Part shown: positions 1 through 64,000 of the stretch, piece by piece
How the letters are laid out: every line of letters begins with the position of its first letter
Position numbering within the stretch: position 1 is the stretch's first letter
From: a virus
Reading direction: 5' to 3' (one strand)
Length of the DNA stretch: 64,000 bases
Virus record (IMG/VR): IMGVR_UViG_3300021356_000797
Location: 1 to 64,000 of that record
Position numbers and translations under genes: made by a program
Notes under the pieces: model-generated
Databases searched by the model: none
Seen by the model: the letters and a program-made list of their open reading frames with translations, nothing else
Told to the model about the DNA's origin: nothing

Positions 1-66
1 TAGCTCGTCAATACGTCCTTTAAGGTATTGAATTTCTAGTAGTTTATGGATTTCTTGTTCTGTCAT
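1..66 (-). CDS. hypothetical protein, 5' part only (MTEQEIHKLLEIQYLKGRIDEL...), runs off window start
   Basis: ATG at 66-64 directly after the stop of 68..262; frame is open to base 1. Confidence 0.55.
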   Translation of the reverse strand, partial: MTEQEIHKLLEIQYLKGRIDEL

Positions 67-67
67 G

Positions 68-262
68 TTAATAGTTTTTAGGTATTAGGTTTATTGAGAT
101 GAACCATCTGCCCCATCCAATCTCTATTGAATAGTATCCATTGAGATCTAGAGTATATCCTATAAGGATTGTGGGTAGTATAGAGAAGTGTCCCCAGGTT
201 TTAAGGGTTGCTACCTCCAGTATCCAGTTTTTCCTCCTGAAGTCTTTTAATTTCTTTAGCAT
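68..262 (-). CDS. small hydrophobic hypothetical protein
   Basis: 64-aa ORF in a tightly packed minus-strand string. Confidence 0.55.
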   Translation of the reverse strand: MLKKLKDFRRKNWILEVATLKTWGHFSILPTILIGYTLDLNGYYSIEIGWGRWFISINLIPKNY

Positions 263-362
263 GATACATCATTCTTTTCATGTCCGTATTAATACTATAA
301 CGGGACTCTTGCCATTGTCTAATATGCCAAGCAAGATCATTACTCTGTTCTTTTGCTTTCAT
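201..362 (-). CDS. 53-aa hypothetical protein (MKAKEQSNDLAWHIRQWQESRYS...), not in ORF track
   Basis: Translated by hand; fills the gap between 340..741 and 68..262 with short overlaps. Confidence 0.5.
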   Translation of the reverse strand: MKAKEQSNDLAWHIRQWQESRYSINTDMKRMMYHAKEIKRLQEEKLDTGGSNP

Positions 363-741
363 TGTATTTTGCTTTTACTCTATCTGAGATAGGTATACTA
401 TCACCATTCTCATCTATTCTTACAAATCTTATGTTGGTAGATAGGATAACAGACTGCTGACCAGAGTATACGTTGTGTGCTCTAGCTTCCATATAGATAG
501 TCATAGAGGAATTACCTATATGCACAACGTCACCATAGATCTTAATTAGCTGTCCTTCTTTGGCAGGCTTTTTAAATATGCACTTATCTATCATTACAGT
601 CACCATCCTTGGGGTGTCACAGACCTCCATGGCATACGCTGCCCCCGCGGCATCCAGCCAGGCTAAGAGTTTGCCCCCGAAGAGATTGGCATGAAAGCCT
701 AGATCACTTTTTTTAACGGGATGTGTTGTGATTAAGTTCAT
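340..741 (-). CDS. acyl-CoA thioesterase, hotdog fold (YciA/4HBT-like)
   Basis: DLGFHANLFGGKLLAWLDAAG signature, VTVMID..FKKP, GNSSM..Y.EA, FVRIDENG. Confidence 0.9.
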   Translation of the reverse strand: MNLITTHPVKKSDLGFHANLFGGKLLAWLDAAGAAYAMEVCDTPRMVTVMIDKCIFKKPAKEGQLIKIYGDVVHIGNSSMTIYMEARAHNVYSGQQSVILSTNIRFVRIDENGDSIPISDRVKAKYNESKRTE

Positions 742-880
742 TAATCTGGGTGTTGATTTCTTCTAGGTGTTGTTTTATCTCCAGTGCCTCCTTAAGAGCT
801 TCTAAACCACTGGATCTTTGGATATCATACAGTCTGTGCTGCAACCATTCACGCTCTTGTTGTAGTTTGTCTAGAGTCAT
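713..880 (-). CDS. 55-aa coiled-coil hypothetical protein (MTLDKLQQEREWLQHRLYDIQ...), not in ORF track
   Basis: Translated by hand; ATG overlaps the stop of 877..1308. Confidence 0.55.
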   Translation of the reverse strand: MTLDKLQQEREWLQHRLYDIQRSSGLEALKEALEIKQHLEEINTQINELNHNTSR

Positions 881-1308
881 ATTACTAGTTTAAGTCCTAC
901 ATGGACATAGTTTAAGTTGGGATTTATTTGCAATATACTAAAAGTTCCATATAACTGCTTGATTATCTGGTAGTCAGCTCCTGCTCTACCAACAAGAAGG
1001 TTTGGGTTATGGTTTAACCTATATGCGGGGCCACCATAGATTCTTAATTTACGAATCTCAAACTCATACTGTAAAAAGCTATAGGTTGCACCATGATGAC
1101 CCTCACCCATTGCTAATATTCCTACAAATACATTGTCATATCCTACTTCTGCAACTACCCCTCTAGCATGAAGACAAGCTACATATCCAATTCCTCCAGA
1201 TTTCTTATCGGATAGTATAAAATCTTTTACTGGATGGTATGGGCTGCATTCTTGTGCAGTGCTATCCAGCCAAAGGATAGTCAGAAAAATCGTAAGTAGG
1301 TACTTCAC
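877..1308 (-). CDS. exported protein, probable small outer-membrane beta-barrel
   Basis: N-terminal signal peptide (MKYLLTIFLTILWLDSTA/Q), alternating amphipathic beta strands, C-terminal YVHVGLKLVI. Confidence 0.55.
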   Translation of the reverse strand: MKYLLTIFLTILWLDSTAQECSPYHPVKDFILSDKKSGGIGYVACLHARGVVAEVGYDNVFVGILAMGEGHHGATYSFLQYEFEIRKLRIYGGPAYRLNHNPNLLVGRAGADYQIIKQLYGTFSILQINPNLNYVHVGLKLVI

Positions 1309-1451
1309 TGACGTAATAGTAGTTAAGAATTAAGTTAACTGGGGCTGTAGTATTCATATGCCACTCTGGGTATACCCCACTTTGATCTTGTATATATATG
1401 GTTCCACTCATGTCACTAAGGTAATGATAAATTTTAAATATTTAAACTTAT

Positions 1452-1463
1452 TTTGTATATTAG
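1452..1463 (+). promoter_or_regulatory. putative phage late promoter motif TTTGTATATTAG
   Basis: The same motif precedes about 10 plus-strand gene starts in this window. Confidence 0.65.
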
Positions 1464-1489
1464 TAATGTAAACTTTAAAACTAACAACA

Positions 1490-1711
1490 ATGTCTGAGGA
1501 TAAGAAAGACTTGTCTCCACAGGAATACCAGGAGCGCAAAGAGAAGCTACATGAATTTTACAGTAAAGAAGTAAAATGGTTGCAGACTCAGCTGGAATAT
1601 GAGGAGCTTTTAAGAGATATATCTAAGGCTAGAGCAGAAAGATTGCAAGCAGACGCCTTTGTTTTACAAATGACTAACCCACAAGAAGGTGAGGACGATG
1701 CTGGTGAATAA
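1490..1711 (+). CDS. small coiled-coil hypothetical protein
   Basis: 73-aa ORF downstream of the promoter motif with an A-rich leader. Confidence 0.75.
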   Translation: MSEDKKDLSPQEYQERKEKLHEFYSKEVKWLQTQLEYEELLRDISKARAERLQADAFVLQMTNPQEGEDDAGE

Positions 1712-2096
1712 AGTAGATAAGAGAGTTAAGCTTGATAAGCGTGAGGTTGTCAAGTATCAGATCCTTACATACTGTTTCTTAAACGGTGTACAGGTAAGTG
1801 AGTCTGATCTTAACTGTCTTACTGAGCTTGGTCTTCTGGGTGAAGATGAGCTTACTTCTTTTTGTTCTAAGGTTGCGGAGAAAAACATATTTAAGTCTCC
1901 ACAATCCGCACGTAATGCCATTACTAAAGCAGAGAAGAAGAATCTTTTGGTAAAAAACGGTAAGAACCGTAAGACTATTAAGCTGAATGAGGTATTGAAC
2001 GTTCAAGTAAACGGTACTGTCTTACTTGATTTTAAATTTGTTTCTGTTGAAGCCAAAGAAGTACAGAGAAATACTGAAGAAGATACAGAAGCATAA
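1698..2096 (+). CDS. hypothetical protein, possible winged-HTH DNA-binding protein
   Basis: ORF 1689..2096, likely ATG start at 1698; SPQSARNAITKAEKKNLLVK resembles a wHTH recognition helix and wing. Confidence 0.6.
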   Translation: MLVNKVDKRVKLDKREVVKYQILTYCFLNGVQVSESDLNCLTELGLLGEDELTSFCSKVAEKNIFKSPQSARNAITKAEKKNLLVKNGKNRKTIKLNEVLNVQVNGTVLLDFKFVSVEAKEVQRNTEEDTEA

Positions 2097-2415
2097 TGAC
2101 TGGGATGAAGATCTCATGTCAGATGCGGTAAACTTTTTCTACAGTCGTGTTAGAAAAGCTATGTCTAGCTTAGAGGATACTACAATGTTTATCCCAAAGC
2201 TAGGAACCTTTAAGATTCGTAAGCATAGAATGGATAAGATGATTGCAGAAAAGGAAGAACTGATTAAGAAACTAAACCCTCATGAGTTTACTAAGTATGA
2301 TTCATACAGAAAGAACAAGGAGGATTTAGAAAAGCTATACAAAGTAAAAAATAAGTTTAATGAGCTGGATAAGAAACGTACTGAATTCCGTACAGGAACG
2401 CGTACAAAAGATTAA
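2026..2415 (+). CDS. HU/IHF-like DNA-binding protein
   Basis: MFIPKLGTFKIR matches the HU/IHF beta-arm motif; true start may be TTG at 2047. Confidence 0.55.
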   Translation: MILNLFLLKPKKYREILKKIQKHNDWDEDLMSDAVNFFYSRVRKAMSSLEDTTMFIPKLGTFKIRKHRMDKMIAEKEELIKKLNPHEFTKYDSYRKNKEDLEKLYKVKNKFNELDKKRTEFRTGTRTKD

Positions 2416-2656
2416 AGAAGCTTGGTCTAACAGGTTTCTTATTCTTGATGCAGTAAAGAACTACGTGGCTAATGATTCAGAGATTGAGACACTAGCTGCA
2501 ACTAGAATGGATATTTGTAATGAGTGTCCATTATTAGATTTAAAGGGATCTAAATGTTTTGCTCCTGGCACGCAACCTTGCTGTGGGAGTTGTGGATGTT
2601 CTTTAAAATTAAAGACAAGAAGCGTTGAAAGTTCTTGTCCAGAAGGAAAATGGTAA
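2360..2656 (+). CDS. Cys-rich putative Zn-binding protein
   Basis: RMDICNECP...C...CCGSCGCSLKLKTR...CPEGKW. Confidence 0.7.
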   Translation: MSWIRNVLNSVQERVQKIKEAWSNRFLILDAVKNYVANDSEIETLAATRMDICNECPLLDLKGSKCFAPGTQPCCGSCGCSLKLKTRSVESSCPEGKW

Positions 2657-2659
2657 ACT

Positions 2660-3472
2660 ATGTCTGTAGCATTTACAGCAAATAACCACAAGTATGTAAG
2701 TATTGATGGAGAAAATATTCTCTGGACCAGTACTACATCTTTTATATCTAAGTTTAAAAAGCCCTTTGATAGGGATGGAGTAGCTGAAAGAGTCTCTAAG
2801 AGTAAGAAATCCAAGTGGTATGGTAAGACTCCTGATGAAATTAAAGCTATTTGGGACGCTGAAGCTTCCAGAGCAATGGATCTTGGTAACTGGTATCATG
2901 ATCAAAGAGAAGCTGACCTGCTTGAATTTAACACCATTGAGCGTTACGGAAAGCAGGTTCCTATAGTAAGACCTATCACAGAAGGAGAAAAGAAGCTAGC
3001 ACCCCCTCAAAAGCTTTCAGACGGGTTGTATCCAGAGCATTTAGTCTACCTTAAGTCTGCAGGTATATCTGGTCAGTCAGATCTTGTAGAGGTTGTTGAC
3101 GGTTATGTACACATTACCGACTATAAAACCAATAAGGAGATTAAAGAAAAGTCCTATGTAAACTGGGAAGGTGTATCTCAAAAGATGTTACCCCCTGTAG
3201 ATCACCTGGATGACTGTAATTTAAACCATTATAATTTACAGTTATCACTTTACATGTACATTATCCTAAAACACAACCGTAGACTAAAGCCTGGAAACCT
3301 GGTAATACAGCATGTGAAGTTTGAAAAGGATGGTGAAGATGAAAACGGATACCCAATCAATAGCAAGAATGCACAAGGGGACTATGTTATTGAGGATATC
3401 AAATATTATGAGCTACCTTATTTAAGAGAAGAGGTAGTTAACATGCTCAAGTGGCACAAACAAAATAAGTAA
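2660..3472 (+). CDS. PD-(D/E)XK (RecB/Cas4-like) exonuclease
   Basis: GNWYH, PEHLVY, SGQSDLV, ITDYKTNK, YNLQLSLY motifs. Confidence 0.85.
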   Translation: MSVAFTANNHKYVSIDGENILWTSTTSFISKFKKPFDRDGVAERVSKSKKSKWYGKTPDEIKAIWDAEASRAMDLGNWYHDQREADLLEFNTIERYGKQVPIVRPITEGEKKLAPPQKLSDGLYPEHLVYLKSAGISGQSDLVEVVDGYVHITDYKTNKEIKEKSYVNWEGVSQKMLPPVDHLDDCNLNHYNLQLSLYMYIILKHNRRLKPGNLVIQHVKFEKDGEDENGYPINSKNAQGDYVIEDIKYYELPYLREEVVNMLKWHKQNK

Positions 3473-4005
3473 TGCTGGTAAAATTATTTGATATTCAGAA
3501 CGGAACTGTAATTCCTAGTGAACACAGTTATACATTGAACTTCCTAAAGGTGATTAGAGAAGAGTATCCTGAAGAACATTTAGACATTTATGCCTACTTA
3601 TTCTACATGACTTGCCCTAATCCGGATATGAATCCGTTCTTCAATATTCCGGATAGAGATAAAGAAGACCTTATACTCAGGGAGTTACGTACTGGTGAAG
3701 ACTTCTCTGACTTTGATACAGATGAAGAGATGATTCAAGAAGCTTTAAAGAATTGTACTCTACTATATGAGACTCCTACTTATAGAGCTTATAAAGGTAT
3801 TGCTAGTATGTTGGACCGTTTGGCAGACTATATGATGAGAACACCAATAGAACATGGTAGAGATGGTAACATTAATCAGATAGTTAATGCAGCTGCTAAA
3901 TTTGAACAGATAAGAAATTCATTTAAAGGAGCTTATTCAGATCTACAGGAAGAGCAGAAGTCTTCTGTTAGAGGAGGTCAAAACTTATCTTATGATCAAA
4001 TGTAA
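3472..4005 (+). CDS. conserved crAss-like protein upstream of terminase (candidate small terminase subunit)
   Basis: Position directly before terL with overlapping stop/start; helical; C-terminal SSVRGG. Confidence 0.55.
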   Translation: MLVKLFDIQNGTVIPSEHSYTLNFLKVIREEYPEEHLDIYAYLFYMTCPNPDMNPFFNIPDRDKEDLILRELRTGEDFSDFDTDEEMIQEALKNCTLLYETPTYRAYKGIASMLDRLADYMMRTPIEHGRDGNINQIVNAAAKFEQIRNSFKGAYSDLQEEQKSSVRGGQNLSYDQM

Positions 4006-6209
4006 TGAGTGATATCAGTATCTCATGTTATAACTGTAAGGAGCAAGCTTGGACAGAGGCGAAGTTCAAAGAAAAAAATGAACTTGTCAAGTTTATTCAA
4101 AAACTTTTTAAAGAACCTGGTGAGTATAACTTCACTGAGGAGACTGAAATTTTTACTGCTGAAGCCACTAAATTCAATAGATATGGGGTTTATTGTACAG
4201 CTCCTTACATGTCAAAAGAATTTATTGAGTACTGGGATGATCAGAAACAAAAATGCCGCAATGGGGTAATTATCCAAGGAGAAAAAGACACCTGGTATCT
4301 TACACGTGACTACTACATGTGGTTAAACTTTCTTCCCATCTATGATAAAGAAGAAAAGAAGTATGGCTTTGCTAAGGTTAGAGATGCCCAGTATCATATG
4401 GCATTGTATGAATGGCTAGCTGAAGCTGAATACAAACACGTAGCCATTCTGAAAAAACGTCAGATTGCATCATCATACTTTCATGCAGCCAAGCTTCTAA
4501 ATACCTATTGGTTTGAAGAAGGTGCTGTACTAAAGATGGGTGCATCACTTAAATCCTATGTTAATGATGAGGGTACATGGAAATTCCTGGACGAGTACAA
4601 GAACTTTCTTAATGAACACACCGCCTGGTACAGACCAGCAAATCCTGATAAGACTCTTTTATGGGAGCAAAAGATTGAGGTTACTATCAATGGGCGTAAG
4701 CAAAATAAAGGGCTTATGTCTAAGATACAGGGGATGTCTTTTGAAAAGAATGCCACCAAAGGGGTAGGGGGTCCTGTTACTTATTTCTTCCATGAGGAAG
4801 CAGGTATTGCTCCTAAGATGGACCAAACTTATGAATACTTAAGACCTGCCATGGCGTCAGGTCAGATTACTACAGGTATGTTTATTGCAGCAGGATCTGT
4901 AGGGGATTTGGAACAATGTGAACCATTAAAGGACATGATCCTGAATCCTAAAGCCAACGATATCTATGCAGTAGAAACCAACCTGCTAGATGATAAGGGG
5001 AGTAGAGGAGAAGTGGGACTCTTCATTCCTGAACAGTGGTCTATGCCACCTCTTATAGATAATTGGGGGAACTCAATGGTAGAGGAAGCATTAGCAGCTA
5101 TTCAGGAAGAGAGGGCTACATGGAAAAGAGAATTAAGCCCTGAGCAGTATCAGCTGAGAATATCTCAGAAACCAACAAACATTGCTGAGGCTTTTGCTTA
5201 TCGTAAAGAGTCACTCTTCCCTCAAAACCTTATCTCTTCTCAAACTAAAAGAATTGAGGATAAAGAATATCCTGTAGAATATCTAGAACTAGATTGGGAT
5301 GAAGCTGGTACTGGTATTAAAGCTAGCCGTAGTAGAAAGCAACCAATTAATACTTTTCCTGTAGATAAGCGTCAAGAAGATAAGACAGGGGTGCTTTGTG
5401 TTTATGAGCGTCCTGTAGATAATCCTGAGTTTGGTATGTACTATGCAAGTATTGACCCCGTAGGAGAAGGTAAAACAACAACGTCTGAGTCACTTTGTAG
5501 CATCTATGTATACAAGAACCCTATTGAGGTAACAAAGATCACTGACGAAGGTCCTCAGAGCTTTGTAGAGGGTGATAAGATTGTAGCTGCCTGGTGTGGT
5601 AGATATGATGATATCAATAAGACTCATGAGCAGCTAGAAAAGATTATAGAATATTACAGAGCTTGGGCTCTTGTGGAAAATAACGTGTCACTATTTATCC
5701 AGTATATGATTGCTAAACGCAAACAGAAGTGGCTGGTTCCCAAGGATCAAGTGCTATTCCTGAAAGATATAGGGAGTAATAGAAGTGTATATGCAGAGTA
5801 TGGGTGGAAGAACACTGGTACTATGTTTAAGAATCACTTGATAAACTATGCTATTGAGTTCCTTAAGGAGGAGATAGATATAGAAACTGATGCTGACGGT
5901 ACCATCACTAAACGTATATTTGGTATTGAACGCATTCCTGATATTATGCTTATGAAAGAAATGCAAGCATACCAGCCAGGTGTAAACGTGGATAGACTGG
6001 TATCATTTGCAGCTCTTATAGGATTTGCCAAAGTACAACAAGCAAATAGAGGATATCAGAAACGAATTGATAATGAGTCATCTGTAAAATTGGATAATAC
6101 GCAGAAAATGACTAAATTAAATATGAGTCCCTTTAGACATATTGGAGGGGGCAACAAAGGTATTATGGGAGGTAAAGGAAAGCGTTCAGCTTTTAAAAAT
6201 TTAAAGTAA
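4005..6209 (+). CDS. terL: terminase large subunit
   Basis: ATPase LKKRQIASSY and Walker B FFHEEAG; RNase H nuclease ASIDPV, LVENN, NVDRL. Confidence 0.92.
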   Translation: MSDISISCYNCKEQAWTEAKFKEKNELVKFIQKLFKEPGEYNFTEETEIFTAEATKFNRYGVYCTAPYMSKEFIEYWDDQKQKCRNGVIIQGEKDTWYLTRDYYMWLNFLPIYDKEEKKYGFAKVRDAQYHMALYEWLAEAEYKHVAILKKRQIASSYFHAAKLLNTYWFEEGAVLKMGASLKSYVNDEGTWKFLDEYKNFLNEHTAWYRPANPDKTLLWEQKIEVTINGRKQNKGLMSKIQGMSFEKNATKGVGGPVTYFFHEEAGIAPKMDQTYEYLRPAMASGQITTGMFIAAGSVGDLEQCEPLKDMILNPKANDIYAVETNLLDDKGSRGEVGLFIPEQWSMPPLIDNWGNSMVEEALAAIQEERATWKRELSPEQYQLRISQKPTNIAEAFAYRKESLFPQNLISSQTKRIEDKEYPVEYLELDWDEAGTGIKASRSRKQPINTFPVDKRQEDKTGVLCVYERPVDNPEFGMYYASIDPVGEGKTTTSESLCSIYVYKNPIEVTKITDEGPQSFVEGDKIVAAWCGRYDDINKTHEQLEKIIEYYRAWALVENNVSLFIQYMIAKRKQKWLVPKDQVLFLKDIGSNRSVYAEYGWKNTGTMFKNHLINYAIEFLKEEIDIETDADGTITKRIFGIERIPDIMLMKEMQAYQPGVNVDRLVSFAALIGFAKVQQANRGYQKRIDNESSVKLDNTQKMTKLNMSPFRHIGGGNKGIMGGKGKRSAFKNLK

Positions 6210-6210
6210 C

Positions 6211-8976
6211 ATGCCTAAAGTTATAAATGCAATGCAGGCTAAGGCTGGTGCCAAGGTTGAAAAGAATAAGATGGGAACCTTGGAACAGCCAACTCAGTTT
6301 CTTCCTGAAAAGAAGAAGGATCAAGAGTGGGCTGCCTGGAATATAGATTGGATTGAGGTACAAGGTCAGAAGCAACTTAAGAGAAATGCTAGACGCTTGC
6401 TAAAGAACTACAAGCTTGCCAAAGGTATTATTGACAAGACTGACTACATTGTAGAAGAAGACAACCTATATGCAGATCTAGTAGATCAGCTTACTCAAGA
6501 AGATGTATCTGCACTTGAGATTAAATTTTACCCCATCATTCCTAACGTAATCAATGTTCTTATGGGAGAGTTTGCATCTAAGTATGCAAAGGTTACCTTC
6601 CGTGCTGTAGATGACACATCTTATAATGAGATGATGGAGCAGAAAAGAGCAATGATTGAAGAGACTCTTTTGGCAGATGCTGCTTCTAAGATTTTAAATA
6701 AACTGATACAGCAGGGTGCAGATCTACAAAACCCTGAAGTTCAGCAGATGTTATCTAAGCAGTCTTTAATGACGCTCCCAGAAATTGAAGACTTCTTCCG
6801 TAAAGATTACAGATCACTTGTAGAAGAGTGGGCAGATCACCAGATGAAGGTTGATGAAGAACGTTTTAAGATGTATGAGCTAGAGGAAAGAGCTTTCCGT
6901 GATATGCTTATTACTGATAGAGAGTTCTGGCATTTCCGTATGGGAGAGGATGACTATGATATTGAATTGTGGAATCCAGTTCTTACATTCTACCACAAGT
7001 CACCAGATGTACGTTATATTTCTCAGTCTAACTGGGTAGGTAAATCTGATATGATGACTGTTGCTGATGTTATTGATAAGTATGGTTACTTAATGACAGA
7101 AGATCAGATTAAAGAACTTGAGAATGTTTATCCTTCTAGAGCTGCTGGTTATGCAATTCCTGGTACTCCTAATGATGGATCTTTCTATGATGGTACTAGA
7201 TCACATGAGTGGAATAGTATTGAGAATGGATCTTTAGGTTACCGTCAGTTTGTGGCTAACTATGACCTAGGTTTTTCAGGGGGTGGTGATATTGTAGATT
7301 GGATCTTAGGAGAGTCAGAAGATTTATTTGACTTTGGTAAAACATTTATGCTTAGAGTGTCTACAGTCTACTGGAAAACTCAGAGACGTGTAGGACATCT
7401 TACTAAAGTACTAGAAGATGGTACGGTCATTCAGGATATTGTTACTGATGATTACGCTGTAATAGATAAACCCCTTTATAATACAAATGTATCTAAACAG
7501 AAGACTAAAGAGAATGTAATCTTTGGTGATCATATTGATTGGATTTGGATTAATGAAGTATGGGGTGGTATTAAGATTGGACCTAATCATCCAACATATT
7601 GGGGGATGACTAGTCCAGATGGTGTTAGTCCTATGTACTTAGGTATTGATAAGCCAGAGCCAGGTAGACTTAAGTTTCAGTTTAAAGGAGATACTACTTT
7701 ATATGGATGTAAACTTCCTGTAGAGGGTGCAGTATTCTCTGATAGAAACACTAAGTCAGTATCTCTAGTAGATATGATGAAGCCTTACCAGATTGGATAC
7801 AATATTGTAAACAACCAGATTGCAGATATCCTTGTAGATGAATTAGGTACTGTGATCATGCTAGATCAAAATGCTATTCCACGTCACTCATTGGGAGAAG
7901 ATTGGGGTAAAAACAACTTAGCTAAAGCATATGTAGCAATGAAGGATTTCCAAATGCTTCCTCTTGATACATCTATTACAAATACAGAGAATGCTCTTAA
8001 CTTTCAGCACTATCAGGTGTTGAACCTAGAGCAAACTCAACGTTTGATGTCTAGAACGCAACTTGCTAATTACTTTAAGCAACAAGCATTTGAAGCTATT
8101 GGTGTTAATGCTCAGCGTTTAGGTGGGGCTATGGAACAACAAACAGCTACTGGTGTACAGGCTTCTTTAGAAATGTCTTATGCACAAACTGAAACATACT
8201 TTATTCAGCACTCAGATCACTTGATGCCAAGAGTACATCAGATGCGTACAGACTTGGCTCAATACTACCATAGTACAAATCCTTCTGTAAGACTTCAATA
8301 CATTACATCTGAAGATGAAAAGGTTAACTTTACTATTAATGGTACTGAGTTACTCTTAAGAGACTTTAATATTTTCTGTACTACTAAAGCAAATCACAGA
8401 AGAATTCTTGAGCAACTTAAGCAGATGGCTCTTACTAATAATACTACGGGTGCTAGTATTTATGATCTTGGTAATATTATTAAGTCTGATAGTATTGGTG
8501 AGGTTACTAGTATTATGAAGGAGGCTGAACAAAAACAAATGCAACAACGTCAAGCTGAACAACAGCAGGCTATGCAAATGGAACAGCAAAAACTTCAGAT
8601 GGAAGCTCAAGAAAAAGAAATGGCTAGACAATTTGAATCTGACCAAAATGATAAAGACCGTCAGAATAGAATTATTCAGGCTGAGATCAAAGCTTCAGGA
8701 TATGGTGCTATGCAGGACATTAACCAGAATAAAGTTTCTGACTTCCAAGATGCTCTTAAAGATATTAGAGATACTGAAAGATATCAAGCTCAAACAGAAC
8801 TTAAGAGAGAGTCTGAGAATAATAAGAAAGCGTTCCAGCAGCAGAATATTGCTCTTAAGCGTGAAGAGCTTCAAAGTAAAGAACGCATTGCTAATACTCA
8901 ATTAGAGATTGCTAGAGAGAACAAAAATAAGTATGATGTTCCCCAAGCAAAGAAATCTGATAAGAAAGAGAAATAG
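6211..8976 (+). CDS. portal protein
   Basis: 921 aa directly after terL; YPIIPNVINVLMGE, SLVDMMKPYQ, Gln-rich C-terminal barrel as in crAss-like portals; ends in TAG. Confidence 0.88.
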   Translation: MPKVINAMQAKAGAKVEKNKMGTLEQPTQFLPEKKKDQEWAAWNIDWIEVQGQKQLKRNARRLLKNYKLAKGIIDKTDYIVEEDNLYADLVDQLTQEDVSALEIKFYPIIPNVINVLMGEFASKYAKVTFRAVDDTSYNEMMEQKRAMIEETLLADAASKILNKLIQQGADLQNPEVQQMLSKQSLMTLPEIEDFFRKDYRSLVEEWADHQMKVDEERFKMYELEERAFRDMLITDREFWHFRMGEDDYDIELWNPVLTFYHKSPDVRYISQSNWVGKSDMMTVADVIDKYGYLMTEDQIKELENVYPSRAAGYAIPGTPNDGSFYDGTRSHEWNSIENGSLGYRQFVANYDLGFSGGGDIVDWILGESEDLFDFGKTFMLRVSTVYWKTQRRVGHLTKVLEDGTVIQDIVTDDYAVIDKPLYNTNVSKQKTKENVIFGDHIDWIWINEVWGGIKIGPNHPTYWGMTSPDGVSPMYLGIDKPEPGRLKFQFKGDTTLYGCKLPVEGAVFSDRNTKSVSLVDMMKPYQIGYNIVNNQIADILVDELGTVIMLDQNAIPRHSLGEDWGKNNLAKAYVAMKDFQMLPLDTSITNTENALNFQHYQVLNLEQTQRLMSRTQLANYFKQQAFEAIGVNAQRLGGAMEQQTATGVQASLEMSYAQTETYFIQHSDHLMPRVHQMRTDLAQYYHSTNPSVRLQYITSEDEKVNFTINGTELLLRDFNIFCTTKANHRRILEQLKQMALTNNTTGASIYDLGNIIKSDSIGEVTSIMKEAEQKQMQQRQAEQQQAMQMEQQKLQMEAQEKEMARQFESDQNDKDRQNRIIQAEIKASGYGAMQDINQNKVSDFQDALKDIRDTERYQAQTELKRESENNKKAFQQQNIALKREELQSKERIANTQLEIARENKNKYDVPQAKKSDKKEK

Positions 8977-9026
8977 TACTTAGCTATATACTTCCGAAAA
9001 ACACATGTAAAAGATAATGTAAAAGC

Positions 9027-9056
9027 AAATCTCTGAGGTTTATTCCTCAGAGATTT
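9027..9056. repeat. perfect 12-bp inverted repeat AAATCTCTGAGG-tttatt-CCTCAGAGATTT overlapping the promoter motif
   Basis: Read directly; GTATATTA follows at 9057. Confidence 0.85.
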
Positions 9057-9065
9057 GTATATTAA
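9054..9065 (+). promoter_or_regulatory. putative late promoter TTTGTATATTAA (scaffold/MCP operon)
   Basis: Recurrent motif about 25 nt upstream of ATG 9090. Confidence 0.65.
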
Positions 9066-9089
9066 TAGTGAGAGAAAAACCAACTTAAA

Positions 9090-10355
9090 ATGAGTGAAGA
9101 AAAAACTAACAAGGTAGAGGAATCTACCAATGTATCTCAGGTAGATATTAATCTAGATGAGATCTTTGGAATGCCAGGAGCTGAGTCAGTGACTCTTCCT
9201 GCAGATGAAGAAGCAGATAAAACTGCAAACGTTCTTTCAAATAAGAAGACAGATATGTCTTTTCTTGATGATGAAGAAGCTGATACACCAGCTGCTGATT
9301 CTACAGACAGTGCTGAAGAAGGATCAGAAGATCCTGATAAAACGTCTTTTGAAGACTTGGTTACAGAAGTAGAAGGAGCAGTAGAAGAAGATGATGAAGA
9401 AGGTGATGATGCTCCTAAGAAAAGAGGCCGTAAGAAAATTGACGGTGTAGCAGATGTCTTTGGTAAGCTGATTTCAGATGAGATGTTAATCCCATTTGAT
9501 GATGATAAGCCTATTGAAGAGTACACTGCTAAAGATTTCCAGGAGTTAATTCAAGCCAACATTGAAGAAAGAGAAAGAAAAATTAGAGAGCAAACGCCTC
9601 AAGAATTTTTCCAGTCTCTTCCTGAAGAGCTTCAGTATGCTGCTAAATATGTAGCGGATGGTGGTAGAGATCTTAAGAGTTTATTTAGAGCTCTTTCTCA
9701 AGTAGAAGCTACTAGAGAATTAGATCCTTCATCAGAGCAAGGCCAAGAAATGATTGTAAGACAATACTTGTCTGCAACAGGATTTGGTGATGCTGAAGAG
9801 ATTCAAGAAGAGATTGATTCATATAAAGACATTGGTAGACTAGAGCAGCTTGCTAATAAGTTCAAACCAAAGTTGGACAGAATGCAAGAGCAGATTGTAC
9901 AACAACAGGTGGCAGAACAAGAAGCACGTAAGCAACAACAGGCTGAAGCTGCTAATGCTTATATGGAAAATGTATATGAGACTTTAAAAGCAGGAGAGCT
10001 TGGTGGTATCAAGCTAGACAAAAAGACTCAAGCAACTTTGTACCAGGGTTTGGTAGAACCTAATTACCAATCAGTATCTGGTAGACAAACAAATATGCTA
10101 GGTCACTTGCTAGAGAAGTACCAGTATGTAGAGCCTAATCATGAGTTGATTGCTGAAGCTCTTTGGTTGCTATCTGATAGAGATGGTTACCATAGTAAGA
10201 TTAAAGAAGGAGCTAAGGCAGAAACTGTAGAGAAGACTGTACGCCAGTTGAAGACAGAACAAAGTAAACGTCAGTCATCAACTGTATTAGAAGAAAAAGA
10301 AGTTAAGAAGTCTAGAGGACTACCTAGACCAAATAACATATTTAAAAGGTTTTAA
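9090..10355 (+). CDS. capsid scaffolding/assembly protein
   Basis: Very acidic N-half, coiled-coil C-half, between portal and MCP. Confidence 0.72.
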   Translation: MSEEKTNKVEESTNVSQVDINLDEIFGMPGAESVTLPADEEADKTANVLSNKKTDMSFLDDEEADTPAADSTDSAEEGSEDPDKTSFEDLVTEVEGAVEEDDEEGDDAPKKRGRKKIDGVADVFGKLISDEMLIPFDDDKPIEEYTAKDFQELIQANIEERERKIREQTPQEFFQSLPEELQYAAKYVADGGRDLKSLFRALSQVEATRELDPSSEQGQEMIVRQYLSATGFGDAEEIQEEIDSYKDIGRLEQLANKFKPKLDRMQEQIVQQQVAEQEARKQQQAEAANAYMENVYETLKAGELGGIKLDKKTQATLYQGLVEPNYQSVSGRQTNMLGHLLEKYQYVEPNHELIAEALWLLSDRDGYHSKIKEGAKAETVEKTVRQLKTEQSKRQSSTVLEEKEVKKSRGLPRPNNIFKRF

Positions 10356-10387
10356 ACAATAATTACTAATCCTAAATTTAGATAAAC

Positions 10388-12007
10388 ATGGCAACTCCTG
10401 TTTTGAACAATGGTATCTTTTTGAGAGATACTTCTTACAAGGCGTCATCTCATGTTGATTCTTACCACTTGGCAAACATGCTAGGTAGTGCAGAACCAAC
10501 TGATATGGGTCCTGTAGACCTTTGGGCTATGGCTCAAAAGGTTGAAATGCCACTATACCAGATGGCATCTTTTGGTGGTAAAAATACCATCACTGTAGAC
10601 AATGCTCGTGGTGAGTATAAATGGCAAGTTCCTGTAGCTCAGGATCTTCCTTACATCATTGAAGACATTGAAGCTGGTAATGAGCGTAAAGGTATTGATG
10701 GTACTACTTTCAAAATCAAGCTTAACAAGCGTGCTTTTGGACATGGTGACATCATTACTTATGACAAGTACAACGGTGCTGAATTGTACATCACTGCAGA
10801 AGATATTCTTCCTGCTGGTGACGGATTCATCTACACTGTACAGTTGGTAAACAATGATAGCTTGAAGTTCTTGGATAACAAGTACTTGGCTTCTGGTACT
10901 AAGATCTTCCGTAAAGGTTCTGCACGTGGTGAGTACGGTGAGCGTTTCTCTGACATGGGTGATGTTTCTACTGGTTACCGTGAATTCTACAACTACGTAG
11001 GTGGTGCAGAAGCACACGTACACTACTCTATTTCTTCACGTGCTGACATGATGATGAAAGGTGGTATGCGTGCAGACGGTACAGTTCCTGTAACTGAGAT
11101 CTGGAGAAACTTGGATAACAGCATGGATCCATCTATTACTAGCTTGGAAGACATGGTATCTAAGATGGGTAAAGATGCAGTTAAGCGTAGCATGGAGAAC
11201 GGTACATTGAGCCGTACTTTTGTTACTAACTTGGAAGCAGCACACTTGTCTAAGATTGCTAAGGATATTGAAACTTACTTGATGTGGGGTCATGGTGGCC
11301 GTGTACGTCAGGACGGACCAGATGATGTACGTCTTTCTGTAGGTTTGTGGAAGCAGTTGGATAACTCTTTCAAGAGAGTATACAACAAGTCTGGCTTCTC
11401 ACTAGATATGTTCAAAGCAGAATTGATGAACTTCTACCAAGGCCGCGTAGAGTTGGCTGGACCAGACCCACAACGTCAAATCATTGTACAAACTGGTTTG
11501 GGCGGTATGAAGCTTGTTAATGAAGCTATCAAAGCTGAAGCTAATGCTTCTGGTCTTTTGGTACGTGCTACTGACATTGGTGCAGTATCTGGTACTAACA
11601 TGGACTTGAACTTTGGTTTTGCATACACTTCTTACGTTATTCCTTTCTTGGCTAACGTTAAGTTTGTATTGAACCCAGCGTTTGATAACCTACATACTAA
11701 TGATATTGAGAACCCTCTAGTAGATGGTCACCCACTAAGCTCTTACAGCTTTGTAGTATTTGATGTTACTGAAAACGGTAATGACAACATCTACTTGTTG
11801 AAATTGTCTTGGGATAACCAATTGAAGTGGTTCTACCAAAATGGTACTATGGATTACATGGGACGTACACAAGGATTCCAGTCTTCTGGTAACTTCAACG
11901 GATACCGTGTATTCATGACACAAACAATGCCAGCTATCTGGGTTAAAGATGCTACTAAGGTATTGAAGATTGTAATGAGAAACCCTGTAACAGGAGGATC
12001 ATTCTAA
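10388..12007 (+). CDS. major capsid protein (crAss-like, HK97 fold)
   Basis: 539 aa, syntenic position, strongly biased codon usage, followed by a terminator. Confidence 0.85.
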   Translation: MATPVLNNGIFLRDTSYKASSHVDSYHLANMLGSAEPTDMGPVDLWAMAQKVEMPLYQMASFGGKNTITVDNARGEYKWQVPVAQDLPYIIEDIEAGNERKGIDGTTFKIKLNKRAFGHGDIITYDKYNGAELYITAEDILPAGDGFIYTVQLVNNDSLKFLDNKYLASGTKIFRKGSARGEYGERFSDMGDVSTGYREFYNYVGGAEAHVHYSISSRADMMMKGGMRADGTVPVTEIWRNLDNSMDPSITSLEDMVSKMGKDAVKRSMENGTLSRTFVTNLEAAHLSKIAKDIETYLMWGHGGRVRQDGPDDVRLSVGLWKQLDNSFKRVYNKSGFSLDMFKAELMNFYQGRVELAGPDPQRQIIVQTGLGGMKLVNEAIKAEANASGLLVRATDIGAVSGTNMDLNFGFAYTSYVIPFLANVKFVLNPAFDNLHTNDIENPLVDGHPLSSYSFVVFDVTENGNDNIYLLKLSWDNQLKWFYQNGTMDYMGRTQGFQSSGNFNGYRVFMTQTMPAIWVKDATKVLKIVMRNPVTGGSF

Positions 12008-12017
12008 GAAGAATAGT

Positions 12018-12053
12018 AGAAGGGAGAGGGTAAAACCTCTCCCAATCTTCTTT
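12018..12053 (+). terminator. intrinsic terminator after MCP
   Basis: GGGAGAGG-gtaaaa-CCTCTCCC stem then T-rich tail. Confidence 0.75.
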
Positions 12054-12136
12054 AATTTGCTTGCTGTACACCTTACTTTATCAGGACTGGTAACCCTGGC
12101 AAGCATCAAGATTACACTAACTTAAAACCAAAAAAA

Positions 12137-13150
12137 ATGAGTGTGACTATTGTAGAGAAATACCAAATTGGAAAGTCAGGCAAGATTAGTATCAAGCCTT
12201 ACTTTGACCCAAGTATCAGTAACATGGGTCTTGAGAACTATCAGATGTCTCTAATGGATGGTGTATACCATGAAGAGCAACTTGCTTGTTTAGAGATTAA
12301 CGGGATCAAGAGATATGTAACTGGACTTAATGAATTTGCGCCAGAAGTTAAAATGCTTCCTGCAGATGAAAGAGCTGCTAAGATCCGTGAGATCCGTGAT
12401 GTGGTTGCATCACTAGAGCAAGACTTAGCTGCTAATGTTATTGATCCTGAAAGTAAAGACTTCTGGAAAGAGGTTAAGCTTTTAAGACCAGATAATGATG
12501 AGTTCTGGAGTAAGATTACTCTTAAGTGTGGTAATGACCCAGTATTTTTGGATCCTGTAAAGGACCCTTATGACTTAATTAAGTTATATGCAATTGAAGC
12601 CGGAGGGTTCTCAATTGTAACAAAAAGTTTGGAAGCTGCTAGGAGCAAACCAACCCCTCCTAAATTCTTCCTTGACAAGTTGGAGACTACGGCTGCTAAC
12701 CGTACAGAAATTTCTAAGCTGCGCAATAAAGCATTGGCAGAACTTCAGAAGATGTATGACAAGCAAGCTAACAAGATGTTCTTGGTTGCTAAGGTTGTTG
12801 ATGCTAATAGCACACAATACACTAAGAACACGCCTAATGATATCATCTACGAGAACATGGATAACTACATCAATGGTCTAGGAGTTGATAGAGATAAAAA
12901 GAAAACTGCTCAGGTATTCTTAGATGCAGCAAGACTCAGCATGGAAGTGTTGAAGCTTAAAGCAATTGTAAAGGATGCCACACAATATAGAATGATTACT
13001 ACTAAATCAGATGGTATGATTTATGATCTAGACAGCGGAACAGCTCTAGGACGTACACCTTCAGATGTAGTAGGATTCTTGCAAAATCCTCTAAATGAAG
13101 AGGTTATGATGAAGCTGATGAGCAATGTAGAAGGAATGTGGAACTCCTAA
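12137..13150 (+). CDS. conserved crAss-like capsid-module protein
   Basis: 337 aa immediately after MCP; synteny only. Confidence 0.6.
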   Translation: MSVTIVEKYQIGKSGKISIKPYFDPSISNMGLENYQMSLMDGVYHEEQLACLEINGIKRYVTGLNEFAPEVKMLPADERAAKIREIRDVVASLEQDLAANVIDPESKDFWKEVKLLRPDNDEFWSKITLKCGNDPVFLDPVKDPYDLIKLYAIEAGGFSIVTKSLEAARSKPTPPKFFLDKLETTAANRTEISKLRNKALAELQKMYDKQANKMFLVAKVVDANSTQYTKNTPNDIIYENMDNYINGLGVDRDKKKTAQVFLDAARLSMEVLKLKAIVKDATQYRMITTKSDGMIYDLDSGTALGRTPSDVVGFLQNPLNEEVMMKLMSNVEGMWNS

Positions 13151-13162
13151 ATATATATAACC

Positions 13163-13288
13163 ATGAGTGAAGATAAAGACTTTCAGATGGATGACAGCTT
13201 TGCTGATTTTGTTAATGAGCTAGAGAAGGCCCCTCAGCCAACTTGTAATCTGGAAAATCCTGAAGATTGTGAAGCTTGTGGTAGCTAA
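13163..13288 (+). CDS. 41-aa microprotein ending TCNLENPEDCEACGS (RNR alpha C-terminal tail-like), not in ORF track
   Basis: Translated by hand; exactly fills the 13150-13294 gap and has an AT-rich leader. Confidence 0.75.
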   Translation: MSEDKDFQMDDSFADFVNELEKAPQPTCNLENPEDCEACGS

Positions 13289-13293
13289 GTCCT

Positions 13294-13995
13294 ATGAACA
13301 ACACTACACTGCAAATTAAGTTTAAGCAAAGGCTAAACAAGTTAGCTAGTAACGACTATGATAATATAGAGTGCTGGCAAATAGTTGAAGCGTTTAACAA
13401 GGCTCAGATTGAGTGGTGTAGACGTCAGCTTCATGGGAACAATGTCTTTAAAGAAGGCGATGAGCAAAGTAAAATGCTCATTGATGATCTTCAAGAGTTA
13501 TTGGAAACTACATCTTTACAGGGTATAGAATCTGATAACGTTTATGTAAGTAATTCTCTTCCCAATAATTATCTCTCTTTTAAGAGGGTCAGCACTTTAG
13601 CTAAAACTGAGTGCTGCCCTCCTAGGGATATGACTACTTATTTGGTAGAAGAAGCTAACATAGACATTATCTTAAGAGATCCTTTAAAAAGACCTGATTA
13701 TGACTGGGGAGAAACTGTTTGTACTCTTTCAGGTGGAAGACTCAGAATCTATAGTAATTCTGATTTTACAATCTTCAAACCTACACTTACTTACTACAGA
13801 TCTCCTAGAAATATTGAGATTGCCGGATGTAAAGATCCTTATACTGGCAGTATCTCAAATGGAGACGTGCCCTGTGAATTTAAGGATGACATTGTGGAAA
13901 TCCTTATTGATGAGGCCGTAGCAATTATTGCTGGTGATATTATGGATGTAACAAATTACCAAAGAGAAATTGCTGCAGGACAACGTAATACGTAA
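13294..13995 (+). CDS. head-tail connector / tail ring protein
   Basis: FNKAQIEW, LTYYRSP, CEFKDDIVEILIDEAV pattern typical of crAss-like ring proteins. Confidence 0.65.
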   Translation: MNNTTLQIKFKQRLNKLASNDYDNIECWQIVEAFNKAQIEWCRRQLHGNNVFKEGDEQSKMLIDDLQELLETTSLQGIESDNVYVSNSLPNNYLSFKRVSTLAKTECCPPRDMTTYLVEEANIDIILRDPLKRPDYDWGETVCTLSGGRLRIYSNSDFTIFKPTLTYYRSPRNIEIAGCKDPYTGSISNGDVPCEFKDDIVEILIDEAVAIIAGDIMDVTNYQREIAAGQRNT

Positions 13996-14000
13996 TAATT

Positions 14001-14012
14001 TTTGTATATTAT
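14001..14012 (+). promoter_or_regulatory. putative late promoter TTTGTATATTAT followed by hairpin GTGTAAGGCA-cgt-TGCTTTACAC
   Basis: Recurrent motif; hairpin at about 14014-14036. Confidence 0.65.
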
Positions 14013-14070
14013 AGTGTAAGGCACGTTGCTTTACACATAATCTTTTTTTGTTAATTTAAATTTTGAAATC

Positions 14071-15168
14071 ATGGCTTATTTTCCCCATGCTTACAGAAAA
14101 GTTTTCATTGCCCGTGACGTAGACGTACAGGGTGGTGTAACTTCTGATGCTCTAGCTACTGGTCAAGTATCAGTTCTAGACAAAACCTTTACTTCAGTTG
14201 CACCTGGTGCAATTGCTACTAATGGTCTTTACATTTTGGCTCAAGGTAGCTTGCACAGTGTAGACAAAATTGGTCCTCACCACGGTGGTTACCAAGAGTC
14301 TGTTAAATCTAAAGGAATTAACCCTAAGTTTATTTCTAAGATTTGGACTAAAGATGCAGCAGCTGCTACTAACTCAACTGCTATTATTGCTTCAGCTGCT
14401 GGTACTTTTCCTGCAGGTAAGACTATCTTCTTGCGCGTAGATGTTAAAGGTTCTCCTGCTCTACGTTTCTTGGGACGTAACTCTTACTTTGTTGCTGATT
14501 ACTTGACTGATTGTGATGATGCTCAAACTCCAGTAGATGCTTCTAAAGTAATGCTAGGTTTGGCTGCATCTATTGCCGGTGATCCATTGGTAAGCCCATT
14601 CCTTGATGTTTCTGTTGAAGAAGAAACTGCTCCTGGTGTTTGGACACCAATCACTGTTGCTAATAGCAATGGTAATGTATGTAGACTAGCTATTAGAGGT
14701 GCTTATGTAGACACTCAGTTTGGTGACTGTTCTTTTGATCCTAAAGATTACTTTGAAAAAGAGCCAGTACAAATTCTATTGTCTGAGTTGAATGAGTCAG
14801 GTGACATTTGTGTTAATGACTTTGAAGATGCTATATTAAATCCAGGTGTACAGGGTTCAGGATTTGGTGAGTCTGTTATCCGTGAGTTTATTCTTTCTAA
14901 CCGTTACATGCAAGAGCCTTACAACAATGATCCACGTATTCGTGAGATTACTGATTCTATTGCTTTTGAGGTAGATAGAACTGCTTCTTACAAGGAGTAC
15001 AACTTGCTTCATAGCATTCCACGTTCTTACAACCCTTCAGGTATGCACAACAGTGATCAATACTTGTTGACTGTTTACGCTCCTGCAGGTGGTGCTCAAG
15101 CTGCTGATATGGATACTTACTGGGCTGCTTTGGCAACTGCAGCAGATCTAGTAGTAGAGGCTTACTAA
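14071..15168 (+). CDS. abundant structural protein (auxiliary capsid protein-like)
   Basis: Own promoter and terminator, MCP-like codon bias, position in capsid module. Confidence 0.6.
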   Translation: MAYFPHAYRKVFIARDVDVQGGVTSDALATGQVSVLDKTFTSVAPGAIATNGLYILAQGSLHSVDKIGPHHGGYQESVKSKGINPKFISKIWTKDAAAATNSTAIIASAAGTFPAGKTIFLRVDVKGSPALRFLGRNSYFVADYLTDCDDAQTPVDASKVMLGLAASIAGDPLVSPFLDVSVEEETAPGVWTPITVANSNGNVCRLAIRGAYVDTQFGDCSFDPKDYFEKEPVQILLSELNESGDICVNDFEDAILNPGVQGSGFGESVIREFILSNRYMQEPYNNDPRIREITDSIAFEVDRTASYKEYNLLHSIPRSYNPSGMHNSDQYLLTVYAPAGGAQAADMDTYWAALATAADLVVEAY

Positions 15169-15190
15169 CAAATAGTTAGAATTCTTAATA

Positions 15191-15225
15191 AAAAGGGAAT
15201 GGGGTTTATACTCTGTTCCCTTTTT
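15191..15225 (+). terminator. intrinsic (possibly bidirectional) terminator
   Basis: AAAAGGGAATGGGG-tttata-CTCTGTTCCCTTTT. Confidence 0.75.
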
Positions 15226-15291
15226 CTTTGATATAAACTTATTTTTTAGTAAATTAAATATGAGCCCCAGTGGTTAATTAATCTAATAATT

Positions 15292-15828
15292 ATGGCCTCA
15301 AAACATGAATTAAGTTTAGAGATTCCGGAAACGGCAAATGCTAAACTATTTAGAGTTATTGATACAAGTTCTTACAGCAAGGACCTGGCAGTAGAGTGCC
15401 CAACTTTGCAGATCTTGTCTCCTGGTTTCAATGAGACTAGAGATGTTGAGGCTATAGCTGGCTTCAACTATGTTCTTAATGCTTGTACATTAGGTGTACA
15501 AACGTCAGGCTGTGATACAACTTCTGCAGATTTAGGTGATGGTATCTATGTGATCCGTTATAGTGTTTCTCCTAATGAGTATGTATACGTAGAATACAAT
15601 CATTTGAGAATGACACAGGCACTTAACATGTACTATGAGAAGCTAGGAGAGATTGATTTAGGTGGTTATGATCCTACAGATACTCAACTAGAGTTGCTAG
15701 GTGAAATGAGACTAATTAAATCAATGTTTGACGCAGCTAAAGCAAAAGTAGAATACTGTCATGAACCTAAAGAGGGATATGAACTATTTGTTTATGCCCT
15801 TAAAAGACTAAAGAATCTTTGTGTTTAA
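15292..15828 (+). CDS. virion structural protein (tail hub/adaptor-like)
   Basis: LGDGIYVIRYSVSPN Ig-like motif plus helical C-terminus with AKAKVEYC. Confidence 0.5.
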   Translation: MASKHELSLEIPETANAKLFRVIDTSSYSKDLAVECPTLQILSPGFNETRDVEAIAGFNYVLNACTLGVQTSGCDTTSADLGDGIYVIRYSVSPNEYVYVEYNHLRMTQALNMYYEKLGEIDLGGYDPTDTQLELLGEMRLIKSMFDAAKAKVEYCHEPKEGYELFVYALKRLKNLCV

Positions 15829-15847
15829 CTTAAAAATAGAAACCAAA

Positions 15848-15976
15848 ATGGCTATTTGCCCTAACTGTAAATCAAAACTAAGCTGCAGTTGTCAGAAGAG
15901 AACTGCATCAGATGGAAAACAAGTATGCTCTAACTGTATGTCATCATATCAGCAGCGCATTCTTAAGAATAAATAA
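15848..15976 (+). CDS. 42-aa Cys-rich microprotein (MAICPNCKSKLSCSCQKRTASDGKQVCSNC...), not in ORF track
   Basis: Translated by hand; AAACCAAA leader; stop lies 1 nt before the next ATG. Confidence 0.75.
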   Translation: MAICPNCKSKLSCSCQKRTASDGKQVCSNCMSSYQQRILKNK

Positions 15977-15977
15977 A

Positions 15978-16604
15978 ATGGCAAGCAGAAGCAAAGTAAT
16001 AAGTTTTACCGATAGTTCTGTTAAACTACAAAAGAACTACTCAGATGCGGTATACAAAGTGTTCCTAGAAGAACGCTATGGTATTGCACCTTGTGGTAAA
16101 GGTAAATCTATGGAGCAGCTAGAAGCAGAGAAAATGCTCTGTGACTGGAAAGTTTTAAAAGGTGCTGAAGATCTATCAGATACTCAGTTGAGATACTTTG
16201 CTAATCTTCCAATTTATATTGACCAGAAAGCTGGTACAGTTACTAATGACTCACACTATAGATTTGCTGGATCAGCATCTAATAGAAATGCAACAGTGAC
16301 TTACAATACCGGTTTTAACGGAGAGCAGAATATTGTAGAAATTAATGCTGGTGGTGCAGTAACAAGAATTAACCTTAACTCAATTATTAATATTGATAAC
16401 ACTGAGTTAGATAAATACACTCACTACCAAGAAACTCCTTCTACTGTATGGACTATTGTTCATAATATGGAGTTTGTACCAGGTAACGAATTAATTACAG
16501 ACCTGGATGGAAATGAAATAGAAGGTGTAACTAGAGTAATAGATCTTAATACTATTGAGATCACCTTTAGTGAAGCTATAGCAGGATATGCATACGTGAG
16601 TTAA
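15978..16604 (+). CDS. tail fibre adaptor protein
   Basis: ORF 15912..16604, true start probably ATG 15978; C-terminal HYQETPSTVWTIVHNM...EG.. beta domain. Confidence 0.6.
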   Translation: MASRSKVISFTDSSVKLQKNYSDAVYKVFLEERYGIAPCGKGKSMEQLEAEKMLCDWKVLKGAEDLSDTQLRYFANLPIYIDQKAGTVTNDSHYRFAGSASNRNATVTYNTGFNGEQNIVEINAGGAVTRINLNSIINIDNTELDKYTHYQETPSTVWTIVHNMEFVPGNELITDLDGNEIEGVTRVIDLNTIEITFSEAIAGYAYVS

Positions 16605-16605
16605 G

Positions 16606-17130
16606 ATGGCACAGAATAAAAAGATATTTTATAGTAACATAAGTCTTGCTAAGAATGAGCTCTTAGATGCTAGGATTCAAAACAAGACTACTGCTCAGAG
16701 ACAGGCAATGTCTTTAGGTGCTACGCATTCTGGTTTAGCTGTATGGGATTTAGACCTTGCAGCTTTATTTGTATGGCAGTATGACCATTGGGTACGTGCT
16801 GAGGCAGACCCTGGTGATGTTCTTAGATGGAATGCAGCTTATGATGATTCTGTAGTAGGTATTAACATTACTCAGGGTACTGATACTACATTTACTATTG
16901 AAAGAAGAAACAGTGAGAATCTTACTGCAGTATATAGAAGTGGTTATGAGCATAATCAAAACACACCTTCTAACACTTGGGTAATTAATCACAACTTAAA
17001 TAAAAGACCTTCAGTAACAGTTATTGATTCTGCAGGCACTGAGGTAGAGGGAGCAGTTACTGTAGACTCTCTTAATCAGATAACTATTGTTTTTTGTTCA
17101 GCCTTTTCCGGAAAGGCATTATTAAATTAA
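16606..17130 (+). CDS. tail fibre adaptor protein, paralogous C-terminal domain
   Basis: HNQNTPSNTWVINHNLNKRPSVTVIDSAG matches the previous gene; N-terminus matches the next gene. Confidence 0.6.
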   Translation: MAQNKKIFYSNISLAKNELLDARIQNKTTAQRQAMSLGATHSGLAVWDLDLAALFVWQYDHWVRAEADPGDVLRWNAAYDDSVVGINITQGTDTTFTIERRNSENLTAVYRSGYEHNQNTPSNTWVINHNLNKRPSVTVIDSAGTEVEGAVTVDSLNQITIVFCSAFSGKALLN

Positions 17131-17155
17131 TATATATATTAAATAAAAATTAGTC

Positions 17156-19060
17156 ATGGCTAAAAAGTTTTTAACCAGCATTGACCTCTCAAAATGTGAG
17201 TTAATCAATGCTTCAATCCACAACCTGGCTACTGCCCCATCAACTCCTGCTGATGGTCAGGTGTACTTTGACACAAGTGATGCTCAAATGTACTTCTACA
17301 ATGGTAGTAGCTGGCAAGCAATGGGTGGTGATATTAGCTCTGTAGAGATTATAGCAGGTGCTGCAATGAGCGGTAGTTTGTCTGTAACTAGAGGAGCTTT
17401 TTCTACTACTCTTGATGTTAACACTGACGGTGCTACAATTGCCGTTAACGGTGAAGACAATCTTTACGTTATAAAAGATGCTGAGTACTTAGAGACGTTC
17501 TACAATACTAACGGAAGTTTGACTTCTGCACGTACTGTAACTCTAGGAGCTCATGATCTTACATTTAATGCAGGTGGTACAGGTAGTTTAACTATTGAAA
17601 GTGATCTTTACTTAGGTACTGCAGGTTCTAGCACAGGTACTCTACACTTGGGTGCACTTGCAGATGGTTCTAGTAGCCAGATCTTGTTTGAAGATGGTTC
17701 TGCTCCTCTTGGTGAAATCCGTTTTGCACACAATGTAGGTGACTTCCAATTCCGTATTTCAGATTCTACTTTCTTGCAGATTGATGGTACTGCTGGTAAT
17801 GCCGGTATCAAAGTAAACAAAGGTTCTCTTGTATCAAGTGAATTTGCTCTTGATGTTACAGGTAATGCTGGTGCAGCAGGTCCTGCACGTTTGGAAGGAA
17901 TGCTTGAGACTACTACAGAGTCTAAATTGGTTACTGTTACAGATGCTGGTGTTCTTGAATACAGAGTATTAACAGGTCTTGATGCAGATGGTACTCTTAA
18001 GAATATTGGTAGTCACGATCTTTCAACAACTGCTGCACGTACTCTTAGTGTACTAGATAATACTGTTAGTGCGTTTGCTATTAAAGAAGGTGCTAACAGC
18101 ATTCTTGATCTTACTACTACAAACGGTTCAGAAAAAATCACTCTTGGTTACAGTACTGAAGTAGGTGGTAACTTGACTGTAAACGGTAACCTTACTGTTG
18201 TAGGATCTCAAACAAATGTTTCTGTAGAATCTACTACTGTACAACTTGGTGATTCTTACTTGAGCTTGAACTCAGGATGGGATAGAGGTCTTGATGCAGT
18301 TAATGATGCTGGTTGGGTTGTTATCCGCGGTGCTGAACAAGGTAACGTATCTGTTGTATGGAAAGAAGAAGAGCGTAAATTCTACCTTGCTAATGTAGGT
18401 GATGAAGATGGTGTGACGGATCCAGCTAACGTTGGTATTGTAGACACTGTTGCTCTTCACGTAGGAGCTTTGACAGCAGATGATGCTGCTGTTATTTCTG
18501 GTAGCTTGAGCATTGGTACTATTGCAGAAGATAACGCATCTTCTATTATGGGTATTGATGGTAACGGTCTTGTTACAACTGTTAGCACGTCTTCTATTGT
18601 TGCAGGCGGTATGACCTTTAAGTACTCTGATGATGAAGGTTCTGCTACAGCTCTTGCCTCAACTTCAGAACTTACTATTAATGCTGGTGAAGGTCTTACT
18701 GCAAGTGGATCTGGATCAACTATTACTCTTGAGGGTGAAGATGCTACTGCATCTAACAAAGGTATTGTTGAGTTAGCTACAAACACTGAGACCAACGCAA
18801 TGGCTGATACTGCAAGAGCAGTAACTCCTGCAGGTCTTGCTAAGCTGCGTTTCACAGATGTTGTTCCAGGTGGTGCTACAACGGTACCTATTGGACACGG
18901 TTTGAATTCTTTGTTCTGTATTGTACAGGTAATGGAATTAGCAACTGGTGCTACAGTAGAATGTGATGTACGTAGAGTAGATCCTGATCACGTAGAACTA
19001 GACTTCTGTGTTGCTCCTGAAGAAGGTGCATTGCAGGTAATGGTTATGAAGGTAGCCTAA
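17156..19060 (+). CDS. tail fibre protein
   Basis: G/S/T/A-rich beta repeats, GQVYFDT motif, DATASNKGIVELATNTET fibre repeat. Confidence 0.75.
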   Translation: MAKKFLTSIDLSKCELINASIHNLATAPSTPADGQVYFDTSDAQMYFYNGSSWQAMGGDISSVEIIAGAAMSGSLSVTRGAFSTTLDVNTDGATIAVNGEDNLYVIKDAEYLETFYNTNGSLTSARTVTLGAHDLTFNAGGTGSLTIESDLYLGTAGSSTGTLHLGALADGSSSQILFEDGSAPLGEIRFAHNVGDFQFRISDSTFLQIDGTAGNAGIKVNKGSLVSSEFALDVTGNAGAAGPARLEGMLETTTESKLVTVTDAGVLEYRVLTGLDADGTLKNIGSHDLSTTAARTLSVLDNTVSAFAIKEGANSILDLTTTNGSEKITLGYSTEVGGNLTVNGNLTVVGSQTNVSVESTTVQLGDSYLSLNSGWDRGLDAVNDAGWVVIRGAEQGNVSVVWKEEERKFYLANVGDEDGVTDPANVGIVDTVALHVGALTADDAAVISGSLSIGTIAEDNASSIMGIDGNGLVTTVSTSSIVAGGMTFKYSDDEGSATALASTSELTINAGEGLTASGSGSTITLEGEDATASNKGIVELATNTETNAMADTARAVTPAGLAKLRFTDVVPGGATTVPIGHGLNSLFCIVQVMELATGATVECDVRRVDPDHVELDFCVAPEEGALQVMVMKVA

Positions 19061-19104
19061 TTAAAGGTTAATCCTTAAATTTACTACTATACAAATATCT
19101 TAAG

Positions 19105-22100
19105 ATGAAGAAGTTTCTTAGTGATGTATTAGTAGATTGTAATCTAACGGTAAGCGGCACCACTTCACTTGGTGCTGCTACCGGGATTACAGCAAGTGCA
19201 GAAGATAACTCTACAGCTTTAGCTACTACAGAATGGGTTACAACTCACGTATCTACTAATGCCATATACAGTTTAAGAGTACCAACAGGTACTACCAATA
19301 TTAGACTCTCCTCTGGTGGGGTTACAGAAGATGTGACAATCTCTGCTACTGGAGCAGCAGCTGTATCTAGAGTTTCTGATTCAGAGATTAGAATTACATC
19401 TTCTAATGATGTAGATTATATTTCAGATGTATCTCTTAGTGGTTCTACCCTAAGCTTTACAGGTATTAATAATGCTTTTACAGGATCTTTAGATCTTTCA
19501 GCATTAAGTGCACAGCTTACAGATATTGAAACAGTATATGCTACTGTACGAAATGTTTCAGGTATTTTTATACCAAAGGGAACTCCACTTGCTACAGTAA
19601 TAGGTCAGACTTCAGGAAATGTTTCTGATGTTGTTCCTGCAGATGCCTCTGATCCTGCTTTTATGCCTGCATTATTTGTTGCAGATGAAGATATTGCAGA
19701 AGAAGCAGAAGGTAGAGCTGTAGCTTATGGTGAAATTAGAGGTATTGATACCTCCCTTTATCCTTCAGGTACTACAGTTTATGTAGCACCAGGGGGTGGT
19801 TGGACAGACATTAAACCAACCGGAACAGATTTAATTCAAAACCTTGGTGTAATTACCAAGCAACATAACACCAATGGTGGTGGTATTGTTACTGGTGTTG
19901 GTAGATCTAATGATGTACCTAATATTCCACAAGGATATGCTTGGGTAGGTAATGCAAATGGAGTTGCAACTCCTACATTACTTGGATCTTTAGCATACAG
20001 TTCTGCTACCTATGATAATTATGGTAGTTGGAACTTAAAGACTAACGGTGTACAGCGTACTACTGTACAATCTGGTGGTAACTTAGATATTGTTGCTGGT
20101 ACTGATATTAGCGTAAGCTATGGTGCTGGTGGTGTAGTTACTATCAACTCTACAGCAACCGGAAGTATTGATTATATTTCTGATGTTGCACTTAATGGTA
20201 ACAGTTTAGACTTTACTGCAGTAGGCAGTGGTTTTGCTGGTAGTATAGATCTATCTTCTCTTAATGCCGTATCATCTATAGCAGATTTAACTGATGTAGA
20301 TCTTACTGGTTTAGCTAATAATGCAATCCTAAAATATGATTCTGTAAATCAAGAATGGGTTGTATCAACAACTAATGACACAGCTAATGCAACAGCAACA
20401 GCTATTGTACCATTTGCAATTGCTAGTGTTAACACAACTAGTAATGGTTCTGGTATAGGAATTAGCTGGTCAAATTGGAACTCATCTAATGCTACATTAG
20501 ATTTTACTTTTACTACTGCTCAACCAAATACTGACTATATAGTAATTACAGATACAGAAATATATGATGATTTCTTTGTAGGAGTTACTAATAAAACAGT
20601 TAATGGTTTTAGAGCAGAGTTTTACGATAACTCACAAAGCAGAACTCCTAGTAGTTTTTCTGAGTTTAGCTTTATTGTTTATGCTTCTGATCCTACACAA
20701 CAGATTAAGTCTTCAGTAGGTGGAATAAATGAACTTTCAGATGTTGATACAGTAACAAGTACACCTTCTAATGGTGAAGCTCTTGTATGGGATGGTACTA
20801 ACTGGGCACCTGGAACTATATCAACTACTAATAACTACTTAACAGGATTATCATTTAATACTAGTGACGGTGTACTTACTGCAACGCGTGAGGGTCTAGG
20901 AGATCTTACTGTAGATCTAGATGGTAGATATGCTTCTTCTGGTCATAATCATGACAGTAGATATATTAGAAAAGATGTAGTTGATTCATTTACTGGATTG
21001 ACTAATGATGTATATGATGATACTCCTGGATTTTTAAAAGGTGTTATTAGCTTAAGACCTGGATCAGAAGGTGGTAATACAGGTATTGGATTCAGTACTA
21101 CTGTAAATGTAAATACAGAAACAGGTCAAGACTACGGTTACTTATGGTGGTATGATGATAATAATAACTATGCGTTTGGTAATGGATCAGGTGAGAATGC
21201 TGCACTTATATTAGGTATTCAAAATGATTCTAGTACTACGAGCTTTGGTGGTACACAGGATGCAGTTGCTATTGAATCTTCTGCTAACATTTTCTTTAAT
21301 CCTGGATTATCAGGTATAGGAACAGGTGGTGTAGGTGGTCCAGACTTTACACAAGGAAAAGTATACATTGGTAGAGCTGATGAAGCTTATGAGGTATATC
21401 ATCAAGGTAACCTTGTAAATGTATCTCAACTTACCAATGACGCTGGTTACCTAACTTCATTTAGTGAAACAGATCCTGTATTTACAGCTCACGTATCTAG
21501 TGGTATTACAGCTACTAAAATTAGTAATTGGGATACAGCACACGGCTGGGGAGATCATGCTGATGAAGGTTACATGCTTCAACCACAATGGGTTCAACCT
21601 ATTACTAGTGGTTTTGGTTTTCATGATGATTTAGGTTCTGGTGGAGATCTTAATTGGGCAATAGGAGCTACTGATAGAGGTGGTGTAGGACAACCTGGTC
21701 AGAATGCTTTTATTATTGAAAAGCGTACAGATGGTGTTGAGTTTACAGGACTAGCTCAAGGTACTGAAGTATTTACTTTAGATGACTCTGGTAATTTAGG
21801 CCTTTCTAATTCTACCCCTGACCATAGATTAGATGTTAATGGTAATATCATGACGTCTGGGTATCTTATGGTAGGTAACGATACTGCTGTAAGAATTGCT
21901 AAAGGCAGTGGTACAGGTAATCCAGTTCCTCAAGAAGTAGCTTCTTTTGGATCTTCTGTACACATAGGTGCTTTTATAGACTTTACCATTTACAATGAAA
22001 CTAAAGAGCATATGAGATCTGGTACAATGCAGTTAGCATTTAATGCAGATCAGGTGGTGTTTAATGAAGTAAGTACAATGGATATTGGTGATACAACTCC

Positions 22101-22200
22101 TTGTATTTTAAATGCAGTAAATAACGATGGTGTTGTAAGTGTGACATTTGAAACACCTGATCCAAGCTTCTATATTAAGTATCAAGTAAGAACAATATAA
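19105..22200 (+). CDS. tail fibre protein (mosaic)
   Basis: LTDVD/LSDVD repeats, DYISDV duplication, VDLDGRY, HNH metal knot, NWDTAHGWGDH. Confidence 0.75.
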   Translation: MKKFLSDVLVDCNLTVSGTTSLGAATGITASAEDNSTALATTEWVTTHVSTNAIYSLRVPTGTTNIRLSSGGVTEDVTISATGAAAVSRVSDSEIRITSSNDVDYISDVSLSGSTLSFTGINNAFTGSLDLSALSAQLTDIETVYATVRNVSGIFIPKGTPLATVIGQTSGNVSDVVPADASDPAFMPALFVADEDIAEEAEGRAVAYGEIRGIDTSLYPSGTTVYVAPGGGWTDIKPTGTDLIQNLGVITKQHNTNGGGIVTGVGRSNDVPNIPQGYAWVGNANGVATPTLLGSLAYSSATYDNYGSWNLKTNGVQRTTVQSGGNLDIVAGTDISVSYGAGGVVTINSTATGSIDYISDVALNGNSLDFTAVGSGFAGSIDLSSLNAVSSIADLTDVDLTGLANNAILKYDSVNQEWVVSTTNDTANATATAIVPFAIASVNTTSNGSGIGISWSNWNSSNATLDFTFTTAQPNTDYIVITDTEIYDDFFVGVTNKTVNGFRAEFYDNSQSRTPSSFSEFSFIVYASDPTQQIKSSVGGINELSDVDTVTSTPSNGEALVWDGTNWAPGTISTTNNYLTGLSFNTSDGVLTATREGLGDLTVDLDGRYASSGHNHDSRYIRKDVVDSFTGLTNDVYDDTPGFLKGVISLRPGSEGGNTGIGFSTTVNVNTETGQDYGYLWWYDDNNNYAFGNGSGENAALILGIQNDSSTTSFGGTQDAVAIESSANIFFNPGLSGIGTGGVGGPDFTQGKVYIGRADEAYEVYHQGNLVNVSQLTNDAGYLTSFSETDPVFTAHVSSGITATKISNWDTAHGWGDHADEGYMLQPQWVQPITSGFGFHDDLGSGGDLNWAIGATDRGGVGQPGQNAFIIEKRTDGVEFTGLAQGTEVFTLDDSGNLGLSNSTPDHRLDVNGNIMTSGYLMVGNDTAVRIAKGSGTGNPVPQEVASFGSSVHIGAFIDFTIYNETKEHMRSGTMQLAFNADQVVFNEVSTMDIGDTTPCILNAVNNDGVVSVTFETPDPSFYIKYQVRTI

Positions 22201-22243
22201 CATAATGCTAACCATCTCTTTGGATAGGGAAAAAGAGTAAACA

Positions 22244-25200
22244 ATGGCAAACGAATTTAAAATTAAACATGGGTTTATTTCTACAGGCAGCGGTTCTGTA
22301 GAAGGAGAACTACGTATTACAGGAGCATCTTATGCAGATAATGGTAGTAGAATTGCTACTAGACCTTGGGTAACACAGTTTCTTTCTGATAATAGTTATG
22401 CAACAGCTGGTGACATTACTACTGCAATTAGCAATTTAGTTGATTCTGCTCCTGGTACATTAGATACTCTTAATGAGTTAGCAGCAGCAATAGGAGATGA
22501 TCCTAACTTTGCAACAAGTATTAGTACAAGTATAGCATCTAAACTTCCACTAGCTGGTGGAACAATGACGGGTAATATTACTTTTACTGATAACGCAGAA
22601 GGTATTGTATGGTCACGTAACACTGATGGAGCTTCTATTAAGTTCTATAACACAGCAGACGGTGACACAGATTCTAGATTAGAATTCCACACTAACGATA
22701 ATAACAATGAATACTTTAGATGGACTCACGGTCCTTCTGGAGGTGCTTTATATGAAGTAATGAAGCTTATGCCTACAGAGGCAGGAGGTTCAAGACTTAC
22801 AGTACAAGGAGAGGTTTTTGAAGGTTCTGAAAGAGTGGCTACACAGACTCATGTTTCTTCAAACTATCTAAGCAAGTTCCATGATATGACTATTACTCTT
22901 ACGGGTGATGCTAGTGGTACAGGTACCTTTAACAACATGGGTGATGTTAGTTTTGCCGTTACTGTTGCAAATGATTCACATACACATGACGGACGTTACT
23001 ACACTGAAACTGAAATAGATACTTTTTTAGGTGATAAAGCTGCAAAAGTACATACTCACGATGCTGCTGATATTGTAAGTGGAACATTCCCATCAGAAAG
23101 ACTTAGTGGTGTTTATACTATTGATGTAAGCGGTACATCTACATATGCTAATAATTTATATAGAGATGATAATAGAACTATAGCTCCAAGTGGAGACACT
23201 AATGGTACGCTAAGTTTTGGTTTTACATCATTCCAAAATGACAACTCAGCTCCTTGGGCAGACTACTTGCACTTAAGATCTTACACAGATTCTTCAGGCG
23301 GTAGAGATAACTTGCTTATGTTTAGTAAGTCTGATATGGAAATCAGACTATGGCAGCAAGACTTTAATAGTGCTGACAACTATGCAGACTTTAGAGACAT
23401 TGCATTTAAAGATGAGTTGCAAGTTCCTGCAATTAAGTCAAACGGGTCTACTCCTAGTTTAAATACGGGGATCACTGCTGGTGAGATTAGAACTCTTATT
23501 GGTGCAGGTACCTCTAGTTTTGATGGAGCTTATTCATCACTTAGCGGTCTTCCTACTTTAGGTACAGCTGCCGCATCTGCAGCTACAGATTTTGTAGCAG
23601 TATCGGGTGATACAATGACAGGCACACTTACAGCAAGCGGGGGTATTAATGGTTTGACTCTTGCTAATGGTATTAGCGGTACAAACTTTAATATTACAGG
23701 TGTTAACCAATTAGAAATTGCAGACCCTGGAGAAGGTATTGTATTTAAGTCAGGGTCTAGTGGTGATATGACACTTGCTATTGTAGATGATACTAGTGAT
23801 AATATTTTGAGATTTTCTGGTACAGGTGCTACACTACAAGTAGGTACTAATACTGTTTACCACACAGGTAACTTAAATATTGGAACACTTGATGGTTATA
23901 CTCAAGGAGAAGTAGATAACCTTGTTGATGCAAAAGCTGATTTATCACATACTCATACATTTGCTTCATTAACATCTAAGCCAGATTTTATAAACAACAG
24001 TTTACTTAGCAGTAGAGCAACTGGAACTCCAGATACTGTTGGGGATTCATATGGTGTGAGCGTAAACTATATGCAAGATGGAGCTACAAATTCTCCTTCT
24101 GGTGTTGACCACGCATTGCTTACAATGTCTTACAGTAATCTTTGGCAAACTCAACTTGCTCAAGACTGGAGAGAAAATGGTAGAATTTATATTCGTGGTC
24201 AAGAAAATGGTACTTGGTCTGGATGGGGACAAGTTTGGTCAAGTCATGATTTTACTTCAACTAGCATTTCTAATTGGAATACAGCATATGGTTGGGGTAA
24301 TCACGCAAGTGCTGGATACCTAACCTCACTACCTAACCATAATCACGACACATTATATGATGCTATTGGATCTGCTGATGCAGTAGGTCAACAAATTAAT
24401 GAGCGCATTGACACAGAAGTGTTTGATGCTATCACTTCGGCTCAAGACACAGCTGATGCTGCACTACCTAAAAGCGGTGGTACTTTATATAAACAAACAA
24501 ATACATCTGGTACAAGCGGTACAACTTTCTTAACAGTACACAATAATGTAGGTGGTGATATTAGTCAGCAGCAGTCTTTTGTAGACTTTATGTTTACGGA
24601 TACCAATGCTAACTTTACTCCACAAGTAAGAATAGGAGCGCAAGTAGGTAGAAACGCTGATGCTAATGCAATCTCTAAAGAAGGAGCAGGAGCATTTGTG
24701 GTTTATACAGGAGATGGTACTGATGAAAGCGGTGGTGGTGCTTTGAGTGAGGCAATGAGAATTGGCTTTGATAATAAGTTATATGTTCAAGGTGAAATTC
24801 AAGCAAGTGGTTATAATAAAACAAATTGGGATACTGCCTATGGTTGGGGTAACCACGCTTCAGCAGGATATTTAACAACGCTACCATCTCATAATCATGA
24901 TACATTATACGATTCATTAGGATCAGCAGATGCAGTTGCTACTGCTTTAAATGAGCGTATTGATACTGAGGTATTTGATGCTATTACAACTGTAAATGGT
25001 AACATTCCAACCAACAATAACCAACTTACAAACGGTGCAGGTTATATAACATCATTTGACATAACAACACAAACGGATGGTAAATATTTACGTAGCAATG
25101 CTGATGATTCATTTAGTGGAAATTTAACGTCTGCTCAAAGTAAATGGATTAAGTTCTATCATCCTACTCAAACAGATTCAAATGATGGTAAAATTGGTGC

Positions 25201-28078
25201 TGGTGTTTTTGATACTGGACTAAACATAGTAGGTGTACAAACTGTAGCCGGTACAGGCAGACAAGTTAGAGTTTGGGGAGACTTAATAACATCTACAGGA
25301 GCAAAATACGCTACTGAGTCTTATGTAAGCACAGCCGTATCTAACCTTGTAGATTCTGCACCGGCAGCACTGAATACACTTAATGAACTTGCTGCTGCAT
25401 TAGGAGATGATGCAAACTTTAGCACAACTGTAGCAAACAATATTGGTGCTATTGACACTCGTATTAATGATGAGGTTATCCCTTATATAACAGACGTAGA
25501 AACTACTGCTAACGCTGCACTTCCACAGAGTGGTGGTACAATCACAGGAAGCTTAACAATAGGTGCAGCTGTAACATTAAGTGAGTCAACAGACCGTTCA
25601 GACCTTCTATATATAAATAGCAGCACAAGTAGCTGGGGTGGTCTTCAGATAGGTAATACTTCTAATGAGTTTATTTTCTCCTTAATGGGGAATGGGAACG
25701 CTGGTGGTATTTATGATGACCAGAATGGTGATTGGATTATTTACTGGGACGAGAATGCTGGTGTAATATTGCACCATAATACAAATGAAAAACTTCGCAC
25801 TGTTTCTGACGGTGTAAATGTTACTGGTAGGTTATACGCTTCTGATGGAATTCAAGTTCCTTATGCGGCAGGTGCACATAAACCTATGATTGTTCTTAAC
25901 GGTGCAACCAACTATGGGCTTTTCCACACTGAGGCAACAAATGATAAGTTTACATTTGACTTTAACGGTGACCAGAAGTTCCAGTTTAGCCAAGATGGTA
26001 TATTCACTATTAACGGTAATACAATTACTACTGGAAAAGTAACAAACTGGGATACTGCTTACGCATGGGGTGACCACTCTGGTCTTTATGATGGAGTAGG
26101 TTCAGCATCTACTGCTGAAGCAAATGCTATTGCTCATGTAGATGAGCGTATAGATAATGAGGTATTACCTCAAATTCAAACTCCAGCAATTACTAGTAAT
26201 GGAACAGTTCCTGCTTTAAACAGTGGAATTAGTGCTGCTGAAGTTAGGTCTTTAATTGGAGCCGGTACATCTTCTAGTGATACCAACTATTATTTAAGTG
26301 GCGCTTCTTTTAATACATCTGACGGTGTTCTTACATTAACTGTAAGCGGTGCTGCAAATCAAGGTGTTGATTTAGATGGTAGATACTTACCATTAAGCGG
26401 TGGTAGTGTTAGTGGTAATATTATAATGACCAACACTAATCCTATGATCAGCTTTGTTCCTTCTGGAACTAATGACGCTGCAGGTATTAGATTTAATTAC
26501 ACTAATAATGATGGTGTAATGGAATTCTGGACATCTGATGATTACTCAGAACCATTTGTTTGGAGAGCTTATGATATAGGTCTTGTTGGTACAGGTACAT
26601 ATCAAGAGTGGATGAAACTGGAAAGTGGTAATTTAAACATCTCAGGAAACTTTACTGCTGCTGGAAACCTAACTACCAATCAGATTAACATTCAGTCTAT
26701 CACAAGTGATGGGACTATTGCTAACGACAAAGGTTCTTACCTACACTTAGGTGGTTGGGCTGTAGGTAGAACTGATGCAACTGCTGTACTTGTGAATACA
26801 GCTTATCGTGCTGACATACTTAACTCATCAAGGACTTTTACTATTGGTAATACTGGAAAGAACTTTAACGGTAGCGCAAATGTTAGCTGGACTCTTGCAG
26901 AGATTGGTGCTGAATCTGCCGGAGCTGCTGCTTCTGTAAATGATAGAATTGATAATGAAATAGTACCAGCATTAGCAACTATTCCAACAGATAATAGTCA
27001 ACTTACTAATGGAGCCGGATACATAACATCTGCTGATGGAGGTAATGCTCAAACATTAGATGGTTTAGATAGTAGTGCTTTTGTAAGAAAAGGTGTTGGA
27101 TATATGTGGACAGCTACAGGCAGTAATGCATTAAGCTTCCGTTCTCAAAACACTATTGAAAGTTCTTCTGGTGATCAAGCTGCATTAGAAGTATTTCAAG
27201 ATAATGCAGGTGAAGATGCATTTATGCAGTTCCACGTAAGTAGTGACTATGCTGTTTACTTTGGTCTTGATGGTTCTACTAATGATCTAGCTGTAGGCGG
27301 TTGGTCTATGGGTGCTAATAAGTACAGAATTTGGCATGCTGGTAATGATGGTTCTGGATCTGGATTAGATGCAGATACAGTAGATGGGGTTCATGAATCT
27401 ACGTTTATGCGTAGAAGTGCAAACAGCCATCTTGATATGAATAACTATAATATTACTGAAGTTAATCATATTACATTTAATGACTCTGGTTTTGGTGAAG
27501 GTATACAATGGCAGAACTGGTTGATTTCAGATTCCCCAGATGACTTATCTAACGGTGCTGGTAACTTACAAATATCATCTACAGCTGCTCCTGAAATTAG
27601 AGTAACCGTAGATACAAACGGTAATTTATATCCTTCAAGAGATAGACAGCATTTCCTTGGTCTTGAAACTAATAGATGGCAAATTGTATTCTGTGAGATT
27701 CTTGATTCTGCTGGACAGCATGAAAAGAATCTGCAAAACCCAGAAGGTGAGAAGTCTGTTAGTGAATATGAAACAGGTACTGTACTTGTCTGGAAAGGTG
27801 GTAAAAACGTACCGTGTGTAGAATATGCAGATCACATGAGAATGGGTATTGCAGTCAAAGGTATTGATTCTCCACTTATACAAGGTGCTGAACCTGTGTT
27901 AGTTACAGGTGTTGTTAAAGAAGGTGATTACTTAATTACCTCACGTAAAGAGGGACACGCTGAGGCTATTTCACCAGAGCTTATGCGTCAACAAGGTTTA
28001 TATGACTGTGTGTTAGGTAAAGCATTAGAAAATGGTGAAGGTGAATCTTACTTGGTAAAAACTTGGATAAACATATAA
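22244..28078 (+). CDS. long tail fibre protein with internal repeats and C-terminal intramolecular-chaperone (peptidase G2-like) domain
   Basis: DSAPxxLxTLNELAAA twice, NWxTAYxWG three times, HxH knots, C-terminal GTVLVW...VKEGDYLITS...LGKALE. Confidence 0.8.
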   Translation: MANEFKIKHGFISTGSGSVEGELRITGASYADNGSRIATRPWVTQFLSDNSYATAGDITTAISNLVDSAPGTLDTLNELAAAIGDDPNFATSISTSIASKLPLAGGTMTGNITFTDNAEGIVWSRNTDGASIKFYNTADGDTDSRLEFHTNDNNNEYFRWTHGPSGGALYEVMKLMPTEAGGSRLTVQGEVFEGSERVATQTHVSSNYLSKFHDMTITLTGDASGTGTFNNMGDVSFAVTVANDSHTHDGRYYTETEIDTFLGDKAAKVHTHDAADIVSGTFPSERLSGVYTIDVSGTSTYANNLYRDDNRTIAPSGDTNGTLSFGFTSFQNDNSAPWADYLHLRSYTDSSGGRDNLLMFSKSDMEIRLWQQDFNSADNYADFRDIAFKDELQVPAIKSNGSTPSLNTGITAGEIRTLIGAGTSSFDGAYSSLSGLPTLGTAAASAATDFVAVSGDTMTGTLTASGGINGLTLANGISGTNFNITGVNQLEIADPGEGIVFKSGSSGDMTLAIVDDTSDNILRFSGTGATLQVGTNTVYHTGNLNIGTLDGYTQGEVDNLVDAKADLSHTHTFASLTSKPDFINNSLLSSRATGTPDTVGDSYGVSVNYMQDGATNSPSGVDHALLTMSYSNLWQTQLAQDWRENGRIYIRGQENGTWSGWGQVWSSHDFTSTSISNWNTAYGWGNHASAGYLTSLPNHNHDTLYDAIGSADAVGQQINERIDTEVFDAITSAQDTADAALPKSGGTLYKQTNTSGTSGTTFLTVHNNVGGDISQQQSFVDFMFTDTNANFTPQVRIGAQVGRNADANAISKEGAGAFVVYTGDGTDESGGGALSEAMRIGFDNKLYVQGEIQASGYNKTNWDTAYGWGNHASAGYLTTLPSHNHDTLYDSLGSADAVATALNERIDTEVFDAITTVNGNIPTNNNQLTNGAGYITSFDITTQTDGKYLRSNADDSFSGNLTSAQSKWIKFYHPTQTDSNDGKIGAGVFDTGLNIVGVQTVAGTGRQVRVWGDLITSTGAKYATESYVSTAVSNLVDSAPAALNTLNELAAALGDDANFSTTVANNIGAIDTRINDEVIPYITDVETTANAALPQSGGTITGSLTIGAAVTLSESTDRSDLLYINSSTSSWGGLQIGNTSNEFIFSLMGNGNAGGIYDDQNGDWIIYWDENAGVILHHNTNEKLRTVSDGVNVTGRLYASDGIQVPYAAGAHKPMIVLNGATNYGLFHTEATNDKFTFDFNGDQKFQFSQDGIFTINGNTITTGKVTNWDTAYAWGDHSGLYDGVGSASTAEANAIAHVDERIDNEVLPQIQTPAITSNGTVPALNSGISAAEVRSLIGAGTSSSDTNYYLSGASFNTSDGVLTLTVSGAANQGVDLDGRYLPLSGGSVSGNIIMTNTNPMISFVPSGTNDAAGIRFNYTNNDGVMEFWTSDDYSEPFVWRAYDIGLVGTGTYQEWMKLESGNLNISGNFTAAGNLTTNQINIQSITSDGTIANDKGSYLHLGGWAVGRTDATAVLVNTAYRADILNSSRTFTIGNTGKNFNGSANVSWTLAEIGAESAGAAASVNDRIDNEIVPALATIPTDNSQLTNGAGYITSADGGNAQTLDGLDSSAFVRKGVGYMWTATGSNALSFRSQNTIESSSGDQAALEVFQDNAGEDAFMQFHVSSDYAVYFGLDGSTNDLAVGGWSMGANKYRIWHAGNDGSGSGLDADTVDGVHESTFMRRSANSHLDMNNYNITEVNHITFNDSGFGEGIQWQNWLISDSPDDLSNGAGNLQISSTAAPEIRVTVDTNGNLYPSRDRQHFLGLETNRWQIVFCEILDSAGQHEKNLQNPEGEKSVSEYETGTVLVWKGGKNVPCVEYADHMRMGIAVKGIDSPLIQGAEPVLVTGVVKEGDYLITSRKEGHAEAISPELMRQQGLYDCVLGKALENGEGESYLVKTWINI

Positions 28079-28081
28079 GTC

Positions 28082-29122
28082 ATGGCGTTTCGTATTAATA
28101 GAGGTATATTTCAATTTAAAGACGGTACAAAATTTATCAACAAATTTAAAATTGATGTTGATGGTCAATTAAAAGAAGTTGATGCTAATGGAGATCCTGT
28201 AGCTGATTATCTTAAAACAGGAGATAAAGCATCTGATGCGAATACTCTTGACGGTATTGATAGTACTGGATTTGTAAAAACAACTTATAACTCTGCTTTA
28301 AATAGTGATAGCAGAAACTCTAGAGGGGTTACTAGACTATACAGACGAGATGGTGATAGTAATTATTCTTTACAACACTATTGGACTGGTAGTTATTGGT
28401 ACTTAAAAGGATATAGCGGTGACACATATCATGCTGGAGTTCAAGTGGCATATGCAGATTATGCACAAACCGCAAATTTGCTTGACGGTATTGATAGCGG
28501 TTCTTTTTTAAGATCTGATGCAAATGATTCTTTTAGTGGTAATTTAACTGCAACTGCCAATGACTGGTACATATATGGTTTAGGTTCTAGAGGAGCTTCT
28601 TCAGGTGCTTATGGTATTGGAAACGGTGACAATGATGCTAAAAGACAGTTGACATTTCACGTTCCTAACCAAGCTGCATATTCTAGTTCAGGTACTGTTC
28701 CTTCTTTTGGTTTTTATTCCAATGGTTCTCGTGAATTAATGAAGCTAAATTCAGAGTCTGGTAATTTATGGGTTAGAGGTACAATAGAAGCAGATAATCG
28801 TATATATGCTGACAATGGTGTACATATACGTGGTGACTGGTTAAGAGTAAATGGTAATAAGGGTTTATATTTTGAATCTCACGGTGGTGGATGGTACATG
28901 AGTGATTCTTCTTGGGTACGTGTTCATAATAATAAAAACATTTACACTGCTGGTAACATTGAAGTAGGTGGTACATCTAGAGCTGATAACGGCTTTAAAG
29001 TTGGTGGAGATACTGTAATTGATTCTAGTAGAAATGTTACAGCTAATACATCTGTTCAAATTGGAGCATATGTAATTAGACACGATGCAGCTACTAACAG
29101 ATTAGAATTTGTATTAGCATGA
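28082..29122 (+). CDS. tail fibre / receptor-binding protein
   Basis: LDGIDS..F repeats; DWLRVNGNKGLYFESHGGGWYMSDSSWVR module also known from PilV-type adhesins and phage fibres. Confidence 0.7.
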   Translation: MAFRINRGIFQFKDGTKFINKFKIDVDGQLKEVDANGDPVADYLKTGDKASDANTLDGIDSTGFVKTTYNSALNSDSRNSRGVTRLYRRDGDSNYSLQHYWTGSYWYLKGYSGDTYHAGVQVAYADYAQTANLLDGIDSGSFLRSDANDSFSGNLTATANDWYIYGLGSRGASSGAYGIGNGDNDAKRQLTFHVPNQAAYSSSGTVPSFGFYSNGSRELMKLNSESGNLWVRGTIEADNRIYADNGVHIRGDWLRVNGNKGLYFESHGGGWYMSDSSWVRVHNNKNIYTAGNIEVGGTSRADNGFKVGGDTVIDSSRNVTANTSVQIGAYVIRHDAATNRLEFVLA

Positions 29123-29289
29123 TAGAGATATTTGAAGATATTGCTAATAATATATTTACCGTATCTGGAATAGATGGGGTTATGTATGAGTTTGAATCAG
29201 ACATAGATGCAATAAACAAAGCACAAGAGCTTTGCAATTGTAATGATGAGTTTATTATAATGCCTTTATTTGACGATGCTGAACTTTGA
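29119..29289 (+). CDS. 56-aa acidic protein (MIEIFEDIANNIFTVSGIDG...), possible fibre chaperone, not in ORF track
   Basis: ATGA overlap with the upstream stop; translated by hand. Confidence 0.6.
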   Translation: MIEIFEDIANNIFTVSGIDGVMYEFESDIDAINKAQELCNCNDEFIIMPLFDDAEL

Positions 29290-30385
29290 TGAGACAGGTG
29301 TTTTAAGATCACCCAATATAAATGAGACATTACATTGGGATGCAAGTTTAGGTAGAACTAATTTGTATTCTAATGGTGATTTTGAATTAGGAACTACTCA
29401 AAATTTTTGGGGAGGTTTAACTATACATTCTGATGATCCTCAATCTGGAAAGTATTATGCCCAGCAAAATGTATATGCAGGTTGGCAGAGTAATGAGTTT
29501 GTACCTGTTGATACGGGTCAAGAGTATGAAATTTCTTTATGGGTAAAAACTTTTACAAGAGGTTCAGATGGTAATCTTTCCAGAGGTCATATGGGGTTTG
29601 CATGCTATGATAAAAATAAATCATTTATAGATTTAAGAAATTGCGGGGGTTTAGGTAACACTAGGTTAAGTAGAGAGCTTAGACCAGGTGATCAATATGC
29701 TTATTTTGAAAGTAATAGCGGATGGTATAGTGGAACTTTTGAAGAAGTATCTGCTAATAGAGCTTACTATAGATGGATTTTATTTTTCCCACCTGATCAT
29801 CCTGATTATAGTCAAGAATGGTTTTACACAAGAATAAATCCTGTAGCATATCAAGAAATGATTCAAATGCCTGAAGGTGATTGGAGAGTAACTTTATCTA
29901 GTTATAGAAGTAGCGGTACTTTAGTAGATGCTCCTACAACAATGCCGGATATAGGATACCCATTACCTGCTGGTACTCCAGTATCAAGAGGTGCTGCCGG
30001 AGGTAGTTATAATTATGCGCTAGGTACAGGACCCTATCCTGAAGAATGGACTCAATTTAAAACAACAATACCAGCTAATACAGAAGTCAGAAATTCAGAC
30101 AGAAGGTTTAGACCAGGTACAAAATATATAAGATTTTTAATTTTAGGTAATTACTATGCTCGTTCTAGTAGTATTACAACTAAACCTGTTTTTGGATTAG
30201 ATAATATTGCTTTAACTTGTGTTTCTACAAATCAAGCAAACACTTTTAGTAGTTTTATAGAATTAGAAGATCAGGTTACACATGTTCAAGACATTGTAGA
30301 ATTAGGAGAAGCTCCAGTAAATAATGTATTGGGTTACATTGATGATGCAACTCTATATATTGCAAACGAAATAATAGAAGAATAA
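29276..30385 (+). CDS. carbohydrate-binding-module-like receptor-binding protein
   Basis: NLYSNGDFELG...VPVDTGQEYEISLWVK...FRPGTKYIR..LDNI CBM4/9-like jelly roll; ATG at 29276. Confidence 0.6.
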   Translation: MLNFDETGVLRSPNINETLHWDASLGRTNLYSNGDFELGTTQNFWGGLTIHSDDPQSGKYYAQQNVYAGWQSNEFVPVDTGQEYEISLWVKTFTRGSDGNLSRGHMGFACYDKNKSFIDLRNCGGLGNTRLSRELRPGDQYAYFESNSGWYSGTFEEVSANRAYYRWILFFPPDHPDYSQEWFYTRINPVAYQEMIQMPEGDWRVTLSSYRSSGTLVDAPTTMPDIGYPLPAGTPVSRGAAGGSYNYALGTGPYPEEWTQFKTTIPANTEVRNSDRRFRPGTKYIRFLILGNYYARSSSITTKPVFGLDNIALTCVSTNQANTFSSFIELEDQVTHVQDIVELGEAPVNNVLGYIDDATLYIANEIIEE

Positions 30386-30386
30386 A

Positions 30387-32672
30387 ATGGCACAGCTTAA
30401 AGCAGGAAGTACAGCAGGAGGTCAGGTAATAGCAACTCAAGATTGGGTTACGTCTACTATTGTAGATGGCGCTCCTTCAGCTCTTAACACATTGAATGAA
30501 TTAGCAGCAGCTATAAATGATAACTCTAGTTATGCAGCAAGTATCACTACTGCATTGGGTGGTAAATTATCTACTACAGGTAAAGCAGCTGACTCAGATA
30601 AATTAGATGGTTATCATGCATCTAGTTTTTGGAGAAATGGTGTAAATAACACTTGGACTCCTTCAACAAATATATTACTACCACAGTCAGCTAATTCACA
30701 AGAGTGGTCTTTTGATATTACACGTAATGGTTATACTGGAGGTTATTGGCAAGTATGGGATAGTGCTAATACTACTATGCTTAAGGTTGATGCTGTATCT
30801 GGTAAGGTATCTGCTCCTTATGGATTTGTAGGAAACATACAAGGTAACGTAACCGGTAACGTAACTGGTAATGTTACAGGTAGTGCAGGTACAGCAGGTA
30901 GTGCCACAACTGCAACTACAGCAACCAATTTAGGTGCTTATTATACAGCTGACGATTGGTTTAGAGCTACGGGTGATAATAACACGGTTAGGTTCTACGG
31001 TAACAGCAGAATGATGGTGTTCCGTACAGATGGTGAAGGTGGTGATGAAGGTCACACTGGTTACGCATTTAAGTGGACATACGGAGGTAATGGCACCGGA
31101 AACACGTTAATGCTTCTTGACAATAATGGAAACGTATGGACAAAGAGTTACGGATGGTTGCACAGTAGGTTTGAAACATCTGGTGCAGCAGCAGCTGTTG
31201 AAGAAAATCTAACACCTCAAATAGCAACAGCACAGACTACCGCTGATAACGCAGCAACCGCAGCAGCAAATGCACAGTCTACTGCTGATACAGCACTTGC
31301 AAGAGCAAATGGAGCAAGAGAGGACACTGTTGCCATTGGTGAAGCAGCAGTAGAAGCGCAAGCAGCGGCAGATGCAGCACAGGCTACAGCAGACAGTAAA
31401 TTAGGGGCTACAGCAAAGGCTGCGGATTCTAATCTTTTGGATGGCATTAATAGTACATCATTCTTACGTAGTGATCAGAACGATACTATGTCTGGCACAC
31501 TCACCATTACAGGAAGTAACGGTGTAAGTAGACTAAGAATAGAAGGTACTACTCCAACTATTGACCTTGATGATGCTGATGGAGATAGTTTCTACATCCA
31601 TGTAAACGCTAACAATTTCTATGTACTTAGCGATAGAAATGGAGGGGGTAACTACGGAGATTGGGAAAGTCCACATCCATTCTATCTTGAGGCTGATACA
31701 AACAGTACATACTTATGGGGCAACAAAGTAGGTACTGCTGCATATGCTAATACAGGTGCATTTGACGCAGCAGGAACAGCTGATGCTGTTAATACACGTA
31801 TAGATGAGGAGATATTACCTGCTATTGACTCTAAACAAAATGCTGGGTCTTACCTAACAACATCTGGTAAAGCTGCTGACGCAAACAAACTTGATGGTTA
31901 CGACTGGATGCAGAGTGGTAAGAATATTCGTGCAAATGATTTCTATGCAGATAATTGGTTCAGAAACTACAACTCTGGAGAGGGTATATACAATCAAGCA
32001 ACAACTCAGCACTTTTATTCTGATCATGATGATTATTGGAATGTGGCAGGTGGTTCAGGAGCAAATGGTATCCGTTTCCGTGATGAGCACGCAGGAACTA
32101 TTAGAGGATATGTTTACGCTACAAGCAGCAATGAAGTAGGTTTCTTGGATAGTGACGGTAGCTGGGCAGTAAGAGTTGTAAGAGATTCTCACGTTGAATT
32201 TAGAGACAACAATGAAGTAACATTTACTGCAGGTCAAGGGGGTCACTCCTCTAACTACGGTACAGTTTGTACTCACGGTGGTGGACGTGGTGGTTGGGAA
32301 GGATATTCTATCAACGGATGGTGGGTATGGATGTCTTCTGACGGCTCAAATTCTGGTATCTATAATGACTTAGACAATGAGTGGATGACCCGCTGGCATC
32401 GTAATGGAGGTACAGAGTTAATGCACAATGGTTCTACTAAGTTAAGTACAACAGGTAGTGGTGTAACTGTAACAGGTACTGTAACTGCAACATCTTTTAG
32501 CGGTGACGGGTCTGGATTGACTGGTGTTCCAGTAGCAGACCAAAGAACTCCTGCAACTGTAAATGGAGAACCAGCAGGTAGAGTTGTATCCATTAACTTT
32601 AACATAGACAGAGGTCTTATAGAGTTTAACCTTGATAACGGTCAAACATTTAATGGCGCATTAGCAAGATAA
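30387..32672 (+). CDS. tail fibre protein
   Basis: MAQLKAGSTAGG N-terminus, GAPSALNTLNELAAA, GNVT repeats, Ala-rich coiled coil, ADNWFRN module. Confidence 0.78.
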   Translation: MAQLKAGSTAGGQVIATQDWVTSTIVDGAPSALNTLNELAAAINDNSSYAASITTALGGKLSTTGKAADSDKLDGYHASSFWRNGVNNTWTPSTNILLPQSANSQEWSFDITRNGYTGGYWQVWDSANTTMLKVDAVSGKVSAPYGFVGNIQGNVTGNVTGNVTGSAGTAGSATTATTATNLGAYYTADDWFRATGDNNTVRFYGNSRMMVFRTDGEGGDEGHTGYAFKWTYGGNGTGNTLMLLDNNGNVWTKSYGWLHSRFETSGAAAAVEENLTPQIATAQTTADNAATAAANAQSTADTALARANGAREDTVAIGEAAVEAQAAADAAQATADSKLGATAKAADSNLLDGINSTSFLRSDQNDTMSGTLTITGSNGVSRLRIEGTTPTIDLDDADGDSFYIHVNANNFYVLSDRNGGGNYGDWESPHPFYLEADTNSTYLWGNKVGTAAYANTGAFDAAGTADAVNTRIDEEILPAIDSKQNAGSYLTTSGKAADANKLDGYDWMQSGKNIRANDFYADNWFRNYNSGEGIYNQATTQHFYSDHDDYWNVAGGSGANGIRFRDEHAGTIRGYVYATSSNEVGFLDSDGSWAVRVVRDSHVEFRDNNEVTFTAGQGGHSSNYGTVCTHGGGRGGWEGYSINGWWVWMSSDGSNSGIYNDLDNEWMTRWHRNGGTELMHNGSTKLSTTGSGVTVTGTVTATSFSGDGSGLTGVPVADQRTPATVNGEPAGRVVSINFNIDRGLIEFNLDNGQTFNGALAR

Positions 32673-32709
32673 TTTTTACTAAATTTGTAACACGAAAAAC
32701 AAAACAAAA

Positions 32710-32830
32710 ATGGCTTTAACTAAATCAGTTGAAAAATTTGGCAGCACGTTTGCCAGCGCATGCCACAGAATTACAAATGTGGATTACTACTAAAGACGCT
32801 AAAGTATGATTTGCACCAGCTGAAAAATAG
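32710..32830 (+). pseudogene. truncated remnant of a small tail-fibre assembly-type gene (MALTKSVEKFGSTFASACHRITNVDYY*)
   Basis: Strong leader (AAAACAAAACAAAAATG) and TAAATTTG element, but stop after 27 codons at 32791-32793. Confidence 0.45.
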
Positions 32831-32842
32831 ATTTAAAATAAT

Positions 32843-32855
32843 TTTAGTATATTAG
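32843..32855 (+). promoter_or_regulatory. putative late promoter TTTAGTATATTAG
   Basis: Recurrent motif; shares GTATATTAGTACTGT with the copy at 33211. Confidence 0.6.
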
Positions 32856-32880
32856 TACTGTAAATCAATACATTAATATT

Positions 32881-33207
32881 ATGCTAAAGAGATTTTGGAA
32901 CTGGTTAGTTGGAAAATGGAACTGGTTACTTGGACAAACTACCATTGATGACAAGATCATTGATGCGGCAGAAGATGTACAAGATAAAGTAGAAGATACT
33001 GTAGAGGATATCAAAGAGGTTGTAGTTGAAGCTAAGAGACGCGCTAAGCGTGTTAAAGAAGAAGCTGCTGATGTAGTAGCTGCAGTAAAAGAAGTAGGTA
33101 AGCAAGCTAAGGATGTAGCTAATGCTGCTAAGGGTACTAAACGTAAGGGACGTAAACCAGCAGCTAAGAAAAAACCTGCTACTAAGAAAACTACTCCTAA
33201 GAAATAA
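32881..33207 (+). CDS. small protein with Trp-rich amphipathic N-terminus and histone-H1-like basic tail
   Basis: RFWNWLVGKWNWLLG ... KKPATKKTTPKK. Confidence 0.7.
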   Translation: MLKRFWNWLVGKWNWLLGQTTIDDKIIDAAEDVQDKVEDTVEDIKEVVVEAKRRAKRVKEEAADVVAAVKEVGKQAKDVANAAKGTKRKGRKPAAKKKPATKKTTPKK

Positions 33208-33219
33208 TTTGTATATTAG
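33208..33219 (+). promoter_or_regulatory. putative late promoter TTTGTATATTAG
   Basis: Recurrent motif. Confidence 0.62.
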
Positions 33220-33250
33220 TACTGTTATATAACTTTTAAAACTAACTATT

Positions 33251-33541
33251 ATGGCTAAGGCTAAAAAAATTAAAGCTGAAGAGCTAGAGTCTGTACAGGC
33301 TTTGGTAACTGCTTCACGTCAAGCAGAGTCAGATTTCTTTAGAGCTTCTACAGAAGCAGAGCGCATTGCAGCATTACGTACAGCTGCTTTTGAAAATATG
33401 GGATCTACCCAAGAAGCTTTGCAAGCTGAGATGAATAAGCTTAAAGAAGTATATGGTGACATCGTAGTTAACTTGGAAACAGGTGAGTACGAAGATGCAC
33501 CAGCACAAGAAGAAGCTCCAGCATTGGAAGTAGTTGAGTAA
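33251..33541 (+). CDS. small coiled-coil protein (possible fibre assembly chaperone)
   Basis: KIKAEELE...LKEVYGDIVVNLETGEY pattern. Confidence 0.7.
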   Translation: MAKAKKIKAEELESVQALVTASRQAESDFFRASTEAERIAALRTAAFENMGSTQEALQAEMNKLKEVYGDIVVNLETGEYEDAPAQEEAPALEVVE

Positions 33542-33563
33542 GCTTACACTCAAACAAAATCTG

Positions 33564-33594
33564 AAGCCATCCTTTGATTAGGGTGGCTTTTTTT
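33564..33594 (+). terminator. intrinsic terminator whose T-tract runs into the next promoter motif (33592-33603)
   Basis: AAGCCATCCT-ttgatt-AGGGTGGCTT TTTTT GTATATTAT. Confidence 0.8.
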
Positions 33595-33638
33595 GTATAT
33601 TATAATATAAAGAGTTTTTAAATATAACTAGATAAATT

Positions 33639-34223
33639 ATGGCAACTTCAACAACTACCACCAGTATTGTTCTTAACTGGACTCCTGCAGGTGGCTCTAA
33701 TTCAACAGGCCAAGAGGTGCAAAGAAGTCCTGCAGGTGCAGGTACATATACTACACTTGCTACTTTAGGTCCAACAATTAATACATATACAGATACTACA
33801 GCGGTAGTAGATACCGTATATGACTATCAAATTGTAAACATTTGTGCAGTAGGTGGTCCTACTAGTAGTGGTACAAGTGATATTGTAGATATTAGTTGTG
33901 TTTCTTTAACAGCAAATGTACAAGGTCTTATTGTAGATGGTGAATACGGTGAATTATTTAACGATACTAGCTGGCTATCATTTGATATTTTGGATGAGAC
34001 TGGTGCTTCTGTTATTCAAGCATTAACTGTTCCTACTGGTCAAGGTGCTGGTCTTTACACTAGTACTGATGCTGGTATGAGTTATGATACTAATTATATC
34101 TTAAGAGCTACTCTTACTGCTCCTAATGGTACTATTGAAAAATGTGATGTCCCATTCTCTACCGGTGCTCAACCAGATTGTGAGGCTCCAACTAACTTAA
34201 CAGTTTCTGTAGTACAAGCTTAG
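33639..34223 (+). CDS. FN3-domain structural protein; candidate major subunit of a donor-strand fibre
   Basis: LNWTPAGG...YTD...YDYQIVNIC; C-terminal CEAPTNLTVS; flanked by own promoter and hairpin. Confidence 0.75.
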   Translation: MATSTTTTSIVLNWTPAGGSNSTGQEVQRSPAGAGTYTTLATLGPTINTYTDTTAVVDTVYDYQIVNICAVGGPTSSGTSDIVDISCVSLTANVQGLIVDGEYGELFNDTSWLSFDILDETGASVIQALTVPTGQGAGLYTSTDAGMSYDTNYILRATLTAPNGTIEKCDVPFSTGAQPDCEAPTNLTVSVVQA

Positions 34224-34230
34224 TTTTAAA

Positions 34231-34277
34231 ATAGTAATTTAGATAGGGTGGATAATTTTCACCCTATCTAATACTAT
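34231..34277 (+). terminator. long inverted repeat (terminator/attenuator or mRNA-stabilising stem)
   Basis: ATAGTA..TTAGATAGGGTG-gataatttt-CACCCTATCTAA-TACTAT. Confidence 0.75.
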
Positions 34278-34308
34278 TAGAGGAGTGTAGTATTAATATT
34301 ATTTAGAT

Positions 34309-34860
34309 ATGGCTTTAAAACTTACTTGGATCCCTGCAGGTGGGCAAAACAGTACCGGTCAAGAAATATATAGATCTGGAGATTACGTTGATTCAGTAGG
34401 TCCTACTGAGAGTACGTATCTTGATAATCCACCTATTCCAAATACTACATATGAATACACAATAGTAAATCTTTGTAGTAGTGGAGGACCTACTTCTTCA
34501 GACCCTGTAGTAGGTGTTAATTGGGAGTGTCCTTCAATTACCGTTACAGAAGTAAGCGGTGACTTGCGAGTGAATGTAGGAGAAATCCAATCTGGTTATA
34601 TAATTTCTGTAGATCTTTATAATAGTGATGGTACTACACTTATACAGTCAGGAGATTCTTTTCAACCAACAAGAAATAGTGTTATTTCTTTATTTACAAA
34701 TTTAACTGCTGGTAATACATATACTGTTGTAGTTTCCGTAGCAGCTCAAGGTTTAGATGAAAGTCCAGACCTTAACTATATTAATGACTGTACAGAGCAA
34801 GCCACTTTAAGTGCTTCATGTACTCAAGCAACTAATGTATCAGCAAACCCACAATACTAA
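34309..34860 (+). CDS. FN3-domain protein, paralog 2
   Basis: LTWIPAGGQNSTGQE...YEYTIVNLC; C-terminal CTQATNVSA. Confidence 0.75.
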   Translation: MALKLTWIPAGGQNSTGQEIYRSGDYVDSVGPTESTYLDNPPIPNTTYEYTIVNLCSSGGPTSSDPVVGVNWECPSITVTEVSGDLRVNVGEIQSGYIISVDLYNSDGTTLIQSGDSFQPTRNSVISLFTNLTAGNTYTVVVSVAAQGLDESPDLNYINDCTEQATLSASCTQATNVSANPQY

Positions 34861-35552
34861 TGGCAACAATCGTAGTTACATGGACACCTGGTGGAGGACC
34901 TACAGCAGTTAGTCAAAAAGTGAAAAGGTCTGTTAGTGGAGCTAATAACTTTATTGAGCTTGTTGAAATAACTGATCCTACTGTTTCTACTTATACAGAT
35001 ACTCAGGCTGATGATAATACATTGTATGATTATCAGGTTGTAACTGTTTGTAGTGTTGGTCCGGACACAATTAATAGCGGAGGATTTCCTCCAACCATTT
35101 ATATTGATTGTGGTACAGCAACTTTAAATTCATATTCAGCTTCAGGTGGTGGAAACACGTTTCCTGAAATTTCTTTTACTATTCCAAGTAGAACGGGTAC
35201 AGACGTAAAAATTCAGTCTTATCAGTGGAAAGATGCTTCAGGCACTGCTATAGATTATCAATATACTGTTAATACTCAAAATGCTGTTACAGGAACAATT
35301 AGTAGTGATTCAAATGGTAATTTATTATCTTGGAGTACTCAGTATACATTGCACGTAACATTTAAGTCTACAGATGACGCTTTTACTAGAGAGTGTACAT
35401 TTGACATAACTACGGCGGCACAACCGGCTAGTTGTACAGCGGCAACAAACTTTACTGTAACAAATGAATATAGAACCGACTTTAACTATCCTGTAGATTC
35501 ATCTTCATCAGATCCTAGTGAAGGTTCAGGTGAAGGAAGTTTACCAGCTTAA
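34860..35552 (+). CDS. FN3-domain protein, paralog 3
   Basis: VTWTPGGG...YDYQVVTVC; CTAATNFTVT followed by a Ser-rich tail. Confidence 0.75.
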   Translation: MATIVVTWTPGGGPTAVSQKVKRSVSGANNFIELVEITDPTVSTYTDTQADDNTLYDYQVVTVCSVGPDTINSGGFPPTIYIDCGTATLNSYSASGGGNTFPEISFTIPSRTGTDVKIQSYQWKDASGTAIDYQYTVNTQNAVTGTISSDSNGNLLSWSTQYTLHVTFKSTDDAFTRECTFDITTAAQPASCTAATNFTVTNEYRTDFNYPVDSSSSDPSEGSGEGSLPA

Positions 35553-35564
35553 AAGTAAAAAAGA

Positions 35565-36740
35565 ATGTCAGAAAATTCTAGATTTAAAATAACTTGGACA
35601 CCCAGTTCTGCAGCTGTTTCTCAAAAGCTTTATAGATCTTTGAGTAATACGGGTCCTTGGACTTTAATAGCAACCTTAGGGCCTACTGTAGATAGTTATA
35701 CAGATAGTTCTGTAGATCCTACACCTGCGGATGTTTACTATTATAAGCTTGATACTATTTGTTCTAATGGTAATTCAGAAACTGCTGTAGTATTTGATAC
35801 AGCTATTAATTGTGATTCTAATGGTAAAACTAGATTATTTGGTTTGGTTAATAATGCTACAGAAACAAATAATATTTTAGATTTTACTTATTATGATACT
35901 GCAAATTTATTTGCAAATACTTATTATTCTGCAAGTACTTCCTATCCTAAAACTATTACAGTAGATAAAACAGACCCTATTGTAGTAGTTTGTCAAAAAT
36001 GTGGACAAGATGTAACTTATTCTTTAAATGCTACTTCTGCTAGTTTTGGAGCTACTCAAACTTTAGGTGATTATAGCTATTTAAGTACGCAGGGGCATAT
36101 TATAAAATATTTACCAACTTCTCCAACTGGTTTAGGTGGAAGTAGTAATAATAATGCAGGGACCGTTCGTCAAAAACTTTACGAGGGTACTTTAGCTCCT
36201 GTGGGTGGTAGATTCCAATTAGGAGTAGGTAATACTGGTTCTAATACCTGGGTTGGTTGGGGATTTGGTTATGTGTCGGCAAATGCTAATACAAGTGTAG
36301 CCACAACTAATTTGACTTGGAATTATGGTGAAATGCCTTCTTCTACAAGTACTGCTAATGGTGGTTTTACTGGAATTAGAATTAGCAAAGCTGACTGGGA
36401 TGGTAATTCTCCAGGAACTGAAGATTTTTCGTCAGCTTTAGCACAACTGACTGGATCTAACTGGTATGTGAGTATTTTAGATTCTTCTAATCTTGTTTAT
36501 GTTGATAACACTGCTTATGGAGGATTAAGCTGTGAACATCATATATACAAACTTACAAGAAAATCAGCTTGGGATTATGTTGTAAATGGTGTAATAACTC
36601 ATTATGGATTTATTATGCAAAGGTATAGCTATGTAGATTATAATGGTTATAGAATTTATAGTAGTCCTATTAGACAGCATTATTTTCCTTATACTGCAGG
36701 TCAACAGCCTGATGCATATTTAAAAATATTTAGTCTTTAA
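35565..36740 (+). CDS. FN3-domain protein with large aromatic-rich C-terminal domain; candidate tip adhesin
   Basis: ITWTPS...YTD...YYYKLDTIC; no terminal CxxPTN strand. Confidence 0.7.
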   Translation: MSENSRFKITWTPSSAAVSQKLYRSLSNTGPWTLIATLGPTVDSYTDSSVDPTPADVYYYKLDTICSNGNSETAVVFDTAINCDSNGKTRLFGLVNNATETNNILDFTYYDTANLFANTYYSASTSYPKTITVDKTDPIVVVCQKCGQDVTYSLNATSASFGATQTLGDYSYLSTQGHIIKYLPTSPTGLGGSSNNNAGTVRQKLYEGTLAPVGGRFQLGVGNTGSNTWVGWGFGYVSANANTSVATTNLTWNYGEMPSSTSTANGGFTGIRISKADWDGNSPGTEDFSSALAQLTGSNWYVSILDSSNLVYVDNTAYGGLSCEHHIYKLTRKSAWDYVVNGVITHYGFIMQRYSYVDYNGYRIYSSPIRQHYFPYTAGQQPDAYLKIFSL

Positions 36741-36768
36741 CATTAAGGCTTTTAATTAAGGGTGAAAT

Positions 36769-36780
36769 TTTGTATATTAT
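36769..36780 (+). promoter_or_regulatory. putative late promoter TTTGTATATTAT
   Basis: Recurrent motif. Confidence 0.62.
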
Positions 36781-36830
36781 AATGTAGGGTGCAAACCCAA
36801 CTTGGCTAAGTATTTACAAAATTTTAGTAT

Positions 36831-38051
36831 ATGATTCCTATATCATCAAGCAACTATCAACAAGGTTGTGACCCTATATCATCTAATTGTGTAATTTGGC
36901 AAGGACCAGATCTACCAATTATTGGTCTTTGTAAGGGAGACAGTATTAGTGATGTAATTAAAAAACTTGCAGACTCCTTAGTAGAAATTAGTGATTCAGT
37001 TTCTACTGCAGGTGTAGACTTGAGTTGTTTACAACTATCAAATCCACCTGAAACAACTGCTGATCTTTTTCAAATAATTGTAGATGAACTTTGTAGCCTA
37101 GATAGTAGATGTGATAATTTAGAAAGTGGAGGCGGTTCTACAGGAACTGCAGAAATTACAGCTACTTTACCTTTATGTCTACAATATACTAATGCTCAAA
37201 ATGATTTAGTTACCCAACTTCCTATTGATGAGTATGCTGAGCTTGTTGCAGCAAAGGTGTGTGATATTATTGCAGACATTACAATAATTAATACTCAGAT
37301 TTCAGATCATGAGACTCGCATTACTAACCTGGAAAATAATACAGGAAGTGGTGACTATACAACTCCTCAAATTACTCCCAACTGTGTTCTTCCTTCAGTA
37401 CCTACAGATATTGATGTAGTTCTAGATGAATTAGAAGATCAGTTTTGTACACTTGATACTGTACTAGGAGGTTCAACATCTTTGCTAGCTTCTACTAGTT
37501 ATCAGTGTGATTTGTTGTCTACTGATAACCAATTAGGTGGTAGCGGTACAATGAGTTCATTAGAAGGTTGGGTTACCCCAGTTAGTAGTGTAGCAGATTC
37601 ATTAACTAATATGTGGTTGACTATCTGTGATATGCGTGCAGCTATTAAAGATATTCAGACTAACTGTTGTACAGGAGCTACATGTAATGATGTAATTTTT
37701 AGTGCATTTGGTTCATACGCAAATGATACTATCACACTAAACTTTGGAGGATCAGTTATTCCTGCAGGATTTAGTGAATGTAATCCTGCAGGCAATAGCG
37801 TTACTATTACAGATGCTGCATCTAATACTTATAGCACTACTGTATCAGTAAGTGGCGCACTTGTTGGTGATGGTACAGAAACTATTGATATATCTGGATC
37901 ACAATTAAGTGACATTTCTAATTATTTTGTTACAATTACACTTTGTGTTACAGATGGTGATATTACTTGTGAAAAATTACTTTCATTTGAAGTTGTAAAT
38001 GACGCATCTTCTTGTGGAGTTCCAACAGGTATTTCAGTAACATTATCATAA
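36831..38051 (+). CDS. Cys-rich acidic structural protein with coiled coil and Ig-like domain; candidate fibre base
   Basis: PISSNCVIWQGPDL, ISDHETRITNLE coiled coil, C-terminal CGVPTGISVTLS. Confidence 0.7.
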   Translation: MIPISSSNYQQGCDPISSNCVIWQGPDLPIIGLCKGDSISDVIKKLADSLVEISDSVSTAGVDLSCLQLSNPPETTADLFQIIVDELCSLDSRCDNLESGGGSTGTAEITATLPLCLQYTNAQNDLVTQLPIDEYAELVAAKVCDIIADITIINTQISDHETRITNLENNTGSGDYTTPQITPNCVLPSVPTDIDVVLDELEDQFCTLDTVLGGSTSLLASTSYQCDLLSTDNQLGGSGTMSSLEGWVTPVSSVADSLTNMWLTICDMRAAIKDIQTNCCTGATCNDVIFSAFGSYANDTITLNFGGSVIPAGFSECNPAGNSVTITDAASNTYSTTVSVSGALVGDGTETIDISGSQLSDISNYFVTITLCVTDGDITCEKLLSFEVVNDASSCGVPTGISVTLS

Positions 38052-38054
38052 AAC

Positions 38055-39191
38055 ATGGCAACATTAACAATTAATTTTAATACTACAGCCAATGCTGTTA
38101 AGTACAGGATTAAAGTAAGACAATCTGGTACCAGCACTTATGCAATCCATGAGGTTACTAGTAGTCCACTAGTTTTAGATAATATTCCTTGTGGTATTGC
38201 TTATGAGGGTACTGTTCAGGCAATTTGCTCTGAAGGTATTCCGTGTGATAGATATAACGTCTTTACTCATGGTCCAGCAGATGGTGATGTGTATTATGAT
38301 AATTGTGCTACTGGAGAGTCTGAATCTCAGGCTCTTACGGGTTGGGATAATTTTCATGTTTGTAGTAGAACAACGCCTGTTGTACAAGGGTCTTCTGGAA
38401 CTACAGTAACTAAAGTATCTCAAGGAGAATGTACCTCTCCTTCACCAGAAGAAATTAGTGGACCAGTTTACTGGTCAGCTACAGCAGCTACTTGTCCTGC
38501 TGACTCTTATGTATTTACAAACTGTGCTGATGGTACAACTGAGAAGTATATAAGTAAAGTTATTTGGACTAGTAGCAACGTTTATGGCTCAGCTCCTGCA
38601 AGCAATTTAGTATATGAAATTGATTTTGATGGTAATGGCTATAGCTGTTGGACATATAGTCGTGAAGACGATAGTACACAACATCCTTCAGGAAATACTA
38701 TTCCTTTAGATGTAAATCAATCTGTCTTTAATGATTGTCAACAGTGTGCTGGCATTTATGCTCACAAGTTTGAAAATTGTAGTAGCGGAGTTATTACTTG
38801 GATTTTACCTAGTGCTTGGAGTACAGTTTCAGGTGGTACAGCTCCTGTATTAAATACTGTATATAGAGGAAGGTTTAATCAGATAGTAGGTTGTTATAAA
38901 TATTTAGGATCTGAAAATACTAACTCAGCTGTTGGTACAGTGTCTTCTAACTTTACTTTACAGACTTATTCTAATTGTCAGACTTGTCCAGATACCTTCT
39001 ATTCTCTAAGATCTTGTGATGGTACTACAACTCAAACTGGATTTTACTATGGTGTACAGTTAAGCCCAGGGCAATCAGTAAGATTGCTAGGTCTTCCTAC
39101 ACAATGCTGGGAAGTTATGGGAACTTCTACTTCTAACAGTGGATTAGAAATTACTCAAGTGTTTAATGATTGTGATTCTTGTGCAGTTTAA
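38055..39191 (+). CDS. FN3-like N-terminus plus tandem Cys-rich repeats
   Basis: TLTINF...YRIKVR...YEGTVQAIC, then repeats YxxxxC...C[WY]...[FY]xxCxxC. Confidence 0.72.
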   Translation: MATLTINFNTTANAVKYRIKVRQSGTSTYAIHEVTSSPLVLDNIPCGIAYEGTVQAICSEGIPCDRYNVFTHGPADGDVYYDNCATGESESQALTGWDNFHVCSRTTPVVQGSSGTTVTKVSQGECTSPSPEEISGPVYWSATAATCPADSYVFTNCADGTTEKYISKVIWTSSNVYGSAPASNLVYEIDFDGNGYSCWTYSREDDSTQHPSGNTIPLDVNQSVFNDCQQCAGIYAHKFENCSSGVITWILPSAWSTVSGGTAPVLNTVYRGRFNQIVGCYKYLGSENTNSAVGTVSSNFTLQTYSNCQTCPDTFYSLRSCDGTTTQTGFYYGVQLSPGQSVRLLGLPTQCWEVMGTSTSNSGLEITQVFNDCDSCAV

Positions 39192-39206
39192 AAAAAATAA
39201 ATAATT

Positions 39207-39725
39207 ATGGCTTGTAATACGTGTGGGGGAAATGGTTGTACATGTGGTCCAGTTAGGATTAACCCCGTATATCCAGAATGCCCAGGTGGAGAACCATGTG
39301 ATTCAACAATGGACTTTGCCTGTGTAAGATATAGAGGAGATGATCTAGCAGACTTTCCTTTAGCAAATGGTGATAGACTATCTAGATTTATGCAGATGCT
39401 AGTTCTTAGAGAACTAGATCCTACTGCATTTGCAGGTGTAGATTTTATTCGTGCACCTTACTGGATTGAGTCTATTGCTAAAACAGATACTACTATTGAT
39501 ATTGAGTGGGATGATACTCCTACTACTTTTGATTGGATTATTTCTTATTCTCTTGATAACAGTACTTGGACTGATATTACTGGTGTAGCAAACACTAAAA
39601 ATTCTTATCAGTTAATAAACCTAGCACCTGCTACCAAGTACTATATTAAAGTTGCTGCAGTAGGTAATGGCGGGGCTCCTGGTCCTTTCTACTCTCTTAC
39701 TATTGAGGTAACTACTAACGCATAA
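39207..39725 (+). CDS. Cys-rich N-terminus plus complete FN3 domain
   Basis: CVRYRGDDL paralogous to 36831; IDIEW...LAPATKYYIKVAAV. Confidence 0.75.
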   Translation: MACNTCGGNGCTCGPVRINPVYPECPGGEPCDSTMDFACVRYRGDDLADFPLANGDRLSRFMQMLVLRELDPTAFAGVDFIRAPYWIESIAKTDTTIDIEWDDTPTTFDWIISYSLDNSTWTDITGVANTKNSYQLINLAPATKYYIKVAAVGNGGAPGPFYSLTIEVTTNA

Positions 39726-39793
39726 AGTCACGGTTTTGTTGGTTTTGCGTGACTGACAGGGGAACCCTTCCATTTTGGAGGGGTTTCTTTTTT
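39726..39793 (+). terminator. tandem hairpins ending in an intrinsic terminator
   Basis: AGTCACG-loop-CGTGACT, then GGGAACCCTTCCA-ttt-TGGAGGGGTTTCT TTTTT. Confidence 0.75.
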
Positions 39794-39836
39794 GACAAAA
39801 ATTATATATATTTAACAAACTCTAAATCAATTAACT

Positions 39837-41036
39837 ATGAGTTCATTACTGGACCGTGTAAGACAATCCCTCAAATGGAAAAAAACAGCTCAGCTTTGTG
39901 CTGACAGAATTGGCATTAGTGTAGAAGACTATCTTGCCTTGAAATCCATAGTATCAGATGATGCTATCACTGACACAGGTGTACGCACTGGTGTTATGTC
40001 TGAGAATGTAAATCTTGAAGAAGGTTCTTCTAAGATTGAAGCTATTTCAAGTACAGAACCTAAGACTCCCGAAGATATTATTGAGATCCTAGGAATTGAT
40101 ACTAATGAATGGAAACTATCACAGTATTGGAATAAACAAAAGTCTGATCACTGGGTAGTATCTGCACTAGTTACAAAGCTGAAGCCTACAGAAGTAGATA
40201 ACTTAGCTGAAGCGGTGAAGAACTATAGACCTACAAGCTATTCAGTAGTACATTGTCCCCGTATAGATATTAATAAAAATGATAGCTACTGCGGGGTTTT
40301 TAGTGTTCAAGATGTACACTTTGGTAAGGAGAATAACAATGACGTCATAGATAGATTTAGAGAAGCTATTACAGAAGTTGCATACAAGGCTTCTAAGGCT
40401 TACAATATGGACAAGCTATACTATGTGGTAGGTGGTGATTTGTTAAACGCTGATACATTCTCTAAGACTACTACTAAGGGTACTCCCGTAGAGAATGATA
40501 AGGATCCTATTCAAGCTTATATTGAAGCCTTTGATGCAGTAGTATGGTCTATTCATCAGCTTAAAGAAGTATGTACAGAACTAGTTGTTGTATATATTCC
40601 AGGTAACCATGATAGATTATCTTCTTGGCATCTGGCTCATGCACTAGAAAAGTCTGTTACTATTGAAGGTGTAACCTTTGATACAGAATACTCAGAGCGT
40701 AAGGTGCATTTATTTGGAGATAACTTTTTAGCATTTGAACATGGTGATGTTAATACTTCTAACTCTGACAGAGTATATGCTGCAGAGTTCTCAGAAGAGT
40801 GGGGAGCTACTACTTATAGAACCTTATACACTGGTCACTATCATCAGAAGAAGACTAGTGTATTTATTACTGAAAATGAAATCAATGGTTTCTCTGTAAA
40901 GATTATGCCTAGTCTTTCTAACTCAGACTATTGGCATTATCACAACAAATTTGTAGGTAGTAAGAAGGCTGCAGTACTAGAAGTACATGAGCATATTAAT
41001 GGGAAGGTTGCTGAGTTTTGTCATATAGCACGATAA
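39837..41036 (+). CDS. calcineurin-like metallophosphoesterase with N-terminal HTH
   Basis: QDVHFG, GGDLLN, PGNHD, EHGD, TGHYH motifs. Confidence 0.88.
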   Translation: MSSLLDRVRQSLKWKKTAQLCADRIGISVEDYLALKSIVSDDAITDTGVRTGVMSENVNLEEGSSKIEAISSTEPKTPEDIIEILGIDTNEWKLSQYWNKQKSDHWVVSALVTKLKPTEVDNLAEAVKNYRPTSYSVVHCPRIDINKNDSYCGVFSVQDVHFGKENNNDVIDRFREAITEVAYKASKAYNMDKLYYVVGGDLLNADTFSKTTTKGTPVENDKDPIQAYIEAFDAVVWSIHQLKEVCTELVVVYIPGNHDRLSSWHLAHALEKSVTIEGVTFDTEYSERKVHLFGDNFLAFEHGDVNTSNSDRVYAAEFSEEWGATTYRTLYTGHYHQKKTSVFITENEINGFSVKIMPSLSNSDYWHYHNKFVGSKKAAVLEVHEHINGKVAEFCHIAR

Positions 41037-41083
41037 TCTCTTTGATTCTTGCTCTATTTTCAGTAAATTATAAGTAGGTATCT

Positions 41084-41677
41084 ATGAGTAACAAACCGTA
41101 TAAGGCACCTGATTTAAATGCCCCTAGATATAGGGAAAAAGTATTTAGTATATTAAACAGTAAACTGTTAGAAGAATTTAAAGAGAAGTATCCCCGCCAC
41201 AAAGATCTAGACATAAAACAATTTAAAGATATGATCAATACCTTTAATGAGAACGTCTGGAAAGAAGTAATAGAAAATAGAGACGGTGTAGAACTTCCTG
41301 ATGGTATTGGATTTTTGTTTATAGCAAGCACGCCAGCTTCAAAACATAAAAACAATATAGATTTCAAGCAGTCAGCTGAGCTGGGTGTTACTGTACATAA
41401 CAAGAACTGGGAGACAGATAACCGTCTAGCCAAGATTATGTATAGTAATTACCACGCCAAGTATAGGTTTGCCTTTAGAGAGATCTGGGGATTTCAAGCT
41501 GTAAGACAATTCAAGAGAACTGTTGCACAGACCTTTCCAGATAACTATAACAGGTATGTTCATCTCACAGATACTAAAAGAGTCTCAGACATCTTTAACA
41601 AGACTATTGACCGTAACAAGGCCAAGAGAACGTTTGAGAACTCTATAGATGAGTATAATGAGTTTGAACTAGATTAA
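41084..41677 (+). CDS. IHF/HU-like protein of the crAss-like tail module
   Basis: DGVELPDGIGFLFI; position just before the ring and muzzle genes. Confidence 0.6.
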   Translation: MSNKPYKAPDLNAPRYREKVFSILNSKLLEEFKEKYPRHKDLDIKQFKDMINTFNENVWKEVIENRDGVELPDGIGFLFIASTPASKHKNNIDFKQSAELGVTVHNKNWETDNRLAKIMYSNYHAKYRFAFREIWGFQAVRQFKRTVAQTFPDNYNRYVHLTDTKRVSDIFNKTIDRNKAKRTFENSIDEYNEFELD

Positions 41678-41678
41678 T

Positions 41679-42350
41679 ATGGCAACCATTGGTGAAGTTG
41701 TTTCAAGAGTAAGAAACCAATTTAAAAGCTCAAGACAAGATGCCTTCCTAACGGATAGATACATCTATAGTCTGATTATTAAATACACTACAGTTTATAT
41801 GCGTAGACAAGATTCTACCAATAAGCTTATGAGATTCAACAGTGTATTTAAAACCCTTCCTTTTGTAGAGCTCATTGAAGTAGATAAGGTTGAAGCACAG
41901 TGCTCAGGTATTAAGTCTGGGTGTACTATCAAACGTACTAAAGCTAAGCTTCCAAACTTTATGCAGGGTTACTGGGGACCTATTATTAGAACTGTGAGCT
42001 CTATTGATGGTGGTATTGAGCTACAACCTACCCAGCCTGGTACATATACTTCAATGACTAAGACAAGTAGTTTCAAGTATAACAGTACTAAATACTTTTG
42101 GTTTCTGAATGGTTACCTCTATCTACCTAATGTAGACTGGGATGCTATTAAGATTGAAGGAGTATTTGAAGATGATATTACTAAATGGAACTGTGACCCA
42201 GAGGATGATTGTCTTATTAGACAGGAACAAGAGTTTAATGTTCCTGACTTTTTGTTTGCAGAAATAGAAACCCAAGTTATGAATGCATTGCTAGGAGCTG
42301 CTAGAGTACCTAGTGATGGTAAGCATGATAATCAAAATATCTCTAGATAA
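41679..42350 (+). CDS. tail ring protein
   Basis: MATIGEVVSRVR..., YFWFLNGYLY, IEGVFED pattern; synteny. Confidence 0.65.
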   Translation: MATIGEVVSRVRNQFKSSRQDAFLTDRYIYSLIIKYTTVYMRRQDSTNKLMRFNSVFKTLPFVELIEVDKVEAQCSGIKSGCTIKRTKAKLPNFMQGYWGPIIRTVSSIDGGIELQPTQPGTYTSMTKTSSFKYNSTKYFWFLNGYLYLPNVDWDAIKIEGVFEDDITKWNCDPEDDCLIRQEQEFNVPDFLFAEIETQVMNALLGAARVPSDGKHDNQNISR

Positions 42351-43213
42351 TGGCAGATCTAATTAAATACAGAACGTTTGATCAACTCTTAGAAGATGTT
42401 AGCGTTGATTTCTCTGCGTATGCTTTAGAAGGTATGATAGAGCCTCAGCAGCTTATTAAGGTTGCTATGAAGGTAAACTTTGATTTGGGTTTACGTATTC
42501 AGAGAACTAAGCAGGTAATTCTAGAAGTAGAAAAAGGTAAAGTAAAACTACCTTCAGATTACTACTCTCTCAACTTTGCTTACATGACCGGCACATACAG
42601 AGTAGAAACTCAAATGCCATCAGGAACTGTTATTGAAGATACTATACTAGATGCTAGTAAAGTACAATTGGATGAGAACGGTTGTCCTGTAGATGGTAGT
42701 GTATGTGTAAATGATTGTGGAGACTATTACCAACTTATTCAAAAGAGTAAGACAGATGTTAAAATCTATGAGACTTTTGGTAAGATACGGGCAGTAGGTC
42801 AGGGAGTTATGGAAAGCTGCCCTAATGGACGGTGGACTACAGAAGAAAACATTATGGAGATTCGTGATGGATTTATCTATACCAATTTTACATCTGGTAA
42901 GATTTATCTAAACTATCAATCTCAAATGGAAAATATTCATGGTGAGCTTTTAGTAATGGATCATCCATTGGTTAATGAATACTATGAGTATGCTTTGAAG
43001 CAACGTATTCTAGAGAATATGATTTTTGCAGGTGAGCAAGTATCTCAACAACTTAATTTGATTGAGGTACGTTTACGTGCTGCAAGAAACAATGCTTTAT
43101 CATTTGTCAATACTCCAAACTATGCAGAGCTGCAGAAGATTTGGAAGATGAATAGAAAAGCACAGTATGACAAGTATGTCAACATGTTTAAGAGTACACC
43201 AACCATAAGGTAA
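42350..43213 (+). CDS. tail tubular (ring) protein, P22 gp4-like
   Basis: KVKLPSDY, GFIYTNFTSGKIYLNY; directly upstream of the muzzle gene. Confidence 0.7.
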   Translation: MADLIKYRTFDQLLEDVSVDFSAYALEGMIEPQQLIKVAMKVNFDLGLRIQRTKQVILEVEKGKVKLPSDYYSLNFAYMTGTYRVETQMPSGTVIEDTILDASKVQLDENGCPVDGSVCVNDCGDYYQLIQKSKTDVKIYETFGKIRAVGQGVMESCPNGRWTTEENIMEIRDGFIYTNFTSGKIYLNYQSQMENIHGELLVMDHPLVNEYYEYALKQRILENMIFAGEQVSQQLNLIEVRLRAARNNALSFVNTPNYAELQKIWKMNRKAQYDKYVNMFKSTPTIR

Positions 43214-43214
43214 G

Positions 43215-46200
43215 ATGGCAAAGAAGAAGACTACTTCACAAGCAGCTAATGCTGCTATGCAGATACATACAGACTCTTTTGTAAAAGGGATGGTACAAGA
43301 TGTCAATGAATCTTTTCAGACAGCTGGTACGTGGCCGCATGCAAGAAACGCAGTAAATAATTCTACAGAAGGAGATGTTGGTACATTAGAAAATGAAGCA
43401 TCTACTAAGCTCTGTGTTGAAGTCCCTTATGATGTAATTGGACAGATCCACCTATATGATGATAAGTGGGCAATCTTTACTACTGATGATATCAATAGTG
43501 AGATTGGTATGTTTGATGAAAGCCAGTGTTCTTATACTAAGATTGTCAATGATTCAGTACTAGCTTTTGATAGAAACCATTTAATTAAAGGTGCTGCTAA
43601 AGAAAACTATGATTGTACTTGGCAATTGTACTGGGATGATGGTAAGAACCCATCAAGAACTTTAAATATTGACGACATCCCTTACAAAGTTACTAAGACT
43701 GTAGTGGATGATTGTGTAGTAGAAACTCCTACTGATAAGTTAGATGAAGACCAGATCCGTTTAGCAAGACTAATGGACACTCCTTGTATTACTATAGAGC
43801 AGGGAGAAGTGGGTACACTACTTAATGGTACTTACCAAGTATATATTGCTTACTCTGTAAATGGTACAAGAGTTAGTGATTACATGGCAGCTTCTAATTT
43901 ACAATCTATATTCTTTCATGAGAATAGTGTAGGATCTATTGAAGTTAATATTGAGGGTTTAGATACAGAACGTTTTGATGAGTTTGAGCTTGCTGTTGTA
44001 ACCTATATTAATCAGCAGACAAGTGCTTCTACATTTGGTTATTATTCTACACAAACAAAGCGTATAACTATTGACAGTATAGATCAGCGTTTAGTAGCTA
44101 TTCCATTAAGCATGCTTCTTTTACGTAAGCCTGCTTATGAAAAGTCTGATGCTATGTACACTGTTACCAACTACTTGTTGAGAGTTGGTGTATCAGATAA
44201 GTTTGATTTTAACTACCAACCTTTAGCTAATAAGATTAAAGCTAACTGGGTTGCTGTAGAGTATGATGCAGACTATTACAGAGATGGTGGTAGCAATACT
44301 GGCTATATGCGTGATGAGCAGTATGCATTCTTTATTAGATGGATTTACAATACTGGAGAGAAGTCTAGCTCATATCACATTCCTGGTAGACAAGCTTTCT
44401 CAGGAGATAGACAGCTTTTAGCTCCAGATGGTACAGAGATTTGGGGAGATACCCTACAAGAGAAGTGGAGTGTATATAACACAGCTACAGTAACTAGCAT
44501 TCAAACTGAAAACTTACCAGACGGTGGTAAAGTAGTTAAAAGAGGTAAGATGGGTTACTGGGAGTCTAGTGAAAGATATCCTGATAATAAGCCCGTGATA
44601 TGGGAAGATCTTTGTGGTAAACCTATACGTCACCATAAGATGCCAGATGATTGTATTATTCCTAGACATAATGAGGGTGGTACAAAAATTAACGTATTAG
44701 GTGTAGAGTTTACTAATATCAAACCCCCAGTAGATAATGATGGTAATCTAATTCCTGGTATTGTAGGTTATGAGATTCTTAGAGGATCTAGAAAAGGTAA
44801 TAAGTCTATTATTGCTAAGGGTCTTCTTAACAATATGTTTGAGTACAGTATTCCAGGTAAAGATGGAATTACAGGAATGTATCCTAACTATCCATTTAAT
44901 GATCTTAGACCTGACCCATATCTGACAAAATACTTTCCTGAAGATGGTAGATTAAATCAAGTAAAACGTAATAAGAATAATGAATTTGCAATAGACACCT
45001 ATAGCAAACGTCATTTTACATTTCATTCTCCTGATACACAGTTTAAGCATCCGTTCTTATCAGGATCAGAACTACGTATATATGGAGATGCTGTAGGTTC
45101 TTCTGAGGGTCAGTTTATAGATCCTTACAAACATCCTGAGCACAAGATGTTAGGAGATAGTGTAATGCTTATTGCAGTTCTATTAGGTTTAGGAAATGTT
45201 ATTAGAGGTATGTCTGGAGAGACTACACGAAAAGTTACTTTTCCTAAAGTTGCAGGAGGAAACATTACAGGTGCTGCTGGAGCTGCTGCAGGGATAGCGG
45301 CAGCTATAACTGAAGGAGGTTTACAAGCAACTGGTGTAAACTTTTTAACTAAAATAACAAGTAGTGATGCAGCTTCTAAATTATTAAAATATGGAGCTAG
45401 TGTTGCTTTTGGAGGCGAATATGAAGAAACAACTACAGGTTCTTCATATAGTGAGTTACCTCCATTTTTAAAATTATTTTCAATTGTACCAGCCTTCTTA
45501 ACATTTACTCAGATAGGTACAGATCAAGCATTAGATCTTATTTATAATATGCTTGGTTATAAACAATATGCTTTGCAACACATTGCACACGGTAAGTATG
45601 ATAAGTTTGTATGTACTACATCTGGTAATAAAAGAAGAAAACTTGATAAAGGTATTTACCTAAAGAATCAAAACTATTCATTTGATACAGATAGAAGTAT
45701 TAATAACTTTATGCGTAGCAGAACTGTTGCGCTAGAGGTAGCTAAAAATATTGCAGATCCTATTACTCCAGATACTAGTAAGTATACATTGGGTAGTAGA
45801 CAGTTTTGGGATTTAGATCTTAAGGATGTAAAGGATGAGGTTTTTAATTCAACTATTTCGTCTAAGTATGTTGGAATTAAGATTCAGAATGAAAATCAAT
45901 ACGGTCAGTTAGATAGTATTGCTCAATCTTTAACATCATGTGCCCAGATTTTACCAAGTGTATATGGTGTAAATAGTGAGTTTAAAACTCCTGTTCTATT
46001 TGGAGGAGATATTTACATTACTAGATACACTGAGAAGAATACAATGTTCTTTTTTAATGATTGGTTGGCAGGTAAAGAATTTCAAGATGGTGAGGAATAT
46101 GATTACCGTCAACACATTAATGTACCGTATCCTAGATACTATGCTAACACTCAGAGATATAGATTTGATAATTTTGTAGAAGGGTTAAGCCAAAGTTTAT

Positions 46201-48002
46201 TTAGTCTTACAGGTATTAAAAATTTACTTACAGGATTTCAAAAAGAAGATGACGTACAAGATCAAATTGACACGTTACCTTCTGACTTTCATAACTTAGA
46301 TAGAAAGACCTCCCCTAATGGTTTATTTAGAGCTAAGGGTTGGTTCTATCTTTTTAACTCAGGTGTTAAAGATTTCTTTGTAGAATCAGAAATTAACTGT
46401 GGCTACAGAGATCATGATGATAAGCCTACTACGCGTCACTATGACGACAGAGAATACACAGACTTACAACGTATCTTCCGTGCAGATGAGATCACTGCGG
46501 GTAACCACTTTAAGTATGACTTCTCTCTATCAGCTGGATATTACTTTACTACAAATGTTACTATGGGTAATATTCAGACTAGAGATTATGATCCTGAAAT
46601 ATCAGAGACATGTCATACATACTACCCTAACAGATTGATATACTCTCTGCCACAAGAGCAAACTCTTAAAGTTGATAACTGGAGGACCTTCCTGGTAAAC
46701 AATTATCAAGATTTTAAGAGCCCCCTTACAGCAGTTAAACCTATTGGTGACGCTGGTGCATTAATCATGCTGCGTAGAGAATCTCCTATGTTCTTTGCTG
46801 GTAATGATACCATTCAATCTACAGATGGATTAGAGATTACTATTGGAGACGGAGGACTATTTGATTCACGTCAAAAGATTAGAAACGTAGTTAACACTGA
46901 TGCATCTTATGAGTATGGTAGCTGTCAAAACAGATTAGCTATTAGTGCTACTCCTGCTGGTATCTTCTATGTATCACAGAACCAAGGTAAAATCTTTGCG
47001 TATTCTAATACGCTTAAAGACTTAACTGGTGCTGGAATGAAGTGGTGGTTTGCTAAGTATCTACCATATCAGATTAAAGAAGACTTCCCTGAGTTTGATC
47101 TTGTAGATAACTCTGTAAATGGTGTAGCGGTTTCTACTATCTATGATAACAGAAATGCAATCTTATATATTACTAAAAAGGATTACAAGCTACGTTCTGA
47201 GTATAAGGGTAAAGTAGAATGGATTGAGAATAATATCTTCTCTGTAGGCAATGCAAGAGTAGAGCTTGGGGATAGTAGATTCTTTGAAGATGCTAGCTGG
47301 ACTATTAGCTATGACGTTAAGTCTGGTGCATGGATCTCATTCCATGACTGGCATCCTGATGTATTGCTACCAGGTAAGAATCTATTCATGAGTGTTAAGG
47401 ATAAGAAGATCTGGAAGCACAATAATAGATGTGATAGCTTCTGTAACTTCTACGGTAAAGACTATCCATTTGAAGTAGAACAGATTATCAACACTGGTCA
47501 AATGGTTTCTACTATTAGAAGCTTTGAGTACCAGTTAGAATGTTACCAATACAAGGAGAACTGTAAAGATGAGTTCCATATCCTAGATGCAAACTTTGAC
47601 AGAGCTGTAGTATATAACTCTGAGCAAGTATCAGGTATGCTTAATCTAAATATTTCTCCTAAGAATGACCCTCAAGGAATTTTAGGCTATCCTAAAATAA
47701 ATGTTGCAAGTATTGATATCTTGTATAGCAAAGAAGAAAATAAATACAGATTCAACCAGTTCTGGGATATTACTAAAGATAGAGGTGAGTTTAGTAATGT
47801 GACTCGTAATGTATGGGATACACAACCTAACGGTTACATTAGAACTCTTAACAACTTCAATCTAGACTACACTAAAGATGCACATGAGCATAAAAAGTTC
47901 CGTCACTATAATAACAGATTGTTCTTGAAAAAGAATGTATCAGGAAGAACTAAGATGAGACTGAGGTTAACCAACGCTAAGCTAAATATTTCCCATAGAT
48001 AA
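43215..48002 (+). CDS. tail muzzle / tail stabilization protein (P22 gp10-like beta-propellers)
   Basis: 1595 aa; GYMRDEQYAF, FGGDIYI, WTISYD..WISFHDW motifs of the crAss-like tail stabilization protein. Confidence 0.8.
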   Translation: MAKKKTTSQAANAAMQIHTDSFVKGMVQDVNESFQTAGTWPHARNAVNNSTEGDVGTLENEASTKLCVEVPYDVIGQIHLYDDKWAIFTTDDINSEIGMFDESQCSYTKIVNDSVLAFDRNHLIKGAAKENYDCTWQLYWDDGKNPSRTLNIDDIPYKVTKTVVDDCVVETPTDKLDEDQIRLARLMDTPCITIEQGEVGTLLNGTYQVYIAYSVNGTRVSDYMAASNLQSIFFHENSVGSIEVNIEGLDTERFDEFELAVVTYINQQTSASTFGYYSTQTKRITIDSIDQRLVAIPLSMLLLRKPAYEKSDAMYTVTNYLLRVGVSDKFDFNYQPLANKIKANWVAVEYDADYYRDGGSNTGYMRDEQYAFFIRWIYNTGEKSSSYHIPGRQAFSGDRQLLAPDGTEIWGDTLQEKWSVYNTATVTSIQTENLPDGGKVVKRGKMGYWESSERYPDNKPVIWEDLCGKPIRHHKMPDDCIIPRHNEGGTKINVLGVEFTNIKPPVDNDGNLIPGIVGYEILRGSRKGNKSIIAKGLLNNMFEYSIPGKDGITGMYPNYPFNDLRPDPYLTKYFPEDGRLNQVKRNKNNEFAIDTYSKRHFTFHSPDTQFKHPFLSGSELRIYGDAVGSSEGQFIDPYKHPEHKMLGDSVMLIAVLLGLGNVIRGMSGETTRKVTFPKVAGGNITGAAGAAAGIAAAITEGGLQATGVNFLTKITSSDAASKLLKYGASVAFGGEYEETTTGSSYSELPPFLKLFSIVPAFLTFTQIGTDQALDLIYNMLGYKQYALQHIAHGKYDKFVCTTSGNKRRKLDKGIYLKNQNYSFDTDRSINNFMRSRTVALEVAKNIADPITPDTSKYTLGSRQFWDLDLKDVKDEVFNSTISSKYVGIKIQNENQYGQLDSIAQSLTSCAQILPSVYGVNSEFKTPVLFGGDIYITRYTEKNTMFFFNDWLAGKEFQDGEEYDYRQHINVPYPRYYANTQRYRFDNFVEGLSQSLFSLTGIKNLLTGFQKEDDVQDQIDTLPSDFHNLDRKTSPNGLFRAKGWFYLFNSGVKDFFVESEINCGYRDHDDKPTTRHYDDREYTDLQRIFRADEITAGNHFKYDFSLSAGYYFTTNVTMGNIQTRDYDPEISETCHTYYPNRLIYSLPQEQTLKVDNWRTFLVNNYQDFKSPLTAVKPIGDAGALIMLRRESPMFFAGNDTIQSTDGLEITIGDGGLFDSRQKIRNVVNTDASYEYGSCQNRLAISATPAGIFYVSQNQGKIFAYSNTLKDLTGAGMKWWFAKYLPYQIKEDFPEFDLVDNSVNGVAVSTIYDNRNAILYITKKDYKLRSEYKGKVEWIENNIFSVGNARVELGDSRFFEDASWTISYDVKSGAWISFHDWHPDVLLPGKNLFMSVKDKKIWKHNNRCDSFCNFYGKDYPFEVEQIINTGQMVSTIRSFEYQLECYQYKENCKDEFHILDANFDRAVVYNSEQVSGMLNLNISPKNDPQGILGYPKINVASIDILYSKEENKYRFNQFWDITKDRGEFSNVTRNVWDTQPNGYIRTLNNFNLDYTKDAHEHKKFRHYNNRLFLKKNVSGRTKMRLRLTNAKLNISHR

Positions 48003-51000
48003 TGAAAGGCCGGATTACTAAAACAGGGTATAGAAGAAATTCACCAGACGTGAATAATGACTTTAATATTATTCCTAGTAATAGGATTAGTATGAAAGGC
48101 GTAGACTTTCCTGTGTTGGGTATTGATAACTTGGGCAATACTCAATTAATGCATCCCGGAGGAGAGTATGAATATCAAGGAGATTATGTCACAGAGCTCC
48201 CTATGTATGGTTCTGGTGGCCTCACTCAGTGGTTTGCAGAGGAATGGGTGGACATTAAGACTGGTAAAAAATGTGGTAGATCTGGAAAAGACAAAAAGGG
48301 AAGACCTTACCCAGCGTGTAGACCAAGCAAAAGAGTAAACAAGACAACACCTAAGACAGCTTCTGAGTTATCTGCAGCTGAGAAAGCTAAGTTTAAAAGA
48401 AAGAAGAAGTCAGGTAAACGTATTGATTATAATCATAAGCGTGCTCAAGAAGGTACTGAAGTCCCATTAAATCGTAGTGAAGTATTTAACATTCCTAGAA
48501 CTCTTAGATATGAAAATGGTAATATGGTTCTTCAAGATAAACCTGTCTGGGACGGAATGCTTGACGAAGTTACTATTACTCCTTATACTCAATCTGAAAT
48601 TGCATTTCAGGAACTAATGAATAATAAAGCAACTGGAGGTTTAGAGCCTGTATATCCTGTATTTGAGGTGCTTAGTGCAGGTATAAAAACTCCTTTTACA
48701 GCAAGTGCTAAAGCTTTACAAACTGGCGTTAGAAAAGCTCCTTCTGTAATTAACCCTAGATATTTTAAACCTAACTCTAACATGTACTATAGAGGTATAG
48801 GTAAAAAAGGTATGGAAGATGCTTTACAGTCGGGGTTGTTTAGAGCTAAACCTGCTGATCAAATTCCTGCACGCATGGTAGATTTAGGATCTGTGGGTAA
48901 AGTAGACATGGCTAAACGTTTTAATAAGACTTACTATAGTCCTCGTTTTAATATTGCAGATCAATATGGTGCAGGATATATAGCAGAGGTACCTAAAGAT
49001 GCAGCTAAGTTTAGCAAACGTTATAAAAACACTGACTGGAGCATGTCTACTAGAGAACAGATTCCAGTTAGTAAAGGCCGTATACTAGAAAAAAATTGGT
49101 GGTCTGGTTATAAACCAGTTAAAAAATACGGAGGTTCACTACCTAAAGCTCAGGAAGGTAATAGTGAAGCACCATTAAACCGTGGTGAAATATTTAATAT
49201 TCCTAGGACAATGGGATATGAAGATGGTAAAATGGTTGTTCAAGACAAACCTATCTGGGATGGTATGCTTGACGAGGTTACTATTACACCTTATACGCAA
49301 GGTAATATTTTATCTGAGTATATGATGAATAACAAAGCTACAGGAGGATTAGAACCAGTATACCCTGTTTTTGATTTAATGACTTTAGGTTTAAAAGCTC
49401 CTGCAACAGCTGGGGTTAAAGCTATACAAGCGGGTATTAAAAAAGCACCTTCTAAATTAAACCCTAAGTATTATAATCCTAATATGTATGCAAAAGGGAA
49501 TCCAAACGTTATGTATAGACAGGTTGGAAAAGATGCTTATCAGGATTTTGCAAATAGTGGATTTGTGAGAACTAAAGCTGAAATTACAGATAATCCTATA
49601 TTAGGGTTACTTGAGACACAAAAAGAAATAAAAGATGTTCTACGTTATAATAAAGAGTATAGACCATCTCAATATAGACACGCTACAGACTTTAGAGCTC
49701 CTTTTTTTAGCAGAGGTAAAACAACTACAATAAAAGATGGGGGTGCTGATTACTTGATTCAAACTCGTCCTGATAAAGTTGGACCTAATAATTTTTATAG
49801 TGCACAGTGGAATATTCTTCATGGAGATCAGCCGCCCGTTGTAGGTGGGTTTGGAATAATGGATCCTATGTACAGAGCTGCGGATAACTTTGATGTATTT
49901 AAGAAAAGTTGGTGGCATGGTTATAAACCGGTTAAACAATTAGGAGGATCTTTAACCAAATATCAAGTACAAGGAGAAGTATTTCCTACAATGCTTGATG
50001 AAGTAACTGTTATTGATAAAGGAGCGCCTTCTGCATTTGGTAAAGGAAGTTCAGATAGAATGGGTACTACCTATACTATTCCAATGAATATAAAAAATGC
50101 TAGAGGGTATAGTCAAAATGGAATGCGTGTTTTATTTGACAGCCCTGGTAAATTAGCAAAAGATGCTCAAAAGGAATTTAGATCTCAATTTGGTTTTAAT
50201 GCTAATAAGTTAAAGAAGAATTTTAAAAACATATTTAGTCAAGACTTTATAACTCTTGGAGATGATCAGACTTTTCAAAATGCAGCTTATGCTGGCCCCA
50301 TGAGTTTAAGTAATTCTTATTTTATTAATGAGTCAGATAATATTATTGAGCCAAGAACTATTAGCAGGAGTAATACAAAAGTTACTACTAACCTTATTAA
50401 TAATGATAGATCTGCTTTACTTGCAGATATGGCAAGACCTGGTACTAAAGCAGACTTTTTTAATTTATTTCAACAACGTGAAGGTTTTAGACCTTATTTA
50501 GAGGCTAAGGTTAGTAATGGTAAAGTGTATGATGCTAAACTTGGTGAGGAAGATGTTACATCCAGAAGTCCTTTTGAATCTAATATGATTAACTATCTAG
50601 GTAGTGATGCATATTTTGAAAGACTTGCTGGCACTCAATATAATAATGAGATAGATGTTAATAAATGGTCTACAGATAAAGACTATAGAAAATCTTATGC
50701 AGAACGTTTAAAAGCAGATAAACCAGAATTCCTTAAAAATTATTATGAAGGTCTTTCAAAAACTCTTGCAAATCCTATAGTTGCTGAAATAGATCACAAT
50801 CTTGGATCATATGCTAGTGCAGGAACACATAACCATGGAACTTTAACAGGACAAAATGTTATAGATTACAACCCTTATAACTTTAATAATGCCTTTGGAG
50901 GAGCAGAGAAAAGAAAAGAAGCCTTGATAAAAGAGTTAGAACGTAGAGGGGCTACTCCTGCGGAAATTGATGTAACAATGGAATATGGTATAGGGCCAGG

Positions 51001-52537
51001 AATGAATGATAATTTTTCCGATGTAATGTCTCATGAGCTTGCCCATGTTTATAGTCTGGGATCTAAAGATTATATTTTAAATAATGAGTCTGCAAACGTA
51101 GCTCCTGGTATAGATAAAGAATATGAGCTTTTATGGAATATAAACAAAGACACAAAAGATCAACCTTTTTATTCATATCAAAACCATTTAAATACTGGGT
51201 CAAAACCTATTAGTTATAATACTGCTTTAAACAGTGAAATACAAAATGTTGCTGACCGTTTAAATACTAGGTACCATAACATTTCTCCTGAAGAAACTAA
51301 AGCTGATGTATATGGTATCAGAAACTATCTTCTTAGAACTCAAGGTCAAGATTATGATCAACCCTTTACTAAAGAAAATTATGATTCTTTAATGAATGAT
51401 GACAAATTTAAAGAAGGTTTGTTTTATAAGCGCATGCAAGAAAGATATGGTGATGATCAATCTAAATGGATGAAAGCTATGAATCTTATTGCTTCAAAAG
51501 AAGATGGTAAAAATTATAGAATGTATGCAGAACGTGGTGGGCAGTTGCCTAAAGCTCAAAAGGGTAATGGTGAAAAACACACTGTAGCATCAGGTGAAAC
51601 ATTCTATGGTATTGCTAATAAAAATGGTATTGCTTGGGAAGATCTTGTTAGTGCTAACCCAGGTGTTGATATAGAAAAACTTTCAGTTGGTCAGATCATT
51701 AATATCCCATCTGTTTCAAAATCAGGGGGTGTAAAAATTACATACTCAGATCCTGAACTTAACATTCTTCAGCAAGAAAGAGAGCTTGGAAATATAAAAC
51801 AATCAGAGCCAGAACAAGTAGAACAGGTTAAAATTACAAAGCAACCTGTTGAAACTAAAACTACTCAGGTATATGATGGTCCTGGTTATTTTCCAGAAGC
51901 GTTGCTACTTAAGCAAGCATATAAAGAATCTACATTTAATCCGGCTGCTCAATCTAAGATTAAAGATCCGGCTCAAGGATTTGCCCAGTTTAGACCTATT
52001 ACTGTAAGAGAATTGCAGAGACTAGGTTTTGCTGATGATACATTTGATCCTTTTGATTACACTCAGTCTATTGGTGCTCAAAGAGATTATATGAACTATT
52101 TGTATACTAGACCATGGATAGATAAGCCTAATCAATCTGAAGAGGTGAGATTAGCAAAAACATTAGCAGCATATAATTGGGGACCAGAAGTATTTAAGAC
52201 ATTCTTGACTAATAAGAAAGCAGCTGGAGTAGATATATATAACTCCTTAGATTGGGTAGATCAATTACCTGGAGAAACTGGTGATTATATTAATAAGATT
52301 TTATTAGATAGTGATGAGCAATTCCAGGCAGATTATCAAAAAGCTCTTAAAGACAGTGCTAACTTAAAGTACATTAACCTTTATAATCTAAAAGCAGGAG
52401 GAGAATCTCTACCAGTATATAATACATATAAGACTAAGAATAGAGCTTGGTTAGCAGCGCGTAAAAATTTAGGCGCTAATAAGAAGTTTATGTACGGTGG
52501 TAAAGTTTACTCTACAAGCACACCTAAAGGGCTGTAA
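48002..52537 (+). CDS. multidomain internal virion (cargo) protein: basic module, two ART-like cassettes, zincin, LysM, lytic transglycosylase (SLT)
   Basis: HTVASGETFYGIA...LSVGQIINIP (LysM); KESTFNP..GFAQF..AAYNWG..ET.DYI (SLT); SHELAH; internal duplication. Confidence 0.75.
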   Translation: MKGRITKTGYRRNSPDVNNDFNIIPSNRISMKGVDFPVLGIDNLGNTQLMHPGGEYEYQGDYVTELPMYGSGGLTQWFAEEWVDIKTGKKCGRSGKDKKGRPYPACRPSKRVNKTTPKTASELSAAEKAKFKRKKKSGKRIDYNHKRAQEGTEVPLNRSEVFNIPRTLRYENGNMVLQDKPVWDGMLDEVTITPYTQSEIAFQELMNNKATGGLEPVYPVFEVLSAGIKTPFTASAKALQTGVRKAPSVINPRYFKPNSNMYYRGIGKKGMEDALQSGLFRAKPADQIPARMVDLGSVGKVDMAKRFNKTYYSPRFNIADQYGAGYIAEVPKDAAKFSKRYKNTDWSMSTREQIPVSKGRILEKNWWSGYKPVKKYGGSLPKAQEGNSEAPLNRGEIFNIPRTMGYEDGKMVVQDKPIWDGMLDEVTITPYTQGNILSEYMMNNKATGGLEPVYPVFDLMTLGLKAPATAGVKAIQAGIKKAPSKLNPKYYNPNMYAKGNPNVMYRQVGKDAYQDFANSGFVRTKAEITDNPILGLLETQKEIKDVLRYNKEYRPSQYRHATDFRAPFFSRGKTTTIKDGGADYLIQTRPDKVGPNNFYSAQWNILHGDQPPVVGGFGIMDPMYRAADNFDVFKKSWWHGYKPVKQLGGSLTKYQVQGEVFPTMLDEVTVIDKGAPSAFGKGSSDRMGTTYTIPMNIKNARGYSQNGMRVLFDSPGKLAKDAQKEFRSQFGFNANKLKKNFKNIFSQDFITLGDDQTFQNAAYAGPMSLSNSYFINESDNIIEPRTISRSNTKVTTNLINNDRSALLADMARPGTKADFFNLFQQREGFRPYLEAKVSNGKVYDAKLGEEDVTSRSPFESNMINYLGSDAYFERLAGTQYNNEIDVNKWSTDKDYRKSYAERLKADKPEFLKNYYEGLSKTLANPIVAEIDHNLGSYASAGTHNHGTLTGQNVIDYNPYNFNNAFGGAEKRKEALIKELERRGATPAEIDVTMEYGIGPGMNDNFSDVMSHELAHVYSLGSKDYILNNESANVAPGIDKEYELLWNINKDTKDQPFYSYQNHLNTGSKPISYNTALNSEIQNVADRLNTRYHNISPEETKADVYGIRNYLLRTQGQDYDQPFTKENYDSLMNDDKFKEGLFYKRMQERYGDDQSKWMKAMNLIASKEDGKNYRMYAERGGQLPKAQKGNGEKHTVASGETFYGIANKNGIAWEDLVSANPGVDIEKLSVGQIINIPSVSKSGGVKITYSDPELNILQQERELGNIKQSEPEQVEQVKITKQPVETKTTQVYDGPGYFPEALLLKQAYKESTFNPAAQSKIKDPAQGFAQFRPITVRELQRLGFADDTFDPFDYTQSIGAQRDYMNYLYTRPWIDKPNQSEEVRLAKTLAAYNWGPEVFKTFLTNKKAAGVDIYNSLDWVDQLPGETGDYINKILLDSDEQFQADYQKALKDSANLKYINLYNLKAGGESLPVYNTYKTKNRAWLAARKNLGANKKFMYGGKVYSTSTPKGL
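48443..49475 (+). repeat. duplicated ~110-codon header (about 48443-48770 and 49148-49475) inside the cargo protein
   Basis: AQEG..PLNR.E.FNIPRT..YE.G.MV.QDKP.WDGMLDEVTITPYTQ...MNNKATGGLEPVYPVF occurs twice. Confidence 0.9.
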
Positions 52538-52558
52538 ATATGGTAGTCTGCTATAATT

Positions 52559-52570
52559 TTTGTATATTAT
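52559..52570 (+). promoter_or_regulatory. putative late promoter TTTGTATATTAT
   Basis: Recurrent motif 23 nt upstream of ATG 52593. Confidence 0.62.
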
Positions 52571-52592
52571 AAATGAGATATCGTAACTAGTT

Positions 52593-53954
52593 ATGTCAAA
52601 AAATATTCCCACAAATAAGAAGCTTTATGCTAGAGTAAAAGCAGAAGCTAAAAAGAAATTTGATAGATGGCCTTCTGCCTATGGATCTGCCTGGCTTGTA
52701 AAAGAATACAAGAAACGTGGCGGAGGTTATAGAAAGGCAGAAGAAGGAATGGAAGTTCCTGATTATGGTTACGGTGGCGGCATGAACTATGCAGACTATG
52801 CTTACATGTATGGTGGTGAAGATGCAGACATGATGGAATATGCAAAGGGTGGTGGGATACCTGAGCGTTACAAGAACATGGGATTCACTAAAGTAGGTGT
52901 AAAGAAAAAGTCTACACGTCCTGGTAAAAAGTGGATGGTACTTGCTAAGAAAGGAGACAAGTACAAAGTGGTACACGGTGGTTTTAAAGGAATGAAAGAC
53001 TACACCCAACACGGTAGCTCTAAAAGACGTAAACGTTTTTGGGATAGAATGGGTGGTAAAGACTCTGCTAAAGCTAAAGATCCATTTAGCCCACTATACT
53101 GGCACAAGAGATTTGGTACCTGGGAAGAAGGTGGTGAAATCTTTAATGAGGATTCTATGGATTTCTACGCACAAGGTGGTGGTACAGATAACCCAGGATT
53201 TAAAGCATTACCTCCAGAAGTACAGCAAAACATTCTAGACAATATGGGTATTGGTGGTGAGTGCTATGCTTGTGGTGGTCAAAAGAAATATCAGCTTGGT
53301 GGTAAGCCTGGAAATCCATTTACTCAAGAAGAGTTGGATTATATGGAGAGCATGTATCAACAACCTGATCTAGAATATTTACCTTATCCAGATGATACTG
53401 GTAACTTGGATGTAATGTACCCAAACCCAGCCATGGGGTTAGATGTAATGCCCCCAGACTCAACTATAGAGTTAGATGAAGTGGTAGTAACAGATACTAG
53501 ACTTGGTGGTTTAAAGCCTAAGCCAATTCCAGATATGACTCCGGAAATGTTTGAGCCTGCTTTAATGCCGGTAACACTACCAGAAAGAGTGGAGTCTTAT
53601 ATAGAAGATCCAGAGAAAGAGGAAGAGCAAAAGAATAAGCCTAATAGAAGATTACAGTGGGCTATGGGTAGAATTGCTATGGCTAATGCTGCAAATCAGT
53701 TTATGGAAAACATGAATGACCGTAAACAAGAAGCTAAAATGAGACAGAATCTTCTTACTGATAACTTTGTACCAATGATTACAGGTAATGACAGAGGAGA
53801 CTATGATATAAATACAGGTATCTTTAGACCTGATGATTATGTACCTACACAGTTTCAATCTTTTATGGCAAAGGGTGGACAGATTGGTATGGTAGATGAA
53901 GACATATTACAAGAACTTATTGCAGCAGGTGCTGACATTGAAATCTTAGACTGA
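52593..53954 (+). CDS. cargo protein made of short basic modules separated by xxxGG motifs
   Basis: Nine [YMW]xxGG motifs; PSAYGSAWLVKEYKKRGG and STRPGKKWMV..DYTQH modules. Confidence 0.72.
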   Translation: MSKNIPTNKKLYARVKAEAKKKFDRWPSAYGSAWLVKEYKKRGGGYRKAEEGMEVPDYGYGGGMNYADYAYMYGGEDADMMEYAKGGGIPERYKNMGFTKVGVKKKSTRPGKKWMVLAKKGDKYKVVHGGFKGMKDYTQHGSSKRRKRFWDRMGGKDSAKAKDPFSPLYWHKRFGTWEEGGEIFNEDSMDFYAQGGGTDNPGFKALPPEVQQNILDNMGIGGECYACGGQKKYQLGGKPGNPFTQEELDYMESMYQQPDLEYLPYPDDTGNLDVMYPNPAMGLDVMPPDSTIELDEVVVTDTRLGGLKPKPIPDMTPEMFEPALMPVTLPERVESYIEDPEKEEEQKNKPNRRLQWAMGRIAMANAANQFMENMNDRKQEAKMRQNLLTDNFVPMITGNDRGDYDINTGIFRPDDYVPTQFQSFMAKGGQIGMVDEDILQELIAAGADIEILD

Positions 53955-55906
53955 TGAAGAAGATAAAAATTAATAAACTTCCTAAAGGCTTTCACAGAAT
54001 GCCAGACGGCACAATCATGAGAGACTCAGACCACCAGAAAATGCAAGCTGGTGGTCAACCTGTTTTAGGGCCAACACCTAGAGCAGCAGCTAATCTTGAA
54101 GCAGAAAAGGGAGAAACAGTTGTTACAGATTTAGATAATAACATGATTCCTGAGCACTATAAGATTGGTGGTAAGAAGCACAGTGAAGGTGGTACACCTC
54201 TTAATCTTCCTCCCAAGTCTTTTATCTTTTCAGATCATAAGTCTATGTCAATTAAAGGTGATGACTTAAAGAAGTTTACTAACACTAGTAAAAAGTCTAT
54301 GACCCCAGCAGCTATTGCAGGGTTAAAGAAGTTTGACATTAGTGAAGAGAATAAAATTCTAAAAGATCAAGATGCAGATAAAATGGCTAAGGCTACTGCA
54401 GAGCGTAACATTCAAGCTAAGCTTGTCAAGTTAGGAGAGCTTGCTATGCTTCAAGAGTCTAAGAAAGATTTTGATAATGGTATTCCTGAAATTGCGTTGC
54501 CATATTTAAAACGTAATGGAGTAACTCCTGAACAAGTAGAGATGATTAATGCAGAGCTTGAGCAGAGAAATATGATGGAAGAAATGGCTGCTTATGGTAA
54601 AGAGATGTATGGATGGGGTGGTCAAAAGAAAATGCAGGGAGGTGGTCAGCCTAATGTATCTTATGCTCCTGATGCATTAAAAGTATTTAATCAATATGGT
54701 CTAACATTTAGTTTACCTGGTGCAACTGCATACGCAGATGTACAGGGTTATAAAGGAGATGGTCTATTCGGTGATGCTGAAACTAACCTTCCTGGGTTCT
54801 TTGAAGAGTTTACTGGAGTGTACTCTGATATTGATGCACTTAAAGAATCTTTAGATGATTATGGTGTTAATGATGTAAACCCTGAAGTTAAGAAATTCCA
54901 AGAGTGGTATACTAATACCCACATTCCTGAAGTAGCAAATCAGATTCGTGCTGAAGTAAAAGAGAAGAGAGGTTATGAGATGACTGATGATGAGTTCAAC
55001 GGTCTTGTAACTGGTCTTACTAGTGAGTTTGGTTTTCAGGATGGTAAGAAAGGATTTGGATTTGATGGTAAGATGGGTACTGTAACTTCTGGTAGAAGAA
55101 GGTTAGGTTACTCTATAGATCCTATTGAAGATACCCCGGAAATTACACCACCAGAAACTATTCCTTATGAAGGAGAGGGTAGTGATACTAATTTTTATCA
55201 GCAAGATCTTGTAAAGATTGGTGCTAAGCTTGCAGATAGAGCAAACAGATACTATGGTTATACTCAAAGATTACAACCATACTTACCTGATCCGGTATTC
55301 TTAGATCCTGAAAGAGAGTTGCAAGCTAATCAAGAGGCTTATGCTACAGCTGCAGCTACTCAAGGTCTTGTGGGCAGAGGTCAAAATTTAGCCGGCAATC
55401 TTTCTTTAATGCAAGGAAAGCTGGCGGAGCAACAAGCTAATACATTAGCTAGATATACAAACGCTAATAATCAAATAGCTAACAGCTTTGAGCTTAAGCG
55501 TGGAGATGCTATTAATGCTTTCCAAGAGTACAACGCATTGCAGAATAGACAGCAAGCTATGGATACTGCCATTGTTAACCAGCAGTATGATAACTTTAGA
55601 CGTCAGAAAAGAAATGATTTGGCTAATCTATATGCACAAGCTTTAACTAACAGAGCAGAAACAGATCTTCTTAATGATCTGTATCCTCAATATAGTATTG
55701 AACCTTTAACTGGGGGTATGGGATACTTTACCGGTAGAGGTTGGGATCCTAATTCTGATATGACTGCTTATGATAAGTTCCGTCAACAGTATTTACAAAC
55801 TACTTTAGGAGGCCCTAGAACTAAAGAAGAAGGCTCAGTACAAAAGAAATATGGTGGTTCTGCCTATAACAGAATGGGATTGAGTAAATTTATCAAGCGT
55901 AAATAA
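53954..55906 (+). CDS. internal virion cargo protein
   Basis: NLEAEKGE...GKKHSEGG...FIFSD motif typical of crAss-like cargo proteins; Gln/Ala/Asn-rich helical C-half. Confidence 0.68.
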   Translation: MKKIKINKLPKGFHRMPDGTIMRDSDHQKMQAGGQPVLGPTPRAAANLEAEKGETVVTDLDNNMIPEHYKIGGKKHSEGGTPLNLPPKSFIFSDHKSMSIKGDDLKKFTNTSKKSMTPAAIAGLKKFDISEENKILKDQDADKMAKATAERNIQAKLVKLGELAMLQESKKDFDNGIPEIALPYLKRNGVTPEQVEMINAELEQRNMMEEMAAYGKEMYGWGGQKKMQGGGQPNVSYAPDALKVFNQYGLTFSLPGATAYADVQGYKGDGLFGDAETNLPGFFEEFTGVYSDIDALKESLDDYGVNDVNPEVKKFQEWYTNTHIPEVANQIRAEVKEKRGYEMTDDEFNGLVTGLTSEFGFQDGKKGFGFDGKMGTVTSGRRRLGYSIDPIEDTPEITPPETIPYEGEGSDTNFYQQDLVKIGAKLADRANRYYGYTQRLQPYLPDPVFLDPERELQANQEAYATAAATQGLVGRGQNLAGNLSLMQGKLAEQQANTLARYTNANNQIANSFELKRGDAINAFQEYNALQNRQQAMDTAIVNQQYDNFRRQKRNDLANLYAQALTNRAETDLLNDLYPQYSIEPLTGGMGYFTGRGWDPNSDMTAYDKFRQQYLQTTLGGPRTKEEGSVQKKYGGSAYNRMGLSKFIKRK

Positions 55907-55950
55907 ACCTTGAAGGTTTACTAAACTTACCAGATTTTTTAGTATATTGT
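55905..55950 (+). promoter_or_regulatory. palindrome AAACCTT-g-AAGGTTT followed by promoter variant TTTAGTATATTGT
   Basis: Read directly, upstream of ATG 55965. Confidence 0.55.
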
Positions 55951-55964
55951 ATATATAGACTAGT

Positions 55965-58805
55965 ATGGCAACATTTATTCCAAATATAGGTGACGTAACT
56001 CCTGAAGTAGAGTACTTTAGACCTAATCTAGAACTTATGGCTGGCTACTTGGAAACAAGACAAGGCCAGTTTAATGCTGCTAGAGATGAGCTAAATACAA
56101 TGTACAATACATTGATGTCTCTAGATCTTACATTAGATGAGAATAAGAAAAGACGAGAAGAGTACTTCAAGGCTGCAGACCAGCAGATTAAAAAGTTTGC
56201 TAATGTAGATATCAGCTTACCTGAAAACATTGCTGCTGCTAAACGTGTATTCAGTCCTTTGGTAGAAGATGAAGCAATGTCTGAAGATTTCTTGTTTACT
56301 AGCAAGATTAAAAATATCATAACTACTGCAGAAAAGTTTAGAAACAGTTCTGAGGAAGAGGATAGAGCTAGATATAATCCAGAATCAATTAAGTATGCTC
56401 AGTTAAAGCAACAGGAGTACATCAATGCTTCTCCGGAAGCAAGAAAAGGTGTATCTAATTCTACTGTTAGATACGTATCTAATGTCAATCTTATGGAGAA
56501 AGCTACGGCTTTAGCTAAAGAGATGGACTTAAATGTAACTATAGATAGTATTACTGGAGGTTATAAAGTAACTAATAAGAATGGTCAGTTGATTACTCCT
56601 CAACTGCAACAGGCTTTTACTGATGCTTTTATGTCAGATCCTGAAGTTGTAGAATATTACGAGCAAAGAGCTTATGTGGATGTACAAAGTCAGATTCAAA
56701 GCTTGGCCCCTCAGCTTGGTTATCAGGGTGCTATAGATGCACTATCTCAAACACTTCAGGCTTCTAGCCAATTACTATTTGCTAAAAATGCAGAAGAGGC
56801 AAAAAAAGCTAAAGAAGTTTTAGATGCTCAGCGTAGAATTATTGAAAATAAAATTGAAACTGAAGGGATTGTTGAGGGCTCTGAAGCTCATAGAGACTAC
56901 CTTAATGTTTTAAAGAATTTAGAAACAGCTTCTAATAACCAAGAAATTGCGGCTCAAGGTTTAGGCTTGTCTTTAAATCAATTAAACTCTACAGAAGAAT
57001 TATATAGTCTGGCTTTCCGTTTATCACTTAGTGAAGATATTCAACGTGCAGCCCAGATCTTATCTGATAGAGGTATGGAGCAAACTGTTAAAGAAGATGC
57101 GTTTGCACTAGAAGCTGTTAAACAGCAGAATAGATTAGAACTTGCTTTATTTAAAGCAGAACTTGAGAATGCTGGAAGTTCTAGTTCAGGACAAAGTGGT
57201 GTTAGCTGGGATCCTGTACAAGCTGCAGTAGATGCCGGTGCTAGAAGCCGTGGTGCAGAAGGTACAGAATATGCTGGTAACTTAGATATCACTACTGCTA
57301 AATCTGCATTAAAAGGTTATGTAGATATAGAAGAAGATATGTACCGTAAATTTATTACCAACTTCTTGAGTAAAGAAAATGGTGGATATCTCAGCAGCGT
57401 AGGTGGCGGTTCTGCAAATGGTAAGGCTGCTGTAGATGCGTATCTTGCAGAGTTAGATGCTTTAGGTCCTCTAGAAAGACAGGAAAGAATTGCAGATGAT
57501 CTACTAGAGATTTCACAAAGTGGTCATAGCTATGATGCTAAAGCATTAGAAGATATGGAGGCTATGGTAAACAGCATTGCTGCAGCTAATAATGCAGTTA
57601 ATGGAACTGTTTATCAATCTCACAGGCTATTACAACAGGAATATGCAGGTCAACCAGATGAGCTAATGCTATCTGAGTTAATGTTTGATGATGCTGGTGT
57701 AATTTTATCTGAGAGCCAGTTTGTAAATCAAGCTACAGATTTTGTAAATGCTAATATAGCACGTCAAGATGGGGGTAGAGGATTTGATCAAAATAGATAT
57801 ACTAGTTATAGACAAACTTTTGATAACTATGGTAGTGCATATCCTACTTATGCAGAAGCAGATCCAAATAAGTTAAAAGAACTTTATCAGGTATATAAAA
57901 ATAATATTGATAATATCTATAAAAATAATAGTGTTAATGTTCATCAATACTTTGATCCAGATATAGTTGGGGGAGGTTCCAGCCGTGCATTTGAAGTTAA
58001 TGCTTCATATGTTGCAGATCCTATGACTTACTACAATAAAAAGAAAGCAGGTCATCAGAATTCTAAAAAAGCATTTACAGTTATAGCTGGTACTGTTATG
58101 GCTGCTAAAAATTCAGATAGCTACATCTATCCTGGTTCAATGATTGAAAATAATTATTTTGGACTAGATGCTTTTCCAGATGGGGAAGATAACAAGATGG
58201 TTATAGAAAACGCTGCAACAGAATTGCTTAATAGCTTTTTACAAACCGCTCAAAAATCTAATGATGGTAGCTCTGTAGGTAGACCTACGGCTATAGTAGA
58301 TGTTGCAAAAGGAATTACTATTGGAGATAAACGTTATGTAGCTACACAGATTACATTTGATGAAACCTATATGGCTGGATTAAAAGAAGATAATCCAGGT
58401 AAGTATAAAGATGCTCCAAGTAAATACACCATTTTTACACCTCAAGAAGCTATGCCTGTTGGCTACTTCCCTAGTGATGGATCAGGAGCTTTAATGGCTT
58501 CTATTATAGCTAGTGGTGAACGCACTACACAATTCCCTCAAGGGCTAGGATCAGTTACTTATACTTATGATGATGAGTCTGGATTGATTCAAGTCTATGG
58601 TAAAATTAAAAGCCTTAATCCAGAAAATGGAGGCTATGAAATGAGAGAGTATGTAGAGTCTGTAGATGAAGAAAACTTTGACATTGTAAGAAATTCTGTA
58701 TGGAATGTAGTTCAGGCAACTCTTGAATCTAATGAACAACGCTTAAAAGAATTAGAAGCGGCACAAGGTATTACAAGGGTTACTGATCCTAATAAATTAA
58801 AGTAA
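55965..58805 (+). CDS. internal virion / ejection protein
   Basis: 946 aa, helical, no Cys seen, position after muzzle and cargo genes. Confidence 0.62.
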   Translation: MATFIPNIGDVTPEVEYFRPNLELMAGYLETRQGQFNAARDELNTMYNTLMSLDLTLDENKKRREEYFKAADQQIKKFANVDISLPENIAAAKRVFSPLVEDEAMSEDFLFTSKIKNIITTAEKFRNSSEEEDRARYNPESIKYAQLKQQEYINASPEARKGVSNSTVRYVSNVNLMEKATALAKEMDLNVTIDSITGGYKVTNKNGQLITPQLQQAFTDAFMSDPEVVEYYEQRAYVDVQSQIQSLAPQLGYQGAIDALSQTLQASSQLLFAKNAEEAKKAKEVLDAQRRIIENKIETEGIVEGSEAHRDYLNVLKNLETASNNQEIAAQGLGLSLNQLNSTEELYSLAFRLSLSEDIQRAAQILSDRGMEQTVKEDAFALEAVKQQNRLELALFKAELENAGSSSSGQSGVSWDPVQAAVDAGARSRGAEGTEYAGNLDITTAKSALKGYVDIEEDMYRKFITNFLSKENGGYLSSVGGGSANGKAAVDAYLAELDALGPLERQERIADDLLEISQSGHSYDAKALEDMEAMVNSIAAANNAVNGTVYQSHRLLQQEYAGQPDELMLSELMFDDAGVILSESQFVNQATDFVNANIARQDGGRGFDQNRYTSYRQTFDNYGSAYPTYAEADPNKLKELYQVYKNNIDNIYKNNSVNVHQYFDPDIVGGGSSRAFEVNASYVADPMTYYNKKKAGHQNSKKAFTVIAGTVMAAKNSDSYIYPGSMIENNYFGLDAFPDGEDNKMVIENAATELLNSFLQTAQKSNDGSSVGRPTAIVDVAKGITIGDKRYVATQITFDETYMAGLKEDNPGKYKDAPSKYTIFTPQEAMPVGYFPSDGSGALMASIIASGERTTQFPQGLGSVTYTYDDESGLIQVYGKIKSLNPENGGYEMREYVESVDEENFDIVRNSVWNVVQATLESNEQRLKELEAAQGITRVTDPNKLK

Positions 58806-58807
58806 CT

Positions 58808-61800
58808 ATGGGTGTTCTGCCTACATGGTCATCAGCTGCTGCTGATAAAGCTAGAGAAACTTATAAAGCTCCTCAAGGTGGGGGCTTTTCTGCTAATTTA
58901 AATTCTCGTTTGTCTACTTATCAACAAGCAGAAATTCCTCAGCCTTTTAAATCTCCAGGTGCAGATTTATTTGATACGCAATCAGATATAGCATTTAGTG
59001 GAAAGCAGTTAAATGTAAAACGTTTTTATGAACATCCTGCATATAGCCGTTTAGGATTTTCAGCTTTTAGAGATAATGATTCTTACTATAATAGTAAGGC
59101 TAGCTGGGTAGGAGATTTTAAAAGAGCCTTTAAACATTTTGGGCCAGGGTTTAGAGACGGATTTGTTTCTAATTATGCTGGCTTTGAAAGTTTAGTTGGA
59201 GGTCAGGCATTAACCCCTAGTCTATTAGATTATTCTAAGGGTAGAGAAGCTGAAGAAGCGGCATCTATTGCTATGTCTACAAGAGGTGGATGGAAACAGT
59301 CAGCCGTTAATATTCCTTACAACCTTAATTATACTGCAGGTATTATAAGCAGCATTGCCTTAGAGGATTTAGCACTTGTTGCAGCAGCACCTGGTACAGG
59401 CGGTACATCTTTAACTGGATTGCTTTTTAAAACAGGTAGAGATGTTGCTAGAGTAGGTAGTGCAATTGGTCAAGTAGCTAGAGGTGCAAGAGCTTTAGAT
59501 AAAGTAGCCGATGCTAAGAAAGTGTACAATATGGTAAAAGGTACTGCTGTGCAAACTAGTAGACTTTTAATACCTGAAACAGCTACACAATTTGGTAAGT
59601 TCTATACCACTGCTAATGCTGTAGGAAGAGCCGGTAAGATTGGAGAATCAACTCTTAATATGATAAGTACTGCTAAAGGTTTTGGTAGTATGTATCGTGA
59701 TTTAAGAATGATTAACATGGCTATTGATGAGTCAAGTGTAGAAGCAGTTGGTGTACGCAATGGTCTAATGGATAGATATGTATCTGAGTTTAGTCAAAAG
59801 AATGGTAGATTGCCAAATGCTTCTGAGTATGCAGATATGAAAAAGAATGCAGATGAGGCATTAACTGCAGACTATTGGGCTAACCTTCCTGTAATTTATC
59901 TAACTAATAAACTAACTTTTGGTAATGCATCATTAGCTCCAAGGTTTATTAGAAACTATGCAGCTCCCATTAAAAACCAAGCGGGTAGATTAATTAGAAC
60001 TGCTACTAAAGGTAAAGTTACTAGTGAGATTGTTGAAAGAACAATGAACCCTATTAAGTATATTAAAAGGGCTGTTACTAATAGACAACTTGCTAAGGCT
60101 AATTTGTACGCAACTGCTAGATACTTTAAAGCAAACTTAGGTGAAGGTGTTCAAGAACTTTACCAAACTGGTGCGGCTACTACCTTTGAAGATTACTACT
60201 ATAATCTATATAATAATCCAGCAATGAATGGATTTAAGTACTATAAAGAATCTGCTAAAAGAGGAATTGGTACTTTATATAGTCAAGAAGGTTTAGAGGC
60301 ATTTGCTGGAGGTTTACTTGGTGGTGGTTTATCTAATGTTGTAGGTGCAGGTACCAGGTTAGGTAGTGAGTTCTTTATGATGACTACTAACCCTGAGCAG
60401 TATGAAAAAGTTAAAAAGAATCAGAAGGAGCAATTAAAGTTTTTGAATGACTTTATTAATGAAGAGGGTAAGGATCCTCTAAAGTTTTTAGCTCCTGACT
60501 TAACAACTCTTGTAGATCTTATAAATCAGAATGGTACAGCATATCAGTTTGCAGATGCTATGAATTTTAAAGGGGTGGAAGATATTAGAACTACCTCTTT
60601 ATATCAAAAGATCCAGCAGCTACAAGCAAGTGGTTCTACAGAAACCTTTATAGATGCTATAGAGCAAATGAAATCTATGGAGGCTGAAGAAAAGATGGAG
60701 GCCTTGGGTGTAGATACTGTAGAGAAAGCTGATAAACTATTAGATGTTATTAGTGAGCGTTCTAGAAACATGAAGTCTAATATTGAATATGTCAATAAGA
60801 CTTATGAGAATCCTTACAATCCTAATCAGTTTAAAGTTGGTACTCCAGAAAGAAATGAAGAGATCTTAAAGCAGTTTGCATGGGAGCAGGCTAAGAAAGA
60901 TTTGGCATTCAACTTTAGTCAGTTTAAAATTACAGCAGATAGACTGGGTGAAATCTATAACTCAGCTGTAGAAGATGAAGCTGTTGCGGGCATGCTTAAC
61001 AAGGATTTTTCTGTGCTGTTTAATACTACATTAGCTCAATCTAAGAAAAGTGGTGTGCAGTTTGAAACCAGTTTAGAAAATGAAATTGGTTTTTTAGATA
61101 CAGAGAAGTCTAATGCCCAAGCGGAGATTGCTAACATAGATGAACAACTTACTACAGCAGATGAAGCGGGTAAGGAGCAATTAAAAACTCGTAAGAAACA
61201 GCTTCAAGAAAAGCTTAAGAGTATAGAAGGCAGATCTAAAATACTTACTAAGTATGCTGGAGCAATAGAAAGAGTTAAGGCTGCAAGAGCTACTGTAGAA
61301 GAAGGAAAAGAACGTCCTTCAGAAGAAGCTGCTCTTAAAGATATGTATGATGCTTTTAGAGAGTACATGCTATTTGTAGGTGAAGAAAATAACTCTCCTG
61401 TAGATGCTGTTAAATTGCAAGACACTTTTGGAAAGCTGTTAGATTTTATAGATGTAGCTGAAGACAATAGATTAGCAACTAATGCTATCACCATACTCTC
61501 AGATCCAAATGCAATACAAAGACTTAGTGATGCTCATTTTAATGGTATCAAGAAGCGTTTTGAATTACATGGTTCTTTGTCTAAACTGTTAGCTTTAGGC
61601 GTAGTAGAAAACAAGAGAACTAATGAGTTTATTGAAGCATTAGAAGAGCTTGGGGTTGTTATTCCTTATGATCAAATGCAAGCATTGGTTCTTGAAGGAA
61701 AGACCCCCACTCAATATATTTCTGTTAACGAAGAAGATACAGATGCTAATGGTTTTGTTATTGAGGGTAGCCCGTTATGGGAAAGAATCCAAGAAATAGC

Positions 61801-62587
61801 TGACCAATATGAAATGGGTAAAGCTGAAGCAGTAGAAGATGTTGAAGAAGTTTCTCCTGCAGAGTCTGAAGAAGCTATGAAAGCTGAAGGAGAAGCTGAG
61901 GCTGAGGCTGCTGAAGAGGTTAAAGAGAAGAAGCCTTCTATGACTGAGCAAGCTGCTAAGTCACAAAAAGCTACCAAGGAAGCTCAAGAGAAGCAAACTA
62001 AACGTAAGAAGACTACACGTACTCCTGCTAAGTATCAAGAGGTAAGCCTAAGAAAAGAATTAGGCGGGACTAAAGTTCTTGAGAAACTTGATGAAGACTT
62101 TGCTAAAGAGAATGAGAGAAGAAAAGAAGCTGGTGAAAGACAGCAGACCTTTACTCAATTCATAAATGGTTTATCTAATATTGATAGTCTTGTAAAACAG
62201 GGTAGAAACCAAGCAAGTAAGATTAAAGAAAAACAAGCTTCAGAAAAGACTGTAGAAAGATATCAGAAACGTTTGGATAACGCTAAGACTATTGAGGATG
62301 TAGACCTTATAGAAATAGATATTCAGACTCTACCTATTATGCCAGAGGATCTTCTTAAATTAGATTTCCAGAAAAGAAGAAATGAGATTATGGCTGAAGA
62401 AGCTAAGAAGAGAGGTGTTGAAAATGTACCAGAACCTACACCTAAAGTAGAAGCACCTCAAGGAGAAAACCTAGAGCAAGCAACAGAAACTGTAGAAAGT
62501 ATTGACTTCAACAAGATTAATACTGCAGAAGCTAGTGAGAAAGGTGGGGAAGTTACTGACGATGATATAAACAATATACTTTGTTAA
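58808..62587 (+). CDS. internal virion / ejection protein with membrane-inserting segments
   Basis: Gly/Ala-rich hydrophobic stretches (ALVAAAPGTGG, AFAGGLLGGGL), GEGVQELYQ, long coiled coils. Confidence 0.68.
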   Translation: MGVLPTWSSAAADKARETYKAPQGGGFSANLNSRLSTYQQAEIPQPFKSPGADLFDTQSDIAFSGKQLNVKRFYEHPAYSRLGFSAFRDNDSYYNSKASWVGDFKRAFKHFGPGFRDGFVSNYAGFESLVGGQALTPSLLDYSKGREAEEAASIAMSTRGGWKQSAVNIPYNLNYTAGIISSIALEDLALVAAAPGTGGTSLTGLLFKTGRDVARVGSAIGQVARGARALDKVADAKKVYNMVKGTAVQTSRLLIPETATQFGKFYTTANAVGRAGKIGESTLNMISTAKGFGSMYRDLRMINMAIDESSVEAVGVRNGLMDRYVSEFSQKNGRLPNASEYADMKKNADEALTADYWANLPVIYLTNKLTFGNASLAPRFIRNYAAPIKNQAGRLIRTATKGKVTSEIVERTMNPIKYIKRAVTNRQLAKANLYATARYFKANLGEGVQELYQTGAATTFEDYYYNLYNNPAMNGFKYYKESAKRGIGTLYSQEGLEAFAGGLLGGGLSNVVGAGTRLGSEFFMMTTNPEQYEKVKKNQKEQLKFLNDFINEEGKDPLKFLAPDLTTLVDLINQNGTAYQFADAMNFKGVEDIRTTSLYQKIQQLQASGSTETFIDAIEQMKSMEAEEKMEALGVDTVEKADKLLDVISERSRNMKSNIEYVNKTYENPYNPNQFKVGTPERNEEILKQFAWEQAKKDLAFNFSQFKITADRLGEIYNSAVEDEAVAGMLNKDFSVLFNTTLAQSKKSGVQFETSLENEIGFLDTEKSNAQAEIANIDEQLTTADEAGKEQLKTRKKQLQEKLKSIEGRSKILTKYAGAIERVKAARATVEEGKERPSEEAALKDMYDAFREYMLFVGEENNSPVDAVKLQDTFGKLLDFIDVAEDNRLATNAITILSDPNAIQRLSDAHFNGIKKRFELHGSLSKLLALGVVENKRTNEFIEALEELGVVIPYDQMQALVLEGKTPTQYISVNEEDTDANGFVIEGSPLWERIQEIADQYEMGKAEAVEDVEEVSPAESEEAMKAEGEAEAEAAEEVKEKKPSMTEQAAKSQKATKEAQEKQTKRKKTTRTPAKYQEVSLRKELGGTKVLEKLDEDFAKENERRKEAGERQQTFTQFINGLSNIDSLVKQGRNQASKIKEKQASEKTVERYQKRLDNAKTIEDVDLIEIDIQTLPIMPEDLLKLDFQKRRNEIMAEEAKKRGVENVPEPTPKVEAPQGENLEQATETVESIDFNKINTAEASEKGGEVTDDDINNILC

Positions 62588-62588
62588 T

Positions 62589-64000
62589 ATGGCTTTTTGT
62601 AATATAAAGACTAAACAGGCTCAAGGACTTGCAAACATTATTGCAAAAGATGTAGCAAACAAAAGAAACGCAGGCACTCCTTACAATGTAGAGGAGGCTA
62701 TGCGTAATGTCTACAATCTAATGATTGAGAATGGCCAAGACAAAGATAGAGCTGTAACCATGGCAGCCTTAGTACCCAAAGCTGTAATTGCACAAGTTGG
62801 TCAGTATGCTCCTAACGGTGCCTACTTAGCTCCTATTCTAGGTAAAGTGGGTGAGCTGGTAAGTAAAGCCACAGACTTTAATTCTGTCATAGAAGTAATG
62901 GGTCTACAAGAAGAGTTTGCTGAAAAGTTAAATGATGTAGAACAAGCTCAAAATAATGAGATAGATGTAGAGTCTCAACCTCAGTCAGTTGAATTACCTA
63001 AAGTAGAATTAGTAGGTGGTATTCCACTTGTAGATTCAGGATTAAGTACTACGGTATTAGAAATAGGTGACGCTGAAGGAGATCCAGCAGTAAAAGCTAA
63101 TGGAGAATTTATTAGAAAGTTTATTCGCCTTGGTCAATTGCAGAGTAAAAACTTTTCTGAAGCTTATGTCTTAGATAAGATTTCTACTTACAAACTAGCA
63201 TTGGTATCTTCAACTAAGATTCCTCAAGAGTCTAGAGTAAAAGCAGACGTTTATGGTCCTGTAGTATATGCATTTATTGATAGTCAGGGTAGAATTGTAA
63301 CTGATGAAAACGGTCACACTCCTCACGCATTTGTAAGACCTGTTGAAAAAACTGAAGATGGTTATGTATTTAGAAAAGAGAAAAGTACCAGCAGACTTCA
63401 GATTAATAAGACAAACGCTAATAATTTAGGCCTTACTTTAGAACAGTTTGAAAAGAAAATTAAAGCTGAGGCTAGTTTCTTAAATAATGCTGCTAGAAGA
63501 ATATCATCTTCTCCAGATACTATTATTCCACTAGAAGCTGTAAGAGGTACGCTTGGTGTAATAGCTAATGCTAAATCAGTTCCACTTAAAAGTATTCCTG
63601 ATTTCCAACAGGAGTTTTTATTACCTGAAGGTATTGGATCTGGTACTGGTAGAATTGCTAACGTTAGCACTTTAAATAAAGATGGTAAGGTTAACGTTTA
63701 TCAGGCGTTTGTATTTCAGTATCCTGGATATGATTATACACTTCAAGCAAACGGTTTGTTACTCCGTGACACGGAATATGCCCCAGCAATCAAAGAGATT
63801 TTATTATCAAATGATTACACCCCTCTTCAGAAGAAGAACTTACTTTTTAATATTCTACAAAAGAACGTCCTTGATTTTGCAGATACTGGTGTAAAGATCC
63901 CATACTATGGTCCTAATAGTAAGGGTATCATGGTTGTTAAGGGTAAGAAAGCTATAGACTTGTCTAAGCCAGAAGAAGCTGCAAAACTTGTTGATGACTA
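62589..64000 (+). CDS. large virion protein, 5' part only (MAFCNIKTKQ...), possibly of the virion RNA polymerase gene block; not in ORF track
   Basis: Frame open for 470 codons to the window end; position where crAss-like phages encode giant vRNAP-associated proteins; no catalytic motif visible. Confidence 0.65.
   Translation, partial: MAFCNIKTKQAQGLANIIAKDVANKRNAGTPYNVEEAMRNVYNLMIENGQDKDRAVTMAALVPKAVIAQVGQYAPNGAYLAPILGKVGELVSKATDFNSVIEVMGLQEEFAEKLNDVEQAQNNEIDVESQPQSVELPKVELVGGIPLVDSGLSTTVLEIGDAEGDPAVKANGEFIRKFIRLGQLQSKNFSEAYVLDKISTYKLALVSSTKIPQESRVKADVYGPVVYAFIDSQGRIVTDENGHTPHAFVRPVEKTEDGYVFRKEKSTSRLQINKTNANNLGLTLEQFEKKIKAEASFLNNAARRISSSPDTIIPLEAVRGTLGVIANAKSVPLKSIPDFQQEFLLPEGIGSGTGRIANVSTLNKDGKVNVYQAFVFQYPGYDYTLQANGLLLRDTEYAPAIKEILLSNDYTPLQKKNLLFNILQKNVLDFADTGVKIPYYGPNSKGIMVVKGKKAIDLSKPEEAAKLVDD

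Follow-up and report, generated by a model that had tools for sequence, protein, structure and literature searches.

A 41-residue peptide encoded in the capsid operon of a marine crAss-like phage ends in a copy of the C-terminal redox tail of the class Ia ribonucleotide reductase (RNR) large subunit, NrdA, of the likely host order Flavobacteriales, an identification strongly supported by sequence comparison. The peptide and phage-encoded RNR were found to be mutually exclusive in two unrelated phage types, and this either/or relation is new evidence that links the peptide with nucleotide supply. It probably affects the provision of DNA building blocks by the host. The reading favoured here, to which a probability of about 0.5 was given as a whole, is that the ORF product is translated as a phage accessory peptide and would keep host dNTP synthesis going by mimicking, in trans, the redox tail of the host NrdA.

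Genomic setting and conservation of the peptide gene

The source phage, G000, is represented by an IMG/VR record of 103,840 bp with an estimated completeness of 87%, and the window, i.e. the whole stretch of DNA that was analysed, covers bases 1-64000 of this record. The peptide gene lies at 13163..13288 on the + strand, with its ATG at 13163 and its stop codon, included in these coordinates, at 13286-13288. Its 41-aa product, MSEDKDFQMDDSFADFVNELEKAPQPTCNLENPEDCEACGS, has a mass of 4.6 kDa, a pI of 4.05, 12 acidic (D/E) against 2 basic (K/R) residues and three cysteines. The gene begins 12 nt after the stop of a 337-aa gene (12137..13150, +), which is a conserved gene of the crAss-like structural module, and ends 5 nt before the ATG of a 233-aa gene (13294..13995, +) for the virion structural protein phrog_29507; these two genes form the borders of its insertion site. 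The surrounding crAss-like module also holds the large terminase (4005-6209), the portal (6211-8976) and the major capsid protein (Crass_capsid, 10388-12007). The nearest cultured relative of the latter is found in the cyanobacterial Leptolyngbya phage Lbo-JY46 (28% identity over 99% of the length), which is closer to it than any Bacteroidota crAss-like phage in the collection, and a host call through the capsid protein was rejected given that this distant cyanophage is the best cultured match. Further downstream in the window, at 15821-15976 (+), a 51-aa cysteine-rich, zinc-ribbon-like ORF (CPNCKSKLSCSCQ...CSNC) overlaps the start of a 230-aa structural-module gene.

The peptide gene was present at this site in 6 of 80 loci that are related via the 233-aa gene. 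The remaining 74 keep the same flanking virion genes, which mostly abut one another with a gap of ≤10 nt. In other phages its neighbours are small non-structural genes, with, for instance, a RusA-like resolvase close by, or else it precedes an unrelated virion gene; clustering of the neighbours revealed none that is conserved across these contexts. The constant presence and position in the structural module of relatives that mark a crAss-like core virion protein were thus not found for the peptide, which is encoded by a lineage-specific insertion in the capsid operon that is mobile between phages. The neighbours likewise included no conserved adjacent maturation enzyme, and no match to a radical SAM, cyclase or protease family in Pfam or PHROG, as would accompany a RiPP precursor. 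In one phage group (e.g. loci L108, L112 and L125) a downstream gene of 139-150 aa without a family match overlaps the last 21 nt of the peptide gene, which suggests translational coupling.

Homologues were numerous and uniformly small. A word-indexed search of a 5.8-billion-protein set returned 60 of them, 32-60 aa in length, and at least 351 viral contigs encoding a relative of the peptide were obtained from a scan of IMG/VR. Exhaustive HMM search of 1.84 billion representatives gave 124 clusters at 50% identity, all of 32-128 aa, whose members almost all align by their extreme C-terminus; no full-length NrdA was recovered with the peptide profile in this search at E ≤ 0.001. Neither the peptide nor the surrounding DNA region had a match in 50,697 deposited phage genomes, and the family is known from metagenomes only. 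It has no model in Pfam, PHROG or NCBIfam, and its clusters in the ESM Atlas are labelled merely 'hypothetical protein'. Fused longer forms were also considered; the word-based search gave a single candidate, a 153-aa call that is apparently an N-terminally over-extended gene call.

Residues C28, C36, C39 and G40 were invariant in an alignment of 43 homologues and the cysteine spacing was constant, while F13, F16, L20, Q25, P26, N29, E31, N32, P33, E34, E37, A38 and S41 were conserved at 90% or above. Across 51 unique DNA versions the invariant residues were encoded by several synonymous codons each, four being used for Pro26 and four for Gly40, and the terminal serine was encoded by both AGY and TCN codons. 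Over the 17-codon tail, pN was 0.096 and pN/pS 0.115, with synonymous sites saturated (pS 0.84-0.94). Saturation at synonymous sites together with a low pN means that selection acts on the protein, and the ORF is a real gene under strong purifying selection.

Two departures from the common form were observed. In three long members of 103-110 aa (P0089, P0120 and P0138) the helix-plus-tail module described below is preceded by an extra N-terminal cysteine-rich knuckle, CG[KR]PxC...CxC, and the tail reads CENCGS or CDNCGS; the knuckle may be a metal-binding or second redox element. A further sub-type (G402, L315 and P0119) reads ACSIDNPDCEGCGS, with C-x6-C spacing, i.e. one residue fewer between the first two cysteines, and with Cys-Ser in place of Cys-Asn. 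No NrdA with C-x6-C spacing was found in 401 sampled Bacteroidota genomes, and there is accordingly no evidence that peptide variants track host variants.

Resemblance to the Flavobacteriales NrdA tail

The peptide is composed of two parts. Residues 4-22 (13172..13228, +) were predicted by AF2 to form an acidic amphipathic helix that carries the conserved pattern F13-x-D-F16-[VI]-x-[ED]-L20-E, with a mean pLDDT of about 89 for residues 11-20. Residues 19-41 (13217..13285, +), ELEKAPQPTCNLENPEDCEACGS, make up the copy of the NrdA redox tail with Cys28, Cys36 and Cys39, and this part was predicted to be mostly coil, block-mean pLDDT dropping from 68 to 48. No NrdA match reached the first 12 positions of the peptide profile and most began at position 20; the N-terminal acidic helix is, judged from these alignments, novel and not derived from NrdA. 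At 41 aa and with no Pfam match, the peptide has none of the PF02867 barrel, all-alpha domain and ATP-cone of a class Ia NrdA, and by its sequence it is not an NrdA but solely a copy of the NrdA tail. A likeness of the helix region to the C-terminal heptad of the small subunit, NrdB, was also considered (FQMDDSF in the window versus FSLDEDF in the host). When scored against composition-preserving shuffles by means of a PSSM built from 36 host NrdB tails, the peptide from the window gave p = 0.30 and only 1 of 52 members fell at p < 0.05; the short family members lack the first Phe of the heptad.

The tail of the peptide is identical to the NrdA end ...EEEKQAQLTCSLDNPEDCEACGS* at 17 of 23 positions, including the three cysteines, and has the same stop position. 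Reduced to the motif, the peptide reads TCNLENPEDCEACGS and the Flavobacteriales NrdA TCSLDNPEDCEACGS. The features of the redox tail are present, namely a CxxC within the last ~6 residues at the extreme C-terminus, preceded by C-S-[LI]-[DE]-N-P-[DE]-x with Asn in place of Ser. This replacement is systematic: Cys-Ser occurs in every NrdA tail collected here, whereas Cys-Asn occurs in 48 of 51 peptides.

The specificity of the match was evaluated with the peptide profile in six-frame translations of 151 genomes, an even and unselected draw from the order of a Flavobacteriaceae MAG. A significant match to the end of NrdA was obtained in 138 of the 151, at 19-41 bits (maximum 40.6), and in all but one of the 138 it was the single match in the six frames. 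In nearly every case the match spanned profile positions 20-40, and the frame that it ended was 805-830 aa long; two of the matched frames were confirmed by Pfam as carrying the RNR barrel domain. In a phylum-wide sample, 15 of 201 genomes matched, and more weakly. Identity at third codon positions between the peptide and NrdA tails was near random (7-15 of 23). A match that is specific and restricted to one order, combined with near-random third positions, indicates a likeness maintained by selection and not the trace of a recent transfer.

Other searches gave a concordant picture. The motif C-x-[LIVMF]-[DE]-N-x-[DE]-x-C-x-x-C-G-S-stop, back-translated and run over 185,579 prokaryote genomes, returned at least 120 matches against an estimated ~1 expected by chance. 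Among the matches listed, nearly all lie at the end of frames of ~800 aa from Bacteroidota and Bdellovibrionota, and a small number come from Poseidoniales and other groups; the four frames checked by Pfam all contained ATP-cone, Ribonuc_red_lgN and Ribonuc_red_lgC, and the NrdB encoded next to such frames end in F[ST]LD[EA]DF. Alignment of the peptide with NrdA tails by hhalign gave 97.9%, a value that is partly circular as the tails had been chosen with a motif derived from the peptide. Since the motif scan and the hhalign set were both selected by the peptide's own motif, the unselected whole-genome test was run and is relied on here. The 13 top matches of a profile search against the PDB included the C-terminal ends of yeast Rnr1 (874-886, ACAIDNPEACEMC), Pseudomonas aeruginosa NrdA (951-962) and human RRM1 (778-792 of 792), aligned to profile positions 26-40, none of them individually significant.

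These results bear out much of the original prediction, which had described an unannotated 41-aa acidic ORF at this position and read its end as a stand-alone copy of the class Ia NrdA redox tail. The coordinates and the sequence given were correct and the ORF belongs to a conserved family under purifying selection; the tail motif that it gave does end RNR frames of ~800 aa in Bacteroidota and Bdellovibrionota; and the copy itself is upheld by the unselected genome test and by the cysteine spacing, whose retention in homologues had been proposed as a check and was complete in the 43 aligned.

As a side observation, the class Ia RNR of Bacteroidota and Bdellovibrionota is eukaryote-like at both tails (loci L169-L288), NrdA ending in CS[LI][DE]NP..C..CGS and NrdB in F[ST]LD[EA]DF. 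One Halobacteriovoraceae NrdB ends exactly in FTLDADF, the mammalian R2 heptapeptide. The same NrdA tail was seen on two contigs of Poseidoniales (marine group II archaea) and on one contig of a Synechococcus-labelled MAG.

Relation to phage-encoded RNR

No RNR large subunit, NrdB, NrdD, thioredoxin or glutaredoxin was found in G000, and NrdB, NrdD, thioredoxin and glutaredoxin were absent from all five peptide-bearing genomes searched (G000 and four others). An RNR large subunit was encoded by 0 of 19 peptide-bearing contigs, 10 of which are at least 90% complete. The distribution was then compared within phage types. Of 23 large crAss-like relatives, 19 carried RNR and no peptide, one (G011) carried the peptide and no RNR, none carried both and three carried neither. 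A second type of ~60-kb phages, unrelated to the crAss-like type, was delimited by a phrog_13704 virion protein of 460 aa. Its 14 genomes with a completeness of 90% or more fell into 11 with RNR and no peptide and 3 with the peptide and no RNR, and no genome had both or neither. When all genomes at least 90% complete were pooled, none of the 13 peptide carriers had an RNR, whereas 25 of 26 non-carriers did. Fisher's test gave p = 1.7e-9 on the whole pool, and 0.0011 on the genomes whose sampling took no account of the peptide.

Because counts of genomes are phylogenetically dependent, trees were built. These were computed from structural genes and may not mirror whole-genome history, these phages being mosaic. 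In the crAss-like tree the carriers fell into two separate, well-supported clades, each sister to a clade that bears RNR and no peptide. In the tree of the second type the peptide label changed at least three times on supported branches, and RNR flipped the opposite way in 3 of 3 independent pairs. All five independent contrasts (2 + 3) thus point in one direction, with a sign-test p of 0.06, which is suggestive and not conclusive.

The absence of RNR from G000 is genuine and is not a result of contig incompleteness. The structural and replication modules of G000 are both collinear with those of G033, which has an RNR; at the point where the G000 contig breaks, G033 has no more than about 4 kb of small ORFs; and the variable block that holds a putative nrdJ in G033 has different content in G000. 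In G001, nrdB-nrdA lies immediately upstream of a histidine-kinase/receiver/TM cassette, and G000 has this cassette (63-88% identity) without nrdBA.

The crAss-like relatives G001-G041 carry one of two RNR types, at different genome positions. One is an NrdAB whose 541-aa NrdA has no ATP-cone and ends in a CxxC tail; the other is a frame of 620-666 aa with a weak match to the RNR barrel and a CX4C tail, putatively NrdJ-like. The 100% complete G005 carries neither RNR nor the peptide. The tails of the relatives' phage RNRs (...ILECASCEG, ...ILNCAVCEA, ...PSCLSCDG and ...CAGGSCEIT) all have cysteines of their own and are unlike the peptide, which rules out its origin from a phage RNR. They also speak against the suggestion in the original prediction that the peptide serves a tail-less phage NrdA, given that G000 itself has no RNR, thioredoxin or glutaredoxin.

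The cassette was considered separately as a possible partner of the peptide. In G000 it lies at 78.1-80.7 kb, beyond the window (L297:15645-18227), and comprises a histidine-kinase-like ATPase, a stand-alone receiver domain, a coiled-coil 2-TM protein and PhoH. Genes with 61-88% identity to its receiver and TM proteins occur in the otherwise unrelated ~60-kb phages, just upstream of the peptide gene, and in the crAss-like G001, after nrdBA. The presence of the cassette did not track that of the peptide (5 of 16 carriers versus 2 of 15 non-carriers) and it was rejected as a partner; it looks like part of an accessory pool common to phages of one host group.

Proposed role, alternatives and known systems

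Each turnover of a class I RNR leaves a disulfide in the active site, which is reduced by a disordered C-terminal tail with two cysteines; thioredoxin or glutaredoxin then returns the tail to its reduced form (PMC9669993, PMC4078304). In vitro, the activity of mouse RNR increased up to 3-fold once a second reduction route was added (PMC4078304), which indicates that re-reduction can limit the enzyme. A free and abundant copy of the tail would be expected to meet the partners of the host tail, that is the active-site channel of NrdA and/or the host reductant, and could thereby keep host RNR making dNTPs for phage replication. Most plausibly it would work as an additional trans-acting electron shuttle, with the conserved helix as a docking element; alternatively it could be a decoy that shields the native tail from a host inhibitor. 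Support of dNTP supply via the host enzyme is inferred from the lack of RNR in carriers, from lineages that have one or the other and from the rarity of having neither (1 of 26 near-complete non-carriers), which suggests that peptide and RNR substitute for each other. The peptide would then be a cheap functional alternative to a whole phage RNR. We tentatively extend this to the proposition, held with somewhat less confidence than the mimicry reading itself, that phages have evolved a minimal RNR alternative, a stand-alone arm of ~40 residues that would insert into the class Ia RNR of the host and increase or safeguard its turnover, so that a lineage carries either an RNR or the arm.

Several points weigh against sustained host dNTP synthesis as the role of the peptide. 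The gene is placed in a late structural operon in G000, an odd time for boosting dNTP synthesis, and an untethered peptide does not have the effective local concentration of the native tail. The change from Ser to Asn after the first cysteine could mark a non-productive, inhibitory binder, and the extra N-terminal cysteine knuckles of some members hint at metal binding. In addition, the likely host rests on the tail match, while the nearest cultured phage (28% identity in the capsid protein) infects a cyanobacterium.

The opposite effect on the same enzyme is accordingly the alternative closest at hand, though we regard it as unlikely. The free tail, possibly anchored by its helix, could fill the active-site channel of host NrdA or form a dead-end mixed disulfide; the native tail would be blocked as by Sml1 in yeast, host dNTP synthesis would be off and the phage would use degraded host DNA. 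The evidence for mimicry of the NrdA tail applies equally to such an inhibitor, the Asn after Cys28 systematically separates the peptides from true tails, and Sml1 is reported, in a passage of PMC6382339 that cites Zhang 2007, to compete at the R1 catalytic site. Since the carriers have no RNR of their own, inhibition would however cut their sole de novo source of dNTPs. An inhibitor would be expected alongside a resistant phage RNR and the opposite was seen, and the near-absence of phages with neither gene suggests substitution of one for the other. Alternatively the RNR may not be the target at all and the tail may be a handle for the host reductant, either diverting reducing power or recruiting thioredoxin to another process, much as T7 DNA polymerase uses host thioredoxin. 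The isolated E. coli R1 tail peptide is reportedly recognised by Grx1 (PDB 1QFN), and the conserved helix could bind a second partner. The NrdA tail is moreover a natural substrate of thioredoxin and glutaredoxin (PMC9669993, PMC4078304). Such a decoy or adaptor would leave the mutual exclusivity with phage RNR unexplained, and the various phage backbones have no second partner in common; it is judged a slightly weaker candidate than inhibition of the enzyme.

Two further explanations dispense with the NrdA tail as a functional model. The peptide might be a cysteine or metal-binding component of the virion or its assembly that serves the capsid proteins as redox helper or zinc knuckle, with its likeness to NrdA incidental; its place inside the structural operon of G000, the three invariant cysteines and the additional knuckle of some relatives are in line with this. 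Lineage-specific insertion and the other locations in other phages make a virion role unlikely, however: the gene is missing from 74 of the 80 relatives with the same flanking virion genes, which abut there, and elsewhere is found among small non-structural genes. Identity to NrdA at 17 of 23 positions with the same stop is not incidental, and the tail is predicted to be flexible and not a folded knuckle. This explanation is thus given little weight, and the idea in the original prediction of a thiol-redox helper for virion proteins falls with it. The likeness to the 3' end of nrdA, in phages that lost or lack RNR, would also be compatible with a non-functional relic, a leftover nrdA fragment or a chance ORF. 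This has a negligible probability and is refuted as far as sequence evidence goes, by strong purifying selection at saturated synonymous sites, by the conserved non-NrdA helix, by loci unrelated to the RNR locus, by a resemblance to the host tail and not to phage RNR tails, and by the occurrence of 124 clusters across many phage backbones. What probability remains beyond these readings is reserved for an explanation not foreseen here.

The supply of DNA precursors has its bottleneck at RNR, which is also among the commonest phage metabolic genes. If the role in host dNTP synthesis is true, replacement of a whole phage RNR by a 41-residue peptide would be a new route of viral takeover of host metabolism and would add a new class to the auxiliary metabolic genes, the trans-acting mimic of an enzyme's flexible tail. 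It would also be a natural demonstration of the RNR redox arm working, or being blocked, in trans. As a simple molecule open to synthesis, the peptide would in addition lend itself to probing or modulating class Ia RNRs of the eukaryote-like kind, human R1 having the same tail motif. As the tail matches one bacterial order it could further serve as a sequence-based host predictor for uncultured marine phages. More generally, unannotated microproteins as short as about 40 aa can carry functional information.

No publication on a phage mimic of the RNR tail was found in a literature search, and comparison was therefore made with cellular and synthetic systems. The closest is the tail of eukaryote-like class Ia NrdA/R1 itself (Flavobacteriales, yeast Rnr1 and human RRM1), which has in common C-x-[LI]-[DE]-N-P-[DE]-x-C-x-x-C-G-S at the C-terminus. 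The peptide shares with it all three cysteines, predicted flexibility and up to 17 of 23 residues, but is a free 41-aa product and not the end of an enzyme of ~810 aa, is joined to an unrelated acidic helix, has Asn for the invariant Ser after the first cysteine and is encoded by phages without RNR. Small proteins that act on the large subunit are known in Sml1, and the disordered eukaryotic RNR regulators Spd1, Hug1 and Dif1 are grouped with it. According to the same passage of PMC6382339 (citing Zhang et al. 2007), Sml1 blocks R1 by competing at the site of the R1 C-terminal CX2C tail. These regulators differ from the peptide in being cellular, checkpoint-controlled inhibitors that are non-viral and not copies of the tail; no similarity to Sml1, Spd1, Hug1 or Dif1 was found in the Pfam, NCBIfam, PHROG, PDB profile or exhaustive searches, and the effect of the peptide on RNR is probably opposite in direction to theirs. 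Synthetic and viral peptides of the R2 C-terminus (e.g. FTLDADF), which compete for the docking groove of R1, share the principle of an isolated RNR tail acting on the other subunit. These mimic the tail of the small subunit, whereas the phage peptide mimics that of the large subunit.

What the first reader, a model, noticed from the sequence alone, without database searches (positions are those of the whole stretch)
33639..39725. Pilus-like phage fibre: split FN3 subunits set up for donor-strand complementation with inter-subunit disulfides
Seen: four paralogs (33639, 34309, 34860, 35565) and 38055 begin almost immediately at FN3 strand B (IVLNWTP, LKLTWIP, IVVTWTP, FKITWTP, TLTINF), with no strand A. 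Each carries a Cys at the end of strand F (VNIC, VNLC, VTVC, DTIC, QAIC). Four proteins end with an orphan Cys-led strand: CEAPTNLTVS (34179), CTQATNVSA (34819), CTAATNFTVT (35433) and CGVPTGISVT (38013). Known: Bacteroidota-type FN3 domains often start CxxPTNLxV and have a second Cys after strand F, and chaperone-usher and type V pili polymerise by donating one strand to an incomplete neighbour. Inference: each tail completes the next subunit's head domain and is locked by a disulfide. The parts list fits a pilus: 36831 is donor only with a coiled coil (base); 33639, 34309 and 34860 are acceptor plus donor (shaft); 35565 and 38055 are acceptor only with a large distal domain (two alternative tips). 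None has a signal peptide, so this would be a virion appendage. I know of no description of such a fibre in phages.
Basis: partly seen in the sequence, partly recalled or inferred. Interest (0 to 1): 0.93.

Follow-up and report, generated by a model that had tools for sequence, protein, structure and literature searches.

The report
Split FN3 joints linking phage fibre proteins
In this uncultured marine crAss-like phage, neighbouring fibre genes are cut between the first and second strands of a fibronectin-type domain, so the short tail of one protein most likely plugs into the head of another and links separate proteins into a bead-chain fibre; binding has not been measured.

Summary
Five proteins (33639, 34309, 34860, 35565, 38055) start at FN3 strand B. 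Four (33639, 34309, 34860, 36831) end in a Cys-led orphan strand A. Each tail plus the next gene's head adds up to one whole FN3.

- **Conservation:** the cut is kept in about 30 related viral contigs. All 33 distinct N-terminal FN3s lack strand A. Junctions use all three frames with TAA stops, so they are separate proteins.
- **Fused forms:** some homologues of the base continue through the same strand into a complete FN3.
- **Models:** a monomer model of 33639 is an extended two-FN3 rod with a free tail. A two-chain model puts that tail antiparallel to strand B of 34309 (ipSAE 0.77, best control 0.00). This pass may come from memory of the FN3 fold.

I read this as donor-strand complementation joining base, shaft and tip proteins. 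The chains are probably short and follow gene order, not a long homopolymeric pilus; that point stays open.

The inter-subunit disulfide is plausible but untested. Where the fibre sits on the virion is unknown.

This scan has already reported the same split-FN3 connector in at least 19 other genomes. Solved precedents exist: the Tuc2009 BppU-BppA composite domain and type V pili.

The parts
33563..33606 (+). Terminator-like hairpin (33563-33590) followed by a promoter-like 15-mer (33592-33606). It heads the transcription unit 33639-36740.
   Evidence: The exact 15-mer recurs at 36769, with one mismatch at 14001 and 52559. There are 6 matches at up to 2 mismatches against 0.94 expected.
33639..34223 (+). 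Shaft subunit 1 (194 aa). It has an N-terminal FN3 without strand A (aa 1-88), a second FN3-like domain (aa 89-174) and a C-terminal donor tail (aa 178-194, nt 34170-34220).
   Evidence: Pfam fn3 covers profile positions 9-73 of 84. There are 47 homologues of 135-197 aa, 46 of them 177-197 aa. The AF2 model has pLDDT 89.6 with a free tail. Foldseek's best matches are tandem FN3 pairs. In the complex model the interface on this chain is residues 149 and 178-192.
34231..34277 (+). Long hairpin between shaft genes 1 and 2, with no clear U-tract. It is a possible attenuator or RNA-stability element.
   Evidence: minimum free energy -27.9 kcal/mol, z-score -5.1 against shuffles.
34309..34860 (+). 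Shaft subunit 2 (183 aa), with acceptor FN3, second domain and donor tail (from Cys171, nt 34819-34857). Its stop overlaps the next ATG (TAATG).
   Evidence: In the complex model its residues 1-11, 13-15, 18, 38, 48, 50-54 and 56-72 receive the 33639 tail.
34860..35552 (+). Shaft subunit 3 (230 aa), with acceptor FN3, second domain and a donor strand at nt 35433-35462. A 29-residue Ser/acid-rich tail follows the donor strand.
35565..36740 (+). Tip 1 (391 aa), acceptor only. A type-1 FN3 without strand A is followed by a distal region of about 300 aa with no recognised family.
   Evidence: The Atlas search was uninformative.
36769..36783 (+). Second exact copy of the promoter-like 15-mer. It heads the unit 36831-39725.
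36831..38051 (+). Base (406 aa), donor only. It has a conserved Cys-rich N-terminal domain (aa 1-60), a helical region, a beta-sandwich (aa 285-390) and a donor tail (aa 393-406, nt 38007-38048).
   Evidence: Alignment A3. The AF2 model shows the sandwich at pLDDT 83-90 and a free tail at pLDDT 30-39. Twenty related loci were found. The best BFVD hit is a 1189-aa protein of Virus NIOZ-UU157.
38055..39191 (+). Tip 2 (378 aa), acceptor only. A type-2 FN3 without strand A is followed by a Cys-rich distal region. It starts 3 nt after the base's stop.
   Evidence: The Atlas search was uninformative.
39207..39725 (+). Accessory protein (172 aa). It has an N-terminal domain related to that of the base, plus a complete FN3 with its own strand A and without the Cys pair.
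   Evidence: Pfam fn3 scores 29.4 bits at aa 83-157, profile positions 2-74. The N-terminal domains are 38% identical over 45 aa, E 8e-6.
39765..39782 (+). Terminator-like hairpin that closes the module.

Best explanation
The cluster encodes parts of a virion fibre joined by a split FN3 domain.

**The parts.** Each acceptor protein starts with FN3 strands B to G. Each donor protein ends, after its last domain, with a Cys followed by strand A and then 2-5 more residues; only 34860 carries a longer tail after the strand.

**The joint.** The donor strand of one chain lies antiparallel to strand B of another chain and rebuilds one whole FN3. The two chain ends meet in the A-B loop. The result is a continuous rod of FN3 beads with a nick in every second bead.

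**The disulfide.** The Cys before strand A and the Cys ending strand F probably form a disulfide across the nick once the particle meets oxidising sea water.

**The chain.** The base (36831) probably docks on the virion through its conserved N-terminal domain and offers donor strands. Shaft proteins (33639, 34309, 34860) both accept and donate. Tips (35565, 38055) only accept and carry the distal, presumably binding, domains.

**Order and length.** I think the chain order follows gene order, helped by close or overlapping genes, and that length is set by the number of shaft genes.

**Shown by sequence and models:** the cut, its conservation, the collinearity with whole FN3 arrays, and the predicted trans insertion.

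**Inferred:** actual binding, the disulfide, the order and stoichiometry, the position on the virion and the ligand.
For: 1. **Gene boundaries fall in the A-B loop at four junctions.** About 8 residues run from Met to the strand-B aromatic, and 12-14 residues run from the donor Cys to the stop at three of the four junctions (34860's donor tail is much longer). Together these add up to the usual FN3 spacing.
2. **The cut is conserved at 27-65% identity.** It is seen in 32 related IMG/VR loci. All 33 distinct acceptors are N-terminal. 23 of 30 donor-type C-termini sit directly before an acceptor gene, and 4 more are separated from it by one gene.
3. **Donor-only and acceptor-only proteins exist.** One relative has a 94-aa protein that is just a docking domain, a proline linker and the donor strand. 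These cannot self-complement.
4. **Natural fused forms exist.** In base homologues of L002, L003, L004 and L028 the chain runs on from the aligned strand. In L028 it runs into a domain that Pfam calls a complete fn3 (30.7 bits, profile positions 2-75).
5. **The unit lines up with continuous FN3 arrays.** The shaft profile matches giant tandem FN3 arrays over positions 2-187, in the shifted register (B-G)(A-G)(A).
6. **Monomer models leave the tails free.** In 33639 (pLDDT 89.6) residues 175-194 are not a strand. Foldseek's best matches are extended tandem FN3 pairs (TM 0.62-0.66 over 176-184 columns), so the tail exits about two domains away from its own head. The base tail is also free.
7. 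**The two-chain model of 33639 + 34309 passes its controls.**
   - ipSAE was 0.77, 0.77 and 0.76 in three runs; the best of 3 controls was 0.00.
   - The runs agree in at least 96% of contacts, and the partner pLDDT is at least 91.
   - That mark was reached by 58 of 80 solved complexes and 2 of 110 mismatched pairs. These counts hold only roughly, because my own alignments were used.
   - The contacts 185:8, 187:6 and 189:4 put the tail antiparallel to strand B.
   - Both Cys lie in the interface.
8. **The Cys are invariant.** This holds for both Cys in all acceptors and donors surveyed. Inter-protein disulfides stabilise crAss001 tail parts (PMC10172136).
Against: - There is no experimental evidence of binding, of a disulfide or of presence in the virion.
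- The complex pass may be memory of the FN3 fold, because this is in effect a split domain. Close paralogs would probably pass too, so it says nothing about partner specificity.
- The window has five acceptors but only four donors, so a strict 1:1 chain in gene order leaves 33639 without a donor.
- Donor tails before type-1 and type-2 acceptors show no obvious discriminating pattern.
- The docking role of the base's N-terminal domain rests on analogy only, and that part of the model has low confidence.
Confidence: 0.7

Rival explanations
1. Pilus-like homopolymer. 33639 is a major subunit that polymerises head to tail through its own tail and head. It is primed by the base and capped by 34309, 34860 and 35565, with 38055 as an alternative cap.
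For: - 33639 has its own promoter-like motif and is followed by a strong hairpin, so it may be made in excess.
- It has many conserved homologues, whereas 34309 has one.
- The window has one more acceptor than donor, which a self-polymerising subunit would resolve.
- Donor tails look generic.
Against: - In 11 related loci donors equal acceptors, with 0 or 1 shaft gene. Three diverged shaft paralogs would be unnecessary if one could polymerise.
- The hairpin lacks a U-tract.
Confidence: 0.18
2. Circular permutation in cis. Each shaft protein's own C-terminal strand folds back to complete its own N-terminal FN3, so no inter-protein link forms.
For: Shaft proteins carry both halves. C87 and C169 could tie the ends of domain 2 together.
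Against: - Donor-only and acceptor-only proteins cannot do this.
- The monomer model leaves the tail unstructured.
- The two domains superpose on extended tandem FN3 pairs, so the tail exits at the far end.
- The two-chain model inserts the tail in trans, not reciprocally.
Confidence: 0.04
3. One polyprotein. The genes are fused during expression by readthrough, frameshifting, an alternative code or an assembly error, so the FN3 domains are never really split.
For: Two junctions in the window are in frame (34860 to 35565, and 36831 to 38055, the latter with one TAA and one codon between them).
Against: - The 31 distinct junctions use all three frames, with gaps from -1 to 97 nt.
- Each downstream gene has its own ATG, and stops are almost always TAA.
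- One junction carries a hairpin and 85 nt of spacer.
- The same layout recurs in independent metagenomes.
- All but one of the 47 homologues of 33639 are 177-197 aa.
Confidence: 0.02
4. No functional link. The truncated FN3 is stable alone, and the C-terminal motif serves another purpose such as docking elsewhere or as a recombination scar.
For: Nothing has been measured. The FN3-like fold tolerates variation at its edge strands (own knowledge).
Against: - The tail is among the best conserved parts of the shaft family.
- The lengths of the two halves are complementary.
- Adjacency is strong.
- Fused homologues exist.
- The trans insertion is predicted with confidence.
Confidence: 0.06

Closest known systems
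Type V pili of Bacteroidota (FimA, Mfa1 to Mfa5)
   Same: - The acceptor lacks, or loses, its N-terminal strand, and the neighbour donates C-terminal strands.
- Anchor and stalk pilins carry donor strands, and tip pilins lack them. This is the same base / shaft / tip logic (PMC13655056).
- The host phylum is probably the same.
   Different: - Type V pilins are lipoproteins exported through Sec and Lol.
- They have transthyretin-like double sandwiches, start in a self-complemented form and need gingipain cleavage.
- Here there is no signal peptide and the fold is FN3.
- The strand is missing genetically, and assembly would be cytoplasmic on a virion.
Chaperone-usher pili (Fim, Pap): donor-strand complementation and exchange
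   Same: - An incomplete Ig-like fold is completed by a strand from the next subunit.
- Ordered tip fibrillae of several different subunits end in an adhesin (own knowledge).
   Different: - There the missing strand is the C-terminal G strand and the donor is an N-terminal extension.
- A periplasmic chaperone and an outer-membrane usher are required.
- No such genes or signal peptides were seen here.
Lactococcus phage Tuc2009 baseplate tripod (BppU and BppA)
   Same: This is a solved phage example. The C-terminal 25-residue hairpin of BppU completes a sheet of the BppA beta-sandwich, and the composite domain resembles a titin domain (PMC4742702).
   Different: - It is a single joint with a two-strand hairpin.
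- It is not a serial chain and not an FN3 cut in the A-B loop.
- No conserved Cys pair or repeated shaft subunits are involved.
Split nozzle of Pseudomonas podophage A1002
   Same: Domains of one tail protein that lack strands are completed by a second, separately encoded protein (PMC13730344).
   Different: It involves beta-propeller and platform domains of the nozzle, not a fibre, and it is not repeated serially.
Continuous poly-FN3 rods (giant tandem FN3 proteins, fibronectin, titin)
   Same: The shaft unit is collinear with two and a bit consecutive FN3 domains. The model superposes on fibronectin FN3 pairs.
   Different: Those are single polypeptides. Here the chain is nicked in every second domain and encoded by separate genes.
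crAss001 head and tail fibres
   Same: - This phage's major capsid protein is distantly crAss-like.
- crAss001 fibres dock through short N-terminal segments, and its tail parts are disulfide-stabilised (PMC10172136).
   Different: No sequence match to crAss001 fibre proteins was found. No split FN3 is described in that paper's text as searched.

Membership tests
Fibronectin type III domain (Pfam PF00041) | Sequence match above Pfam's gathering score | tested here: not met
   33639 scores 14.9 bits and 34309 scores 13.4 bits against a cutoff of 25. The match covers profile positions 9-73 only, because strand A is absent. The complete FN3 of 39207 passes at 29.4 bits.
Fibronectin type III domain (Pfam PF00041) | Seven-strand beta-sandwich fold, usually arranged in tandem | tested here: met
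   The AF2 model has pLDDT 89.6. Foldseek gives probability 1.00 to fibronectin FN3 pairs, with TM 0.62-0.66.
Donor-strand complementation fibres (mechanistic class) | A subunit with an incomplete Ig-like fold, and a partner that carries the missing strand as a terminal extension | tested here: met
   This holds for 33 of 33 acceptors, and donors sit at the C-terminus of neighbouring genes.
Donor-strand complementation fibres (mechanistic class) | The strand is inserted in trans into the neighbour's groove | tested here: inconclusive
   This is predicted only. ipSAE is 0.77 against a best control of 0.00, and the tail pairs antiparallel with strand B. The pass may reflect memory of the FN3 fold. 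There is no experiment.
Chaperone-usher pili | Sec signal peptides, a periplasmic chaperone and an usher; the missing strand is the C-terminal G strand | tested here: not met
   The N-termini are Met plus 2-8 residues and then strand B. The missing strand is A. No chaperone or usher family appears among the Pfam and PHROG hits of the module.
Type V pili | Lipoprotein precursor with a lipidated Cys, a protease-cleaved N-terminal anchor strand and a transthyretin-like double sandwich | tested here: not met
   There is no lipobox or signal peptide at the N-termini. The fold is tandem FN3.
Type V pili | C-terminal donor strands on anchor and stalk subunits, none on tips | tested here: met
   The base and shafts end in the donor strand, and tips 35565 and 38055 do not. 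The comparison is with PMC13655056.
Inter-subunit disulfide lock | The two Cys lie within bonding distance across the interface | not testable with these tools
   Both Cys are invariant and both are in the predicted interface. No coordinates or SG-SG distances are returned by the tools.

The most novel reading that the evidence does not exclude
A family of marine crAss-like phages builds virion fibres as gene-order-encoded hetero-chains.

- Separate proteins are joined only by rebuilding a nicked FN3 domain from two chains, then locked by a disulfide.
- No chaperone, usher or protease is involved.
- Fibre length and tip identity can change simply by gaining, losing or swapping whole genes at a standard joint.
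- This would be the first serial donor-strand-complemented fibre in a virus.
Probability: 0.5. Interest if true: 0.85.

Novelty: new variant of a known kind. Interest (0 to 1): 0.76.

Why it matters
- **A new way to build a virus fibre.** If the joint works as predicted, it is a plug-and-socket connector. It lets a phage build, lengthen and re-tip a fibre by shuffling whole genes, without re-evolving interfaces. That would explain the variable number of shaft genes and the alternative tips seen in relatives.
- **Wider reach for a known mechanism.** Donor-strand complementation is known from bacterial and archaeal surface filaments. Here it would work in virus particles assembled in the cytoplasm, without helper proteins.
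- **Better annotation.** A terminal Cys-led strand A and an N-terminal FN3 without strand A would become recognisable signs of physically linked fibre parts. This would help annotate host-range modules in uncultured marine and gut phages.
- **A possible tool.** The 12-14-residue tag and its roughly 80-residue receiver could serve as a small protein-ligation pair.

Tried and rejected
- **INPHARED phage records:** blastn of 33000-40000 and tblastn of 33639 and 36831 found no match.
- **IMG/VR scan with 33639 alone:** nothing was found. The alignment-based scan worked.
- **Word-based search for longer, fused forms of 33639:** it found only three generic FN3 proteins. The exhaustive profile search later showed collinearity with giant tandem FN3 arrays. 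These are generic FN3 relatives, not proven ancestors.
- **Homologues of 34309:** only one close homologue was found, so the partner alignment used paralogs.
- **Tip domains:** Atlas searches gave no usable lead, and Pfam and PHROGs gave nothing.
- **Base protein:** the AF2 model has low confidence outside its beta-sandwich. The BFVD search gave only one real relative.
- **Literature:** searches for donor-strand or strand-complementation fibres in phages found only sheath strand exchange in contractile systems and unrelated papers.
- **Tests not possible:** a homo-oligomer model of 33639 and a donor-by-acceptor matrix could not be run, because the cap is one complex job.
- **Readings rejected:** readthrough or recoding, and cis circular permutation (see the rival explanations).

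Full report
**What is in the sequence.** Between 33639 and 39725 seven + strand ORFs lie head to tail. Each has its own ATG and a TAA or TAG stop. A promoter-like 15-mer occurs exactly at 33592 and at 36769, and a terminator-like hairpin lies at 33563-33590. The cluster therefore looks like two units: 33639-34309-34860-35565 and 36831-38055-39207.

The surrounding genes are phage structural genes. They include large terminase, a major head protein, several tail-fibre-like proteins and 'virion structural proteins'. The record is a 103.8-kb virus genome. Its head protein is distantly related to those of crAss-like phages, Cellulophaga phages phi4:1 and phi17:2, and Azobacteroides phage ProJPt-Bp1.

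Pfam aligns residues 3-72 of 33639 to fn3 profile positions 9-73 of 84, so the domain starts after strand A. The five acceptors (33639, 34309, 34860, 35565, 38055) reach the strand-B aromatic residue 7-14 residues after Met. Each ends strand F with a Cys.

Four proteins (33639, 34309, 34860, 36831) end in a Cys followed by a strand-A-like motif. In three of them 2-5 more residues follow; 34860 has a longer tail.

The end of one gene plus the start of the next reads as one continuous FN3 A-B segment. The gene boundary lies in the A-B loop. At three of the four junctions the two partial lengths (about 13 plus about 8 residues) add up to the normal spacing.

**It is conserved, so it is not an accident of this genome.**
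- Homologues of the base 36831 and of the shaft family recovered 32 IMG/VR loci at 27-65% identity.
- HMMs built from the two acceptor types hit 33 distinct ORFs. Every hit starts at residue 1-12 of its ORF.
- The only internal FN3 hit is in the 39207-like protein, which has its own strand A.
- Of 321 distinct ORFs, 30 end in a donor-type motif. 23 of these lie directly before an acceptor gene (odds ratio 103, p 6e-22; inflated because the sequences are related). Four more are separated from their acceptor by one 39207-like gene.
- The 31 distinct junctions use all three frames, with gaps of -1 to 97 nt and almost always TAA. This excludes readthrough, frameshifting, recoding or assembly error as a general explanation.
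- 33639 has 47 homologues, and all but one are 177-197 aa. W14, C69, C87, C169 and C181 are invariant, and the tail is well conserved.

**The halves belong to one domain.** In alignment A3, base homologues from L002, L003, L004 and L028 do not stop where 36831 stops. They continue from the aligned strand into further strands. In L028, Pfam calls a complete fn3 there (30.7 bits, residues 400-478, profile positions 2-75).

A profile of the shaft family was searched against 1.84 billion representatives. It matches giant tandem FN3 proteins over profile positions 2-187. The unit is therefore collinear with continuous FN3 arrays in the shifted register (B-G)(A-G)(A).

**Cis or trans.**
- Donor-only proteins exist: 36831, and in a relative a 94-aa protein made of a docking domain, a proline linker and the donor strand.
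- Acceptor-only proteins also exist: 35565, 38055 and many relatives. Neither kind can complete itself.
- The AF2 monomer of 33639 (pLDDT 89.6) has two beta-sandwiches and leaves residues 175-194 without strand structure.
- Foldseek superposes that model on extended fibronectin FN3 pairs (TM 0.62-0.66 over 176-184 columns). The tail therefore leaves the far end of the rod, where the next FN3 of a tandem array would begin.
- The tail of the base is likewise free (pLDDT 30-39) next to a confident sandwich.

**The two-chain prediction.** The model of 33639 with 34309 gave ipSAE 0.77, 0.77 and 0.76 in three runs. The best of three controls was 0.00. The runs agree in at least 96% of contacts, and the partner pLDDT is at least 91.

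That mark was reached by 58 of 80 solved complexes and 2 of 110 mismatched pairs. These counts hold only roughly, because my own alignments were used.

The interface is residues 149 and 178-192 of 33639 against residues 1-11, 13-15, 18, 38, 48, 50-54 and 56-72 of 34309. The contacts 185:8, 187:6 and 189:4 show antiparallel pairing with strand B, which is the canonical strand A position. The arrangement is open head-to-tail and not reciprocal.

Because this is in effect a split FN3, the pass may come from the model's memory of the fold. It shows likeness, not binding, and it cannot speak to partner specificity.

**The disulfide.** C87 and C169 probably clasp the linker to the last strand of domain 2. 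This is my inference from the model's secondary structure. By the same logic C181 of the donor and the strand-F Cys of the acceptor would clasp the rebuilt domain.

Both Cys are invariant and both are in the predicted interface. No coordinates are returned, so the distance is unknown. Disulfides between virion proteins are documented for crAss001 tail parts (PMC10172136).

**Polymer or ordered chain.** In L002, L003, L006, L007, L009, L012, L013, L016, L018, L028 and L029 the number of donors equals the number of acceptors. The number of shaft genes is 0 or 1 there, against 3 here. Genes are closely spaced or overlapping. This fits short chains whose order follows gene order and whose length is set by gene number.

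The window, L001, L026 and L032 have one extra acceptor, so two tips may compete for one donor. This fits if the base is oligomeric, as its long helices suggest at low confidence.

33639 has its own promoter-like motif, a strong downstream hairpin (-27.9 kcal/mol, z -5.1) and many more homologues than 34309. I could not model homo-oligomers.

**Where and what for.** The base and 39207 share an N-terminal Cys-rich domain (38% identity over 45 aa, E 8e-6). This domain is also present in the base-like proteins of relatives.

In crAss001, head fibres and tail fibres dock through their first 26-58 residues. By analogy this domain is the likely virion anchor, but whether on head or tail is unknown. 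The distal domains of both tips have no recognisable relatives. A binding role is inferred from position only.

**Comparison with what is known.**
- **Type V pili** are the closest in logic. The missing strand is N-terminal and the donor is C-terminal. Anchor and stalk subunits have donors and tips have none (PMC13655056). Membership fails, though: here there is no lipoprotein signal, no protease step and a different fold.
- **Chaperone-usher pili** share the principle with the opposite polarity, and they need helpers that are absent here.
- **Tuc2009** provides a solved single joint within phages. The BppU hairpin completes the BppA sandwich into a titin-like composite domain (PMC4742702).
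- **Phage A1002** has a nozzle split between two proteins (PMC13730344).
- **Contractile sheaths** exchange strands between subunits.

A serial fibre made of nicked FN3 domains with a conserved Cys pair was not found in the literature I could search.

This scan itself has already reported the same split-FN3 connector in at least 19 other genomes. This window is therefore a further, rich example, with three shaft paralogs and two tips, and not a first sighting.

**Verdict.**
Trans strand complementation is the best reading (0.7). The disulfide is plausible. A long pilus-like polymer is less likely than short ordered chains.
- Novelty: a new variant of a known kind.
- Interest: 0.76.

Noticed in passing
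window 14001, 33592, 36769, 52559: A 15-mer (TTTGTATATTATAAT, exact or with one mismatch) lies just upstream of four structural genes or operons. There are 6 matches at up to 2 mismatches against 0.94 expected. It is a candidate late promoter of this phage.
   Followed up: partly
window 33251-33541: The 96-aa helical protein just upstream of 33639 ends in a strand-A-like stretch (A-P-x-L-x-V-V) without a Cys. It is a speculative donor for the otherwise unpaired head of 33639.
   Followed up: no
window 36831-37010 and 39207-39450; L006-L012 at about 9590: Two families of Cys-rich N-terminal domains head the base-type proteins. Those of 36831 and 39207 are homologous (38% identity over 45 aa). 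They are a candidate virion-docking module.
   Followed up: partly
BFVD entry A0A7S9SUN3 (Virus NIOZ-UU157): A 1189-aa protein is 31% identical to the 406-aa base (E 2e-23). It is probably a long fused form in an abundant marine uncultured virus. Its sequence was not retrievable here.
   Followed up: partly
window 39837-41036 and all related loci: A metallophosphatase-like 'DNA repair exonuclease' gene (phrog_704, E 1e-41) always follows the fibre module, inside the structural block. Its role there is unexplained.
   Followed up: no
L010 9596-11356: In this relative the base-type protein (586 aa) has neither a donor tail nor a following acceptor gene. The whole joint can therefore be absent.
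   Followed up: partly
window 17156-32672: A run of six large tail-fibre-like genes precedes the split-FN3 module. In the relatives that show capsid-module genes upstream (for example L003-L020), it is not found between those genes and the module. This phage therefore carries at least two fibre systems.
   Followed up: no

Follow-up and report, generated by a model that had tools for sequence, protein, structure and literature searches.

What function is served by a short peptide ending in two glycines that recurs throughout three consecutive genes of a marine crAss-like phage? The window (the whole stretch of DNA analysed here, 64,000 nt) is the left 64 kb of the 103.8-kb genome of this phage, and in it genes A, B and C (48002-55906) lie immediately 3' of the muzzle gene. 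They also precede the block of the virion RNA polymerase (vRNAP, a 2929-aa protein starting at 62589, with DFDID at residue 2150), and this is the position occupied by crassvirus cargo genes of the C1/C2 type. The cargo identity proposed in the first-pass annotation holds as far as gene position is concerned; a six-frame search of the entire genome at E <= 10 gave no match to PF25725 (crAss_CARG1, the portal-bound domain of crAss001 gp45). Judged by the genes alone, the three proteins are probably carried in the particle and injected. A distant relative sharing the N-terminus of gene A, gp041 of phage phi17:2, is annotated as a virion structural protein. The locus is composed of the following units:

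43215..48002, + strand: muzzle protein gene (PF25731 crAss_MUZ, 8.6e-29; phrog_37948, 1.4e-57), which opens the cargo block (context)
48002..52537, + strand: gene A
48002..48220, + strand: A residues 1-73, conserved N-terminal unit ending in YGSGG; phrog_36695 (virion structural protein) at residues 6-81
48221..48418, + strand: A residues 74-139, C-terminal half of DUF5872, basic, starting right after GG (PF19197 positions 53-114, 2e-12)
48419..49135, + strand: A residues 140-378, tandem cassette 1, header KRAQEG...MLDEVTIT, end WWSGYKPVKKYGG
49136..49948, + strand: A residues 379-649, tandem cassette 2, start SLPKAQEG (double motif), end KPVKQLGG
49949..51541, + strand: A residues 650-1180, large module, start SLTKYQVQG, end YAERGG; its C-terminal 330 aa are a putative zincin-like metallopeptidase (HELAH at 1011-1015)
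51542..52402, + strand: A residues 1181-1467, LysM at 1193-1236 (PF01476, 4.6e-10; PDB LysM matches) and SLT lytic transglycosylase at 1298-1407 (PF01464, 2.1e-8), SKSGG between them, end LKAGG
52403..52537, + strand: A residues 1468-1511, conserved C-terminal unit ending in FMYGG plus an 11-aa tail
52593..53951, + strand: gene B
52593..52727, + strand: B residues 1-45, N-terminal half of DUF5872, two helices, end KKRGGG (PF19197 positions 1-42, 7.5e-10)
52728..52856, + strand: B residues 46-88, array of Tyr/Met-rich mini-units of 12-18 aa, each ending in GG(G); predicted disordered, pLDDT 29-33
52857..53135, + strand: B residues 89-181, folded unit with DUF5754 (PF19058, 3.3e-9), internal GG129-130 and GG154-155, end WEEGG; pLDDT 65-89
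53136..53303, + strand: B residues 182-237, four short units ending in YAQGGG, MGIGG, YACGG and YQLGG; main insertion hot spot in relatives
53304..53951, + strand: B residues 238-453, Pro/Glu-rich and disordered, LDEVVVT at 294-300, long helix 352-389, FMAKGG, then a strongly conserved 24-aa C-terminal helix
53954..55906, + strand: gene C (650 aa), N-terminal handle MKKIKINKLPKGF...KMQAGG (1-34), conserved N-domain to KKMQGGG (231), variable middle, conserved C-domain to QKKYGG (635), basic tail

Genes A-C thus contain the two DUF5872 halves, DUF5754, a zincin-like metallopeptidase module and LysM-SLT, and gene A by itself (DUF5872 C-half, zincin-like module, LysM, SLT) places at least two effector-type domains of unrelated kinds on a single polypeptide encoded among phage late/virion genes, as polyvalent proteins do. 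Its N-terminus is found in the close relative L001 (86% identity over residues 1-154), as well as in phi17:2 gp041 and Leptolyngbya phage JY46, and its two tandem cassettes are 42% identical (E 4e-69). The zincin-like module (AF2 model with pTM 0.75; H162, E163, H166, H243 and E249 nearly invariant in 13 homologs) had fold hits in VIA-align that were nearly all to zincins, the best being neprilysin, PepO, ECE-1 and Zmp1 (Z 6.2-6.7; lethal factor, Z 5.0); Foldseek returned nothing at E <= 0.001, and only 14 representatives were present among 1.8 billion proteins. No Pfam MPTase-PolyVal or LPD family was significant here, and the ESM-Atlas gave a weak lead to LPD23 (0.77). The first 45 residues of gene B (AF2 helices 9-22 and 29-41, pLDDT 73-90) share 78% nucleotide identity with the stand-alone gp70 of Roseobacter phage CRP-2, and its C-terminus recurs in the relatives L002 and L003 and in JY46. 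Gene C had no Pfam or PDB match by sequence; it has residues 1-237 (80%) and 387-649 (48%) in common with L001, the middle being replaced.

All 19 pentapeptides named in the first-pass annotation were recovered in place (e.g., YGSGG at 48206, KKYGG at 49121, KQLGG at 49934 and AERGG at 51527), and its claim of a recurring motif in three consecutive genes is borne out by the counts. The pattern [YMAKWFL]xxGG, permissive in that its first-position set covers 36% of residues, matched the three proteins 28 times (7.9 +/- 2.7 in 5000 shuffles), the stricter [YMFW]xxGG 16 times (3.1 +/- 1.8) and the bare GG dipeptide 39 times (21.8 +/- 4.3), numbers that no or almost no shuffles reached. Raw GG was clearly enriched only in gene B (17 observed vs 5.7 expected; A, 13 vs 10.2; C, 9 vs 6.1), hence what stands out is the surroundings of GG and not how often it occurs: of the 39 GG sites in A-C, 16 have Y/M/F/W at the third residue upstream, compared with 13/157 in all other ORFs of the genome (Fisher P = 3.8e-6). 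In the rest of the 103.8-kb genome (cargo genes D-G, other virion genes and non-structural genes) the motif occurs at expectation. The three double motifs, GG-xL[PT]K[AY]Qx[GQ], were likewise confirmed, all in gene A (377-386, 648-657 and 1179-1188). Some GG pairs are not at borders, such as GG129-130 inside the DUF5754 hairpin of gene B and 'NNKATGG' inside the duplicated header of gene A.

A logo of 141 non-redundant contexts placed Y/M/F/W at P5 in 66% of them, with Q/A/K at P4, Y/C/M at P3 and E/Q at P1', and a weaker hydrophobic enrichment at -6/-7 reminiscent of an amphipathic helix. Both glycines are invariant at most junctions in 58 homologs down to 50% identity, YQLGG being one that drifts (to YQLAG or YQFAG in close homologs), and in 120 larger relatives Y/M/F/W occupies -3 at 50% of 2388 GG sites, vs a background of 14%. 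Motifs stand 3-24 aa from the C-termini and about 30 aa past the N-terminus of gene C. As the junctions share no identity at the DNA level, selection acts on the peptide. The pattern is therefore real, and our literature search found no paper that describes it.

The first-pass annotation had further held that the motifs delimit swappable modules, and proposed to look for their coincidence with domain gain and loss among related phages; the breaks indeed fall there. In gene B homologs, 52% of 56 non-redundant clean insertions had both ends within 3 residues of a GG (3.7% at random), and indel ends fell at the motif roughly 14-fold more frequently than expected by chance. Relative to L001, approximately 1300 aa of gene A have been exchanged, the right break lying exactly after LKAGG, where similarity restarts (BLAST, A 1464-1511 = L001 453-500); L001 is without the zincin module and has kept the motif, and swaps in genes A and C break at or near it. 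The intervening pieces also behave as the independent units that had been suspected, since some are stand-alone genes in the unrelated roseophage CRP-2, and Pfam enzyme domains of larger relatives (YkuD, SET, glucosaminidase) each sit within one GG-delimited segment (DUF3597 is also among the domains added in relatives). In relatives, the module that begins gene B is also seen at internal positions immediately behind a GG, and some of them have genes A and B fused. Such comparisons support a construction of A-C from independent units, gained, lost and swapped at the motif.

In the AF2 model of B, helices 29-41, 143-152, 208-220 and 422-425 stop 1-2 residues before GG, and confident blocks (1-50, 89-176, 198-220) are split by low-pLDDT motif arrays. 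The published cryo-EM model of crAss001 gp45 runs continuously through AFGG428-W429, QGG435 and EGG448, thus those three sites are uncut in the mature virion. We tentatively prefer, as a possible explanation, that the junction peptide is an uncut helix stop and hinge between independently folding beads of an ejected, polyvalent-type cargo. Each module ends in a peptide of amphipathic character in which Tyr/Met/Phe precedes a nearly invariant Gly-Gly by three residues, and a header such as xLPKAQxG frequently comes next; a strong helix stop combined with a flexible hinge would keep the beads apart, so that a loosely folded chain could be packed, pass through portal and tail in threaded form and regain its fold one bead at a time, and a new module could go in with its neighbours left undisturbed. 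This hinge and threading role, which we infer, fits some observations poorly: the invariance of GG and the preferences at P5, P4 and P1' exceed the needs of a floppy hinge, the arrays of near-bare motif units of 7-18 aa (B 46-88, 223-237) are left unexplained, and motifs lie near both chain ends, as pro-peptide borders do. Moreover, if gp45 is intact, twelve chains must cross the portal tunnel in crAss001, which cut fragments would avoid.

The first-pass annotation had taken the motifs for maturation-protease sites or capsid-packaging tags. Under the former scheme, which we consider rather unlikely, the cargo polyproteins would be cut after Gly-Gly in head maturation or, more likely, post-ejection, by a cargo zincin (A 850-1180, or HExxH in the vRNAP and in the gene after it), an undetected phage protease or a host protease, freeing DNA-binding, wall-degrading and other modules. 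It would make sense of the invariant GG and constrained P5, P4 and P1', of motifs near either end of the chains (with the mini-units as possible spacer peptides), of the stand-alone modules in CRP-2, the internal B module placed right after GG and the A-B fusions, and it could draw on the conserved HExxH...E of the zincin-like fold in gene A and on HExxH in cargo F and G. Cleavage at GG-X is what core proteins of adenovirus and ASFV undergo. However, C5 (PF00770) and C48 (PF02902) gave no match at E <= 1 in six frames (in a record estimated to be 87% complete, so that a gene in the missing part is possible), nor did C39 (PF03412) in the genome at E <= 1, hence the search for proteases of these types that the first-pass annotation suggested came back empty. 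A prohead protease, which a T4-type capsid targeting sequence would call for in the head module, was found neither in Pfam scans of the remaining ORFs of at least 100 aa nor among ten genes near portal and capsid that were scanned with PHROG, many ORFs matching no family; the scans of the head module recovered terminase, portal, capsid and ring proteins. Between portal and capsid lies a 421-aa gene whose product is acidic, coiled-coil and scaffold-like. Candidate enzymes are limited to the zincin-like HExxH modules inside the cargo. Zincins usually choose a hydrophobic P1', yet P1' here is mostly E or Q, and the gene A zincin is missing in L001 although the motif is kept. The register differs as well: the adenain-type consensus, (M/I/L)-X-G-G-X cut before the final X, has its hydrophobic residue at P4, whereas here the hydrophobic/aromatic residue is at P5 and P4 is Q/A/K. 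Double-glycine leaders of C39 are N-terminal, with hydrophobic residues at -4, -7 and -12; we rejected this candidate because the motifs are internal and repeated, have their hydrophobic register at -5 and occur in a genome in which no C39 domain was detected. The intact gp45 sites, the GG pairs within folded domains, the drift of YQLGG and the lack of motif avoidance in other virion/cargo proteins (a low-power test) further argue against cleavage. Protease cutting, a candidate role only, is not supported. We regard as unlikely, too, a related formulation in which Phi-x-x-Gly-Gly would be the recognition site of a crAss-like phage processing system (candidates: cargo-borne zincin, cryptic protease or host enzyme) that, once ejection has taken place, cuts the injected polyproteins to yield numerous small effectors and DNA-binding proteins; if true, crAss-like cargo would be the first tailed-phage counterpart of adenovirus/ASFV GG-X core-protein processing.

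It is similarly unlikely, in our estimation, that the motif is a docking or loading 'sticker', by which repeated aromatic/Met-x-x-GG and KIKxLPK(A)Q-type headers would bind a repeated site such as portal, tail-barrel rings, scaffold or capsid interior, or each other, bring several MDa of cargo into the procapsid and retain it there up to ejection. Tandem bare-motif arrays do suggest avidity, the post-GG header looks like the authentic N-termini found in gene C and in its relatives (MKKIKINKLPKGF here, MKIRIIGLPKAQIG in JY46), and few parts of the family are as well conserved as the C-terminal helix that follows the last GG in gene B. In crAss001 (PMC10172136), gp45 segments are bound to the portal wing and to tail rings R1/R2 (12 copies each), the rest of the cargo zone being unordered; yet these ordered contacts are made by module bodies, with only residues 425-428 of the motif visible, at the edge of the portal-bound domain, and structure offers a simpler account of why the motif sits where helices end. 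As for a meaningless compositional accident of Gly/Tyr-rich low-complexity sequence, the near-expectation GG counts in A and C and the permissive first regular expression are in its favour, but we reject it as of negligible probability given the shuffles, the position-specific signal, the invariance of GG in homologs, the excess of indel ends at the motif and the enrichment at -3 in larger relatives.

Returning to the uncut hinge that we prefer, its closest counterparts are the crAss001 cargo proteins C1/C2 (gp45 and gp46), which, according to Bayfield et al. 2023 (PMC10172136; PDB 7QOG, 7QOI, 7QOJ, 7QOL, 8CKB), are virion-internal, encoded immediately behind the muzzle gene and believed to leave the particle in a partly unfolded state. 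Genes A-C share this post-muzzle position, gp45 carries the motif (FSAYGG, LKAFGG, WNAFGG, MFAYGG), and its cryo-EM-ordered parts (214-245, 425-552) each lie within one GG-delimited segment (211-265, 429-563). The searched portions of that article leave the motif unmentioned and contain no term for cleavage, proteolysis or protease. Unlike gp45, with which sequence similarity is undetectable (gene C, BLASTP E about 1; no PDB or PF25725 match), there are three such genes here, endowed with zincin, LysM-SLT, DUF5872 and DUF5754 units that gp45 is without.

Adenain-like GG-X sites (adenovirus AVP, ASFV pS273R) and C39 leaders also combine GG with an upstream hydrophobic residue at unit borders of genome-packaged proteins, but differ in their enzymes (C5, C48 and C39, not detected here), in their P4 register and in that motif-type sites are intact in the crAss001 virion. 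Polyvalent proteins (Iyer, Burroughs, Anand, de Souza, Aravind 2017, PMC5512222) resemble A-C in joining unrelated effector domains in one chain delivered with DNA, including a zincin-like metallopeptidase (putative in gene A) and a lysozyme/transglycosylase, and in their extensive mosaicism; they differ in the MPTase-PolyVal/LPD families, none of which is significant here. The words 'glycine' and 'linker' are absent from that paper, thus the junction motif is not described there. Autoprocessing by MPTase domains, a point in favour of cleavage, has been predicted for them (PMC5512222) and for crAss-like RNAP polyproteins (bioRxiv 10.1101/2020.03.07.982082). Podovirus ejection proteins (N4 vRNAP gp50, PMC13434306; T7 gp14-16) are likewise large internal proteins that have to traverse a channel of 30-45 A, and loosely folded subdomains are their presumed storage form; the modules of A-C are far smaller and freely swapped, and the passages searched mention no conserved junction peptide for theirs. 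Partial cargo unfolding (crassvirus, PMC10172136) and a beads-on-a-string N4 vRNAP (PMC13434306) have been proposed.

The phage is crAss-like (G+C about 37%), and the window covers positions 1-64,000 of a 103,840 bp source record estimated to be ~87% complete. It encodes the terminase, the portal, the crassvirus major capsid protein and tail ring proteins 1 and 2, as well as the muzzle protein and three cargo-type genes (A, B and C):

43215-48002, muzzle protein (PF25731, 8.6e-29)
48002-52537, gene A, 1511 aa, directly after the muzzle gene
52593-53954, gene B, 453 aa
53954-55906, gene C, 650 aa

Downstream of gene C lie, in this order, proteins of 946, 1259, 2929 and 1805 aa, the third of which carries DFDID, a motif of the virion RNA polymerases (vRNAP) of crAss-like phages. 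The 650-aa and 946-aa cargo proteins (window 53954-58805) contain no cysteine; there are 1-2 in each of cargo proteins A, B, E, F and G, versus 16 in the muzzle protein. Crassvirales count the most abundant human gut phages among their members and are common in the sea too. The nearest cultured relatives (Leptolyngbya phage Lbo-JY46 and Cellulophaga phages phi17:2 and phi4:1) share only 27-28% identity in the muzzle protein, and no closer cultured relative with proteomics was found. In crAss001 (PMC10172136) the equivalent position is occupied by the cargo proteins gp45 and gp46 together with RNAP-associated proteins.

Genes A-C are marked by a recurrent peptide, aromatic/Met-x-x-Gly-Gly ([YMFW]xxGG; P5 being the residue three before GG), for which a chance origin is excluded. 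All 19 motifs listed by the first-pass annotation are present at their positions, and its three double motifs (GG-xL[PT]K[AY]Qx[GQ], in gene A) are real. The pattern used there matches 28 times in genes A-C (7.9 +/- 2.7 in shuffled sequences) and [YMFW]xxGG 16 times (3.1 +/- 1.8); Y/M/F/W stands at -3 of GG in 41% of the A-C sites versus 8% elsewhere in the genome (P = 3.8e-6). In the remaining cargo, other virion and non-structural genes the motif occurs at its expected frequency. As the raw number of GG is clearly above expectation in gene B only, the signal resides in the context of the glycines. From the gathered gene B homologs (907 of similar length and 428 longer), a logo of 141 non-redundant GG contexts gave Y/M/F/W at P5 in 66%, with Q/A/K at P4, Y/C/M at P3 and E/Q at P1', and among 2388 GG sites of 120 longer relatives Y/M/F/W occupied P5 in 50% (background 14%). 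The junction glycines are mostly invariant (G43-44, G154-155, G180-181, G228-229 and G428-429 in 58 aligned homologs, down to 50% identity). Codons at the junctions vary freely between sites, which places the constraint on the peptide and rules out a DNA recombination signal.

The pieces between the motifs are heterogeneous, with eight parts in gene A:

gene A part 1, N-terminal unit, in common with virion protein gp041 of phi17:2, itself a bearer of NFQAGG, TFQIGG, KFQSGG and KLKWGG
gene A part 2, C-half of DUF5872
gene A parts 3 and 4, tandem cassettes, 42% identical to each other
gene A part 5, large module with HELAH in its last 330 aa (zincin-like module, window 50549-51541, gene A residues 850-1180); H, E, H ... 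H, E nearly invariant
gene A parts 6 and 7, LysM, then SLT
gene A part 8, small conserved C-terminal unit
gene B, N-half of DUF5872, Tyr/Met-rich mini-units, a DUF5754 unit, more short units, the LDEVVVT-bearing disordered stretch, a conserved helix at the C-terminus

For gene C neither a family nor a PDB match was found; likewise, no homology to crAss001 gp45 emerged with BLASTP, PDB phmmer or PF25725, and we therefore do not claim the resemblance of the N-domains seen by eye. The peptide (M)LDEV[TV][IV]T recurs near module starts (window 48560-48577, 49268-49285 and 49994-50011 in gene A, 53472-53489 in gene B). We take LDEVVVT to resemble the TonB box of Bacteroidota SusC-like transporters, an analogy that raises the idea of a TonB-assisted, colicin-like pulling of the ejected chain.

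Module borders coincide with the motif. The first-pass annotation had suggested testing whether domain gain and loss breaks there, and insertions and deletions among gene B homologs reveal that it does: in P0019, P0042, P0062 and P0094 the inserted pieces run exactly from GG to GG, each itself terminating in x-x-GG. With the comparison based on indels with well-aligned flanks (global alignment of divergent homologs being too noisy), 52% of 56 non-redundant insertions had each end no more than 3 residues away from the end of a GG, versus 3.7% under random placement. Offsets of 2-3 residues are frequent at insertion ends and reflect alignment slide, and insertions away from GG fall in the Pro/Glu-rich, GG-free portion of gene B. 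Some GG sites are not borders, GG129-130 lying within the DUF5754 hairpin and NNKATGG within the duplicated header of gene A.

Breaks at or near the motif also emerge from a close relative (L001; 80% identity over the gene C N-domain). Gene A of L001 has in common with ours only residues 1-154 and a C-terminal block (BLAST 1464-1511), between which ~300 different amino acids replace ~1300, and similarity restarts directly after LKAGG; in gene C the middle is replaced too, a few residues past KKMQGGG. In this phage the DUF5872 C-half begins immediately after YGSGG in gene A and the N-half forms the start of gene B, terminating in KKRGGG, while larger relatives carry the halves in reversed order with GG on both flanks of each. 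In Roseobacter phage CRP-2 each of the two small modules is a gene of its own, in keeping with the earlier view of the pieces as independent units. Over window 52608-52723 (116 nt, DUF5872 N-half) the DNA is 78% identical to the stand-alone gp70 of CRP-2, a phage of an alphaproteobacterium; such identity is unusually high for a module shared across host phyla. The YkuD, SET and glucosaminidase domains of larger relatives are each contained in a single GG-delimited segment. In the larger gene B homologs P0212, P0215, P0062 and P0189 this GG-delimited frame houses SET-domain, YkuD L,D-transpeptidase, glucosaminidase and DUF3597 modules, a content that suggests a diverse set of injected tools against the cell wall and possibly host proteins.

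We reason that the junction peptide may remain uncut within the virion, acting as a helix stop and hinge that would make each bead an autonomous folding unit; this is the reading we favour, albeit tentatively and short of calling it probable. In the AF2 model of gene B the helices terminate 1-2 residues ahead of GG and disordered motif arrays alternate with confident blocks, and the hydrophobic periodicity upstream of GG, although weak, is compatible with an amphipathic helix; together these favour a hinge. They are consistent with the partial-unfolding model for crassvirus cargo (PMC10172136) and the beads-on-a-string view of the N4 vRNAP (PMC13434306). A hinge leaves unexplained the invariance of both glycines and the arrays of bare motifs, and for this reason two rivals remain close. 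A multivalent docking or loading tag, which we judge unlikely, would account for why the header following GG resembles the genuine N-termini of gene C-type proteins. Processing after GG, most plausibly following ejection, is also unlikely, if a little less so. In its favour, autoprocessing has been proposed for the MPTases of polyvalent proteins (PMC5512222) and for crAss-like RNAP polyproteins (bioRxiv 10.1101/2020.03.07.982082), and candidate enzymes are present, namely a predicted zincin-like module in gene A and HExxH motifs in the vRNAP and the next protein. The AF2 model of the gene A module (pTM 0.75) had no significant match in Foldseek, and exhaustive VIA-align returned zincin metallopeptidases as nearly all top matches (neprilysin, PepO, ECE-1 and Zmp1 at Z 6.2-6.7, lethal factor at 5.0, then thermolysin and M1 aminopeptidases). 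Given these matches and the conserved HExxH, we take it as a predicted zincin-like peptidase of a rare family (14 representatives in 1.8 billion proteins), one not restricted to phage cargo, since the homolog P0144 has a membrane or pilin-like N-terminal region. Against its being the general enzyme, it is absent from L001, which retains the motif. The other two motifs (HEGWH, residue 690 of the 2929-aa vRNAP, genome 64656-64670; HEFSH, residue 138 of the 1805-aa protein, genome 71789-71803; both outside the window) are probably the zincin-like domains that have been reported from the RNAP block of crAss-like phages, and Pfam found no family in either protein.

Processing is further weakened by the genome scans. 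The C48, C5 and C39 peptidases suggested by the first-pass annotation gave no match at E <= 1 in a six-frame genome search, and an adenain-like site does not fit the register (hydrophobic residue at P5 here, at P4 in adenain). No prohead protease was detected in the rest of the genome with Pfam (cargo D-G and the remaining ORFs of at least 100 aa, minus a few overlapping or antisense frames) and PHROGs (ten head-module genes). The sole peptidase-like Pfam match outside the cargo, a DUF2201_N putative metallopeptidase with a VWA-like domain, lies at genome 77-103 kb in the replication block, which also has a MoxR-like AAA_5 match; we set it aside as belonging to the wrong module for a virion enzyme. 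For a 421-aa protein between portal and major capsid protein (window 9090-10355) the only match was to a PHROG family of unknown function; its N-terminal third is very acidic and its C-terminal part a coiled coil, features that led to its rejection as a protease and make it a likely scaffolding protein. Other virion and cargo proteins showed no depletion of the motif such as a protease footprint would leave, in a comparison of low power.

Evidence against cutting during maturation, as proposed in the first-pass annotation, comes from crAss001, whose cargo protein gp45 has motifs of the same type (FSAYGG210, LKAFGG333, WNAFGG428 and MFAYGG563, numbered as in the PDB chains). PMC10172136 describes gp45 425-552 as a single compact portal-bound domain and 214-245 as a tail-barrel helix, and both ordered parts are confined to a single GG-delimited segment each (429-563 and 211-265). 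The model is continuous through AFGG428|W429, QGG435 and EGG448, so these sites are uncut in the mature particle, a result that bears on maturation cleavage and not on post-ejection cutting. The mass spectrometry in the same study (a single excised gel band from purified virions) is uninformative on chain ends.

No description of the motif was found by full-text searches or in the accessible text of the crAss001 structure paper, the Crassvirales review and the polyvalent-protein paper. At module borders the junction peptide offers a simple rule for splitting otherwise unannotatable cargo into units, and it accounts for the slotting-in of effector modules (wall hydrolases, metallopeptidase, SET, YkuD). 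Crassvirus particles are loaded with, and deliver, several MDa of protein. Whether GG is cut or uncut bears directly on how crAss001 gp45 occupies both tail and capsid. Set beside these known systems, the motif is a new feature on a known kind of protein rather than a new kind of system.

Follow-up and report, generated by a model that had tools for sequence, protein, structure and literature searches.

TonB-box-like motifs in the cargo genes of a crassvirus and their possible role in TonB-assisted entry

The phage DNA considered here was analysed as a 64-kb window (the whole stretch presented) of a genome of 103.8 kb, which is 87%-complete and has a proteome of 32,493 residues. Its major capsid protein, encoded at 10388-12007, matches Crass_capsid, and the window also carries a crassvirus muzzle gene, directly downstream of which lie the gene for P0001 and then that for P0002. 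This is the position of cargo-protein genes in crassviruses; the order was checked against crAss001, in which muzzle gene gp44 is directly followed by gp45 and gp46, encoding cargo proteins C1 and C2 (PMC10172136). Both P0001 and P0002 are thus placed as cargo proteins and are probably ejected into the host. The features of the locus are as follows.

43215-48002, plus strand: crassvirus muzzle (tail gatekeeper) gene (Pfam crAss_MUZ, E 8.6e-29)
48002-52537, plus strand: P0001, a modular cargo polyprotein of 1511 aa
48752-49129, plus strand: ADP-ribosyltransferase-like (ART-like) cargo domain in the first cassette (module-model residues 105-230; AlphaFold pLDDT >90)
51032-51046, plus strand: HELAH in module 3, which may be a zinc-metallopeptidase motif, from sequence only
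51578-52222, plus strand: LysM and SLT lytic transglycosylase module (Pfam)
52593-53954, plus strand: P0002, a cargo protein of 453 aa

P0001 opens with an N-terminal conserved domain and half of DUF5872, followed by two ART-like cassettes, an HExxH module, and a LysM plus SLT module, with linkers RAQEG, KAQEG, KYQVQG, and KAQKG at residues 147, 382, 653, and 1184, respectively. Modules 1 and 2 are paralogues that are 40% identical overall, their shared header being much better conserved. Foldseek places the ART-like domain closest to heat-labile enterotoxin and cholera toxin (the A subunit in each case), to Tpt1/KptA, and to Rhs ART toxins; the probability reaches 0.98, yet the E-value is only about 0.01. 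This domain has 337 representative homologues; a search of 185,579 bacterial genomes found no relative of it, and thus no prophage to point to a host. A Pfam search gave no match at the HELAH module. Pfam matches residues 1193-1236 to LysM (E 4.6e-10) and residues 1298-1407 to SLT (E 2.1e-8); this module acts on peptidoglycan and therefore points to the periplasm. In P0002, the first half of DUF5872 is accompanied by DUF5754 and by a long stretch of disorder, and the C-terminal tail is conserved. Neither a search of phage isolates for near-identical DNA nor the use of a single header sequence as an IMG/VR query was productive, the former yielding nothing useful and the latter no relatives, and tblastn of the modules and P0002 against 50,697 phage records returned nothing relevant, with no similarity at E ≤1e-3.

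The arrangement recalls the polyvalent proteins described by Iyer et al. (2017, PMC5512222), in which several unrelated effector domains are combined in one virion-associated polypeptide that is delivered upon invasion. P0001 combines two ART-like domains, LysM, and SLT in this manner, its putative metallopeptidase being represented by the HELAH motif alone; TonB or an entry motif has 0 occurrences in that paper, and the linkers and the motif described below stand outside the polyvalent scheme. The crAss001 cargo proteins gp45 and gp46 are likewise expected to be the first to exit the virion, in a partly unfolded state, and to span the envelope. They are not GG-linked polyproteins with ART, SLT, or HExxH modules and share no detectable sequence similarity with the proteins described here, and crAss001 has no TonB-box-like site above background.

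In a six-frame translation of the window, the pattern LDEV[TV][IV] occurs four times, always in the two genes directly after the muzzle gene, and no further LDEV was found in any of the six frames. Each site follows a linker at a distance of 6-56 residues and precedes a cargo domain.

48560-48583, plus strand: site 1, LDEVTITP (P0001 residues 187-194; 35 residues past RAQEG; 17.2 bits)
49268-49291, plus strand: site 2, LDEVTITP (P0001 residues 423-430; 36 residues past KAQEG; 17.2 bits)
49994-50017, plus strand: site 3, LDEVTVID (P0001 residues 665-672; 6 residues past KYQVQG; 16.5 bits)
53472-53501, plus strand: site 4, LDEVVVTDTR (P0002 residues 294-303; 23.0 bits)

These are the four instances listed in an earlier note on this DNA, and all are present: MLDEVTITP at P0001 residues 186-194 and 422-430, MLDEVTVID at 664-672, and ELDEVVVTD in P0002, although position 53472, which the note gave for the last of these, encodes L294 and not the preceding E, a slip of one codon. 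The distance of about 15 residues that the note placed between KQLGG and site 3 measures 15 residues. Site 3 stands ahead of the HExxH module, and the observation that this third cassette keeps only the motif of the shared header also holds, as module 3 has essentially nothing else in common with modules 1 and 2. Across the 103.8-kb genome, the relaxed pattern [DE]E[VI][VT][VIT] gives a single extra match.

The likeness of these sites to the TonB boxes of Bacteroidota transporters is close. A scoring matrix derived solely from 28 transporter TonB boxes, each found shortly before a Plug domain, in three genomes of Bacteroidota, the phylum that we suppose the phage host to belong to, gives the four sites the four highest ranks in the entire proteome; the fifth-best site scores 8.0 bits, the shuffle maximum is 14.7 bits, and the median real box scores 23.6 bits, so that site 4, the top match of the proteome, is on par with the median real TonB box. 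LDEVVVTDTR at site 4 is identical at 9/10 positions to LDEVVVTATR, a transporter sequence present in the genomes of at least 120 bacteria. Over 118 bacterial reading frames, the median distance of this 10-mer from the first Met is 37 residues and the median ORF length is 693 aa; these ORFs mostly end in a C-terminal Phe, and in 6/6 ORFs tested the 10-mer immediately precedes a Plug domain that is followed by a TonB_dep_Rec barrel. The LDEVTIT form found in P0001 is likewise known from a real Tenacibaculum transporter. The SusC TonB-box consensus in the literature is DEVVV(V/T/I); in BT1763, deletion of the box (82-DEVVVTG-88) or its replacement by alanine abolishes function, and SusC boxes are functional when internal, behind an N-terminal domain. 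The likeness proposed in the earlier note is thus borne out by an independent, transporter-trained matrix in agreement with the literature consensus; at the sequence level it is strongly supported for all four sites, and the motif cannot be told apart statistically from the TonB boxes of real transporters.

Phage and transporter (SusC/RagA type) sequences accordingly share L-D-E-V-[VT]-[VI]-T, to which P0002 adds TR, and in both the motif lies in a flexible segment that may be internal to the chain. The carriers differ in that the phage proteins, which are putative virion proteins, have no signal peptide, Plug, or barrel, may bear several boxes in one chain, and are freer at the fifth position (T, E, or D), with D sometimes replaced by P. 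Plug, TonB_dep_Rec, and TIGR04056 have no match in P0001, in P0002, or anywhere in the genome, and no phage-encoded TonB C-terminal domain was found that might serve as the partner of the motif.

In AlphaFold models, the motif appears to lie in a flexible, accessible segment outside the folded core. In module 1, it lies at residues 37-47, which are modelled as coil with pLDDT <50 between a hairpin and a helix, and in P0002 the region around site 4 (residues 260-355) has pLDDT <50 and no secondary structure; the alignments behind these models were shallow, with 38 and 47 rows, and P0002 was modelled poorly overall, at a mean pLDDT of 48. The earlier note had held that burial of the motif as a core strand of the header fold would speak against its proposal, and both models instead show coil, with the motif recurring in unrelated contexts.

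Among homologues, the motif forms a conserved island (0.70 versus 0.24 in the flanks) limited to about 8-10 residues, with a free fifth position, as expected of an edge strand, and it occurs in at least eight distinct sequence contexts, preceding different domains. The core pattern occurs 24 times in 149 homologous polyproteins versus 1.5 times in shuffles (at least 16-fold), while reversed and scrambled control patterns remain at background level, which excludes chance. Sites scoring at least 15 bits are found in 17/149 polyproteins (0.3 sites in shuffles) and in 53/120 P0002 homologues (0.15 in shuffles). Most of 35 IMG/VR loci (216,229 residues) and, at the 15-bit cut-off, 67/120 P0002 homologues are without the motif; since many homologous modules lack it, the motif is dispensable or replaceable. 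The variants LPEVxVT and LDEVEVTA deviate from the SusC consensus. Where sites of at least 14 bits do occur in the 35 loci, all of them fall in the cargo polyprotein. Sites of this kind are absent from crAss001, Cellulophaga phi17:2, Flavobacterium Fpv1, and Leptolyngbya Lbo-JY46, which score at background, and the motif is rejected as a general Crassvirales feature. Two further searches were uninformative: a 10-mer scan of IMG/VR returned three loci only (one real transporter and two spanin-like lipoproteins), and having given no cargo loci is of no use for counting cargo proteins, and 41-residue segments around the motif, which are too short for HMMER, had no match among PDB chains or in NCBIfam.

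Group B colicins and pyocins (e.g., colicins B, Ia, and M and pyocin S2) carry a TonB box of their own that allows their energised import across the outer membrane. As in the phage proteins, the box of these foreign proteins lies in an unstructured segment before a cytotoxic or enzymatic domain. In the phage cargo, a TonB-box-like motif, predicted disorder, and an ART-like domain are present, and of the colicin-like layout envisaged in the earlier note (TonB box, small-residue helix, toxin) the toxin part is reasonable, the domain after the header being ART-like by fold. Unlike colicins, the phage proteins would be delivered from a phage tail rather than from solution, and their boxes are repeated along a polyprotein; no receptor-binding domain, colicin translocation domain, or immunity gene was recognised for them, and Pfam revealed no homology to colicins.

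The reading favoured here, tentatively and at somewhat short of an even chance, is that the motifs are genuine TonB-box mimics that serve TonB-assisted entry of the cargo. It takes the cargo to be ejected, the motif to be bound by TonB, and this binding to serve entry, all of which we infer. The cargo chain would emerge into the host periplasm, where the motif would pair as an extra beta-strand with the TonB C-terminal domain, and TonB-ExbBD, via the proton-motive force, would pull the unfolded polyprotein from the tail across the outer membrane. Each cargo domain would be preceded by one grip point, which applies to both ART-like domains and the HExxH module of P0001 and to the C-terminal part of P0002. 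In a more specific form, which is possible though doubtful, TonB-ExbBD would act as a winch in this clade, the repeated boxes letting TonB drag the chain module by module. The host would have to be a Gram-negative bacterium with such a TonB box, and is probably a member of the Bacteroidota; in a comparison of muzzle proteins, the closest isolate infects a cyanobacterium, and the hosts of the closest isolates are Flavobacteriia and a cyanobacterium. Against TonB entry stand the many homologous modules without the motif, its absence from crAss001 and the three other isolates, the variants that deviate from the SusC consensus, and the cyanobacterial host of the closest isolate. In addition, the LysM/SLT module, which also needs the periplasm, has no box of its own, and a beta-strand motif might equally dock onto another partner.

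The main rival to TonB-assisted entry, in itself rather unlikely, follows from such docking within the virion. The motif would serve as a docking or loading strand that pairs with the capsid interior, portal, tail barrel, or muzzle of the phage to hold the modules, by analogy with encapsulin cargo-loading peptides and the capsid-targeting sequence of T4 internal proteins, and its TonB-box likeness would reflect merely a shared need for an amphipathic edge strand. Such a role would suit a motif that is present once per module in a flexible segment, whose free fifth position is compatible with any edge-strand pairing, and which is restricted to one phage clade with GG-linked polyproteins; moreover, in crAss001, short segments of cargo gp45 are resolved on the portal, barrel, and muzzle and hold the protein there (PMC10172136). 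Those resolved contacts, however, are made by helices and a folded domain and involve no strands (PMC10172136), and homologues that lack the motif are presumably packaged all the same. A generic need for a strand also leaves unexplained both the near-identity of site 4 to the transporter 10-mer and a score at the real-box median in a proteome that otherwise reaches no more than 8 bits.

Jamming of TonB, in which the motif would bind TonB to block it and thereby shut down uptake or exclude TonB-dependent phages or bacteriocins, draws on sequence evidence identical to that for TonB entry and is improbable. An E. coli cell contains hundreds of TonB molecules, against which a few cargo copies with 1-3 boxes each would bring a few dozen boxes per virion at most, and for this reason jamming is a weaker idea than energised import; virion cargo, furthermore, acts before new gene expression, when exclusion has little value. 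It is also quite improbable that the motif is a proteolytic processing site, cut by a T4-type protease or by the phage's own HExxH module to free the modules. The rule of the T4 gp21 prohead protease is (L/I)-x-E, with which LDE agrees, the motif lies near module starts, and for polyvalent phage proteins, processing by metallopeptidase domains that they carry themselves has been proposed (PMC5512222). Cleavage of the T4 type is downgraded because Peptidase_S77/S78 (PF03420 and PF04586) have no match at E ≤1 in the 87%-complete genome and because conservation runs well beyond the E (V at +1 and +3, T at +4, plus TATR-like flanks). In addition, ten head-module ORFs have no protease domain, the modules are in fact bounded by the GG/KAQxG linkers, which lie 6-56 residues upstream of the motif, and many motif-bearing proteins have no HExxH module. 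That the resemblance is fortuitous, the motif being a structural strand of small folds missed by AlphaFold and having no outside partner, draws on the shallow folding alignments and the poor P0002 model, and is very improbable given the unrelated contexts, the short conserved segment, and the enrichment over shuffles, with scrambled controls at background.

How megadaltons of unfolded protein pass a narrow tail and two membranes is an open question for podoviruses, and one raised expressly for crassviruses (PMC10172136). Existing work on Crassvirales has proposed TonB-dependent receptors only as targets of tail spikes, and no paper in the literature searched connects a TonB box with virion or ejection proteins of phages. 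If TonB-assisted entry is true, host-powered pulling would give this process both an energy source and an order of events, colicin-style TonB parasitism would extend to phages, and tonB/exbBD status would govern susceptibility. Should the winch itself prove true, it would be the first proton-motive-force-driven ejection of phage protein to be described, and no earlier virion protein with a TonB box would precede it.

The IMG/VR record of which the window forms the first 64 kb is 103.8 kb long and about 87% complete, and the virus is, judging from its sequence, a crAss-like phage. Its landmark genes are as follows.

Landmark open reading frames (ORFs) of the phage
10388-12007: ORF matching the crassvirus major capsid protein
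43215-48002: ORF matching the crassvirus muzzle protein
48002-52537: P0001, a modular polyprotein of 1511 aa in the cargo-gene position after the muzzle gene
52593-53954: P0002, a protein of 453 aa in the cargo-gene position after P0001

In crAss001, the cargo proteins gp45 and gp46 are encoded after the muzzle gene; tail and capsid store them, and they have been proposed to exit first in a partly unfolded state and to bridge the envelope (PMC10172136). The nearest isolates by muzzle protein infect Cellulophaga, Flavobacterium and, closest, a cyanobacterium; the latter, Leptolyngbya phage Lbo-JY46 (28% identity to the protein at 43215-48002, 88% of it covered), ranks above the Cellulophaga and Flavobacterium phages.

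P0001 is built of modules connected by GG/KAQxG linkers. Its N-terminus consists of a conserved domain and the second half of DUF5872, and is followed by two paralogous cassettes (40% identity overall, with much closer headers), a HELAH-containing module, and LysM and SLT lytic transglycosylase domains. The first domain (residues 1-70; 48002-48210), with the pattern S-N-x-I-[ST]-M-K-G-V-x-[FY]-P-V-L-G ... V-T-E-[LY]-P, matches the virion structural protein family phrog_36695 and occurs N-terminally, centrally or C-terminally in many polyproteins. Pfam DUF5872 is divided over two genes, profile positions 1-42 matching the start of P0002 (52593-52733) and 53-114 matching P0001 residues 71-139 (48212-48418). 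The cassette domain (48752-49129 and 49460-49900), modeled by AlphaFold with pLDDT above 90, is ADP-ribosyltransferase (ART)-like by predicted fold, its best Foldseek matches being ADP-ribosyltransferases (probability up to 0.98, E only about 0.01). In this domain R, G-x-G, D-A and R are invariant, and A-E-x-P is nearly so. With cassette 1 as query, a full HMMER search returned 337 representative proteins, most of them large GG-linked polyproteins like P0001 and nearly all large phage polyproteins, and no bacterial genome among 185,579 species scanned carried the domain. HELAH itself (51032-51046) lies within a 500-aa module without a Pfam match.

The tetrapeptide LDEV occurs exactly four times in the six frames of the window, always within P0001 (cassette 1, cassette 2 and the HELAH module) or P0002, and the relaxed form of LDEV[TV][IV] adds only one match in the whole genome. 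The positions assigned in the earlier note are correct apart from the fourth, which was off by one codon. The motif follows the linker by 35, 36, 6 and 56 residues, respectively, and a different cargo stretch lies downstream of each site.

These sites resemble the TonB box, the tag by which outer-membrane transporters dock onto the TonB energy motor. The SusC-like consensus, from 100 proteins of Bacteroides thetaiotaomicron, is DEVVV(V/T/I), and in BT1763 deletion or alanine replacement of 82-DEVVVTG-88 abolishes function. The P0002 site, LDEVVVTDTR, is identical at 9/10 positions to LDEVVVTATR, a 10-mer carried by at least 120 bacterial genomes; many of these are Bacteroidota, and other Gram-negative phyla are represented too. 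Across 118 reading frames, the median distance of this 10-mer from the first Met is 37 residues and the median ORF length 693 aa, and most of the ORFs end in Phe; all six ORFs tested have Plug and TonB-dependent-receptor barrel domains, with the 10-mer just before Plug. The LDEVTIT of cassettes 1 and 2 is likewise a real Tenacibaculum box. An independent 10-column matrix upheld the resemblance proposed earlier, ranking the four sites first to fourth in the phage proteome. It was built from three of the genomes with the 10-mer, all Bacteroidota, in which the stretches preceding 30 Plug domains yielded 28 alignable boxes.

Scores against the TonB-box matrix
This phage (32,493 residues, 80 ORFs): the four LDEV sites at 23.0, 17.2, 17.2 and 16.5 bits, first to fourth
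This phage, fifth-best site: 8.0 bits
Shuffled proteomes: maximum 14.7 bits
Real TonB boxes used for the matrix: median 23.6 bits
crAss001: no site above 12.8 bits
Cargo regions of Cellulophaga phi17:2, Flavobacterium Fpv1 and Leptolyngbya Lbo-JY46: no site above 8.8 bits
149 polyprotein homologues: 15 bits or more in 17/149 (shuffles, 0.3 sites)
120 P0002 homologues: 15 bits or more in 53/120 (shuffles, 0.15 sites)
35 IMG/VR loci (216,229 residues): sites of 14 bits or more all within the cargo polyprotein

The motif is common in this clade and not obligatory: it is absent or degenerate in most relatives of the ART-like domain at the 35 loci, and the matrix scan found none in crAss001 or in the cargo regions of the cultured relatives phi17:2, Fpv1 and Lbo-JY46. 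On two other IMG/VR contigs (L163:2009-2557 and L164:4981-5541), a protein of ~182 aa has, in order, a lipoprotein signal, an extended acidic linker, LDEVTVTATR and a C-terminal membrane helix. Its gene directly follows an amidase endolysin gene and a small gene without known function, and precedes the one for the tail sheath; the protein resembles a one-piece spanin, of an unrelated phage, that also bears a transporter-type box.

Within the set of 337 homologues, copies of the motif are seen in the shared header, and at least eight unrelated contexts place it before different domains. In 149 polyprotein homologues the core pattern is counted 24 times versus 1.5 in shuffles, reversed or scrambled patterns staying at background. 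In 47 aligned P0002 homologues, the commonest residue fills 70% of rows at seven core columns versus 24% in the flanks. These unrelated contexts, the conserved island and the predicted coil together argue that it acts as a short linear motif. A second island, G-L-x-P-K-P-I-P (P0002 residues 306-313; 53508-53531), lies a few residues past it in most homologues, and the C-terminal tail of P0002 (53886-53951), L-I-A-A-G-A-D-I-E-[IL]-L-D, is nearly invariant in 47 homologues after 170 variable residues and could be a docking peptide. The homologue P0210 has an extra YkuD-type L,D-transpeptidase domain (PF03734), a further sign of periplasmic action for the family.

At the fifth motif position the P0002 alignment tolerates T, V, E or D, the freedom that one face of an edge strand should show. 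That such a strand docks cargo inside the virion is the main rival explanation, and an unlikely one; that the motif serves to blockade TonB is distinctly improbable. A role as processing site is slightly more doubtful still: a search of the genome, about 87% complete, for a maturation protease of type S77 or S78 found none. The HELAH module may be a processing metallopeptidase of the sort proposed for polyvalent proteins. A fortuitous structural strand is the least credible reading. In both AlphaFold models the motif is predicted coil (pLDDT below 50), flanked by a hairpin and a helix in cassette 1 and embedded in a 95-residue unstructured stretch in P0002; these predictions, from shallow alignments, speak against a strand buried in the header core, an outcome that the earlier note had named as fatal to its proposal.

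TonB boxes on imported toxins are already known, and TonB pulls TonB-dependent colicins and pyocins using the proton-motive force. In the literature searched, no report was found that describes such a box in a virion or ejection protein of a phage, and published Crassvirales work has proposed TonB-dependent receptors, by docking, only as tail-spike targets. No phage-encoded TonB C-terminal domain was found in the genome, about 87% complete. We tentatively read the four sites as functional TonB-box mimics, a possibility somewhat short of an even chance. Ejection from N- to C-terminus fits a grip point ahead of each domain, and an internal position is no obstacle, since the SusC box too lies behind a domain. 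On this proposal the unfolded cargo chain would enter the periplasm, where host TonB would pair with the box and pull the chain, powered by the proton-motive force.
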